32,000 nt of DNA from Vulcanisaeta distributa DSM 14429 (GTDB lineage: Archaea; Thermoproteota; Thermoprotei; Thermoproteales; Thermocladiaceae). Below the pieces are notes generated by a model. It searched no databases, was not told where the DNA came from, and saw only the letters and a program-made list of their open reading frames with translations. Each line of letters opens with the position of its first letter. Position 1 is the stretch's first letter. Positions 1-32,000 of this stretch are shown piece by piece. Both the position numbers and the translations under genes were made by a program. Where the stretch lies: assembly GCF_000148385.1 (NCBI RefSeq), contig NC_014537.1, forward strand, positions 1,950,001-1,982,000, in the 5' to 3' direction.

Positions 1-129
1 TCACCTTATAAACTTTATTCTATATGATGTTCGTAAAATAAGATATCTTTATTAATATATTATCAATATTATAGAATAAAATTCTAGAAAGAACAATAGA
101 ACAGTTCTTATATATTTACAGGAATCCAC

Positions 130-1029
130 TCATTTAGTTGAGTTAGTAATTATGAATACCATATTGTAGGATTTAATAACTGTACTTACTCCATTAATAT
201 ATTCACCTGTCCAATAACCCGCGTGCATCCACTGTAAATTACTCGGTGCGGCCCATGAGTTTCCTTTTAATAGCCATAACGACAATGTTGCATTTAAATA
301 GTCAAACTGAACACCCTGATAATTACTTATGCCTACCAGCGTCACGTCAGCAAGCCCGAATCTTTTCATATAAACCTTTATCGTAGAAATTTCAGTATTA
401 TTAAAGTAAAGAGTTAATGTTTCATTGCTTGGTAAATAAATTATGGTTAATGTGCCACACATTGGATAGCGCAGCTCCTGCCTTACACTAACTTCATTAC
501 ATGTTATCGTTCCATTGAACTTTAACACACACCATAGAGGCTCTACTACATTCTCATTGTTATAAGAGGTGATGAGAAGTACATCTTGCACCCAATACCA
601 ACTTCCATTCATCGCCTTAAGCCAAGCATTTAACTGTATACTATAACCGGGTATTAAGGCTAAGCCTTTGCTTTTATGATCATTGTAATTATTTGTTATG
701 GGGGATAACGGAATTCCCAAGGCTGGCTCGGCCTTATAAACACAAAAGTATGCCTTAATACCCGTATAATTTGTACCACGCGGTATTATCACCCCAACCC
801 CAGGATTCGTTGGGTTAGTTTTATTGATTGCGATCCACGTAATTGATCCATTAATATATTCTACAATACATAAACCACTTTGGCAATAATACTGAATTAA
901 GCTGAAGTTATTAATATATTTAATGAAATTAATGTTGTTTCTTAAATACGCTACAAGCAAATTAGGGCCTATGAATAGCACGATGAATATCAAAGCTAAT
1001 CCTAAAATTAATAATAGTGAGGACTGCAT
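130..1029 (-). CDS. Membrane-anchored extracellular glycoprotein, function unknown (tentative thermopsin-like resemblance)
   Basis: 299-aa ORF. N-terminal hydrophobic anchor LLLILGLALIFIVLFIGP. Nine or more N-x-S/T sequons (NGS, NKT, NYT, NGT, NET, NNT, NAT, NST). The segment GYSIQLNAWL...WYWVQDVLLI recalls the thermopsin/peptidase A5 family, from memory only. Confidence 0.5.
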   Translation of the reverse strand: MQSSLLLILGLALIFIVLFIGPNLLVAYLRNNINFIKYINNFSLIQYYCQSGLCIVEYINGSITWIAINKTNPTNPGVGVIIPRGTNYTGIKAYFCVYKAEPALGIPLSPITNNYNDHKSKGLALIPGYSIQLNAWLKAMNGSWYWVQDVLLITSYNNENVVEPLWCVLKFNGTITCNEVSVRQELRYPMCGTLTIIYLPSNETLTLYFNNTEISTIKVYMKRFGLADVTLVGISNYQGVQFDYLNATLSLWLLKGNSWAAPSNLQWMHAGYWTGEYINGVSTVIKSYNMVFIITNSTK

Positions 1030-1082
1030 TACTAACTATAATATTTAAAAAGTACTATATAAATTTATATTTAGTTTCAGAC

Positions 1083-1505
1083 TCACATACTAATCGATAT
1101 TAATCCAAGCGCTGATAGTATTAATACTATCATTATCAATGATGCGATTAGCGCAAAGTTCGTTTTTCTTCCTGTATACAGCATTATAACGGTCGCGAGA
1201 ATCCCCATTATGGCCGCTATGCCAAAGAGTAAAAATCCAATGTCTTGAAGTATAATTGCGTATGAACTATTCTGTGCATGGGATATTATATTCATTATCC
1301 TAATACCATTCTGCATACATAATTGTATAACATTTGGCGCCTCACCGCTTAACATCCTATTTATTATACAGACCGTGCTTCCGTAATATTTCGTTACTGT
1401 CAATAAAAGACCCATGAAGGCTATTATGACACCCACAATTGCTATCCAAAAGGCAATTTTACCGTAAGTCCTTGACACAGCAGATAATACTTTATCTGAC
1501 GCCAT
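1083..1505 (-). CDS. Small 4-TM membrane protein, possible stand-alone DUF1634-like partner of the adjacent TSUP permease
   Basis: 140-aa ORF with four hydrophobic segments and only a 1-nt gap to the upstream TSUP gene. Pattern-level similarity to the C-terminal extension of the 473-aa TSUP ORF (YGKIAFWIAIVGVIIAFMGLLL vs KYGVFLSIAFLILGLIMLFL; GRKTNFALIASLIMIVLIL vs ERDILYTVLALITFVNLMI). Confidence 0.5.
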   Translation of the reverse strand: MASDKVLSAVSRTYGKIAFWIAIVGVIIAFMGLLLTVTKYYGSTVCIINRMLSGEAPNVIQLCMQNGIRIMNIISHAQNSSYAIILQDIGFLLFGIAAIMGILATVIMLYTGRKTNFALIASLIMIVLILSALGLISISM

Positions 1506-1506
1506 A

Positions 1507-2448
1507 TTACATCACCCCCATTATTACGGGCAGGGCCTGTTGAATAAGCCTGGCACTTGCTAAGAGCATTGCGAGGATTACAAACCACCTAATTACTTTG
1601 GCCCTTAATTTTGGCATTAACCTTGAGCCTATCTGCGCCCCTATCATACAACCAAGGAGACAGGGTATTACGAATATGGGTATCATCGCCCCATTATTTA
1701 TGTAAACCCACATGGCGGCTGTATCACCTATGCCTATCACTACTAAGCTGGTGGCTGTAGCTACCTTAAGTGGTACGTACATTAATAAATTATATACTGG
1801 TACTATAGCCCAACCAGCGCCCAAACCAAACATACCAGAGACGAGGCCAATCCCCATAAAGCATAGTAACCCCCACATGGTGTTTATGACTCTGTATTCT
1901 ACTGTACGGCCTAATGAAATTTCATAATAGCTGGAATTAAGTTCAAATGCATTGGCTAATTTATCATACTTATCTTCCGGCGGTATGGGGTATTCCGTTC
2001 TTCGACCTTTAGTGATCATAAGTATTACAATGAATAGTACCAATACTCCCAGGGCAAGCCTAATTAAGGCCTTGCCAAAGTTACCCATAACCGCGGTAAT
2101 ATGAAGACCAATGAGTGACCCGATAATTGCGAAGATAGTATATGGAAGGGATGAAAAAAGAGCCAAGTTGAAATTAGCAATGCCCTTACCTAAATAGGGT
2201 CTTGCTGACATGAGAGAGCTCATGGTGGCTATTGCGAGACCTGTTGCACGTACTATGTCTGGGTTTATGGTTGTGAATGCCATCATTATTGGTGTAAAAA
2301 GAACGCCACCACCAACACCGGCCAGTGCCGCAACAAATCCTATTAATATGCATATTAAAAAGATTATTATCAAAAATATAATTGGAGAATTAAATAATAC
2401 AAATATATTACCTAATGAACCGCCAATCACATCTATGTATATGGACAT
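1507..2448 (-). CDS. TSUP (TauE/SafE, DUF81) family anion permease
   Basis: 313-aa polytopic ORF. Two glycine-rich repeats typical of TauE/SafE (AGVGGGVLFTPIM in the N-half, GLGAGWAIVPV in the C-half) are separated by a polar central loop. Confidence 0.8.
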   Translation of the reverse strand: MSIYIDVIGGSLGNIFVLFNSPIIFLIIIFLICILIGFVAALAGVGGGVLFTPIMMAFTTINPDIVRATGLAIATMSSLMSARPYLGKGIANFNLALFSSLPYTIFAIIGSLIGLHITAVMGNFGKALIRLALGVLVLFIVILMITKGRRTEYPIPPEDKYDKLANAFELNSSYYEISLGRTVEYRVINTMWGLLCFMGIGLVSGMFGLGAGWAIVPVYNLLMYVPLKVATATSLVVIGIGDTAAMWVYINNGAMIPIFVIPCLLGCMIGAQIGSRLMPKLRAKVIRWFVILAMLLASARLIQQALPVIMGVM

Positions 2449-2620
2449 GGTCGTAATTCTAATTGTTTAGATGTTAATAAACTTTGTTCTCCAGATTTCC
2501 TTAAAATAAAAATAATTTATTAATTACTATAAAATAATAATTAAATAATTTCATAAAATAGAATTCATAATTAATTAATATTATTCAGCAATATTATCAT
2601 CACATATATACTGCTCATTT

Positions 2621-3610
2621 CTAGTCAGTTATATGCTTTCTCATGATTATCAATATTACCAGCGCTATTATTAATACTGAGAATGCTATTATATGCCTAA
2701 TCATCATTGGTACAATAAGGATGTGGCCTCTATTTAGTCCTGAAAGTAACATTCTAACTGAAAGGTAGGAGAACACCGAGAGTAATACGATTTTTATTGA
2801 CGATGAGCGCACGCGAGGTAGTAAGTACGATGCTAAATATGCGCCTGGTGCTATGCCGAGTACGGATGCCATGGCTAGGTACGGCTGTATATATCCAAAG
2901 GCCCAGTAGAGCGATCCACTGGTCGCCGCTGTTACACCTACTATTAGATTGCTTGTTGCCGTGGCCACCTTTAGCGGTAAACCAATTACGTTATATAGTG
3001 CAAGTATGTTTATGGGGCCGCCACCTATGCCCAATAGGCCTGACATTAATCCTCCAAAGAACATTATAGGTATTGACTTGATGAAGTCTCCTCTATAAAT
3101 TGTATAGTTAACATATGTTTTGAGGGTAGCATCAAAGAAGGCGTCGTTTAATATTACGTGGTCAATGTCTCCTTGTCCTGTAAGTATTGGAGTAATTGTG
3201 TATTTTTCCTTTCTTTTTAATGAAAGTACCATTGTTAAGATCATGATGAAGCTGAATACTAGGTACAATATCCAGTTAAATCCTCTGCTTATTAAGTGAT
3301 AGGCCATTAATGATCCTACAATAGCGCCAAAGGTTGCTATTGGGCATAGAAACAGCATCACCTTAATGTTAGGGAGTTTCATGTTTAGATACCTATACCC
3401 ACTCATTAAGGATGTTGCCAATGCAGACACAAGGCTAATACCAGCGGCATACTGTATTGGCAAATTCTCAAATATTGACGTTAATAATGGCGTTAATACG
3501 ACGGCACCACCAAGACCCAAAAGACCCCCTATTAAACCAGCCACAAAACCACATACTAGGATTATTAGGAACGTTATTACGAATTCTGTTATGAATAGCA
3601 TGTACGTCAC
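2621..3610 (-). CDS. TSUP (TauE/SafE, DUF81) family anion permease
   Basis: 329-aa polytopic ORF with GLGGAVVLTPLL and GIGGGPINILAL repeats. Start is GTG 3610 (overlapping the upstream TGA as GTGA) or ATG 3601. Likely co-transcribed with the 473-aa TSUP gene. Confidence 0.8.
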   Translation of the reverse strand: MTYMLFITEFVITFLIILVCGFVAGLIGGLLGLGGAVVLTPLLTSIFENLPIQYAAGISLVSALATSLMSGYRYLNMKLPNIKVMLFLCPIATFGAIVGSLMAYHLISRGFNWILYLVFSFIMILTMVLSLKRKEKYTITPILTGQGDIDHVILNDAFFDATLKTYVNYTIYRGDFIKSIPIMFFGGLMSGLLGIGGGPINILALYNVIGLPLKVATATSNLIVGVTAATSGSLYWAFGYIQPYLAMASVLGIAPGAYLASYLLPRVRSSSIKIVLLSVFSYLSVRMLLSGLNRGHILIVPMMIRHIIAFSVLIIALVILIIMRKHITD

Positions 3611-5028
3611 CTATGCAGTATGAAGATGGGTAATACGAATATGGCTATCATTAAATTCACGAAGGTTATTAAAGCCAGTACCGTATATAGGATGTCCCTT
3701 TCCAGTAAGAACCTCACTAGGTTCAGCAGAACCATTGCTATAGGAATGGCTATCAAGATCATCAACCCAAACATCATTAAACTTAATCCACCCAGCCTTA
3801 GTACGCCATCAAGTACGTACATCACGGTAATCTCGCGTGTATTTACTGCACTTGAAGGATCCAGAATCTTATTAAGCGATATATGAAGACCGACACTTCC
3901 ACCATGTAGGAAAAGCATTATTAAGCCTAATATCAGGAATGCTATGCTTAGGAATACTCCGTACTTAAGTAAATTACTTATTATATTTGTGAATTTTTGT
4001 TCAATTGCGCTTGGGCTTTCAGGTCGGGCTTGGTATATGGCTACTGACGTATCCTGGGTTCCCCCATACTTATGTGTGAATATGATATAGAGAGAAATTA
4101 TTATTACCGATGCGAATATTGCCGCTATGATGGTTCTCTCAAGCGATGTTATTGGTAGTATGCCCTCCCTACCGAGGCCCCTAAGGACCATCCTAAAGCC
4201 CAGGTAAGCCAGTATCGCGACGAAGACCCACCTAACCTGCCTATTAGTCACGTACATGAGCATCCTAGTGCCAATCCTCGAGCCAAGCAATACGCCAATT
4301 GCCGTGCATGCGGCGATGAATGGGCTTATGTAACCAAAGAACCAGTAAAGCGAGCCGCTTGTCGCCGCTGTTACCCCTATCATGAAGTTGCTTGTTGTTG
4401 TGCTTACCTTCATGGGTAGGTTCATTCCCCAGTCCATGGCTAGGACCTTGAGCGCACCACTACCAATACCCAACAAACCACTAATAAAACCAGCAAAAAA
4501 CATAATCAACCAACCAAGCCACCAACGAACACCCCAGTACCTGTACCAAATCTTCAGCGCCGGGTCGTAACACACACCATAGAGTCTAAACACCCTCGTT
4601 GTCCAGTCAGGATTCCTCGGCGGCGGTAACTCACAGGTACTTCTTTGCATCGTGGGAACTATCGACGCTAGGAGTACCAAACCAAATACTATGTATATTA
4701 TCCAGGTGAGGTGATTTGCATATATGTAATTTGCCATTAGCGAGCCTATTATCGCGCCCGTTGTCGTTGCCGTTACTAAGCTAATGCCAATCCTATCATT
4801 GGCTAATCTCTTCTTAACGTAAACACTGGCTGAGCCGGCTGATGTGGATATTGTGGATATTAATGCTGAACCTGTGGCGTATATTATCGGTACGCTCAGA
4901 AATAATGTTAGTACCGGCGTTAGAACAACACCACCACCAAGCCCAGCCAGGGCACCGAGTAAACCAGCCACAATGCCAGCTAATATAAACTCCAGCATCC
5001 TGAATAAATCAAATACGAGGCTCATCAT
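3607..5028 (-). CDS. TSUP (TauE/SafE) permease fused to a C-terminal DUF1634-like membrane domain
   Basis: 473-aa ORF. The N-terminal ~300 aa carry GLGGGVVLTPVL and GIGSGALKVLAM repeats. The extra ~130-aa C-terminal module has 3-4 TM segments and RFLLERDILYTVLAL, which matches my recollection of DUF1634, a family usually encoded next to TauE genes. Confidence 0.75.
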   Translation of the reverse strand: MMSLVFDLFRMLEFILAGIVAGLLGALAGLGGGVVLTPVLTLFLSVPIIYATGSALISTISTSAGSASVYVKKRLANDRIGISLVTATTTGAIIGSLMANYIYANHLTWIIYIVFGLVLLASIVPTMQRSTCELPPPRNPDWTTRVFRLYGVCYDPALKIWYRYWGVRWWLGWLIMFFAGFISGLLGIGSGALKVLAMDWGMNLPMKVSTTTSNFMIGVTAATSGSLYWFFGYISPFIAACTAIGVLLGSRIGTRMLMYVTNRQVRWVFVAILAYLGFRMVLRGLGREGILPITSLERTIIAAIFASVIIISLYIIFTHKYGGTQDTSVAIYQARPESPSAIEQKFTNIISNLLKYGVFLSIAFLILGLIMLFLHGGSVGLHISLNKILDPSSAVNTREITVMYVLDGVLRLGGLSLMMFGLMILIAIPIAMVLLNLVRFLLERDILYTVLALITFVNLMIAIFVLPIFILHR

Positions 5029-5231
5029 CAGTCAAAAACTTGACTTTACGATATATAAATATTATTACACAACCTTGTACGTTAAACGGGAAATAATTTA
5101 ATAATTGTCCTGAAAATTATTGAATAATTTAATAATAATTGAATGTATTGATTAATAAATATTCATAAATAATTAGTAATTAAGAGAATTGAATATAAAT
5201 ATGAACAGCTATTTTTAGTTCTATGTAATGT

Positions 5232-5990
5232 ATTTAGATCATTACCTGGAGATGCCAAATCTTCCAAGCATTGGTTTTGCCCTATCATTAATTGCGAAAT
5301 TACTGAATAGGCAGTAGAGCGTTATTGCCGTGAATTCCTGCCAGGTTATTGATGTAATAAACGTTCTCATGGCCCAGGTAATTCCGTCAATGCTATGAGT
5401 GCAACCACGATCATATCAATTACGGACGCTATTGTCAGCCATTTACCCGGTCTTGAAGCCTAGAATGGATTCCCTCTAACGATGAATGGTGTAAGTATGC
5501 CCATGTACATCATTACCGTGAAGTGATAAGTATGTGGCACATGTATATTGTTTACGTGGAAGTAATTCAGGGCTAAGAACAATAAGCTAAACATCCTGAC
5601 AACCGTGAATACCTTAAGCCCAACGCAGAGCTTCACGAGCTTAGTCACATCCCACCTCTGGTGTTGGTGACCCCTTGGCATTGTCTGTGGATAGGGCTAT
5701 CGTGACGAAGCCCACTAGAAACAGGAAGGGGTTATGTCGAGGGTCAAGACCGCATATGTTGTGTTAAAATAATGCTGATATTAGGAACGCCAGGGCCGTG
5801 AATACGGCTATCTCAAAGGTCTTAGTAACCTTATTCAATATTTACGTAACGTGGATATACCAATCCTAACAAGCTACGCAATGCCCACCAGACTCTTCAC
5901 AGTTGGCACAAAAGTCTCGCCCATCACGCCAGCTACCTACTTAGTTGTCTGAGGGCTCTTAATGCTGAAATACTTATCCTTTAGGTAAAC
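5232..5990 (-). pseudogene. Decayed remnant of a membrane-protein gene (multiple frameshifts and stops)
   Basis: Hand translation of the minus strand gives consecutive hydrophobic fragments in different frames. They are NKVTKTFEIAVFTALAFLISALF*, HNICGLDPRHNPFLFLVGFVTIALS, the 73-aa ORF 5460-5681, ASRPGKWLTIASVIDMIVVALIALTELPGP* and MRTFITSITWQEFTAITLYCLF... No intact ORF covers the ~760 nt, although its composition looks coding-like. Confidence 0.3.
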
Positions 5991-6003
5991 CTCGGCAAAT
6001 GTA

Positions 6004-6759
6004 TCAACTTAACCTGACTATCGTATTAACTAACCACACATCCTTAAGGAGACCCAGGTAGTAATAATCCACATTAGCCTCAATCACCACTAAATATTCA
6101 CCTGTAGACAATCTCCTGAGTACCTCATTGACTACAAAGTACTGGGTGTATGATGGTCTCCTTGATTCATTATTAAGAACCCAACTTCTCAGTCCATCGT
6201 AGAAATCGGTAATTACCGCAACCACGTGTTTTGATAATTCATTCAGCGCCTTATCAACCTCCTTATCATCCCTGAATTCATCCCTGAATAACTTAATCAC
6301 GGCACTATTGTTCATCACCTCATCGTACGCCCAAGCGACGTGGTCAAGCACATGCCTACACACGAAGTAATTATTGAAGAACCTTAATGTCCTTATCACT
6401 AAATTAATGTAATTAATAATCAATTGCTCCTTATTCCTAACCTTACCCACCCTCCTGCCAAGGGTTAATGGGCCGCCCTCATGCGTATTTAGGTAATCCT
6501 TTATGCGCGTTACTGAGGGGCCTATCAGTGCCAGGTCAATTATGTACGCACTAGGAATTATTACGCCTCTCTCTATCTTAATTAACTGATCCGTTGGGAC
6601 CAGGTGTATCTTAACGAAAACATCAGCCTTCTCTCTAATCAATGAGTTAGGTTCAAATAGCCTAACCTTAGTTATTGCATTCTCAATAATACTATTTACT
6701 ACGCTGGCATCACCCACAATAATACATATGTAAAGTTCTTTATTAATGCTATTCCACAA
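6004..6759 (-). CDS. Hypothetical protein, intact member of a tandem paralog pair
   Basis: 251-aa ORF with no domain I recognise. Homologous along its whole length to the split ORFs 7079-7417 plus 6790-7110 (for example KADVFVKIHLVP vs NAELFIKAHIVP; NYFVCRHVLDHVAWAYDEVMNNSAVIKLF vs EYLICGDVLNYLIWAYDKITNNNFINKLI). Confidence 0.6.
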   Translation of the reverse strand: MWNSINKELYICIIVGDASVVNSIIENAITKVRLFEPNSLIREKADVFVKIHLVPTDQLIKIERGVIIPSAYIIDLALIGPSVTRIKDYLNTHEGGPLTLGRRVGKVRNKEQLIINYINLVIRTLRFFNNYFVCRHVLDHVAWAYDEVMNNSAVIKLFRDEFRDDKEVDKALNELSKHVVAVITDFYDGLRSWVLNNESRRPSYTQYFVVNEVLRRLSTGEYLVVIEANVDYYYLGLLKDVWLVNTIVRLS

Positions 6760-6789
6760 TTTACGTGAAGCATAAGGTAATGGGTCGAG

Positions 6790-7417
6790 CTAGTATAGGC
6801 CTACATAAGTACAGTCGTCACTTACCCTCAATAATATGAGTATTAAGTTATTAATATCTCTAAGGATTTCTTCAGGTATATTATGATTTACATACATTTG
6901 ATTTCCCATTGAATAATTAAGTAAGTTGCAGGCAACTAAATTAAATAATTCATTTAATACCTTTATAACGGCTCTTTCCTTAATTCCATGATTAATCAAT
7001 TTATTAATAAAGTTATTATTAGTTATCTTATCGTAGGCCCATATTAAGTAATTAAGTACATCGCCACAAATGAGGTATTCACAAAACATCATTAATAGCC
7101 TTAAACTCATGATTAAAGTAGGTACTTAGTAATGTTAGGTGTTCTTTCCTTACCCGTAATTTACATGGTTTACCATCACTTAATATCAGCAATGCCCCCT
7201 TAATGATTAATTTACCTTCGGTATTAATCTTAATTTTAATGGCGTTATTATTAAAATCAACAAATGCATTAATTGGTACTATATGAGCCTTAATAAATAA
7301 TTCAGCATTCTCTTTAACCCTGCTATTTAGACTATACACCTTAACCAGGTCTATGGCGTCCTTAACAAGTTCATTAAGTTCATTGGGCAGATTAAGATCT
7401 ATGCATTGTTTAACCAT
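6790..7417 (-). pseudogene. Frameshifted paralog of ORF 6004-6759 (two overlapping ORFs of 112 aa and 106 aa)
   Basis: ORF 7079-7417 aligns to the N-terminal half and ORF 6790-7110 to the C-terminal half of the 251-aa neighbour. The two overlap at 7079-7110 in different frames. The join maps to STYFNHEF / IMSLRLLMMF against INYINLVIRTLRFF in the intact copy. Confidence 0.55.
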
Positions 7418-7501
7418 TATTGTTTAGTCTCATAATTGCGAGATTTAAAATTAATTCCACGTGAAATAAGCATTTTTAATTTGACCATTGAGAAACCCTA
7501 G

Positions 7502-8173
7502 ATGATACCTGGAATTAGTATTGACATTGTACATTTAATGATTCTAAAATTAATACTTCATGCCATTCATGATAATATGAAAGATGCTGCGCCAAACCCA
7601 TTATGGTTGTCGTTAGCTGGGCACATTAGTAAGGCCACATTTTACAGGAAGGTCTCTGAGCTGGAGACTATGGGATTACTTGAGAGGATCAGTAGGAATA
7701 AGTACTTAATAAGCGTTAGCGGTTACTTAACGCTTCTTTTTGCGTATTTCATGCATATTGGCGACATAGACCAGGATACCGCCCAAGCTGCGATTAACGC
7801 CATTAGGGGTAATTGGGGTTTAGTGGGATTTAGTGATTATGAGATTGAGAGTTACGTAAAGTTGCTCTACCTGAGCAGTAAGGGGAGACTTAGTAGTGAG
7901 TTAGTGGCGCTTTATCAGGAGTATCCCAGGAACGTTTTCTTCATATTACCCGGCGATCTTAAGATGGTAACTGTGAATTCATTATATAAGGAGTTGGTTA
8001 ATGAGTATGGGGATCCGAATATTGTTAATAATGCTAGGAGGGTTATTGCCAAGGCATTGATTGAGTACTTCCCCACCACGGTCATAAATGGATGTAGGGC
8101 TGTGACATTCATGAGCAATGGCGAAGCTAAGGTATTAGCTATGCAGTGTAATAACGATTTCATACTTAATTAA
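7502..8173 (+). CDS. Winged-helix DNA-binding protein, divergent member of the regulator family found at 10241-11035 and 16995-17801
   Basis: 223-aa ORF. HTH-like segment ISKATFYRKVSELETMGLLERI, followed by YLISVSGYLTLLFAYF, which parallels YEVTVKGLLTCLAYKC and YVSTVKGLLVCLALNC in the other two. It lacks their CxxCxxxC cluster. Confidence 0.55.
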   Translation: MIPGISIDIVHLMILKLILHAIHDNMKDAAPNPLWLSLAGHISKATFYRKVSELETMGLLERISRNKYLISVSGYLTLLFAYFMHIGDIDQDTAQAAINAIRGNWGLVGFSDYEIESYVKLLYLSSKGRLSSELVALYQEYPRNVFFILPGDLKMVTVNSLYKELVNEYGDPNIVNNARRVIAKALIEYFPTTVINGCRAVTFMSNGEAKVLAMQCNNDFILN

Positions 8174-9548
8174 GTCTGTCGTTTAGCAATCTTCTAATGA
8201 TCTTACCAATCACATCATATGTGTCTGGATGAATGTGAAGGTAATGAGCATATGCATTGTTTATTTGGAACCCATCAAATCCGTTTACTCCTGCACCCCT
8301 TTCATACTTAATGGTGAAGTCGTAATTTCCATGCAGAACTAATGAGGAGTAATGGAATTCATGGCCCATTATTACAGTACCAACATCACCGATAATGGAG
8401 TTCCTGATTACCCTGGCCCTTGCGTAGCCGTACCAGACGGGCCTTTTATGCATTATCGTTATAGCGTCTATGGCACCCACCATTTCATACTCCTCATTAT
8501 TGTAGACTATCGAGTTCGTCAGGTACATTAAACCACCGCACTCAGCATATAGGTACTTCCCTGAATCTATGAATCTACGCACATCAGCCCTAAGCGCCCT
8601 ATTCCTCTCAAGGTATTCCCCATAAACCTCGGGGAAACCACCACCAATTAGCAATAAGTCTATATCGCCAAGTCCCTGATCAACCTCTGGGTCGATAAAC
8701 TTAATATTACTCGTGAAGGACTGTATCCGCTCTATCGTCTCTGGATAATAGAACGTGAACGCCCTCCCACCCAGTATGCCCACCCTCAATTCACTACTAA
8801 CAACCTTAAATGACTCAGGACCTACGTTATCCCTCACATCAAGAGGCTCTGAGTATTCCTTAGCCACCTTAATGACCTTATTAACATCTATGAAACTCGA
8901 CGCCTCATTAAATACGTTAATCAGGCGCTGCTTATTGATCTCCTCAGCATGTATCAAACCCAGGTGCCTGTACTGCATTATATCCTCAAGGTCATCACTC
9001 CTTGGTATATAACCAAGGAATTCCAAGCCCTCACTCTCCACAGCAATCCTCAACTTATCAACCTGTCTCTGCGTAGTATTAGTAATTATGGCACCCACGA
9101 TCTTCACCTCACGATCAAAATCCCTCAACCCCCTAATTATTGCCCTCACGGTCCTATTAATCCTCTCCCCATTAATGACTAGTACGACTGGTGCCCTGAG
9201 CAACTTAGCTATTTGGGCGGTGCTACCCGCCTCACTTATACCGTCAACACTGTCGTAAAGCCCCGAGACACCCTCAATAATTGCGATGTCAGAATTCAGG
9301 GAATACCTATAGAACCTTGTTACTACCTTATCACCCATCAGCATGTAGTCCAGGTTCCTACTCGGTGCATTCACAATTACTGAGTGGTAACTCGGATCTA
9401 TATAGTCAGGGCCAACCTTAAATAGGGATACCCTAAACCCCGCCTTAATTAAAGCGTAAGCCAGCGCCAGTGTTACTGTGGTCTTACCATTCTTACCCTT
9501 ATACGAAGACACAACGAGCCTAGGCACTGTCGTCTCCATACCTATCAC
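8166..9548 (-). CDS. cbiA: Cobyrinic acid a,c-diamide synthase family amidotransferase (CbiA/CobB); a DsrN-like siroheme amidase candidate in this context
   Basis: 460-aa ORF. N-terminal P-loop-like region SSYKGKNGKTTVTLALAYALIKAGFRVSLFKVGPDYIDPSYH, and a C-terminal glutamine-amidotransferase-like half with YAECGGLMYL and GHEFHYS. It overlaps the end of the upstream tetrapyrrole methylase gene. A likely start is at METTV (9539). Confidence 0.85.
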   Translation of the reverse strand: MIGMETTVPRLVVSSYKGKNGKTTVTLALAYALIKAGFRVSLFKVGPDYIDPSYHSVIVNAPSRNLDYMLMGDKVVTRFYRYSLNSDIAIIEGVSGLYDSVDGISEAGSTAQIAKLLRAPVVLVINGERINRTVRAIIRGLRDFDREVKIVGAIITNTTQRQVDKLRIAVESEGLEFLGYIPRSDDLEDIMQYRHLGLIHAEEINKQRLINVFNEASSFIDVNKVIKVAKEYSEPLDVRDNVGPESFKVVSSELRVGILGGRAFTFYYPETIERIQSFTSNIKFIDPEVDQGLGDIDLLLIGGGFPEVYGEYLERNRALRADVRRFIDSGKYLYAECGGLMYLTNSIVYNNEEYEMVGAIDAITIMHKRPVWYGYARARVIRNSIIGDVGTVIMGHEFHYSSLVLHGNYDFTIKYERGAGVNGFDGFQINNAYAHYLHIHPDTYDVIGKIIRRLLNDRLN

Positions 9549-10170
9549 GCCTTACTATGAAGATGAGTGATGGAGCCTTCACATCATCAATGTTAGAGCT
9601 ATTATTAAGTCTATGAAACTCCTCGTCTGGGTACGTAACCCTACTAACTATTAAAATCTCGTGATCATCATTTAATTTACTAATTAGCTCCTTAATCATC
9701 CTCGTGCCCATGAAGACTACCTTAACGTCGGCCTTAACATCATAGTCAATGTCCGGATACGCCATTAATGCAACCACACCCTTTAACTCAATCATGTACT
9801 TAGCTGCGGCTGCCGTAAAACTACTGACCCCCGGCACTATTTCGCAGGGAACGCCATTACGTAGGGCCTCCCTACAAATCTCAATACCCCTACCAAATAT
9901 TACTGGGTCACCATTCTTGAGGAAGACTACGTTAAGCCCTTTCCTGGCTAATTCTATCGCCTTAATTACATACTCCCTGTGCGCATCGCCTCTCACGTGT
10001 CCCATGAATACCTTCCTGGCATTTGGTGCGTATGTGTTTATTATCTCCTCATTAACCAATGAGCCGTAAAATACAACGTCAGCCTTACTTAAGATCTTAA
10101 TAGCCTTCACGGTAATAAGCTCGGGATCCCAAGGACCAGCACCAACAACGTAAATTGGGATAATAATCAC
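9520..10170 (-). CDS. cobA: Uroporphyrinogen-III C-methyltransferase-like tetrapyrrole methylase (precorrin-2/siroheme branch)
   Basis: 216-aa ORF with a GTG start. Motifs are IYVVGAGPWDPELITVKAIKILSKADVVFYGSLV, LKNGDPVIFGRG and IVPGVSSFTAAAA, typical of SAM-dependent tetrapyrrole methylases. The SUMT assignment over other family members rests on context. Confidence 0.7.
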   Translation of the reverse strand: MIIIPIYVVGAGPWDPELITVKAIKILSKADVVFYGSLVNEEIINTYAPNARKVFMGHVRGDAHREYVIKAIELARKGLNVVFLKNGDPVIFGRGIEICREALRNGVPCEIVPGVSSFTAAAAKYMIELKGVVALMAYPDIDYDVKADVKVVFMGTRMIKELISKLNDDHEILIVSRVTYPDEEFHRLNNSSNIDDVKAPSLIFIVRRDRYGDDSA

Positions 10171-10240
10171 CCATTACTTAACTTAGTTAGTTTATGGTAA
10201 TTAAATAATGGTTATTACACATAGCATGTAAAATTTCAGG

Positions 10241-11035
10241 CTATTCTAAAATACTACTGTTGTTCCTTAGTTTTTTAATTTCATGTAATAAAACACAATC
10301 ATGGTAGTTAACTGAGAATTGCATACCTATGCATGACTTCCCACAAAGCGTGCACATGTAAACATAGGCATTACCATCAAGGCCTATGCTAATCACGAAT
10401 TTATCATTACCAATTAGGATTGATGATTTCGTAATTATACCACCATCAATAATCAGCCTACTAATTAAATAATGCATTGCCATGTTAATCACATCGTTAA
10501 GTAAGTCGTACCTAACTAATGACTTTAATTGATCCCTATGCTCAAGTATCATCATCATGACCGTCTTAGGGTCATCAATCATCCTCATGATGCCACTATC
10601 AATGCTCATTAGTGCAGGTAAAACACTTATTATTTTCATGATCCTTTGGCAACAATAGCTCCTTAGGTGCCATTTTTGGCATAGTTTGCTAAAGATAATG
10701 CTTTCATCATCAACGCAATTAAGCGCTAAGCACACGAGTAAACCCTTAACTGTTGATACATATATACCCCTTTCACTATTGGTATCACTAATATTCAACG
10801 GCCTTATTAATCCATACTGAAGCATCCTCTTAGCCTTCTTATACACTGTTGAGATGGCAAACCTCGTATTCTTAGAAATCCTGTATAATGTTATTGGTTC
10901 ATTATAAATAATATAAGCCAATAATTCCCTGGTGGTATCGTCAATGTCCATCTCAGTCAAGAGCCGTTGTCGTAATAATCGAATAGTAATGCCATGATCA
11001 TTAATTGCGGATTTACTCATTAACATAGCATTCAT
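10241..11035 (-). CDS. Putative transcriptional regulator: N-terminal winged helix plus C-terminal Cys cluster (paralog 1)
   Basis: 264-aa ORF. HTH-like LLAYIIYNEPITLYRISKNTRFAISTVYKKAKRMLQYGLI. C-terminal YVYMCTLCGKSC(x11)C, i.e. CxxCxxxC plus a further Cys/His. Full-length similarity to ORF 16995-17801. Confidence 0.65.
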   Translation of the reverse strand: MNAMLMSKSAINDHGITIRLLRQRLLTEMDIDDTTRELLAYIIYNEPITLYRISKNTRFAISTVYKKAKRMLQYGLIRPLNISDTNSERGIYVSTVKGLLVCLALNCVDDESIIFSKLCQKWHLRSYCCQRIMKIISVLPALMSIDSGIMRMIDDPKTVMMMILEHRDQLKSLVRYDLLNDVINMAMHYLISRLIIDGGIITKSSILIGNDKFVISIGLDGNAYVYMCTLCGKSCIGMQFSVNYHDCVLLHEIKKLRNNSSILE

Positions 11036-11074
11036 CAGCTATGTATATATTCAGTTGAATAAATATTGTTTGAT

Positions 11075-11093
11075 TAGTGCATAAAGTGCATTG
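11075..11093 (-). promoter_or_regulatory. Candidate operator upstream of regulator paralog 1
   Basis: The plus-strand TAGTGCATAAAGTGCATTG matches TAGTGCAAAAATTGCATGG at 17822-17840 in 16 of 19 positions. On the coding (minus) strand it lies 8-9 nt upstream of an AT-rich TATA-like box (AATATTTATT). Confidence 0.4.
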
Positions 11094-11124
11094 AGTAACA
11101 TCCCTTATAAATAAATGTATTTAT

Positions 11125-11706
11125 CTAATGATTCTCCTTGGTACTTAGTATGCATGTCATTACGTCTATAGTAACATTAACATTATCACTAAATGAATTG
11201 TTCACCTCAACTAAGTAAATACCTGGGTCAAACCTTTGGGACCACACCACATTATTCACGTCAAAGTAACCAACGAGTATTACATCCTCTGCGTAGTACG
11301 CATTGTCACTTATGGGTTCACCAACCCTCTTTATTAATAGGGTTACGTTACCCAATAGCGTTGTTACAGTAATTAGTGAAATGCCTATGAAGTCCCTGGG
11401 TATCATTATTGGGCAGTAAATAGACTCATGCCTACGTAATTGAAACCCAACTAACCTACATGAGCTAACCATTGATAGGAATTGCCTAATATTCTCCATA
11501 CTCAATGTAGCGAATGGAACCTCAGAAAGGACTTGGGCAATTAACTTAGCAATTTCCCTGGCTTGACTTAATGGTACATGCCTCCTCCTTAACTCATTTA
11601 TACACATCCTCACCTTATCAATCTGCTCATTAGTAACATTAATACCTCGACTCCTAAACTCATCCCTTAATGTCCTAATAACCTCCTCCTCGTAATTACG
11701 AAACAT
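11125..11706 (-). CDS. Hypothetical protein (orf193)
   Basis: 193-aa ORF between the sat operon and regulator paralog 1. It has a helical-looking N-half and a beta-rich-looking C-half (GIYLVEVNNSFSDNVNVTIDV). No recognisable motif. Confidence 0.5.
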   Translation of the reverse strand: MFRNYEEEVIRTLRDEFRSRGINVTNEQIDKVRMCINELRRRHVPLSQAREIAKLIAQVLSEVPFATLSMENIRQFLSMVSSCRLVGFQLRRHESIYCPIMIPRDFIGISLITVTTLLGNVTLLIKRVGEPISDNAYYAEDVILVGYFDVNNVVWSQRFDPGIYLVEVNNSFSDNVNVTIDVMTCILSTKENH

Positions 11707-11765
11707 GATTAAGACCTCAATGAAGAAATATCTCTAGGATTTTAATAAAACCAAGACATTACTCC

Positions 11766-12143
11766 TCACTTCTCTTCGGGCAATGTGGGCGGTGGTAAGT
11801 ACTCCTCCTCCTTGGCAGCTAACTCCTTAATCTTGCTAAGCCTCTCCGGCTTCAATATCTCATCAAAGACCTCCCTACCAATACTCCTTAATTGGGCAAT
11901 AACCTCAAAGAGCTCCCTCTTAAAGGCCACCGGCGTTTCCTCAATGAAGCCCCTGGCATCAATCCTAGCCCTTGGAAACTCCTTTAGGATCCTCTGGGCA
12001 ACGTCGTCAGGAACCTCAAGCTCAATTACCTTAAGGTAACCGCCATATAGATCCTTAATAAACTTCTCCAATGGAGTACCTCTTATCCTCTCGAGTCTCG
12101 TCTTATCTAGTATTACGGAGATCTTGTAGGGCATGCTCATCAC
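11766..12143 (-). CDS. Small charged protein of unknown function, translationally coupled to sat (orf125)
   Basis: 125-aa ORF. Possible starts are GTG 12143, ATG 12140 and ATG 12134, all overlapping or abutting the sat TGA within AAAGAGGTGATGAGCATG (SD-like GAGGTGA). Acidic C-terminus EEEYLPPPTLPEEK. A T-tract (GGTTTTATT on the minus strand) follows the stop. Confidence 0.6.
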   Translation of the reverse strand: MMSMPYKISVILDKTRLERIRGTPLEKFIKDLYGGYLKVIELEVPDDVAQRILKEFPRARIDARGFIEETPVAFKRELFEVIAQLRSIGREVFDEILKPERLSKIKELAAKEEEYLPPPTLPEEK

Positions 12144-13525
12144 CTCTTTAACGGCACCTCCATTGGTGGTACATCAACCTCAAGCTCCCTCTCTTTTAAC
12201 TCGAGGTACTTCTTATTAACGAATGGGTAGCCATAGACCCTCCACCACCTGACAATGACCCTATAGACCTCAGGCCTAAAGATTATTGGCGGTGGCTCTA
12301 TGCCCTCGGCTATCAACCCCCTAATGAAGCTACCACTAAATCTCTGGGCTACATCTGTATGGGCGCACGTGTCGCTATAGGCTATTTCACCGCACTTCGG
12401 GCAGTACCAAAACTCCTTAATGTTAACAGGCCTTATCTTAAGGCCTTTATCTAGGTCATAAGGCGGGGCATTAAGGCCATAACTAGGTAGGCCCCTCTCC
12501 CAGAGTATTTGCGTTGCATATGGATCATAATAGTCGCCCACGGCAGCGTGATCCCTACCAAACATGTGGTGTGTACAACCCATGTTCTGCCTAATGATGC
12601 CGTGCAGTAACGACTCGAGTGGGTTACCATACCTCATGTCCCACAGCGTGAAGGTGACCATGTGCCTCTTCGGGCTTATGTAGCCGTACTTATTCAATGC
12701 CTCGTGACCCTCGAGGATTGCCTCATCGACGAAGTCCCCAAGCCTCTTTGCACCGATTATGGCGTTGACGAGTATTCCATGGCACGGCTCAATATCACCC
12801 AGGTATGCCGCATTCTTCATTAGGTGCTCATGACCGGTGTGCGGCACATTCCTAGTCTGGTGGGCGATCACCGTCCTCCAGCCCCTCCTTTGAATCTCCT
12901 CGCGGGATTTAGCCGGTGGGTACCAGAACCTATTGTATGGCTCCTTAAACACCGGCTCGTTAATCACGTACACCTTACCTGCCAACGCTGTGCCAGTCAT
13001 ACTTCTATATATCAACCAGCCAGGGTGCTTCTCATCAAACCTCTTCTTAACAACCTCTGGATTCCTCTCCGGCGTTCCAAACGTCCTATCGGCCAAGTCC
13101 TTGGGATCGAACCTCCAAATCTCCTCAACATCAAGTATTGCAAACGGTTGTCCCTTGAGCCTAAGCAATAACCTATCGCCCTCCTTAATACCAAGCTTCC
13201 TCAGGTCATCCTCACTGATGTCAAATATTATTGGGAATGGGAATAACCAACCATCGAGGAGTCTCCTCTCCTTAAGTACATTCTCAACCTCATTCCTAGT
13301 CATGAACCTATCCAGCGGGCTGAAGAAGCCATAGGCGATGGACATGATCTCCCTATACACATTCCTAATGGGTAAGCCGCTAATCGGATCCCTGGTTGCC
13401 CTTATGTCGTATGGTATTGCGCCGGCGGCCATGTTAATGACCTTATCCCTATCCCTAATCACCGCATCCACAAGCTTCCCTCCGTGTGGGGGTGGCATGT
13501 AGACCTTAAGACTCATGTGGACCAC
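12140..13525 (-). CDS. sat: Sulfate adenylyltransferase (ATP sulfurylase)
   Basis: 461-aa ORF. Motifs are QTRNVPHTGHEHLMK (HxxH) and GRDHAAVG. The Zn-ribbon-like CPKCGEIAYSDTCAH resembles sites described in thermophilic ATP sulfurylases. Directly downstream of aprA (1-nt gap). An SD-supported alternative start is ATG 13516. Confidence 0.93.
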   Translation of the reverse strand: MVHMSLKVYMPPPHGGKLVDAVIRDRDKVINMAAGAIPYDIRATRDPISGLPIRNVYREIMSIAYGFFSPLDRFMTRNEVENVLKERRLLDGWLFPFPIIFDISEDDLRKLGIKEGDRLLLRLKGQPFAILDVEEIWRFDPKDLADRTFGTPERNPEVVKKRFDEKHPGWLIYRSMTGTALAGKVYVINEPVFKEPYNRFWYPPAKSREEIQRRGWRTVIAHQTRNVPHTGHEHLMKNAAYLGDIEPCHGILVNAIIGAKRLGDFVDEAILEGHEALNKYGYISPKRHMVTFTLWDMRYGNPLESLLHGIIRQNMGCTHHMFGRDHAAVGDYYDPYATQILWERGLPSYGLNAPPYDLDKGLKIRPVNIKEFWYCPKCGEIAYSDTCAHTDVAQRFSGSFIRGLIAEGIEPPPIIFRPEVYRVIVRWWRVYGYPFVNKKYLELKERELEVDVPPMEVPLKR

Positions 13526-13526
13526 C

Positions 13527-15431
13527 TCATGGGAACTCTATTATGTGTATCACGGGCACCTTCCATAACTCCCACTGACCGGTTTTCGCATCATACCTTG
13601 AATTGACGAATACGTGCCAATTCTCATCATCCAGTGCCGGGTAATCCGCCCTAACGTAATAGCCAGGCCACCTAGTCTCCTTCCTAAACAGCATGTGCCT
13701 AACCACGGCCTCCGCAGTCAATATCCTGTGCCACAGCTCCCAAACTCTCATTAATTCATGCCAGTCCTGGGCAGCTGCGTAATTCATGAAGTCCTCCTTA
13801 AGGAACTGCAGTAGTTCCAGCGCCCTGTTGAGCATCCACTCGTTGGTCACGTACATTGTTGACCAACCACCGGCGTACTCATCCATGATCTTCTGAAGCC
13901 TGAACAGGCCCTGCTTCCAGTACATCTTAGTTGGGTCTATTGGATGCATGTAGCTCGGCCCAGTGACAACGTTATACCTACCCTTCTGGTAACGCTCCAG
14001 TGGCTCCATTATCTTGGCTATTAACGAATCAACCTGAGCTCTATCCACCTCAACCTTCTCATCGCTGTGATCCATCACGTATAGTACGGCGGACTTACCC
14101 GCCAACCTACCCTCAGTGAATGAACCACTACTGAACTTGTGCGGATTGGCGCCGCAGGCATCACCTGCACAGAATAAACCATCTAGGGTGGTCATCCTAT
14201 TATAGCCCCAGAAGTACTGGTACCTCCTGTCGTCTGGCAAGCCCTCAATCTTCTTAGGCGCTAAGTCCTCAGGTCCGCTGGCCCATGCACCGCACTCGGT
14301 GGCGTGGCTACCCATCACGTAGGGCTCCGTGGTAATTATCTCATAGGGCCTATCGGCTGGCTCGTGGTTTTGCCCAGCCCATATGACTACCTGGCTTATT
14401 GTCATGTCTAGGAAGTCCTCATAGGCTATCGCCTCGCTTTCAGTACCCTTCTTAACCGTCTCATCAGTCCTCATGAGGCTTGGCCCACGGCCAGCCAACC
14501 ACTCAAGGCGTTGGGCAAATACCCTAAGTGTTGTTGGTGTAATTGGCAAATCAACGTAGTTACCCTTACCGCTATACAGCTTCCTTATCTCATCGACATG
14601 GGGCTTCCAGAAGTCCTGCCCATAGGCATTGCTAATCCTCGTCTTAAGCAATAACTGATAAGCACCAACAGGTCCATAGCCATCCTTAAACCTTGGGACT
14701 ACAAATCTGGCCTCCATCATGGTCATTACGGCGCCGGCCTCGATTAACATGCCGTAGGATGAGGCGGAGGACCATGGTGGGTACCAACTCCTGCCAAGTC
14801 CCTCACCCTGAGACCTAGGCCTATATATCTGTGAACCACCACCTGCGGAGAGTATTACCGCCTTTGCCCTGAATACGTAGAATGTCCCATCATTTACGTT
14901 AAAGCCTACGGCACCAACGACCCTATTGGGATTACTCGGGCTCTTAAGTAGGTGCGTGACCATTACCCTATTGAATATATTCTCGTCACCAAGGGCCTTC
15001 CTGGCTGCCTCAGCTACTATTGGTTTATAGGACTCCCCATGAATCATTATCTGCCACTTACCTTCCCTAACATAGCACCCAGTCTTTGGCTCGGGCCATA
15101 TTGGTAATCCCCACTCATCAAATAAGTGGACTGTTGAGTCGACATGCCTCGCGTAGTCGTAGACCAAGTCCTCCCTAACAATACCCATTAAGTCACCCCT
15201 CACGTACTTAACGTAGTCCTCCACAGTATTCTCCTTGCACTTTAGACCCATGTACGTGTTAATTGCCGATAGCCCCATCGCCACCGCCCCACTCCTGTTT
15301 ATATTCGCCTTCTCCGCCAGCACAATCCTGCAGTTCCTACACCAATACCTCGTCTCCCAGGCAGCCCCACTACCAGCCATTCCGCCACCAATTATTAGTA
15401 TGTCCGCATCTACGTACCTAACCCTAACCAT
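13527..15431 (-). CDS. aprA: Adenylylsulfate (APS) reductase alpha subunit, FAD flavoprotein
   Basis: 634-aa ORF. N-terminal FAD fold DILIIGGGMAGSGAAWE. Fumarate-reductase-like flavoprotein length. 4-nt gap after aprB, with GGGGGTGA SD-like sequence upstream. Confidence 0.94.
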   Translation of the reverse strand: MVRVRYVDADILIIGGGMAGSGAAWETRYWCRNCRIVLAEKANINRSGAVAMGLSAINTYMGLKCKENTVEDYVKYVRGDLMGIVREDLVYDYARHVDSTVHLFDEWGLPIWPEPKTGCYVREGKWQIMIHGESYKPIVAEAARKALGDENIFNRVMVTHLLKSPSNPNRVVGAVGFNVNDGTFYVFRAKAVILSAGGGSQIYRPRSQGEGLGRSWYPPWSSASSYGMLIEAGAVMTMMEARFVVPRFKDGYGPVGAYQLLLKTRISNAYGQDFWKPHVDEIRKLYSGKGNYVDLPITPTTLRVFAQRLEWLAGRGPSLMRTDETVKKGTESEAIAYEDFLDMTISQVVIWAGQNHEPADRPYEIITTEPYVMGSHATECGAWASGPEDLAPKKIEGLPDDRRYQYFWGYNRMTTLDGLFCAGDACGANPHKFSSGSFTEGRLAGKSAVLYVMDHSDEKVEVDRAQVDSLIAKIMEPLERYQKGRYNVVTGPSYMHPIDPTKMYWKQGLFRLQKIMDEYAGGWSTMYVTNEWMLNRALELLQFLKEDFMNYAAAQDWHELMRVWELWHRILTAEAVVRHMLFRKETRWPGYYVRADYPALDDENWHVFVNSRYDAKTGQWELWKVPVIHIIEFP

Positions 15432-15435
15432 GCTC

Positions 15436-15927
15436 TCACCCCCTCACCTCAGCCTTAACAACCTCTGGAACCTTCGTTCTGGGTAGTTCAACGCCGAGCT
15501 TATTACCGCCAAGCTTCTCATGCTCGCAGGATAGGTACGGCGTCCTCAGGAATTCCCTAGGTGGCTCCGGGTATTCCTGCGGTGGCTTTATTGAACCCCA
15601 GGGCGTGGTCCTTATTGGAAATACGAAGTACTTAACCGTGCCATTCCTATACCTAATTGTCCAGTAAACCCTGTTAGTCTTCTCATCCCTGTAAACCTCA
15701 ACGGCACCACCAAGTGGTGTGAAGTCCATGTAGCCCCTTATCTGGACAGCGCCCTGTGGGCAGTGCTTAACGCAGTTGTAGCACTCCCAGCAGGACTCCG
15801 GCTCCGCGTTGTATGCCTTCCTACCGAATATGCCGGACTTCGTGAACCTCATTATGTGACTTGGGCATATGTTAACGCAGTCCCCGCATCCCGTGCACTT
15901 GGCCGGGATTACATAGGAGGGCATGCC
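15436..15927 (-). CDS. aprB: Adenylylsulfate (APS) reductase beta subunit, 2x[4Fe-4S]
   Basis: Ferredoxin motifs CTGCGDCVNICP and CWECYNCVKHCP. I place the start at ATG 15927 (MPSYVIPAKC...), preceded by GGTGGTGGGC and 7 nt after the upstream stop. The track start at 16011 would overlap the upstream gene. Confidence 0.92.
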   Translation of the reverse strand, partial: GMPSYVIPAKCTGCGDCVNICPSHIMRFTKSGIFGRKAYNAEPESCWECYNCVKHCPQGAVQIRGYMDFTPLGGAVEVYRDEKTNRVYWTIRYRNGTVKYFVFPIRTTPWGSIKPPQEYPEPPREFLRTPYLSCEHEKLGGNKLGVELPRTKVPEVVKAEVRG

Positions 15928-15934
15928 CACCACC

Positions 15935-16801
15935 TCATGAGTGCTTCTTTGGGTGACTTGGTACGTGGGACTCAAGCGCCCTCTCAGCCAACTCACCACT
16001 CCACGGGCCAAGTAGCCTAGGCTCTACGCCCTTCCAGGTCCTATACCTATCGTATAACTGCCATATATACATATAAATCGCATGTCCAAACTTCGTCCAA
16101 GGCATTGTGGCGAACATCATGGCCACTAGGAATATGTGGACAGTGAATGCCGTTGCCAATGCGTAGTAATTCAGCGGCATTGTTAATTCAATACCCATTA
16201 GGGCAAAGCCACTCAGTGAGACGAAGAAGGCCGTCCAGAGGAAGAAGTCCGTAACCGCAGGTTCACCGACTGGCCTAGTCCCCTGCCACCTGGCGATCAT
16301 CATGAGTATAAACCCAACAATTATCAAAACACCACCAACGGCGCCGGTGCCTATGACGGCGTATGGACCCATGGGGCCGAGCTTACCACCAGGTATGAAA
16401 GCCACGAGACCAGGTACGTCGCTTGGGACCCACTCATCGTAAATGAAGCCCAGGACTGTTGATATTGCCGCAAACACAAAACCCCACCAAACCAATGCAT
16501 GCGCCACCGCCTTAACCCTGGGCCTCCTTAGGTAAATTGACTGAGTGTGGCATGAGGTCATTGGCGCGCCGTAGAATGGGTATAGAAATGCCGTGATTAA
16601 GCCAGCAATAAAGGCGCCTGCGGAGCCCCAATTCCTCGTTGGACCCTTTATCGGCAGTACCCTGCTTAAGTTTGAAAGGGCTAGCACGCCCCTGCCTATC
16701 TCAATTGCGAAGCCGATAACCATCTCTATAACTAGCGCTATGGCTCCGTAAATTATCCATAGGTGCGGTATTGGTAGGTATAGTTCGATCATCAACCTCA
16801 T
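15935..16801 (-). CDS. Polytopic membrane protein, NarI/DsrM/HdrE-like (cytochrome-b-like), first gene of the apr-sat operon
   Basis: 288-aa ORF with about 6 hydrophobic helices. The last helix, TVHIFLVAMMFATMPWTKFGHAIY, shares H-x17-H spacing and the PWxK..H motif with the DsrM ORF (LAHVILAMIFIAYFPWGKMMHLF). 7-nt gap to aprB. Confidence 0.7.
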   Translation of the reverse strand: MRLMIELYLPIPHLWIIYGAIALVIEMVIGFAIEIGRGVLALSNLSRVLPIKGPTRNWGSAGAFIAGLITAFLYPFYGAPMTSCHTQSIYLRRPRVKAVAHALVWWGFVFAAISTVLGFIYDEWVPSDVPGLVAFIPGGKLGPMGPYAVIGTGAVGGVLIIVGFILMMIARWQGTRPVGEPAVTDFFLWTAFFVSLSGFALMGIELTMPLNYYALATAFTVHIFLVAMMFATMPWTKFGHAIYMYIWQLYDRYRTWKGVEPRLLGPWSGELAERALESHVPSHPKKHS

Positions 16802-16994
16802 ATTACTTTAGTTAAAAAATTATTTATTCCACATAGATTGTGAAAGCTTATATTATGCATGTAAATTATTATATATAATAATGAATATGAATGAATATAA
16901 TATTAATTCTTTATTAACACGAATAAATAATTATATTATGCCAATTTTTCTTATAAATATTAGTAATTTTTCTAAGATAAAACATAAATAATGA
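16802..16994 (-). promoter_or_regulatory. AT-rich promoter region of the membrane gene-aprBA-sat operon
   Basis: 193-nt AT-rich spacer. On the minus strand GGAATAAATAATTTTTTAAC ends about 15 nt before the ATG at 16801, a TATA-like box compatible with a short or absent leader. Confidence 0.4.
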
Positions 16995-17801
16995 TTATTT
17001 TACCAGATTTGATATATCTCTATTTAACTCATTAATTAGCGGGCAATGTTCATCACAGGTTGTGTATGTTAATACGCAATTCTTTTCACATAATCTGCAT
17101 ATATAGACATAAAGCATTTTGCTGTTTCTATAATACCCCACCAGGAATGAGTTGTTGCCAAGTATTATGTCAGGTCTTTTAACGTTGGATGAATTGCTCA
17201 ATATATTATTAACTAAATAGTAGATTGAGGTATTTTTAATGCTGGTGACTGTTGACTCGTCAATGAGTTTACCGCTTATCGATGAGTTGTTAATTAACGT
17301 GCTTAATGCCGTTATCATTAGCGTATCTATATTCTCAATTATTCTCAAACTCTCACCTCTGACTATGTGAGGTAGTATTGTGAGTATTGTTATTAGTTTA
17401 CCATTATCGTAATTCCTCAGATTCCACCTTGCCTTAAGTCTACTTAGCACTATATCATCGTCAAGGCACTTATATGCTAGGCACGTTAGTAATCCCTTAA
17501 CTGTGACTTCATAAACGCGCTTGCCATTAAGCCTATCACTTGATTCCCTGGCAAGTATTAGGTTATTCTTTACCATGTACTTAGCCTTCTTATAAATGGA
17601 TGATATGCTATATGGCGTTTCCCTAGAAACCCTGTATAGTGTAACCGGCCCCTTCATTATTATGTATGCGAGTATGTCGTTCATTACATTATCGTACTCA
17701 ACATTTACGAGCCTTCTAAGTTCTAACCTCAAACTCTCTGGGACCAGGTTACCATAATTAATGATGGCATCATGCCTCATTGAGTATATACGTATATTCA
17801 T
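16995..17801 (-). CDS. Putative transcriptional regulator: N-terminal winged helix plus C-terminal Cys cluster (paralog 2)
   Basis: 268-aa ORF. HTH-like ILAYIIMKGPVTLYRVSRETPYSISSIYKKAKYMVKNNLI. C-terminal YVYICRLCEKNCVLTYTTCDEHC, i.e. CxxCxxxCx6Cx3C. The true start may be the internal Met at 17780, given TTTTATAA at 17807-17814. Confidence 0.65.
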   Translation of the reverse strand: MNIRIYSMRHDAIINYGNLVPESLRLELRRLVNVEYDNVMNDILAYIIMKGPVTLYRVSRETPYSISSIYKKAKYMVKNNLILARESSDRLNGKRVYEVTVKGLLTCLAYKCLDDDIVLSRLKARWNLRNYDNGKLITILTILPHIVRGESLRIIENIDTLMITALSTLINNSSISGKLIDESTVTSIKNTSIYYLVNNILSNSSNVKRPDIILGNNSFLVGYYRNSKMLYVYICRLCEKNCVLTYTTCDEHCPLINELNRDISNLVK

Positions 17802-17821
17802 TTGTTATAAAACCAGTTGCC

Positions 17822-17840
17822 TAGTGCAAAAATTGCATGG
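17822..17840 (-). promoter_or_regulatory. Candidate operator upstream of regulator paralog 2
   Basis: TAGTGCAAAAATTGCATGG contains the perfect palindrome TGCAA-AAA-TTGCA. It matches site 11075-11093 in 16 of 19 positions and has the same position relative to a TATA-like box (TTTTATAA, 9 nt downstream on the minus strand). Confidence 0.4.
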
Positions 17841-17876
17841 CACATTGATAAAATGTAAATGATTGTTTTTCCAGTG

Positions 17877-17881
17877 AAAAA
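17877..17881 (-). terminator. Oligo-T tract after dsrK
   Basis: A minus-strand T5 (in ATCTTTTTCAC) lies about 25 nt after the dsrK stop. Archaeal termination commonly uses T-tracts. Confidence 0.3.
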
Positions 17882-17904
17882 GATTAATTATTATTTAAAT
17901 GAAT

Positions 17905-19314
17905 TCAAACGACTAGTGCCCTATAGACTAGGTCCATGAGTCCTGAATACTTAATTTCCTTTCCATACATCTTATTTAGATGGGGAACAACGTGGCTAAG
18001 CTGTGCCTTACATATTGAGCAGGGCCTAACGACCCACTGTGCGCCATGCTTAAGGGCATCTTCATACCAAAGCCTTGCGTATTGAATAGCTAGGGGCAGC
18101 ATTTCATCAGCCAGCATACCTCCCTGGCCTCCGCAGCACCATGTCTTACCTCTACTGTACTCGGAATCAACCCACTTTTTGACTACGTGGTTCATTATGA
18201 ATCTTGGTTCTTCTGTTAGGTCTCCACCCCTGGCGTAATAATCAGGGTCTTGGTACATGTACACTATGTCGCCGTTGGCCTCGGGATTAAGCTTAATCCT
18301 ACCCCTCCTAATGGCATCAACCACAAGATGGAATATGTGGAGTCCCTCAATACCGTATTCCCTCAACCTCGGTATCACGTAATTCTTGAATGCATGCCAG
18401 CCATGACCGCACTCGCAGAATACAGCTAACTTAACGCCCAGTTCTCTTGCTGCATTCACGTACATTTCGCCAATATACTTAAGGTGCCTTGGGTCTAGGA
18501 ACAGGCCGAAGTTCGCCACCTCCAGTAATTTTGTGCTTATTGTGTAGTCCATGCCTATGGCGTGCATGAACAATAGGTGGCCCTTGAGCGTCTCAATGTT
18601 CATGAAGAAGTCGGCAGATGATGGGAGTAGTAGGGCGTAGGCTGGCTGGTCAATTTTGACCTTTATTTCGACGCCCTTCTCCTGCTTTATCTCATTTATT
18701 ACGAACTCAAGTATATTCCTTATAGCGGCTGGAGTTAATGCCATATTATTGCCGGTTCTCTCCATGTTATCTATCGTCGTAACCACGAACCTAGAGGCCA
18801 TGCCCAATTCATACAGTATTGACCTCACGGTCCTGGTCAATGATGCTTGGTCGACACCGAATGGGCATATGGTGGCGCACTTCCTGCATAATAAGCATTG
18901 CCAGTAATATGTGTATAGCATCTCCAGGTAATTCTCATCAATTGCCTTAACGGCATTTACAGCCTTGCCAAGCAGTTTACCGCTTGGTTTTTCGGCCTTA
19001 ATCACAGCCCTTATTAGTTCTGCCCTGCCCACGGGCGAATTCCTAATATCACCCGTGGTTATGTACGTTGGACAAGCCGTTAAACAAGCACCACAATGAA
19101 CACAGGTCTCCACAGCCAGCTTAACATTCCTATTACTCTCATACTCCTCAAGCAGTTTCTTCTTGAAGTATGACACCTTGTCAATGCCGACCGGCGGCTT
19201 AAACCCTATCCTCGCATTAAGCCTCTCAAGTAGTTTGGCATCGGCCTTATGAGGCTTTATGTTCGATGTATCCCCGAACCTGAACTCAGGTAGTTTATGG
19301 GCCATGCTCATCAC
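17905..19314 (-). CDS. dsrK: DsrK/HdrD-like iron-sulfur protein (2x[4Fe-4S] plus CCG domain)
   Basis: 469-aa ORF. Motifs are CVHCGACLTACP and CLLCRKCATICPFG, a C-terminal CCG motif WCCGGQGG...CSICKAQ, and a degenerate first CCG region FCECGHG. The start overlaps the dsrM stop (GGGTGATGAGCATG). Confidence 0.85.
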   Translation of the reverse strand: MMSMAHKLPEFRFGDTSNIKPHKADAKLLERLNARIGFKPPVGIDKVSYFKKKLLEEYESNRNVKLAVETCVHCGACLTACPTYITTGDIRNSPVGRAELIRAVIKAEKPSGKLLGKAVNAVKAIDENYLEMLYTYYWQCLLCRKCATICPFGVDQASLTRTVRSILYELGMASRFVVTTIDNMERTGNNMALTPAAIRNILEFVINEIKQEKGVEIKVKIDQPAYALLLPSSADFFMNIETLKGHLLFMHAIGMDYTISTKLLEVANFGLFLDPRHLKYIGEMYVNAARELGVKLAVFCECGHGWHAFKNYVIPRLREYGIEGLHIFHLVVDAIRRGRIKLNPEANGDIVYMYQDPDYYARGGDLTEEPRFIMNHVVKKWVDSEYSRGKTWCCGGQGGMLADEMLPLAIQYARLWYEDALKHGAQWVVRPCSICKAQLSHVVPHLNKMYGKEIKYSGLMDLVYRALVV

Positions 19315-20126
19315 CCTGGTATTGACTTAACCCTAATCTTAATTGATGGCCTAGCCACCGTGGGCGATATGTATATGAATGAGAATAGGTGCATCATCTT
19401 GCCCCACGGGAAGTAGGCTATGAATATCATGGCTAGTATTACGTGGGCTAACGTGATCGGCGGCGCAGCCATAATGTAGCTAATTGCCTTATCCACATTG
19501 AATGATGCTAGGTTCCAAATCCAGGGAGCGACTGAATACTCGAAGAATCCAGGCTCAACAGACTCAAGCCATAAAGTTTGTATAAGACCTAATAATATTA
19601 TTAATAGGAGTAGTGCATCCGCGAAGTAATCATCGAGGTAACTGAGACTTCTCATTGGCAGTTTAACAACGAAGTTGCCAACCTTAACGCTCCTATCAAT
19701 TAACCTCCTACCAATGAGGATCAACATTCCAACCAATGCCATAACACCGCCTAAGCCACCGATAACCTTAGCCAATAACACATGCATTGTAGGTGAAATG
19801 CCCATGGCCCCGAGCTGCGCAGGCGGTATTAATAGGCCGAGGTGGCCCACGAGGGCTATCCAAATACCCCAGTGAAAGAGTACTGAGCCCACGAACAGTG
19901 CCGTGTCAGTGCCCGGCAACGTATAGAATAGGAATATCCTCTTGAGTATCTCAATCGTTATTTTACCATAGGAATCATCGTTCACTGTCGCATTAACGTT
20001 ATAAAGCCCCGTCAATGCCTTCGGCATTAACCACCTGACTAGCCTAAATATTATCCCAACTATGAATATTACAACGGCGATGTACGGTACATACCCAAAC
20101 ACGATTAGGTATGCGTAATTCATCAC
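19311..20126 (-). CDS. dsrM: DsrM/NarI-type di-heme cytochrome b membrane subunit
   Basis: 271-aa ORF with about 5-6 TM helices. His pairs have NarI spacing: FHWGIWIALVGH (H-x9-H) and AHVILAMIFIAYFPWGKMMH (H-x17-H). Paired with the downstream dsrK-like gene. Confidence 0.85.
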   Translation of the reverse strand: MMNYAYLIVFGYVPYIAVVIFIVGIIFRLVRWLMPKALTGLYNVNATVNDDSYGKITIEILKRIFLFYTLPGTDTALFVGSVLFHWGIWIALVGHLGLLIPPAQLGAMGISPTMHVLLAKVIGGLGGVMALVGMLILIGRRLIDRSVKVGNFVVKLPMRSLSYLDDYFADALLLLIILLGLIQTLWLESVEPGFFEYSVAPWIWNLASFNVDKAISYIMAAPPITLAHVILAMIFIAYFPWGKMMHLFSFIYISPTVARPSIKIRVKSIPG

Positions 20127-20264
20127 TGTTCATACTATGGTTGAGCCATAAATAATAAATGCTGTTACACGTATGACGTGAATGACAGAATAAGGCACCA
20201 TATGGTACATACCGCGGCTTGATGTAGAATAAAGTAATATAAGGAATTAGCACATTATTTCTTA
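20127..20264. promoter_or_regulatory. Divergent promoter region between the dsrMK arm and the orf171-SQR-dsrAB arm
   Basis: ATAAATAATAAAT (20150-20162) lies about 25-35 nt upstream of the dsrM ATG. AATAAAGTAATATAAGG (20228-20244) lies about 20-36 nt upstream of the orf171 ATG. Confidence 0.4.
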
Positions 20265-20780
20265 ATGAGTATTGGCGATAAGGTCGCTGAGTTAATAAGG
20301 AAGGCCCGCGATGCAGGTTTTCTCGAGTTTTACGAAATTAACGAATTAGTAAGAAGCATAATTGAGAGCTCCGGCGAGGTTAATGCAATACTTTACAGGC
20401 CTGGTGAGATGCCCATACTCGTGAATGCGGCTAAGGAGGATGATTATGTATCGATTGCACTATTGGATTTGAATCTTGCAGAGGAGATGAGTGCTAAAGA
20501 CGTGCCGCAACTCATTAATGGGTTTAGGGATCTTGAGGACATAACCACCCGGATAGGCTTTGAACTTTACGGAAACAGGTCAATAGCGCCCTTCCTATAC
20601 CCATTATACTTAGATGAGACTAGTAGTGTTGTCCTTGTGATCTTGGGCATAAAGTCTGCCGTAAGTAGCCAATTATTTAATGAAAACTTTATTGAGGGAT
20701 TGATCGAGGATTTAAGATTCAATTCAGATGCATATCTATTCCGCATAATTGACGCACTTAGGGTTTCACCTAATAAGTGA
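20265..20780 (+). CDS. Hypothetical protein (orf171)
   Basis: 171-aa ORF, first gene of the plus arm, 39 nt upstream of the SQR-like gene. No motif recognised. Confidence 0.5.
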   Translation: MSIGDKVAELIRKARDAGFLEFYEINELVRSIIESSGEVNAILYRPGEMPILVNAAKEDDYVSIALLDLNLAEEMSAKDVPQLINGFRDLEDITTRIGFELYGNRSIAPFLYPLYLDETSSVVLVILGIKSAVSSQLFNENFIEGLIEDLRFNSDAYLFRIIDALRVSPNK

Positions 20781-20819
20781 AATAACCTGTAAATTCATTA
20801 TCTTAAATTACCTCGCTTA

Positions 20820-22001
20820 ATGAAGAGGATTGCCATCATGGGGGGCAACTTCTCCGGAATAGTCGTGGCTAATAAACTCGCCAAGAGACTTAGGTGGTCC
20901 GTGGCTAAGGGTGACGTGGAAATTGCATTATTCGATAGAAGTCCTAAGTACTTAATTCACGCGATGCTACCATTAATAACCTTTGGATCAATGAGTGAAA
21001 GGTACGCCGTTGGTGATAAGGCAGAGTTGCTAGATTCTAGGATTAAGTACTTCTTCGGTAAGTCAGGCGAGGTGGTTAATGTTGACCTGGCTAATAGGAC
21101 ATTGACGCTGGCTGATGGTAGTAAATATTCCTATGATTACCTCGTAATAGCGAGCGGCGCGGATTACGTACCTGAGGAGGTGCCCGGCTTATTAAAGGAC
21201 TATCACACGTACTACACGCTTGAGGGGGCTCTGGAACTTAGGAATATTCTTCAGGGCTTCAACAAGGGTACAATTGTTGAGCTCTTCGTTGAGCCGCCGA
21301 TTAAGTGCCCAATAGCACCGTTAAAATTTGGCCTGATGCTTGATGATTATCTCAGGGATAGGGGTGTGCGTGGTAATGTCGATGTAATGCTCCTCTATCC
21401 CACGGACCACTTACATGCGCAGCCCGAGGTTAATAAGTTAGGTAAAATCCTACTTGAGGAACGCGGTGTTAAGTATATTTTCAACTTCTCAGTGTCTGAG
21501 ATAAGGCCTGAGGAAAAGGTAGTGATTAGTGATAAGGGTGAGAAGATTAAGTATGACTTATTAATAACAATACCACCACATAGAGGCGCCAAGGCCATTA
21601 GGGATTCAGGTATTGGGGACCCATACGGCTTCGTGCCCTGTGACAGGTATACCCTACAATACCGTAAGGGTAAAACTAAGTATGATGAGGTTTACGTAAT
21701 AGGTGACGCCACAGCTCTTGAGGTTGCGAAGGCGGCATCAGTGGCTCACTATCAATCTGATGTGGTTGTTGAGAATTTAGTACATGATATAGCTGGCGAG
21801 GGCTCACAGGTTAGGTATAAGGGTGAGACAATATGCCCAATGCTCACGGACCTCTATACACAGCATGGTAGGGGTAGGGCATGGCTTCCGTGGTGGGACT
21901 ATAAGGTCAACGAGTTAACCTTCATAACGACTAGGTTTGGTTGGTGGTTCATAAGGGCATTCTACCTATCATTACCATTAACCATGAGGGGATTAGCATG
22001 A
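20820..22001 (+). CDS. Sulfide:quinone oxidoreductase-like FAD-dependent pyridine nucleotide-disulfide oxidoreductase
   Basis: 393-aa ORF. N-terminal Rossmann segment RIAIMGGNFSGIVVANKLAK. PPIKCPIAPLKF parallels the SQR redox-Cys motif PIKCAGAPQK. A second Cys sits in GETICPMLTD, and the FAD motif is VYVIGDATAL. Confidence 0.72.
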   Translation: MKRIAIMGGNFSGIVVANKLAKRLRWSVAKGDVEIALFDRSPKYLIHAMLPLITFGSMSERYAVGDKAELLDSRIKYFFGKSGEVVNVDLANRTLTLADGSKYSYDYLVIASGADYVPEEVPGLLKDYHTYYTLEGALELRNILQGFNKGTIVELFVEPPIKCPIAPLKFGLMLDDYLRDRGVRGNVDVMLLYPTDHLHAQPEVNKLGKILLEERGVKYIFNFSVSEIRPEEKVVISDKGEKIKYDLLITIPPHRGAKAIRDSGIGDPYGFVPCDRYTLQYRKGKTKYDEVYVIGDATALEVAKAASVAHYQSDVVVENLVHDIAGEGSQVRYKGETICPMLTDLYTQHGRGRAWLPWWDYKVNELTFITTRFGWWFIRAFYLSLPLTMRGLA

Positions 22002-22441
22002 GCACGGAGATTCCGACTAAGGTTATTGAGGAATTAATTAAGGACATGGATAAGGATAAAGCAATGATTGACATGCTAAATAAACTACTACTTCTCTACA
22101 AGTCTGGCGCATTTGATACTGCAGTTGAGTTATTAATGACGGTTAAGAACGTATCATCAGTAATTACAGATAGTATGATTGACAACCTGGCACTAACGTT
22201 AAGGGAATTAGCACCACTAATTGATGCGCTTGCCAATAACCCATTACTGAAGTTGCTTGGTGAATCATTAAATGATACTGAGGTTGATAAGGCAATAATT
22301 AAGGCTAAAGAAAAGGGGGTTAGCCTAGGTGATGTGATTGGACTTATGAGAAACAATGACGTGTTAACGGGCCTATACGTATTTTTAACAGTCATGAAGT
22401 CCCTGGGTAGGAAGGTTAGGGAATTTAAGGCTGAAGGTTAA
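21998..22441 (+). CDS. DUF1641-like small protein, partner of the SQR-like flavoprotein
   Basis: Start placed at ATG 21998, overlapping the upstream TGA (ATGA). The C-terminal VSLGDVIGLMRNNDVLTGLYVFLTVMKSLG matches my recollection of the DUF1641 C-terminal domain, which is commonly encoded next to such flavoproteins. Confidence 0.5.
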   Translation: MSTEIPTKVIEELIKDMDKDKAMIDMLNKLLLLYKSGAFDTAVELLMTVKNVSSVITDSMIDNLALTLRELAPLIDALANNPLLKLLGESLNDTEVDKAIIKAKEKGVSLGDVIGLMRNNDVLTGLYVFLTVMKSLGRKVREFKAEG

Positions 22442-22490
22442 GATTAGTCCTTTCGTTATTAAATAAGGTTATAAGGTCACATGCTTAGTA

Positions 22491-22521
22491 TAATGCCCAA
22501 TCACCTTAATGCCCGTATCAC
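22491..22521 (+). promoter_or_regulatory. Tandem direct repeat upstream of dsrA (TAATGCCCAATCAC / TAATGCCCGTATCAC)
   Basis: Two near-identical 14-15-nt units start 16 nt apart (22491 and 22507). They lie 49-79 nt upstream of the dsrA ATG and just upstream of the T/A-rich stretch CTTTTCAAAAATC (22533-22545). Confidence 0.35.
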
Positions 22522-22569
22522 GTGGAATAACCCTTTTCAAAAATCATAGGTTATGAATAACGATAACGC

Positions 22570-23811
22570 ATGTCAACCCAAACAAGCCAGCCAAGCGACC
22601 TTGAGCGTGGCATGAAGATGCTGGAGTATCTTGAGGGTGGTCCTTGGCCTAGTTATGTGGCTGAGCTTAGGAAGACGAAGTACCCGATTGAGGCCTACGC
22701 CGAGGGCCTAGCCAAGAAGTACACGCCTTGGTTAAGTGGATCCTTCAGGGTTAGATACGTATTCAGCGGAATACTAGCCAGAAGAAGCAGAGATGGAAAG
22801 TTCGTTGAAATACACTTTAGAACCTATGTACCTGCTGGTAGATTCTACTCAACGAGTTATCTAAGGAAAGTCGTTGAGGTGGCTAAAAGGTACGGAATCG
22901 GCTTACTAGAACTTGGCGGTAACACTGGCGCATTAGTCCTTAACATGATTGCAGAAAAGGCGGATGAGGCTGTTGATGCAATAAGGACGATAATGGGTAG
23001 CGACGTTGGTGGCTCTGGCGACACGTTCAGGGAGTTCTACGCATGCCCTGGCCCTGCCCTATGTGAATTCGCATTATACGATACATTACATGCCATGGAT
23101 TACATTAGATCACATCCAGCAATTTATAGGTATCTCAATACACAGATGTTCCCGTACAAAATAAAGTTCAAGTTTAGTGGTTGTCCAATGGACTGCGCCA
23201 CAGCAAACTCAAGGGCCGACTTCGCATTAATCGGCACTTGGGTTGGTGCACCAGAGGTTGATCAGGGGCTATTCAGGAAAATGGTCGAGGAAGGTAAGAT
23301 AAACCCGAAGGAAATCGTTGATTCATGCCCATCAAAGGCCATTATCTGGGATGAGGAGAAGAAGGAGCTAAGGATAGATGGGTCTAAGTGCCTTAAGGCC
23401 ATGAATTGCATTAGGAGGGCGTTCCCGGCGATTAAGCCAGGTAAAAACAGGAAAATAGCATTACTCATTGGAGCGCACGCCCAGGGCCACTTTGGACCTA
23501 AGTTAGCCAAGGCTGTGGCACTCCTAGACTCAATAGAGGAGGTCATACCATTCGCTGAGGAATTAGTCAATAAGTACATGGAGCTAGCGCCACGTAGGCA
23601 TAGGATTGGCGATATGATAATTAGGAGGGGTTTCAAGGTAATTAGTGAGGTGGCTGATAAGACATTGCCTAATAAGCCAAGGGGTACGCCGTCTACGCAC
23701 TTAAGGATTTCTATTGGTGCTGTTTTGACTGATGATGAGAGGAGGTTGTATGAGGATTGGTCGAGGCAGTTGGTGAGTGAGTACTTTGGAGGTGGTTCTA
23801 GCACGGGGTGA
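22570..23811 (+). CDS. dsrA: Dissimilatory sulfite reductase alpha subunit
   Basis: 413-aa ORF. N-terminal LEGGPWPSYVAELRKT. Siroheme/[4Fe-4S] motifs CPGPALC (Cx5C) and GCPMDC (Cx3C). Ferredoxin-like insert. Followed directly by dsrB. Confidence 0.95.
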   Translation: MSTQTSQPSDLERGMKMLEYLEGGPWPSYVAELRKTKYPIEAYAEGLAKKYTPWLSGSFRVRYVFSGILARRSRDGKFVEIHFRTYVPAGRFYSTSYLRKVVEVAKRYGIGLLELGGNTGALVLNMIAEKADEAVDAIRTIMGSDVGGSGDTFREFYACPGPALCEFALYDTLHAMDYIRSHPAIYRYLNTQMFPYKIKFKFSGCPMDCATANSRADFALIGTWVGAPEVDQGLFRKMVEEGKINPKEIVDSCPSKAIIWDEEKKELRIDGSKCLKAMNCIRRAFPAIKPGKNRKIALLIGAHAQGHFGPKLAKAVALLDSIEEVIPFAEELVNKYMELAPRRHRIGDMIIRRGFKVISEVADKTLPNKPRGTPSTHLRISIGAVLTDDERRLYEDWSRQLVSEYFGGGSSTG

Positions 23812-24944
23812 TGGGCATGAGTCTGACCGTAACCCCCGAACCTAGGGATAGGATGAATAAGAGGTTGCCAATGCCCTTCTCCACCCAATTACCTGAGATA
23901 ATTAGGAATAACTATGGTAAGTGGGTTGATAGGAGGTTTCATGGTAATGGGATTATCGAGCACATATCAGAGACCGGCGATAGGGTATTCACCATAAAGG
24001 TAGGTTTACCACCAAACAGTAGGGTGAGCGTCGATACGCTTGAGAAGTTCATAGAGATCGCCGATAAGTACGGCTTAGGCGTTGTTAGGGCTACTAGGGG
24101 TATGAACCTTGAGTTCATAACCGACAGCCTCGACAAAGCACTAAAGATCAAGGAGGAAGTCGAAAAACTAGGCTTCCCAGTAGGAGGATGGGGCGCCTCG
24201 CTATGGCACATAACATCATGCACGGCCTACCTAACCTGTACAACGGCTGTCGTTGATGCACCATCAATAACTCAAGTCCTCTACAACCATCTGAAGCCCT
24301 TCTTCACTGGCGAGGAGAAATTACCAGCTAAGCTTATGATCTTCGTAGCAGGTTGTCCAAACATATGCGGAGGCACGTTGGCTGGGGACATAGTTATTGT
24401 TGGTCATTATGGTCAAGCGCCTAGGCCTGACCCGGAGAAGATAAAGTTCTGCCTACCGGCCAGTGCCGAGGCCCTTAAGAGGGCAGTGCCCGACGTGGCG
24501 GCAGTCTGCCCCGTTGGCGCGATTAAGGTGTTCGGTAAGCCAGATGGTTCAGTTGGTATTGAGGTTGATGAGAGGAAGTGCATAGCATGTAGCAGGTGTA
24601 AGAATGTGTGTGACTACTTTGATTGGGATCCCGCAAAGATTGGTGTGGCGGTGTTCGTGGGTGGTAAGACTAGTAATACGGGCACGGGACCGAGGCTACC
24701 CTATAAGGTTATTCCATGGCTACCGGTCAATCCGCCGGAGTATAGGGAGATCGTGGCAGCCGTGAGAAAAATAATCGATGTATGGAGGAGGGAGGCCAAG
24801 CCTGGTGAGAGGCTTGGTGATTTCATTGATAGGATTGGTATTGATGAGTTTATGAATAGGCTTGGTGTTCCTAGGACTAGGCATAATAGGTGTGAGGAGA
24901 TTTCCTGGAATTTTGGCGTTAGGCAGTTCATAACGTATATGTGA
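23808..24944 (+). CDS. dsrB: Dissimilatory sulfite reductase beta subunit
   Basis: 378-aa ORF. Motifs are IIRNNYGKW, SCTAYLTC (Cx5C), GCPNIC (Cx3C) and the ferredoxin motif CIACSRCKNVC. Starts are GTG 23808, ATG 23811 or the SD-supported ATG 23817, within GGGGTGATGGGCATGAGT. Confidence 0.95.
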   Translation: MMGMSLTVTPEPRDRMNKRLPMPFSTQLPEIIRNNYGKWVDRRFHGNGIIEHISETGDRVFTIKVGLPPNSRVSVDTLEKFIEIADKYGLGVVRATRGMNLEFITDSLDKALKIKEEVEKLGFPVGGWGASLWHITSCTAYLTCTTAVVDAPSITQVLYNHLKPFFTGEEKLPAKLMIFVAGCPNICGGTLAGDIVIVGHYGQAPRPDPEKIKFCLPASAEALKRAVPDVAAVCPVGAIKVFGKPDGSVGIEVDERKCIACSRCKNVCDYFDWDPAKIGVAVFVGGKTSNTGTGPRLPYKVIPWLPVNPPEYREIVAAVRKIIDVWRREAKPGERLGDFIDRIGIDEFMNRLGVPRTRHNRCEEISWNFGVRQFITYM

Positions 24945-24956
24945 GTTAACGCCATC

Positions 24957-24961
24957 TTTTT
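24957..24961 (+). terminator. Oligo-T tract after dsrB
   Basis: A T5 within GCCATCTTTTTCC begins 13 nt after the dsrB stop, followed by an AT-rich spacer. Confidence 0.3.
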
Positions 24962-25018
24962 CCTAAAAATAATTAAATTTCTTTTATCTATATCTTATTT
25001 ACTCATTGGGCGGCTAAA

Positions 25019-25945
25019 TTGATAAGCATTGTCTTGATGCCGTCAGGAATTGAATATATCAAGTACTTAAGGGAAGTGGCTCAGCATTATGACGTTTTTA
25101 TAGTTGAATCTCCAAATACTGAAAGTGTCAGGCAATACCTAAGTGGTGAAATTAACATCGATCAGTTGCTTTATGACATTGAGTATTTTAATATTGATTA
25201 TACCAGGGAGTTCTATAAGGCATTAAGGGAATTTAATGAATATGGCATTGATGTGATCCCCGTCGATCCGTATAGCGTGATTAGCGTGGGTATAAGGATT
25301 AAGGCCATGCTCCACAACCTTGATTATAAATCCTTGAGCAGTGATGGGAGGTACGTGGCATTTATGGAATTAAAAATAGCCGAGGCGCATAGGGCCTATA
25401 ACTCAGCATTACTTAGGGGAGACTTTGAAGATGCGGTCAGATGGTTAATAAAGTATGCACGACTTGATGCGGAGAGAATAAAGTTTAGGTCTGAGTTAAG
25501 GGCTAGGGAAATAGTGAAGATACTACGTAATTTAGGCAAGCCCCATGACGTGTTAATACACGCTGATCACTACAATGAGGTCCTCGTAAACTACCTAGGC
25601 AAGAAATTGATGTGCATGCCCAGCGTAATAAGGCTTGATGACGTAGCGTGCAAAAGACTGGGGGTAAGGCCCCTGATTCACCCAGGGATTAAGTTAACTA
25701 ACAATTACGTGTATGGAATGCCCATGAATAAGGGTGAGGAGTACCTACTTGCGTCTCGGGCAATGATATATGCATTATTAAAGGCGAGAATTTTTGGGAG
25801 GGTTAATAGGAGAATGCTTGGTGACAAGGCCATATTAATAGATAATTCATTAAAGAGATTAGCATACAGGTTAAGCATTGACGATGCCAAGGATATTTTC
25901 AGAAAGCTAATGATGCCAGGGAGTATATTTAAAGTCAGAGTATAA
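25019..25945 (+). CDS. Hypothetical protein between dsrB and dsrC (orf308)
   Basis: 308-aa ORF with a TTG start at 25019 or ATG at 25037. It is visibly more AT-rich than dsrAB and dsrC. No motif I can name with confidence. Confidence 0.55.
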   Translation: MISIVLMPSGIEYIKYLREVAQHYDVFIVESPNTESVRQYLSGEINIDQLLYDIEYFNIDYTREFYKALREFNEYGIDVIPVDPYSVISVGIRIKAMLHNLDYKSLSSDGRYVAFMELKIAEAHRAYNSALLRGDFEDAVRWLIKYARLDAERIKFRSELRAREIVKILRNLGKPHDVLIHADHYNEVLVNYLGKKLMCMPSVIRLDDVACKRLGVRPLIHPGIKLTNNYVYGMPMNKGEEYLLASRAMIYALLKARIFGRVNRRMLGDKAILIDNSLKRLAYRLSIDDAKDIFRKLMMPGSIFKVRV

Positions 25946-26027
25946 AAAGAACTTATGCAGCGTAGTTACACATATCACGTGAAACAACCTTTTTACAACA
26001 TAACACGTTAATGGGCTTGGTGATAAC

Positions 26028-26363
26028 ATGCCAGTAACCTGTCCAGGGGAATATGAAGTTAATGGGAAGAAGGTAATACTTGATGAGGATTGTTTTTTGC
26101 AGAATCCTGAGGTTTGGGATGAGAGGATTGCTGAGTGGATGGCTAGGAATCTTGAGGGTGTTCAGCAGATGACTGAGAGGCATTGGAGGGTTGTTAGGTA
26201 TCTTAGGCAGTACTGGGAGACCTATGGAGTATGCCCACCAATAAAAATGCTCCTAAAAGAAACAGGAGAAACACTAGAGGGAATCTACGAACTATTCCCA
26301 GACGGACCAGCCCACGGAGCATGCAAAGTAGCAGGAGCACCAAAACCAACAGGATGCGTATAA
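26028..26363 (+). CDS. dsrC: DsrC (TusE/DsrC family) sulfur-relay/electron-accepting protein
   Basis: 111-aa ORF. The C-terminal arm HGACKVAGAPKPTGCV has the two conserved Cys separated by 10 residues, with the penultimate residue Cys. GGTGAT SD lies 4 nt before the ATG. Confidence 0.95.
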   Translation: MPVTCPGEYEVNGKKVILDEDCFLQNPEVWDERIAEWMARNLEGVQQMTERHWRVVRYLRQYWETYGVCPPIKMLLKETGETLEGIYELFPDGPAHGACKVAGAPKPTGCV

Positions 26364-26399
26364 CAAAATGTAAAAATCCCGACTCACTTAAAAACCTCT

Positions 26400-26834
26400 T
26401 CATAATCCACCTGCTTCATTAAATAACTTTTTAACCAATGAGAGAACCTTCTCAGCATCATTAAGTGCTCTCTCAGCATCTATCCTCGTGTACAATTCCT
26501 CAGGAGGTATCCCGCTCTCTTCATCACCATACATCGAGAACTCCCTTTCCTTCCTAAGACTTCTCGATATCGACGCTAATTCATCAATGTGTTCCTGAAA
26601 CCACTCCGGGAATTTACTACGTTCCCTCCTAAGCACTGGACCAACATCATGCCACCTTGGTGGTTCCACACTAACAATTCTCAATGCCGCCTTAAGCAAC
26701 AACTCAACGGCTTCCTGGCACTGCCTAACCACGTATGGGTAATTACCACTGTTTAGCGCCTCCTTTGCATGCTTTATCCTTTCCATAGCCTGGTTAATGT
26801 AGGACTTAGCCATCTCGAGATTATTCAATCTCAA
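26400..26834 (-). CDS. HEPN-domain protein (toxin-like partner of the adjacent nucleotidyltransferase)
   Basis: 144-aa ORF. QCQEAVELLLKAALRIVSVEPPRWHDVGPVL and REFSMYGDEE fit the HEPN pattern. It overlaps the upstream MNT gene by 14 nt. Confidence 0.75.
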   Translation of the reverse strand: MRLNNLEMAKSYINQAMERIKHAKEALNSGNYPYVVRQCQEAVELLLKAALRIVSVEPPRWHDVGPVLRRERSKFPEWFQEHIDELASISRSLRKEREFSMYGDEESGIPPEELYTRIDAERALNDAEKVLSLVKKLFNEAGGL

Positions 26835-27339
26835 TCACCTCGCCAAACCTATAGTCTCTCTTCAAAACCCAATACCAAGCCCTATCACTAACCCAAACCC
26901 TCGTCGCGCCCAACTCCCTTAGCCTGTTAATTATTCTTGTAAGCACCCCCTCAAAAAATCCATCCTTATCATAGACAATCACGGCATCCTCAGTCATGTC
27001 CAGATAAAGCGGTGAGAACCTTTTAGCCTCCTCCCTAGTTTTTATTAATGGGGACAGGGTAATAGCATAGCCTCTATCTAATAATTCATCAAGTAATGAC
27101 TGAACCTCATCCTCAGCCCTCTCAAACATTTTAATCCTATCAGACATGGGTTTCGGCAATTCCTCGAAAATTACCAACATGTCAATATCGCTATCCCTAC
27201 GTTGAACGCCCCTCGCGACACTACCGTAAATAACAAGTGAAACCAGGTTATCACCGTATAGCCTAATCAATGAGTTTAATAGGTTCTGAATGACCGTTCT
27301 ATAGGGCTCCTTAATGAAATCAAGGCCCTTCCTAAACAT
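26821..27339 (-). CDS. Minimal nucleotidyltransferase (MNT) domain protein
   Basis: 172-aa ORF with the classic NTase motif YGSVARGVQRRDSDIDMLV. It is paired with and overlaps the HEPN gene. Confidence 0.8.
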   Translation of the reverse strand: MFRKGLDFIKEPYRTVIQNLLNSLIRLYGDNLVSLVIYGSVARGVQRRDSDIDMLVIFEELPKPMSDRIKMFERAEDEVQSLLDELLDRGYAITLSPLIKTREEAKRFSPLYLDMTEDAVIVYDKDGFFEGVLTRIINRLRELGATRVWVSDRAWYWVLKRDYRFGEVIEIE

Positions 27340-27405
27340 TGAACTAAACCTCTATAACTCATTCATTGAGATAATTTTAACTTAACGCCCTAAAACTAAC
27401 GGAGG

Positions 27406-27663
27406 TTATAAAGACTTATAGACATCCCTGCCCTTATCAGTAATGTGAATTATCGTTGAATAACCAATTATCTCAAGTCTAATTAGGCCCAGGTCCTCAA
27501 GCCTATACAGCACGTCCATGGCATCATTAATGCTGAGACCAGCCACCCTAAGGCGCTCAGAAACCTCCTCAAGTTTAACATTATCCTGACCCTTCTTGTT
27601 ACAGGCATCACCAATAATCCTTAAGACAATTCTCTCCTTATCACCTAATTCTGTAGACATCAT
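27406..27663 (-). CDS. Small winged-helix DNA-binding protein
   Basis: 85-aa ORF. LEEVSERLRVAGLSINDAMDVLYRLEDLGLIRLE looks like a wHTH recognition helix plus wing. It lies upstream of the MNT-HEPN pair on the same strand. Confidence 0.5.
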   Translation of the reverse strand: MMSTELGDKERIVLRIIGDACNKKGQDNVKLEEVSERLRVAGLSINDAMDVLYRLEDLGLIRLEIIGYSTIIHITDKGRDVYKSL

Positions 27664-27833
27664 TTTATTTAATACATAACTTATTAATAAGGATTTTTAT
27701 ATTTAGATCAATTTAACTTAATACACATATTTAATAATGAATAATATTAAATTAATGCGATAATTCAATATAAGAATCAATTCATTATGTCTTCGGCATA
27801 ACCCTTATAAGCTTCATGGAGGTACTCCCATGA

Positions 27834-28679
27834 TTGCCTATGCCATTGAGTAAGGATACTAAGTACATAAAGTCAATAAATGGTAAGGTTTCCGTAATAG
27901 GTATGGGAACGTGGGGTATGGGTGGTGGTTTCTGGTCACCTGACTACTCAAATGACGAGGGTTGGGTCAAGGCACTAAGAAGAGGCATTGAGTTGGGAAT
28001 GACTCTAATCGATACGGCAGAGATGTATGGTGGTGGACATGCAGAGGAACTAGTCGGTAAGGCGATAAAGGGCTTCCCAAGGGAGGAACTGTTCATAGTT
28101 ACTAAGGTTTGGCCGAACCATGCCCGCTATGATGATGTCATTAGATCTGCTAGGGCTAGTAGGGAGAGGTTGGGTACGTACATAGACCTATACCTGCTCC
28201 ATTGGCCTGCCACTGATGTGCCGATTTGCGAGACTATGAAGGCCTTTGAGAAGTTGATAGATGATGGAGTGGTTAGGTTTGTCGGTTTGAGCAATTTCGA
28301 TGTTGAGGGCATTGAGAGGGCTAGGCAATGCTTCAGTAAGTATGACATTGTCGCCGTGGAGAATAGGTATAGTCTCCTCCATAGGGTTGATGAGGCGTCG
28401 GTAATACCATACGTGCAGAGGAATGGAATGCTTTACCTGGCATATACGCCACTTGAGAAGGGCGAGTTCGCCCGTAATGAATTCCTCGGAAGTATTGGTA
28501 GGAAGTATGGTAAGACGGCAATACAGGTCGTGCTTAATTGGTACGTAGGCATTGACAACCTGGTGCCAATACCGAAGGCAGGTAAGGTTGAGCATGTTGA
28601 GGAGAACGCGGGCGCCATGGGCTGGAGACTGAGTAAGGAGGATTGGGACGCAATAAGTACTCACTTCCGTAGGGTTTAA
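27834..28679 (+). CDS. Aldo/keto reductase family oxidoreductase
   Basis: 281-aa ORF. Motifs are GMGTWGMGG, IDTAEMYGGGHAEELVGKA, LYLLHWP and GLSNF. Start is TTG 27834 or ATG 27840. Confidence 0.9.
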   Translation: MPMPLSKDTKYIKSINGKVSVIGMGTWGMGGGFWSPDYSNDEGWVKALRRGIELGMTLIDTAEMYGGGHAEELVGKAIKGFPREELFIVTKVWPNHARYDDVIRSARASRERLGTYIDLYLLHWPATDVPICETMKAFEKLIDDGVVRFVGLSNFDVEGIERARQCFSKYDIVAVENRYSLLHRVDEASVIPYVQRNGMLYLAYTPLEKGEFARNEFLGSIGRKYGKTAIQVVLNWYVGIDNLVPIPKAGKVEHVEENAGAMGWRLSKEDWDAISTHFRRV

Positions 28680-29422
28680 TGATGACAAGGACATTAACAA
28701 TAACCAAGTACGCGGAGGTAATATCACTGGCATTATTAATCGTGAGCTTAATATTACTAGTAGTTCCATTAATTCAAGGCGCCATCATTACGTACACGTG
28801 CATAAACGGTGAGTTAAAAAGCAACACAACATGCATATTTCCTCAGGTAGTTAAAATTAATAATTACGTAATTGGTAACGCACTGGTCTCAATAAACAAT
28901 GGACAACCCGAGAGACTGAGTAATGGGTCAATAATGGCAAGGGAAATCACGTTAATGCCGGCAGTAAACTATGTTAGAATAATTAATGAGTCGCAGGTCA
29001 CGTTTAATATTTATAATCCAATGAGTAAATGGGTTAACATCACACTACCAGGCTCATGTACCCTCACGATAAACGCCACAGTACTTGGCAGTGGTTATGT
29101 ATCAATTACCGTACTAAGCGATAGGAGAGTCATCGACTATACACCATACACATACTCACTATTCATAACGACCCAAGCTGACAATAACTTAGATATACTG
29201 ATTAAACCAGCTGTTCCATTATCATGCCCCTGCATAAATACGATAGTCAATATACTAGTGAATGGTACATGCATTCAACGCAATAACGCCATTGTAACGT
29301 CGATTGCGTACGTTGAGAGTAATAATACGGTTAATAATGCCCATGGCGTGTATGCATTAATACTTATATTGGCTTCATTAATTATGCTTGCGACCTCATT
29401 AATCCTTAGTACTAGGCGGTGA
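28679..29422 (+). CDS. Membrane-anchored extracellular Cys- and Asn-rich protein, function unknown
   Basis: 247-aa ORF. The start overlaps the AKR stop (TAATG). It has N-terminal and C-terminal hydrophobic anchors, many N-x-S/T sequons and several Cys. Confidence 0.5.
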   Translation: MMTRTLTITKYAEVISLALLIVSLILLVVPLIQGAIITYTCINGELKSNTTCIFPQVVKINNYVIGNALVSINNGQPERLSNGSIMAREITLMPAVNYVRIINESQVTFNIYNPMSKWVNITLPGSCTLTINATVLGSGYVSITVLSDRRVIDYTPYTYSLFITTQADNNLDILIKPAVPLSCPCINTIVNILVNGTCIQRNNAIVTSIAYVESNNTVNNAHGVYALILILASLIMLATSLILSTRR

Positions 29423-29468
29423 GCATGGAGCATAAAGCATTTATAATTTGCTAAATAAACCAAGGTTA

Positions 29469-29606
29469 ATGCCTGGGATTAACGAGATAGTTCAGGAGGA
29501 GGCCAAGAGGATTGTGAATAAGTACCTTGAGCAGGTAAATGAGAGAATAAACAAGGCTAGGGAGGAATTATTGAAGAAGATTGAGGAGATAAGAAACATT
29601 AAGTAA
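29469..29606 (+). CDS. Small coiled-coil ORF (45 aa), not in the supplied track
   Basis: Hand translation gives MPGINEIVQEEAKRIVNKYLEQVNERINKAREELLKKIEEIRNIK*. TTTATAA at 29440-29446 is centred about 26 nt before the ATG, a leaderless-type arrangement. Its stop abuts the atpC stop (TAATTA). Confidence 0.3.
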   Translation: MPGINEIVQEEAKRIVNKYLEQVNERINKAREELLKKIEEIRNIK

Positions 29607-30677
29607 TTAGATGGCGGGACCGTAAAGCTTAGCCACGAAGTCCCTCGGTATACCTTCAAGAAACGCGTTTAATAGTGTAATAATTAGTTCGCTTTCAACG
29701 AACTTGAAATGTACGGCAGCCAAGGCGGCGCCTGGTGAGAATTCCGTAAATAGCGATATCATGGAGTTCTCAAGGTCCTTGGCAAACCTATAACTAAATG
29801 AGCCGAGGTATTGAACCAGTAATCTCAGGTCTGAGGAGCCGGCAACTTTAATTAACTGATCCACTGATGGGAATACGGAAGCCACCTCCTCGAGTATTCT
29901 CGTTGGCGATTCACCGTATATCTTCACGGCCGTACCGAACACGGCGCCTGAACGTATTGCCAATTCACTGATTAATTCCTGCGATATGCCCCATAATTTA
30001 CCTCTTAATACCACATTGAGATTGTAGAACTCAACGAGTTCCTTAATGAATTTATTAACTGAGTAATCAATCCTCGCCAATCGCATTAAGTACTCAATGA
30101 ATGCCTTGTCTATGAACGTGTCAAGAAGCATCACACTATACTGAGTATATTGCTTATTAATCCTTAGGAAACTATCAAGTGCAGGGCCTGCTGGGTGTCG
30201 AATCTCTATTAACTTATTGCGCAGGTCCTCTACATCCCTAACACTCATGATCGCAGCCAGCACATGCCTTCTACCAAGTTCCTCCTCCACAGTAACATTA
30301 ATCAAACCCTCCATGGACCCACCACCCTCCAACCCCCTCATTAATGACTTCGCAATTACCTTAACATTCTCAAGCTCAAACCTCATTAAGTATGACTTCA
30401 AGACTGTCGATGCCGGAGACGGCACTGATGATGCCAACGAACTTATCGACTTGATTACGTGAGACCTAACCTCGTTAGTCACTTGGGCCTCATCAACTAT
30501 CTTACCCAACCTCTCAAGGATATCCCCATACTCAGTACCCTTCAGCACGTTCACCGCATCCTCAAGGGTCTGGGCCAGTATCAATGCGTTCAATCTATCC
30601 TTACTCAAGTACCTAGCCCTTAACCCCCTAACCCTAGGTCCAAGCGCGGTTAATTTAATAACGTAATTGCTCGACAT
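29607..30677 (-). CDS. atpC: A-type (A1A0/V-type) ATP synthase subunit C (V-ATPase d homolog)
   Basis: 356-aa ORF. The N-terminus, ALGPRVRGLRARYLSKDRLNALILAQTLEDAVNVLKGTEYGDILE, follows the conserved RVR...L...L..T.YG pattern of archaeal subunit C, and the length is typical. Confidence 0.68.
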   Translation of the reverse strand: MSSNYVIKLTALGPRVRGLRARYLSKDRLNALILAQTLEDAVNVLKGTEYGDILERLGKIVDEAQVTNEVRSHVIKSISSLASSVPSPASTVLKSYLMRFELENVKVIAKSLMRGLEGGGSMEGLINVTVEEELGRRHVLAAIMSVRDVEDLRNKLIEIRHPAGPALDSFLRINKQYTQYSVMLLDTFIDKAFIEYLMRLARIDYSVNKFIKELVEFYNLNVVLRGKLWGISQELISELAIRSGAVFGTAVKIYGESPTRILEEVASVFPSVDQLIKVAGSSDLRLLVQYLGSFSYRFAKDLENSMISLFTEFSPGAALAAVHFKFVESELIITLLNAFLEGIPRDFVAKLYGPAI

Positions 30678-30682
30678 TTCAC

Positions 30683-31000
30683 TTACTCACCGATCAATGC
30701 CTTAATAACCTCATCAACGGTTTTATCAATTGCGTCATTAACTCTCTTCTTAAACTCCTCAACCTCCTTATGCAGTTGTTCCGAATACTTACTCACCTCA
30801 TTCTCAATTTCCCTAGACCTACTCTCCCTATACTCATTAATAATCCTCTTTATGTACTCCTCAACCTCACTTTGAACCTTAACCTTAACCTCGTTTATTA
30901 ACTTAGCAATCTCAGCATCATTACTATCCCTTAACTTATACACCTCATCAACCTTACTATCAACCTTCCTGAGAATTTCATAAATCCGTTCTAAAGACAC
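30683..31000 (-). CDS. Coiled-coil protein, possibly an A-ATPase peripheral-stalk subunit (AtpH-like)
   Basis: 105-aa charged, heptad-like ORF, 5 nt upstream of atpC. The assignment rests on size, composition and position only. Confidence 0.4.
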   Translation of the reverse strand: MSLERIYEILRKVDSKVDEVYKLRDSNDAEIAKLINEVKVKVQSEVEEYIKRIINEYRESRSREIENEVSKYSEQLHKEVEEFKKRVNDAIDKTVDEVIKALIGE

Positions 31001-31138
31001 GATAATGACTCTGCGATAAGGCCCTTAAAAATATTATTGCATCATAATTGATTATGGCGCATTGGTATAAACCGTGGTTTATTATCAATGATAAATAATG
31101 GTAAAGACCTAAAAATATCTTTTTAAAACCCGTGATTA

Positions 31139-31564
31139 ATGGATACGAAGGATGTCGTAAGGGCTTTCAGACTCATAAGCATTGCACTATACGTAGTGAT
31201 AATAATAATAACCGTGGTCTTAGGCACCGTGGCGCTATATCTAGCTGTTAAAGATATTATGTCGTTAATGCCCTTTTCCTCAATATCTGACGTAAAAATA
31301 CTAGGTGCTTTATCTGCGGTATTCCTCGTCGTAATAGCGCTTGAATTTGTTGACATGTTCCTAGAATACATAAAGACGGGTACCGTAGTCGTAGACCTGG
31401 TACTTGCTGTTGTCCTCACGGCGATCTCCAGGGAATTACTGCTCTATATCGCATCACCGGGCGCGTCCTTTGACTATGGCGTATTGTTAGTGGCCAGCAT
31501 ACTGGTGCTTGCACTGGCGTATTGGTTAGTCAGTAGGGCTAAGATGGTGTCACATATTAGTTAA
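31139..31564 (+). CDS. PsiE-like small membrane protein
   Basis: 141-aa ORF with 4 TM segments. LEFVDMFLEYIK and VLTAISRELLLY resemble the PsiE family pattern, from memory. Confidence 0.45.
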   Translation: MDTKDVVRAFRLISIALYVVIIIITVVLGTVALYLAVKDIMSLMPFSSISDVKILGALSAVFLVVIALEFVDMFLEYIKTGTVVVDLVLAVVLTAISRELLLYIASPGASFDYGVLLVASILVLALAYWLVSRAKMVSHIS

Positions 31565-31999
31565 CTCAAGTCTCCTCGGCATTTCAGGCAGTAAATTCCT
31601 AATGCTATAAAGGGTTTCGTACTCATTTATACCAAGTCTTTTCATTATGTTGGTTATGGCATCCTCAAGCACGTCCTTATTAATGCCGTGTATCATGAAG
31701 TAGCAGTTATAGGGCCATGAACCAAGGGTCACCTCCCTAAGCACCACATGCGTGGTTTCCTCAATTAACGCAGCTCTTTCACAGATTTCCGGCGTTGCCT
31801 TGAATACCACCATCGCATTCTCCCTAAATCCCACCTTATCTGAGTCCAGTGTTGCGTAAAAGTCCCTAATCACCCCAACCCTCATTAAATTATTAATTAA
31901 TTTCCTCAGCCCATCAATATCCGTGTTTGCGAGACTTGCTATTTCATTAAAAGGCTCCCTCTCAATGCTTATTGCCCTCAACTTCCTGAAAAACTCCAT
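31550..31999 (-). CDS. Lrp/AsnC-like NirD/AhbA/AhbB family protein (siroheme decarboxylase-like), possibly 5'-truncated by the window edge
   Basis: 149-aa ORF. EPFNEIASLANTDIDGLRKLINNLMRVGVIRDFYATLD, then NAMVVFKA and THVVLREV...WPYNCYFMIHG, fit the NirD/AhbAB pattern. The start is 1 nt from the window end. Confidence 0.55.
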   Translation of the reverse strand: MEFFRKLRAISIEREPFNEIASLANTDIDGLRKLINNLMRVGVIRDFYATLDSDKVGFRENAMVVFKATPEICERAALIEETTHVVLREVTLGSWPYNCYFMIHGINKDVLEDAITNIMKRLGINEYETLYSIRNLLPEMPRRLELTNM

Positions 32000-32000
32000 T

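What the first reader, a model, noticed from the sequence alone, without database searches (positions are those of the whole stretch)
10241..17801. Paralogous wHTH regulators with a C-terminal CxxCxxxC cluster bracket the apr-sat operon
ORFs 10241-11035 (264 aa) and 16995-17801 (268 aa) are similar along their full length. Examples are LLAYIIYNEPITLYRISKNTRFAISTVYKKAKRM vs ILAYIIMKGPVTLYRVSRETPYSISSIYKKAKYM, and VKGLLVCLALNCVDDE vs VKGLLTCLAYKCLDDD. Both end in YVY(M/I)CxLCxKxC followed by further Cys/His. Each sits immediately upstream, on the same strand, of a functional module: paralog 2 before the membrane gene-aprBA-sat operon, paralog 1 before cobA-cbiA. A winged helix joined to a Cys cluster suggests a metal-, Fe-S- or redox/sulfide-sensing regulator dedicated to sulfate respiration. 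I do not recognise this architecture as a named family.
Basis: partly seen in the sequence, partly recalled or inferred. Interest (0 to 1): 0.72.

Follow-up and report, generated by a model that had tools for sequence, protein, structure and literature searches.

The report
Cysteine-rich regulators of archaeal sulfate reduction
Two related, unnamed DNA-binding proteins with a four-cysteine metal-binding tail sit inside the sulfate-respiration gene island of the hot-spring archaeon Vulcanisaeta distributa, belong to a tiny family found almost only next to such sulfur genes, and each carries a conserved palindrome in its own promoter, so they are the best candidates yet for the switches that control this ancient pathway in archaea.

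Summary
ORFs 10241-11035 (REG1, = Vdis_2085) and 16995-17801 (REG2), both on the minus strand, are paralogs (33% identity over 240 aa, E 7e-43). They bracket memb-aprBA-sat; REG1 precedes cobA and a CbiA/DsrN-type amidase. Both have an N-terminal winged helix (sub-threshold Pfam hits; the AlphaFold model matches MarR-type folds), then a helical domain and a C-terminal beta domain with no Pfam, PDB-sequence or Foldseek match. Four C-terminal Cys are invariant in 36 diverse relatives; a C-x4-C pair after the wing is nearly so. The family is tiny: 50 hits among 1.84 billion representatives, the named ones Vulcanisaeta, Pyrobaculum, Thermoproteus and one Nitrososphaerota MAG. Of the 10 diverged gene contexts I looked up, 8 lie inside dsr/apr/siroheme clusters. 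New here: a 13-bp palindrome TGCA-N5-TGCA occurs only twice in the window, about 49 bp upstream of each REG start, and recurs before 11 of 13 orthologs (predicted autoregulatory operator). A second box, ACRT-N3-AYGTG-N-AATAA, marks eight sulfur promoters. ORF 7502-8173 is a third, cluster-less paralog. Fe-S versus Zn versus thiol sensing, and which protein binds which box, remain untested.

The parts
16995..17801 (-). REG2. Winged-helix plus helical domain plus C-terminal Cys4 domain, 268 aa as ORF; likely true start is Met8 at 17780. Invariant Cys: C107, C112, C235, C238, C242, C253 (nt 17043-17099 for the C-terminal cluster).
10241..11035 (-). REG1 (= Vdis_2085), 264 aa, paralog of REG2. Cys at 102, 107, 228, 231, 235, 247 correspond to the family-invariant positions. 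Three clade-specific Cys at 119, 128, 129.
7502..8173 (+). Third, degenerate paralog (HTH7502), 223 aa. Same wHTH plus helical core, ends at the position of the first cluster Cys and lacks the CxxC..C..C motif. Syntenic in all Vulcanisaeta loci examined.
   Evidence: hhalign to the Pyrobaculum-type subfamily: prob 98.2%, E 2.9e-14
17825..17837 (.). Motif A, palindrome TGCAAAAATTGCA, just upstream of the BRE/TATA of REG2 and centred about -49 from the predicted transcription start. Predicted REG operator.
11078..11090 (.). Motif A, TGCATAAAGTGCA, same geometry (about -49) in the REG1 promoter.
16824..16833 (-). Motif B (TGTGGAATAA) in the promoter of the membrane gene-aprBA-sat operon.
10212..10229 (-). 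Motif B, extended form ACATGCTATGTGTAATAA, in the cobA-dsrN promoter.
22521..22530 (+). Motif B (CGTGGAATAA) in the dsrAB promoter.
20162..20179 (-). Motif B variant ACGTCATACGTGTAACAG in the divergent dsrMK / 20265 promoter region.
7460..7469 (+). Motif B (CGTGAAATAA) in the promoter of the third paralog.
20777..20785 (+). Motif B (GTGAAATAA) upstream of the Pyr_redox_2 / DUF1641 gene pair.
25970..25987 (+). Motif B variant ACATATCACGTGAAACAA in the dsrC promoter.
5062..5071 (-). Motif B (TGTGTAATAA) upstream of the TauE/SafE-DUF1634 transporter gene 3607-5028.
11125..16801 (-). Module downstream of REG2: membrane protein, aprB, aprA, sat, DUF6955, hypothetical.
8166..10170 (-). Module downstream of REG1: uroporphyrinogen-III methyltransferase (cobA) and a CbiA/DsrN-type tetrapyrrole a,c-diamide synthase (siroheme branch).
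   Evidence: role of DsrN from PMC10504309
17905..20126 (-). dsrM and dsrK, immediately upstream of REG2.

Best explanation
REG1 and REG2 are paralogous DNA-binding transcription factors of a very small, essentially Thermoproteales-restricted family that travels with Dsr-type sulfur-respiration genes. Each has a winged helix with a near-invariant recognition helix (S-x2-YKKAK-x-M), a helical middle domain, and a small C-terminal beta domain. In that last domain four invariant cysteines (C-x2-C-x3-C-x6-14-C) most likely ligate a metal centre. My preferred reading is a cubane Fe-S cluster, because three ligands lie within 8 residues plus one distal. A Cys4 Zn site is the alternative. Each gene has its own promoter for a near-leaderless mRNA. 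A 13-bp palindrome TGCA-N5-TGCA sits directly upstream of BRE/TATA, centred near -49. I propose that REG dimers bind this palindrome and auto- and cross-regulate. That position is the one typically used by archaeal activators. I further propose that occupancy depends on the state of the cysteine centre (cluster loss or oxidation, or persulfide/disulfide chemistry at the conserved C-x4-C pair behind the wing). This would couple redox, Fe-S or sulfur status to expression of the adjacent apr-sat and cobA-dsrN modules, either by read-through from the REG promoters or together with the third paralog acting at the second box (motif B) shared by eight sulfur promoters. Shown: paralogy, wHTH fold, Cys invariance, narrow taxonomic range, gene-neighbourhood linkage, and conservation and position of both DNA boxes. 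Inferred: DNA binding to motif A, metal identity, the signal sensed, and the sign of regulation.
For: Paralogy: E 7e-43. wHTH: sub-threshold F-93_WHD, HTH_24 and TrmB hits; some orthologs carry precomputed PF22194 hits; the AF2 model (pLDDT 79, pTM 0.74) has canonical wHTH topology and matches MarR-family structures with probability 1.0. Cys: C235, C238, C242 and C253 are invariant in 36 of 36 relatives down to about 25% identity, even where the spacing changes to C-x2-C-x5-C-x4/5-C; C107 is kept in 34 of 36 and C112 in 32 of 36. Narrow family: 17 and 20 hits among 5.8 billion clusters and 50 hits among 1.84 billion representatives; every named member is Vulcanisaeta, Pyrobaculum or Thermoproteus, plus one Nitrososphaerota MAG. 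Context: in Vulcanisaeta, dsrMK-REG2-memb-aprBA-sat...REG1-cobA-cbiA; in strain AZ3, dsrMK-REG-cobA-cbiA; in an uncultured Thermoproteaceae, REG-cobA-cbiA. In P. calidifontis the gene lies between two dsrAB-like pairs with DsrE/TusA/DsrC/CbiA/cobA. In a Pyrobaculum genome assembly (same 90% cluster as the P. arsenaticum protein) it lies next to DsrC-DsrM and near aprBA. Thermoproteus, next to DsrC. Other members follow dsrMK-like pairs with DsrE, lie within dsrABC-dsrN/cobA/aprB, or sit next to divergent dsrAB-like genes. Motif A: exactly 2 matches in 32 kb, both in the REG promoters. It precedes 11 of 13 REG genes in 10 Vulcanisaeta/Thermoproteaceae loci. The invariant columns of a 7-promoter alignment cluster in it (8 of 11), while the flanks are largely divergent. 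No degenerate copies occur in other promoters. Both copies have the same geometry relative to TATA and the start codon. Motif B: 8 matches versus 1.9 expected; the extended form gives 8 versus 1.0. It lies 20-40 nt upstream of sulfur-gene starts in the window and in orthologous loci, and is absent from about 10 non-sulfur promoters.
Against: There is no experimental or direct computational evidence of DNA binding or of metal binding. Motif A occurs only at the REG promoters in this window, so by itself it explains autoregulation and not control of apr, sat or dsr. The structural operons share a different box (motif B), and it is also in the promoter of the third paralog, which could be its binder. 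Promoters of closely related species are not independent samples. One family member (P0040) has no adjacent sulfur genes and one (P0066) sits by a molybdopterin oxidoreductase. All wHTH profile hits are below the curated thresholds.
Confidence: 0.6

Rival explanations
1. Same transcription factor, different sensor. The four C-terminal cysteines hold a purely structural Zn (a thermostabilising knuckle or dimerisation module). Any signal is read elsewhere: a thiol/persulfide switch at the C-x4-C pair directly behind the wing (as in SurR, or SqrR/BigR-type sensors), or a small ligand in the helical middle domain.
For: Cys4 Zn sites are common structural elements in hyperthermophile DNA-binding proteins (general knowledge). 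In the model the first two Cys lie at the end of a beta strand and the following turn, and the last Cys lies just before the final helix, a knuckle-plus-helix layout compatible with Zn. The C107/C112 pair is kept in 32-34 of 36 relatives and lies next to the DNA-reading head. The third paralog works without the cluster motif.
Against: Three ligands packed within 8 residues plus one distal, with variable distal spacing, resembles Fe-S motifs more than the usual two CxxC pairs of Zn ribbons. Sulfolobus TFE-beta, also a winged helix plus C-terminal Cys4 domain, uses C-x2-C-x5-C-x10-C for a [4Fe-4S] cluster (PMC4495717). The four Cys are more strictly conserved than the C-x4-C pair, which the P. 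calidifontis protein lacks entirely and two further Pyrobaculum-type members keep only in part (C112 lost).
Confidence: 0.35
2. The third paralog (7502-8173), not REG1/REG2, is the master regulator of the sulfur regulon. It binds motif B at its own promoter and at the TauE, cobA, apr, dsrMK, Pyr_redox_2, dsrAB and dsrC promoters. REG1/REG2 only autoregulate through motif A, or modulate the system indirectly (for example by heterodimerising through the shared helical domain and adding a redox input).
For: Motif B is in the promoter of 7502-8173 itself and in all the structural promoters, whereas motif A is only at the REG promoters. Its recognition helix differs (FYRKVSELE versus YKKAKxM). Both this subfamily and extended motif B were found only in Vulcanisaeta. 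It is homologous to the cluster-bearing family, so heterodimers are conceivable.
Against: This rests on co-occurrence only. No homolog of 7502-8173 lies within the fetched AZ3 locus (20.7 kb of a 33-kb contig), which nevertheless carries motif B; a copy elsewhere in that genome is not excluded. Loci outside Vulcanisaeta keep REG-type genes in dsr clusters without this paralog. Nothing excludes that REG proteins also read motif B.
Confidence: 0.3
3. Not transcription factors. The winged helix is used for protein contacts, as in DsrD, the winged-helix allosteric activator of DsrAB that Crenarchaeota lack. On this reading the Cys-rich proteins act as enzyme activators or as cofactor (siroheme/Fe-S) delivery factors for DsrAB or AprBA.
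For: DsrD was long mistaken for a DNA-binding regulator, is a DsrAB activator, and is absent from archaea with early-branching DsrAB (PMC8794893). The REG genes lie next to cobA/dsrN cofactor genes.
Against: No similarity to DsrD (no PF08679 hit at E up to 1). The recognition helix is rich in Lys/Arg and near-invariant. A conserved palindrome sits at a fixed promoter position before the gene, even in a locus with no adjacent sulfur genes: L010 has TGCAATTTATTACA. Short relatives in Thermoproteus tenax are annotated by NCBI as MarR/TrmB regulators.
Confidence: 0.06

Closest known systems
MarR / TrmB / F-93-type winged-helix regulators
   Same: The N-terminal about 80 residues fold as a three-helix, two-strand winged helix. 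The best structural matches are MarR-family repressors (MexR, MarR, ST1710), and the best profile hits are F-93_WHD, HTH_24 and TrmB.
   Different: All profile scores are below the curated cut-offs. Foldseek E is only about 2e-3, with TM about 0.5 on the target and 0.28 on the query. The remaining about 170 residues (helical domain plus Cys4 beta domain) match nothing.
SurR of Thermococcales (sulfur-responsive redox-switch regulator)
   Same: An archaeal winged-helix regulator that ties sulfur and redox status to respiratory gene expression through cysteines (reviewed in PMC7289023 and PMC12162507, listed; mechanism details are from my own knowledge).
   Different: In SurR the CxxC lies inside the N-terminal HTH and forms a disulfide. 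Here there is a C-x4-C behind the wing plus a separate Cys4 domain. No sequence match to any PDB chain except a weak MarR hit. Different phylum and different target genes.
Archaeal TFE-beta / human RPC39 (winged helix plus C-terminal [4Fe-4S] domain)
   Same: Domain logic and ligand spacing. Sulfolobus TFE-beta uses C92, C95, C101 and C112, i.e. C-x2-C-x5-C-x10-C, for a cubane cluster (PMC4495717). Here the pattern is C-x2-C-x3-C-x10-C, or C-x2-C-x5-C-x4/5-C in the Pyrobaculum-type members.
   Different: No detectable sequence or fold similarity. TFE-beta is a general initiation factor without the 100-residue helical insert. These proteins are accessory, clade-restricted and cluster-linked.
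Rrf2-family Fe-S regulators (IscR, NsrR, RsrR) and ArsR-type persulfide sensors (SqrR, BigR)
   Same: The general design: a small winged-helix dimer whose DNA binding is set by a Cys-ligated Fe-S cluster or by Cys-Cys (poly)sulfide bridges (my own knowledge).
   Different: No Pfam or NCBIfam hit to Rrf2, HTH_5 or HTH_20 at E up to 1. Different Cys spacing and number, much longer protein, archaeal.
ARA box of Sulfolobus (upstream activating sequence just 5' of BRE)
   Same: Motifs A and B both lie immediately upstream of BRE/TATA, at about -38 to -55, and are (semi)palindromic. This is the position used by regulon-specific archaeal activator sites (my own knowledge).
   Different: Different sequence and different organisms. 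The binder here is unknown.

Membership tests
MarR family (Pfam PF01047/PF12802) | Profile match above the gathering score | tested here: not met
   No MarR model listed at E up to 1 for either protein. The PDB profile search gives one MarR chain at E 1.2.
MarR family (Pfam PF01047/PF12802) | Winged-helix core flanked by N- and C-terminal dimerisation helices, about 140-aa fold | tested here: inconclusive
   Foldseek aligns about 115-150 columns to MarR structures with probability 1.0, but E is 2e-3 to 2e-2 and rmsd is above 10 A. Only the wHTH core is clearly shared.
TrmB family (PF01978) | Profile match above the gathering score (25.6 bits) | tested here: not met
   12.6 and 12.8 bits for REG1 and REG2; 23 bits for the third paralog.
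F-93 winged-helix domain (PF22194) | Profile match above the gathering score (28 bits) | tested here: not met
   20.6 and 19.8 bits. Four orthologs carry a precomputed PF22194 hit, so a distant relationship of the wHTH alone is plausible.
Rrf2 / IscR-type Fe-S regulators | Rrf2 profile match and three closely spaced C-terminal Cys about 90-110 residues from the N-terminus | tested here: not met
   No Rrf2 hit in Pfam or NCBIfam. The Cys cluster is about 130 residues after the wing, with different spacing.
SurR | CxxC within the N-terminal HTH; two ArsR-like wHTH domains | tested here: not met
   No Cys within residues 1-100 of either protein. A single wHTH in the model. No PDB sequence match.
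TFE-beta / RPC39 | Homology of the WH and FeS domains to RPC39 | tested here: not met
   No PDB hit with the full-length or the C-terminal profile. Foldseek with the 169-aa C-terminal model gives a best E of 1.1.
TFE-beta / RPC39 | Four conserved C-terminal Cys binding a [4Fe-4S] cluster | not testable with these tools
   Four invariant Cys with similar spacing are present. Cluster binding needs spectroscopy.
DsrD (PF08679) | Profile match; about 80-aa single winged helix encoded after dsrB | tested here: not met
   No hit. The proteins are 264-268 aa and are not adjacent to dsrB.
New family proposed here (Thermoproteales Dsr-cluster Cys4 winged-helix proteins) | wHTH with S-x2-Y(K/R)K recognition helix, GLL-x-C-x4-C after the wing, helical domain, C-terminal C-x2-C-x3/5-C-xn-C | tested here: met
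   Both window proteins carry all of these features. The third paralog meets only the first and third.

The most novel reading that the evidence does not exclude
A previously unrecognised transcription-factor superfamily forms the dedicated regulatory circuit of the early-branching archaeal Dsr/Apr system. Two paralogs would carry a redox-labile Fe-S cluster in a domain of new fold and act through the TGCA-N5-TGCA operator. A cluster-less third paralog would act through the ACRT-N3-AYGTG-N-AATAA box on the eight sulfur promoters that carry motif B. Together they would switch sulfate/sulfite respiration and siroheme-amide synthesis on under reducing, iron-sulfur-replete conditions.
Probability: 0.3. 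Interest if true: 0.72.

Novelty: new variant of a known kind. Interest (0 to 1): 0.57.

Why it matters
I could not find any described transcriptional regulator of dissimilatory sulfate or sulfite reduction in Crenarchaeota. The comparative Dsr paper I searched (PMC10504309) mentions none for these clusters, and DsrD, once suspected as a regulator, turned out to be an enzyme activator that these archaea lack. This finding gives three named candidate genes, two precise candidate operators with coordinates, and a defined set of target promoters in cultivable organisms (V. distributa, V. moutnovskia, Pyrobaculum). The question becomes directly testable by EMSA, DAP-seq and metal analysis. If the Cys4 domain binds an Fe-S cluster, it would also add a new sensor fold to the short list of archaeal redox-sensing transcription factors. 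The family's distribution could then serve as a marker for archaeal-type Dsr clusters in metagenomes.

Tried and rejected
1. Named-family assignment. Pfam, NCBIfam and PHROGs scans of both proteins, and Pfam scans of 25 isolated C-terminal domains, gave only sub-threshold wHTH hits.

2. Solved-structure relatives. The full-length profile and the C-terminal profile found nothing meaningful.

4. I first dismissed ORF 7502-8173 as unrelated (BLASTP E 8; no hit with the A1 HMM). I reversed this after profile-profile comparison with the Pyrobaculum-type subfamily.

5. Is motif B just the generic Vulcanisaeta promoter? About 10 non-sulfur promoters in the window lack it and have ordinary TTTAAA/TTATAA boxes. 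However, the AATAA part sits at the BRE position and may be generic.

6. Degenerate motif A copies in structural promoters: none (37 matches versus 29 expected, all intragenic or random).

7. Extended motif B in Pyrobaculum/Thermoproteus loci: not found in promoters there.

8. Literature. No paper mentions Vdis_2085 or its neighbours. The Vulcanisaeta moutnovskia sulfate-reduction paper (PMID 32807893) is not held.

9. The split REG2 ORFs in L004 and L005 are not pseudogenes of interest. All long genes in those draft assemblies are split in the same way.

Full report
WHAT IS THERE.

The window is from Vulcanisaeta distributa DSM 14429: the product of 10241-11035 is 100% identical to Vdis_2085. 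On the minus strand the order is dsrM (19311-20126), dsrK (17905-19314), REG2 (16995-17801), a 288-aa membrane protein, aprB, aprA, sat, a DUF6955 protein, a 193-aa hypothetical, REG1 (10241-11035), a uroporphyrinogen-III methyltransferase (cobA, 9520-10170) and a CbiA-type a,c-diamide synthase (8166-9548). In Dsr organisms this last protein corresponds to the siroheme amidase DsrN (PMC10504309). On the plus strand lie a 171-aa hypothetical, a Pyr_redox_2/DUF1641 pair, dsrA, dsrB, a 308-aa hypothetical and dsrC. Three TauE/SafE transporter genes lie at 1507-5028. The whole 26-kb stretch is therefore a sulfate-reduction island.

CHECK OF THE OBSERVATION.

REG1 and REG2 align over about 240 residues at 33% identity, E 7e-43. 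Both end in YVY(M/I)C-x-LC-x-K-x-C, and a fourth cysteine follows 10-11 residues later. REG2 probably starts at Met8: its orthologs begin there, and a TATA-like box lies 29 nt upstream of that codon.

ANATOMY OF THE PROTEINS.

- Pfam gives only sub-threshold winged-helix hits: F-93_WHD at 20.6 and 19.8 bits against a cut-off of 28, plus HTH_24 and TrmB. NCBIfam and PHROGs give nothing useful.
- An AlphaFold2 model built on a 29-sequence alignment (pLDDT 79, pTM 0.74) shows three parts: a canonical wHTH (helices 38-50, 55-61, 66-78; strands 82-86, 95-99), an all-helical middle domain (101-202), and a four-stranded beta unit plus a final helix (212-267).
- Foldseek against the PDB matches only the wHTH, mainly to MarR-family proteins, at E about 2e-3. 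BFVD gives the same picture.
- A separate model of residues 100-268 (pLDDT 77) has no PDB neighbour; the best E is 1.1.
- Profiles of the full family and of the C-terminal 60 residues find nothing in PDB sequences or Pfam.

CONSERVATION.

- In 29 close relatives the invariant residues include the recognition-helix positions (S67, Y70, K71, A73, M76) and six cysteines: C107 and C112 in the motif VKGLL-x-C-LA-x2-C-x-DD just behind the wing, and C235, C238, C242 and C253.
- In a wider set of 36 sequences reaching Pyrobaculum, the four C-terminal Cys are still invariant, although the spacing shifts to C-x2-C-G-x4-C-x4/5-C. C107 is kept in 34 and C112 in 32.
- The REG1 clade has three further conserved Cys (KLC...YCC).
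- Strict conservation of four Cys through changing spacing is what is expected of metal ligands.
- The pattern (three ligands within 8-9 residues plus one distal) is closer to Fe-S motifs than to the two CxxC pairs of Zn ribbons. It resembles the C-x2-C-x5-C-x10-C that binds a [4Fe-4S] cluster in Sulfolobus TFE-beta, which is likewise a winged helix plus C-terminal Cys domain (PMC4495717). I found no homology to TFE-beta/RPC39, so this is an analogy only.

HOW WIDE IS THE FAMILY, AND WHERE DOES IT SIT?

- Word-seeded searches of 5.8 billion clusters returned 17 and 20 proteins.
- An exhaustive HMM search of 1.84 billion representatives returned 50 at E <= 1e-3, of which 14 at E <= 1e-30.
- Every named member is from Vulcanisaeta, Pyrobaculum or Thermoproteus, plus one Nitrososphaerota MAG. 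Names are 'hypothetical protein' or generic ArsR/MarR/TrmB labels.

Synteny:
- V. distributa, JCM 14467, JCM 16159 and UBA163 share the window's order.
- Vulcanisaeta sp. AZ3 has dsrMK-REG-cobA-cbiA with no apr-sat insert.
- An uncultured Thermoproteaceae has REG-cobA-cbiA.
- KMA_Bin30 has sat-DUF6955-hyp-REG-memb-aprB and, on another contig, REG-cobA-cbiA.
- V. thermophila has dsrMK-REG-memb-aprBA-sat. It has a second member after a dsrMK-like pair, flanked by DsrE, TusA and rhodaneses (similar).
- In P. calidifontis the gene lies between two dsrAB-like pairs, with DsrE, TusA, DsrC, CbiA and cobA.
- In a Pyrobaculum genome assembly whose protein falls in the same 90% cluster as the P. arsenaticum protein, it lies beside DsrC/DsrM and near aprBA. 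In Thermoproteus it lies beside DsrC.
- Another lineage has dsrMK/dsrAB-dsrC-cbiA-REG-cobA-aprB, and another sits beside divergent dsrAB-like genes, DsrC and a DsrK-like protein.
- Exceptions: one member lies next to a molybdopterin oxidoreductase, and the Nitrososphaerota member has no adjacent sulfur genes.

A neighbour-joining tree puts the apr-linked (REG2) and cobA-linked (REG1) proteins in sister clades inside Vulcanisaeta. AZ3 falls in the REG1 clade. The V. thermophila and Thermoproteaceae proteins fall outside both clades. The most conserved partnership is therefore REG with cobA-dsrN beside dsrMK. The second copy arose within Vulcanisaeta, in association with the apr-sat block.

A THIRD PARALOG.

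ORF 7502-8173 (223 aa, plus strand, convergent with cbiA) is syntenic in all Vulcanisaeta loci examined. It looked unrelated by BLASTP and by the family HMM. However, it matches the Pyrobaculum-type members pairwise (E 4e-6 and 2e-3). Its 10-sequence profile aligns to that subfamily over 155 columns with hhalign probability 98.2%, E 2.9e-14, and more weakly to the REG alignment (70%, E 4e-5). It ends exactly at the first cluster cysteine (AMQC) and lacks the rest. I found it only in Vulcanisaeta.

CIS ELEMENTS.

I compared about 130 nt upstream of each gene in the window and in orthologous loci.

Motif A:
- It is a palindrome TGCA-N5-TGCA, extended as ATGCA-wTTTw-TGCAC-T.
- It occurs exactly twice in the 32-kb window, at 17825-17837 and 11078-11090, in the REG2 and REG1 promoters (0.49 expected).
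- With 5-6 nt spacing it precedes 11 of 13 REG genes in ten loci, and the other two have near-matches.
- In an alignment of seven diverged promoters, 8 of the 11 invariant columns lie in it.
- No relaxed copies lie in other promoters.
- In both paralogs it ends about 12 nt upstream of a TATA-like box. The centre of that box lies 27-29 nt before the start codon, which implies near-leaderless mRNAs and an operator centre near -49.
- The Nitrososphaerota member, which has the same recognition helix, has TGCAATTTATTACA upstream of its gene.
- Because REG1 and REG2 share an almost identical recognition helix and near-identical palindromes, the simplest reading is auto- and cross-regulation by REG dimers.

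Motif B:
- It reads (TT-n-C)ACRT-N3-(C)AYGTG-N-AATAA and is followed after 3-5 nt by a T/A-rich TATA-like box.
- It lies 20-40 nt upstream of the starts of TauE3607, the third paralog, cobA, the membrane-aprBA operon, dsrMK, the Pyr_redox_2 gene, dsrA and dsrC, in the window and in orthologous loci.
- The 9-mer occurs 8 times against 1.9 expected. The 12-mer core occurs 8 times against 1.0 expected.
- About ten non-sulfur promoters in the window lack it.
- It was not seen in Pyrobaculum or Thermoproteus promoters.
- The AATAA part sits where BRE is expected and may be generic. The CAYGTG part is the specific element.

MECHANISM.

Most likely (confidence about 0.6), REG1 and REG2 are operator-binding transcription factors whose activity is set by a Cys-ligated metal centre, and they belong functionally to the Dsr/Apr/siroheme regulon. 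Sites directly upstream of BRE are typical of archaeal activators (my own knowledge), so positive autoregulation is a reasonable guess.

Three things are not established:
- whether the Cys4 site is Fe-S or Zn;
- what is sensed (oxygen or redox, Fe-S status, or reactive sulfur at the C-x4-C pair);
- how REG occupancy reaches the structural genes.

For the third point the options are read-through from the REG promoters into the downstream operons, direct binding of motif B, or cooperation with the third paralog. That paralog carries motif B in its own promoter and is therefore an equally good candidate for the motif B binder. A non-regulatory, DsrD-like role is unlikely: there is no similarity to DsrD, the recognition helix is basic and invariant, and the palindromes are conserved. 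I keep it as a minor rival because DsrD, a winged-helix protein once assumed to be a regulator, is an allosteric activator of DsrAB and is missing from Crenarchaeota (PMC8794893).

COMPARISON WITH WHAT IS KNOWN.

The proteins work like winged-helix sensors such as SurR, Rrf2/IscR or SqrR/BigR, and share domain logic with TFE-beta. They fail every membership test I could run for MarR, TrmB, F-93, Rrf2, SurR, TFE-beta/RPC39 and DsrD. I therefore file them as a new variant of a known kind: a winged-helix regulator family with an unrecognised helical-plus-Cys4 module, specific to Thermoproteales Dsr clusters.

VERDICT.

Interest is moderate to good (0.57). The finding is not a surprise in kind, but it supplies concrete, testable regulators and operators for archaeal dissimilatory sulfur metabolism, for which I found none described.

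Noticed in passing
window 7502-8173 (+): A 223-aa protein convergent with cbiA is a third, remote paralog of the REG family that has lost the C-terminal Cys cluster. It carries the regulon box (motif B) in its own promoter.
   Followed up: yes
window 17865-17882: A 16-18 bp palindrome CTTTTTC-ACTG-GAAAAAC lies between the dsrK stop and the REG2 operator. The stem is conserved while the 4-5 nt centre varies in L001, L002, L004 and L005. It may be a dsrMK terminator hairpin or a further protein site.
   Followed up: partly
window 11049-11060: A perfect palindrome ATTCAACTGAAT lies between the TATA-like box and the REG1 start codon. It is conserved in REG1-type promoters and in the V. thermophila apr-linked gene. 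It is the only perfect copy in the window and sits in a repressor-type position.
   Followed up: partly
window 1507-5028 (-): Three tandem TauE/SafE-family transporter genes, the last fused to DUF1634, with motif B at 5062-5071. They are candidate sulfate/sulfite carriers of the regulon.
   Followed up: partly
window 20820-22441 (+); also L011, L013, L022: A Pyr_redox_2 flavoprotein (weak FCSD/SQR-like hits in orthologs) plus a DUF1641 protein is conserved beside dsrAB in Vulcanisaeta, Pyrobaculum and Thermoproteus, and has motif B. In JCM 14467 and JCM 16159 this pair is replaced by a second, divergent dsrMK-like pair (25-29% identity).
   Followed up: no
window 15935-16801 (-) and 11766-12143 (-): A 288-aa polytopic membrane protein with no Pfam hit always precedes aprBA and may be a membrane anchor replacing Qmo. 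A DUF6955 protein always follows sat. The listed aprB ORF overlaps the membrane gene by 77 nt, and its true start is probably Met29.
   Followed up: no
window 10001-11000 and 17001-18000 versus 12001-16000: The REG genes have about 35% G+C, against 50-52% for aprBA/sat. aprBA/sat/dsrAB are 88-98% identical between Vulcanisaeta species, while the REG proteins are 69-80% identical.
   Followed up: no
L007 (Vulcanisaeta sp. AZ3) 13080-13092: A perfect motif A copy (TGCAAAAATTGCA) lies 57 nt upstream of a CoA-transferase gene just after cbiA. It is a possible additional REG target or a chance match. The REG promoter of AZ3 itself has a variant with wider spacing.
   Followed up: partly
window 8212-8223: A palindromic extended motif B copy (ACACATCATATGTGT) lies inside the overlapping 3' ends of cbiA and ORF 7502-8173.
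   Followed up: no
window 31550-31999 (-): An AsnC-type protein with a weak siroheme-decarboxylase (NirDL/AhbAB-like) HTH hit at the window edge may be relevant to the siroheme/heme branch.
   Followed up: no
L004, L005 (JCM 16159, JCM 11216 drafts): REG2 and most long genes are split by frameshifts in these draft assemblies. These look like sequencing errors, not pseudogenes.
   Followed up: partly

Follow-up and report, generated by a model that had tools for sequence, protein, structure and literature searches.

The route by which electrons reach APS reductase (AprBA) is among the less well-established parts of dissimilatory sulfate reduction. In crenarchaeal sulfate reducers, the electron donor of AprBA was explicitly called unknown in 2008 (PMC2211403), and it was later assigned to HdrA-like "type II" Qmo proteins by genome comparison. 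The stretch of Vulcanisaeta distributa DSM 14429 DNA analyzed here (32,000 nucleotides of contig NC_014537.1; "the window") raises the question of whether the donor might instead be encoded in the apr operon itself, since an open reading frame (ORF) for a membrane protein lies directly upstream of aprB. A first-pass annotation, made from the nucleotide sequence, had called this protein an orphan and proposed it as the membrane electron donor to AprBA. Our analysis argues that it is, fairly probably, an archaeal AprM-type cytochrome b connecting the quinone pool to AprBA, a reading in which heme binding and electron transfer are what we infer from the protein's sequence and its relatives.

The apr-sat operon and its conservation

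The ORF (M) heads a compact unit in the order M-aprB-aprA-sat-DUF6955 (Table 1), confirming its earlier placement as the first gene of an apr-sat operon. Intergenic gaps of 7, 4, and 1 nt had been reported for this unit. The latter two, between aprB and aprA and between aprA and the GTG start of sat, are right, but the first is 10 nt rather than 7, because the aprB ATG lies at 15924-15922, not at 15927; the stop codon of the ORF (TGA) is at 15937-15935. A Shine-Dalgarno-like GAGGTG overlaps this stop codon ahead of aprB. On its other side, the ORF is preceded by a 193-nt AT-rich spacer (16802-16994), in which a TATA-like element has its center ~23 nt before the ATG and may serve as the promoter for a leaderless transcript of the operon.

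Table 1. Genes, intergenic elements, and candidate functional residues of the M-aprBA-sat unit (positions are those of the window)
Feature	Position	Strand	Details
AprM-like/QmoC-membrane-domain-like protein ORF (M)	15935..16801	minus	288 aa, ATG start
aprB, APS reductase beta subunit	15436..15924	minus	162 aa; NCBIfam TIGR02060, E 1e-47
aprA, APS reductase alpha subunit	13527..15431	minus	634 aa; NCBIfam TIGR02061, E 9e-258
sat, sulfate adenylyltransferase	12140..13525	minus	Pfam ATP-sulfurylase and PUA_2; NCBIfam NF003166
DUF6955 gene, conserved final gene of the unit	11766..12143	minus	overlaps sat stop; Pfam PF22271, E 1.6e-31
10-nt spacer GGTGGTGGGC, ORF stop to aprB ATG	15925..15934	minus	read directly
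TATA-like AT-rich element AATAAATAATTTTTT	16813..16830	minus	putative; read directly from the sequence
Cys84-His85 codons	16547..16552	minus	cytoplasmic segment just before helix 94-123; alignment
His101 codon	16499..16501	minus	cytoplasmic end of helix 94-123; family conservation, HMMER alignment
His222 codon	16136..16138	minus	outer half of last transmembrane helix; aligned to NarI H187 and the DsrM His
His240 codon	16082..16084	minus	motif P-W-T-K-F-G-H; aligned to NarI His205 (proximal heme ligand) and DsrM
C-terminal motif G-V-E-P-R-L-L-G-P-W-S-G-E	15992..16030	minus	cytoplasmic, conserved; motif counts

The immediate neighbors of the ORF are aprB and a gene encoding a winged-helix protein. 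As the first-pass annotation had stated, no HdrD/DsrK-like gene adjoins it, the window's DsrK-DsrM pair forming a separate unit (17905-20126), and qmoABC is absent from among the genes of the 32-kb window, as are HdrA-like genes. That the ORF is a genuine gene and not a random open frame is borne out by 14 close homologs (28 to 90% identity); a profile built from these matched 456 proteins at E ≤ 1e-3 in a search of 1.84 billion representatives.

Linkage of homologs to aprBA in other genomes had been named as a point on which the proposed donor role would stand or fall. In all 25 readable contexts, drawn from Vulcanisaeta, Caldivirga, Thermocladium, Thermoproteaceae, other Thermoprotei, Nitrososphaerota, and Marsarchaeota-like archaea, the homolog adjoins aprBA: 24 lie directly upstream on the same strand, and one, of a Thermoproteaceae type, is adjacent but divergent. 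In the 21 closest genomic loci (Vulcanisaeta, Caldivirga, Thermocladium, Nitrososphaerota, and unclassified archaea; four more relatives were examined singly), the gene always directly precedes aprB-aprA in the same orientation, and the gaps span −1 to +15 nt. Most related archaeal loci also carry the DUF6955 gene downstream of sat. No hdrA/qmoAB-like gene was noted in the related apr-linked loci when these were screened with the proteins of the window, and no alternative partner gene is conserved beside the ORF homologs. The gene is not universal for aprBA, since loci of other lineages have no homolog: one with an AprB-like protein without AprA (L060/61), one with a divergent AprA-like protein (L062/63), and one with aprBA-sat accompanied by DsrE/TusA (L064/65).

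Family relationships and predicted fold

The "orphan" label does not hold: the ORF protein is a member of the QmoC/TcuB-type membrane domain family and a homolog of bacterial AprM. Among NCBIfam models, it matches that of QmoC, NF038018, in its membrane half (E 8e-12; model positions 219 to 354 of 360), with a score of 45 bits against a cutoff of 300, and the C-terminal membrane domain of the model for TcuB (tricarballylate utilization protein B, TcuB/CitB; E 8e-9). No Pfam model matched the ORF, PF02665 (Nitrate_red_gam) included. For two relatives of the ORF, a weak precomputed match to Pfam PF27541 ("CitB") is on record. By hhalign, the ORF clade is nearer to the membrane domain of QmoC (QmoC-like proteins: probability 99.8%, E 5e-29, 232 columns) than to AprM (AprM-type proteins: 98.3%, E 1e-14, 221 columns), and the wider family profile (A3) aligns with the window's DsrM (88.5%, E 3e-6) such that both helix-V histidines are in register. 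More distant family members serve other systems: QmoC, TcuB, and QmoC-like clusters in Nitrososphaeria and Archaeoglobaceae.

In sulfur-oxidizing bacteria assigned to "Apr lineage I," such as Allochromatium vinosum, aprMBA encodes the membrane protein AprM, and the archaeal AprBA clade has been reported as sister to the AprM-type bacterial clade. Our AprM reference proteins were encoded by genes directly upstream of aprBA in Sedimenticola and a betaproteobacterium; they scored 58 and 47 bits, respectively, against the archaeal profile. An AprM profile placed apr-linked archaeal proteins (Marsarchaeota-like, Nitrososphaerota, and Thermocladium types) above all QmoC-like proteins. The window's own clade ranked far lower, with the ORF alone at 13 bits; judged by these scores, the link between ORF and AprM is a transitive one, at the level of profiles. 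A neighbor-joining tree grouped the archaeal clade with AprM, and because bootstrap support for this node was only 36%, we do not claim orthology with AprM from it.

An AlphaFold model built from 103 sequences (pLDDT 82.6, pTM 0.81) has helices at residues 13-36, 60-76, 94-123, 145-172, 182-207, 212-231, and 238-257, six of them hydrophobic and one amphipathic. It replaced a first model (15 close sequences; pLDDT 66) whose Foldseek matches were meaningless, for example, to TRPV channels, and did not include NarI. With the better model, the two best PDB matches in Foldseek were NarI chains (probability 1.00, E 0.05 to 0.07, TM 0.46 to 0.49), a weak similarity. A profile search of the PDB likewise returned NarI only (E 0.1) and no solved structure of QmoC, HdrE, or AprM. 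The matches to NF038018 and DsrM given above, and more weakly those to NarI, favor a relationship to NarI-type cytochromes b, the other point on which the first-pass proposal had been made to depend.

In its most likely topology, the modeled protein has five transmembrane helices, with the N terminus outside, the C terminus in the cytoplasm, and helix 60-76 on the cytoplasmic side, because this arrangement is the one favored by the positive-inside rule; the model and the rule thus yield the about five transmembrane helices characteristic of AprM-type proteins. We rejected a topology with six transmembrane helices and an inside N terminus, as in QmoC: it would place a loop with four Lys/Arg residues outside, and it is also opposed by helix 60-76 being amphipathic in all other subgroups.

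Candidate heme ligands and the AprB partner

The last helix of the ORF protein (TVH222-IFLVAMMFATMPWTKFG-H240AIY) contains an H-x17-H pair. The same spacing, as had been pointed out from the sequence, occurs in the DsrM ORF at 19311-20126 (LAH-x17-H, with the similar motif FPWGKMMH) and in helix V of NarI, the respiratory nitrate reductase gamma subunit (PDB 1Q16 chain C), where His187 and His205 align with His222 and His240 of the ORF. The H-x9-H pair of NarI helix II had been described as missing, and it is: the equivalent helix has only His101 (AHALVWW), with His85, beside Cys84, 15 residues upstream. This absence is not peculiar to the ORF; it is a general trait of QmoC-type domains, including QmoC itself. 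In the HMMER alignment, His101 lies one helical turn from the position of NarI His56, and Thr115 occupies that of NarI His66.

At least 90% of 103 family members retain His101 and His240 (for His101, these include AprM and QmoC-like proteins), and all 23 sequences aligned from the archaeal, AprM, and QmoC-like groups have His at position 240. In one Thermoproteaceae subgroup, Lys replaces His101. His101 and His240 are predicted to ligate a heme b on the cytoplasmic side (proximal heme). At position 222, equivalent to the outer (distal) heme ligand of NarI, His187, both the archaeal apr-linked clade and QmoC-like proteins have His; AprM-type proteins have Tyr there. Cys84, the single cysteine of the ORF protein, is common to the archaeal, AprM, and QmoC groups, as are His101 and His240; His85 is restricted to a Thermoproteales-like subclade, and His13 is not conserved outside the subclade of the ORF. 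We considered His85 or Cys84 as a second ligand of an outer heme and discarded both, their segment being on the cytoplasmic side.

After its first CxxC, the window's AprB shows a 5-residue gap in alignments with 1jnr_B and 3gyx_B; the 5-residue loop missing here is present in AprB of A. fulgidus and D. gigas. Meyer and Kuever tied this loop to Qmo docking and found it absent in AprM-type and crenarchaeal AprB (PMC2211403). By this sequence feature, the window's AprB is of the type not dependent on Qmo. The cytoplasmic C-terminal motif of the ORF protein (Table 1) takes the form (E/S)-P-x-L-P-x-P in the wider family. Of the apr-linked archaeal proteins, 27 of 39 contain L[LP]xP, as do 120 of 122 in a redundant set of AprM proteins; the corresponding figures are 1 of 41 for QmoC-like proteins and 0 of 66 for the remaining stand-alone relatives. 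The tail bearing it (EPRLLGPWSGELAE) is a candidate docking segment for AprB.

Set against known systems, the ORF protein resembles AprM in its genetic context: both are encoded in the order M-aprB-aprA with tight spacing, often with sat, and both are similar in size (about 250 aa in AprM) and helix count. They share Cys84, His101, His240, and a C-terminal (E/S)-x-x-L-P-x-P motif, and in both cases the partner AprB lacks the Qmo-type loop. They differ in that AprM, with Tyr at the position of His222, is probably missing the outer heme ligand, whereas the ORF protein adds His13, His85, the hydrophobic helix 60-76, and a longer, His-rich tail; moreover, the host of the ORF is a sulfate reducer, so electron flow would be opposite. 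QmoC is the best-scoring relative of the membrane module, shares the conserved Cys and three His residues, and is likewise a proposed link between the quinone pool and AprBA. The ORF protein differs from QmoC in lacking the N-terminal HdrC-like domain, with its two [4Fe-4S] clusters, and in having one transmembrane helix fewer; its gene lies upstream of aprBA, whereas QmoC genes lie downstream, and has no qmoAB beside it. With NarI and DsrM it has in common the H-x17-H pair of the last helix and, probably, the superfamily and the helix arrangement; however, in place of the helix-II pair of NarI it has one His, located about one turn closer to the cytoplasm, and its partner would be AprB, not NarH or DsrK, the latter being the adjacent DsrK/HdrD-like CCG-domain protein with which DsrM is paired and of which the ORF has no counterpart next to it. 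TcuB has the same type of C-terminal membrane domain, but this is preceded by an FeS domain at the N terminus, and the partner of TcuB, in another pathway, is the flavoprotein TcuA.

Proposed electron transfer to AprBA

Homology, gene linkage, conservation of the candidate ligands, and an AprB of the type not dependent on Qmo support a direct AprM-AprBA link. From them we infer that the ORF protein binds heme and oxidizes quinol, that AprB docks on it, and which way the electrons flow, as follows. The ORF protein would be a stand-alone cytochrome b module of the NarI superfamily, as in the C-terminal half of QmoC, and the archaeal counterpart of AprM, whose gene directly precedes aprBA in many sulfur-oxidizing bacteria. 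It would form the membrane subunit of a membrane-attached APS reductase with the arrangement AprM-AprB-AprA. It would sit in the membrane via about five helices with its C terminus in the cytoplasm. His101 and His240 would hold a heme b near the cytoplasmic face, and His222 would bind a second heme b, or line a quinone site, towards the outer face; in the subclade of the ORF, His13 may be the partner ligand of His222. Reduced menaquinone would be oxidized by the ORF protein, and electrons would pass via the heme(s) to the surface-exposed [4Fe-4S] cluster of AprB, docked on the protein's cytoplasmic face and conserved C-terminal tail, and from AprB to the FAD of AprA, where APS would be reduced to sulfite and AMP. 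The menaquinol and APS/sulfite couples are nearly isopotential; a NarI-like redox loop building proton motive force would therefore lack driving force.

That near absence of driving force from menaquinol to APS also suits a different reading, in which the ORF protein is a mere membrane anchor or scaffold without a redox cofactor and AprBA receives its electrons from, e.g., type II QmoABC. In the literature, AprM figures as a membrane anchor in which no cofactor site can be recognized (PMC3779200), and Lys at 101 in the Thermoproteaceae subgroup and Tyr at 222 in AprM-type proteins show that the His set can be lost. In addition, published tables place a type II QmoCBA cluster elsewhere in the genome of Vulcanisaeta moutnovskia, qmoABC is listed for V. 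souniana, and the HdrA-like type II Qmo of Vulcanisaeta is treated in the literature as the partner of AprAB; given these clusters, a window without qmoABC does not mean a genome without it, and the type II qmoABC of Vulcanisaeta remains a rival electron donor to AprBA. A pure anchor, however, would need neither the highly conserved His101 and His240, which are in register with the heme ligands of NarI and DsrM, nor the surrounding Gly and Thr residues, which are invariant, and in QmoC this module is reported to bind two hemes b, reducible by quinols (PMC3779200). We regard a cofactor-free anchor as unlikely.

The type II cluster also bears on the idea that the ORF protein is a split-off QmoC membrane subunit that works with soluble, HdrA-like QmoAB proteins encoded elsewhere and, instead of passing electrons straight to AprB, tethers a Qmo-type confurcating complex to AprBA: the cluster has its own QmoC. 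The ORF protein also lacks the HdrC-like FeS domain that joins QmoC to QmoB, its AprB lacks the Qmo-type docking loop, and no hdrA/qmoAB-like gene was seen beside its gene in the window or noted in the related loci when these were screened with window proteins. Such a role thus seems to us quite improbable, even though the hhalign scores favor QmoC over AprM, the residues Cys84, His101, His222, and His240 are the QmoC set, and Vulcanisaeta does have HdrA-like QmoAB genes. Since distant relatives serve other systems, adjacency to aprBA might be incidental, with the ORF protein serving a different oxidoreductase as a NarI- or DsrM-like subunit or having a role outside sulfur metabolism; but the readable contexts represent at least five archaeal lineages, and the adjacency recurs in every one of them, the stop and start codons overlapping or nearly doing so and no other partner gene being conserved alongside; we give this explanation very little credence.

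For more than 10 years, AprM has been described as a membrane anchor that resembles no known domain. Taking the AprM-type cytochrome b reading further, we tentatively suggest, while considering it doubtful as a whole, that AprM is really a NarI/QmoC-type cytochrome b of which the archaeal proteins keep the ancestral form, with QmoC's full set of His and Cys residues. APS reductase would then have been linked to the membrane originally by a stand-alone, quinone-interacting heme module bound directly to AprB, QmoC would be this module fused to an HdrC-like domain, and bacterial AprM would have lost the outer heme ligand (His to Tyr); M-AprBA, not QmoABC, would be the physiological quinol:APS oxidoreductase in archaeal sulfate reducers. 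Our literature searches on AprM together with archaea returned no statement on such a gene; a study of sulfate reduction in Vulcanisaeta (Chernyh et al. 2020, Nat Microbiol) may mention it.

The ORF provides a concrete candidate for the AprBA electron donor, one whose gene shares an operon with aprBA in all archaeal lineages that we examined, and its relationships place the widespread bacterial AprM in a known heme-binding protein family, with His101, His222/Tyr, His240, and Cys84 as the residues of interest. If confirmed, the finding would improve annotation of these genes, currently labeled "hypothetical protein," "adenylyl-sulfate reductase," or "nitrate reductase gamma subunit." It would also permit simpler models of the archaeal pathway and would inform the question of how the Sat-AprBA module came to be connected to the membrane in the first place.

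The sulfate-reduction island and its apr unit

Judged by its sequence, the window holds a Vulcanisaeta-type sulfate-reduction island, whose parts we assigned by Pfam and NCBIfam scans. Among genomes, Vulcanisaeta sp. JCM 16159 matches most closely: gene order is the same, and the membrane protein that opens the apr unit (here, M) is 95% identical. The M-to-aprB spacer is 10 nt (GGTGGTGGGC), rather than the 7 nt of the first-pass annotation, and a GAGGTG overlaps the M stop codon; the following gaps are 4 nt (aprB-aprA) and 1 nt (aprA-sat). A 193-nt AT-rich spacer lies 5′ of M, and an AATAAATAA element stands ∼23 nt ahead of its ATG, a position that would fit expectation for a leaderless archaeal transcript.

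Features of the island in window coordinates
Feature	Position	Strand	Remark
Three TauE/SafE permeases	1507-5028	-	Pfam/NCBIfam
DsrN + tetrapyrrole methylase	8166-10170		Pfam/NCBIfam
Winged-helix paralog	10241-11035	-	
DUF6955 gene	12143-11766	-	overlaps sat stop
sat	13525-12140	-	next after aprA
aprA	15431-13527	-	next after aprB
aprB	ATG at 15924	-	next after M
M (288 aa)	15935-16801	-	
Winged-helix protein	16995-17801	-	Pfam/NCBIfam
DsrK-DsrM	17905-20126		Pfam/NCBIfam
SQR-like flavoprotein with DUF1641	20820-22441	+	Pfam/NCBIfam
DsrAB	22570-24944		Pfam/NCBIfam
DsrC	26028-26363		Pfam/NCBIfam

Several neighboring genes recur elsewhere. sat and the DUF6955 gene travel together in nearly all archaeal apr loci examined, including those where sat is divergent from aprBA (the DUF6955 gene is also found in L001, L004, L006, L009, L010, L020, L067, and L069), and the DUF6955 protein looks like a dedicated partner of archaeal Sat. 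The three consecutive TauE/SafE permease genes, one of them a fusion to DUF1634, encode candidates for sulfate or sulfite transport in this pathway; TauE and DUF1634 genes adjoin sat on an unrelated archaeal contig too (L067, 52-2231). Two paralogs of ∼265 aa, both showing a weak winged-helix domain of the F-93-like type, flank the M-aprBA-sat unit and may be regulators of the island; the pair is also present in Vulcanisaeta loci L001, L007, and L008. Between dsrMK and dsrAB, the genes for the sulfide:quinone-reductase-like flavoprotein (Pyr_redox_2) and the DUF1641 protein would overlap by ∼60 nt with the TTG start as listed.

Family membership and candidate ligands of M

Every sequence motif quoted in the first-pass annotation is present in the ORF, which had no match in a Pfam scan. 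In NCBIfam, its residues 96 to 244 match the C-terminal membrane part of QmoC, the membrane subunit of QmoABC (model positions 219 to 354 of 360; E = 8e-12), and the ORF also matches TcuB (E = 8e-9), both scores being far under the full-length cutoffs. Only 14 close homologs were found among 5.8 billion proteins, most without a named source and the named ones from Vulcanisaeta or Caldivirga; those with labels are called "hypothetical protein" or "nitrate reductase gamma subunit." A profile based on these homologs retrieved 456 proteins (E ≤ 1e-3) from 1.84 billion representatives, including stand-alone proteins of 200 to 300 aa and QmoC/TcuB-like proteins of 360 to 430 aa, whose matching segment falls in the C-terminal half, after an FeS domain.

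Profile-profile comparison aligned the clade of archaeal relatives with QmoC-like proteins over 232 columns (probability, 99.8%; E = 5e-29) and a wider family profile (103 sequences) with the DsrM of the window (probability, 88.5%; E = 3e-6), His222 and His240 falling on both DsrM helix-V histidines. Among solved structures, the clade profile found NarI alone (E = 0.1), with the same two residues on NarI His187 and His205. For an AlphaFold model from the 103 sequences (pLDDT, 82.6; pTM, 0.81), the top two PDB matches were NarI chains, with weak statistics (probability, 1.00, but E = 0.05 to 0.07 and TM = 0.46 to 0.49); a PDB search with an earlier low-confidence model gave nothing. The NarI-type similarity proposed at first reading is supported, weakly by structure and also through QmoC and DsrM.

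The archaeal, AprM, and QmoC-like groups nearly always share Cys84, His101, Gly107, Phe108, Arg171, Asp185, Lys237, and His240, and most also have Thr115. Position 222 is His in the archaeal clade and QmoC-like proteins and Tyr in AprM-type proteins, bacterial and archaeal alike; His13 and His85 are confined to a Thermoproteales-like subclade and its nearest relatives. Position 101 is Lys in a Thermoproteaceae subgroup (L067, 5001-5813; L069/L070, 5001-5903), whose gene is divergent from aprBA in one case. The missing helix-II H-x9-H pair, correctly noted earlier, is thus a trait of QmoC-type proteins in general rather than a peculiarity of this one. Aligned with NarI, His101 is displaced by one turn toward the cytoplasm from NarI His56, and Thr115 occupies the His66 position. 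Charge distribution favors a predicted topology of five transmembrane helices, N terminus outside and C terminus inside, which would place His101 and His240 on the cytoplasmic side and His222 (and His13) on the outer side. Two hemes b are reported for QmoC (PMC3779200).

Linkage to aprBA and relation to AprM

Scanning the family alignment against one genome per GTDB species gave 56 loci; the context of the 21 closest (Vulcanisaeta, Caldivirga, Thermocladium, several Nitrososphaeria/Thaumarchaeota MAGs, and unclassified archaea) was determined by local tblastn with window proteins and ORF extraction. In all 21, the M homolog lies directly upstream of aprB-aprA on the same strand (gaps, -1 to +15 nt), with sat next in most and DUF6955 too in many. 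Four further relatives adjoin aprBA: a Marsarchaeota-like gene whose stop codon overlaps the start of a following aprB-aprA-sat, P0018 followed by aprB-aprA (divergent sat-DUF6955 and TauE genes are close by), one from a Thermoprotei MAG followed by aprB-aprA-sat, and one from a Thermoproteaceae MAG that adjoins aprB-aprA-sat-DUF6955 but is transcribed divergently. The linkage anticipated in the first-pass annotation extends to other genomes. The more remote matches are of two kinds, QmoC genes located 4 to 6 kb downstream of aprBA and QmoC-like ORFs that belong to other clusters. M is not universal for aprBA: a local context check of three other AprB-like genes found no M gene.

Variants occur around these loci. 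The gene for a 187-aa AprB-like protein (71% identical, with a C-terminal extension; L060, 597-1160; L061, 792-1355) is flanked by one for a soluble protein of 211 aa and one for a 401-aa protein lacking Pfam matches; since neither aprA nor a membrane gene is nearby, the AprB-like protein may be a paralog that works with a different partner. In two archaeal MAGs, a second and distant M paralog (24% identity; L017, 290-829, minus strand; L019, 4370-4882, plus strand) lies a few kilobases from the apr-linked copy. Many frameshifts interrupt M, aprA, sat, and dsrK in the JCM drafts of Vulcanisaeta and Thermocladium (L007, L008, and L011); since every gene is hit alike, the cause is most probably sequencing error, not gene decay. 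Two Vulcanisaeta strains have a second, distant DsrK-like gene (26 to 27% identity) upstream of dsrM (L001, 2337-3581; L007, 2336-3580); as their DsrM is just 50% identical to that of the window, the dsrMK region varies between strains more than the apr unit.

The position of AprM, 4 to 5 nt upstream of aprBA, is occupied in Sedimenticola and a betaproteobacterial MAG by a 252-aa protein without a Pfam match, named "adenylyl-sulfate reductase" by NCBI and belonging to a family of >7,000 members. Profile comparisons indicate homology between these proteins and the archaeal family: with the archaeal profile the two reach 58 and 47 bits, and hhalign aligned the archaeal clade with the AprM type over 221 columns (probability, 98.3%; E = 1e-14). 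They also match the membrane half of QmoC and TcuB. An AprM profile placed archaeal apr-linked proteins above every QmoC-like protein (Marsarchaeota-like, 145 bits; Nitrososphaerota type and Thermocladium, 55 to 74 bits), the window protein reaching only 13 bits. In a neighbor-joining tree (145-column core), archaeal apr-linked proteins grouped together (54% bootstrap) and AprM was their sister (36%), which is compatible with, but does not prove, M-AprM orthology. After the last His, an L-(L/P)-x-P motif preceded by G-x-(E/S) occurs in 27 of 39 archaeal linked proteins, 120 of 122 AprM proteins (a redundant set), 1 of 41 QmoC-like proteins, and none of 66 other stand-alone relatives. Marsarchaeota-like and Thermoprotei MAGs also encode AprM-type proteins with Tyr at position 222 (L066, 3140-3883; L071, 810-1568), upstream of aprB-aprA-sat and adjoining DsrE/TusA or metallophosphatase genes; this arrangement suggests an oxidative-type module in archaea.

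The electron donor to AprBA

Compared with Archaeoglobus fulgidus and Desulfovibrio gigas AprB, the window AprB has a 5-residue gap right after the first CxxC. Meyer and Kuever tied the loop missing here to Qmo docking, reported that AprM-type and crenarchaeal AprB lack it, and stated the electron donor of crenarchaeal AprBA as unknown (PMC2211403). "Type II" QmoABC-like proteins, which the literature places elsewhere in Vulcanisaeta genomes, may serve as donor instead or in addition. The reading best supported by these results is a complex of M and AprBA bound to the membrane, with M as a cytochrome-b-like module that would pass electrons between quinones and AprB. That M belongs to the QmoC/AprM family and is a dedicated partner of AprBA is very probable; putative heme-mediated transfer from quinol to AprBA is somewhat favored.

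AprM and QmoC are already known as kinds of system, relatives of M are now and then labeled NarI-like by automated annotation, and the genes between AprB and DsrK carry no classification in a DiSCo-based synteny table of V. moutnovskia and V. distributa. In the accessible literature, which excludes the key 2020 Vulcanisaeta paper, we found neither archaeal aprBA operons starting with an AprM/QmoC-type module, nor AprM placed in the NarI/QmoC cytochrome b superfamily with identifiable ligand residues, nor linkage reaching Nitrososphaerota and Marsarchaeota-like lineages. The menaquinol and APS/sulfite couples are nearly isopotential, which makes a NarI-style energy-conserving redox loop unlikely and gives weight to where the quinone site lies.
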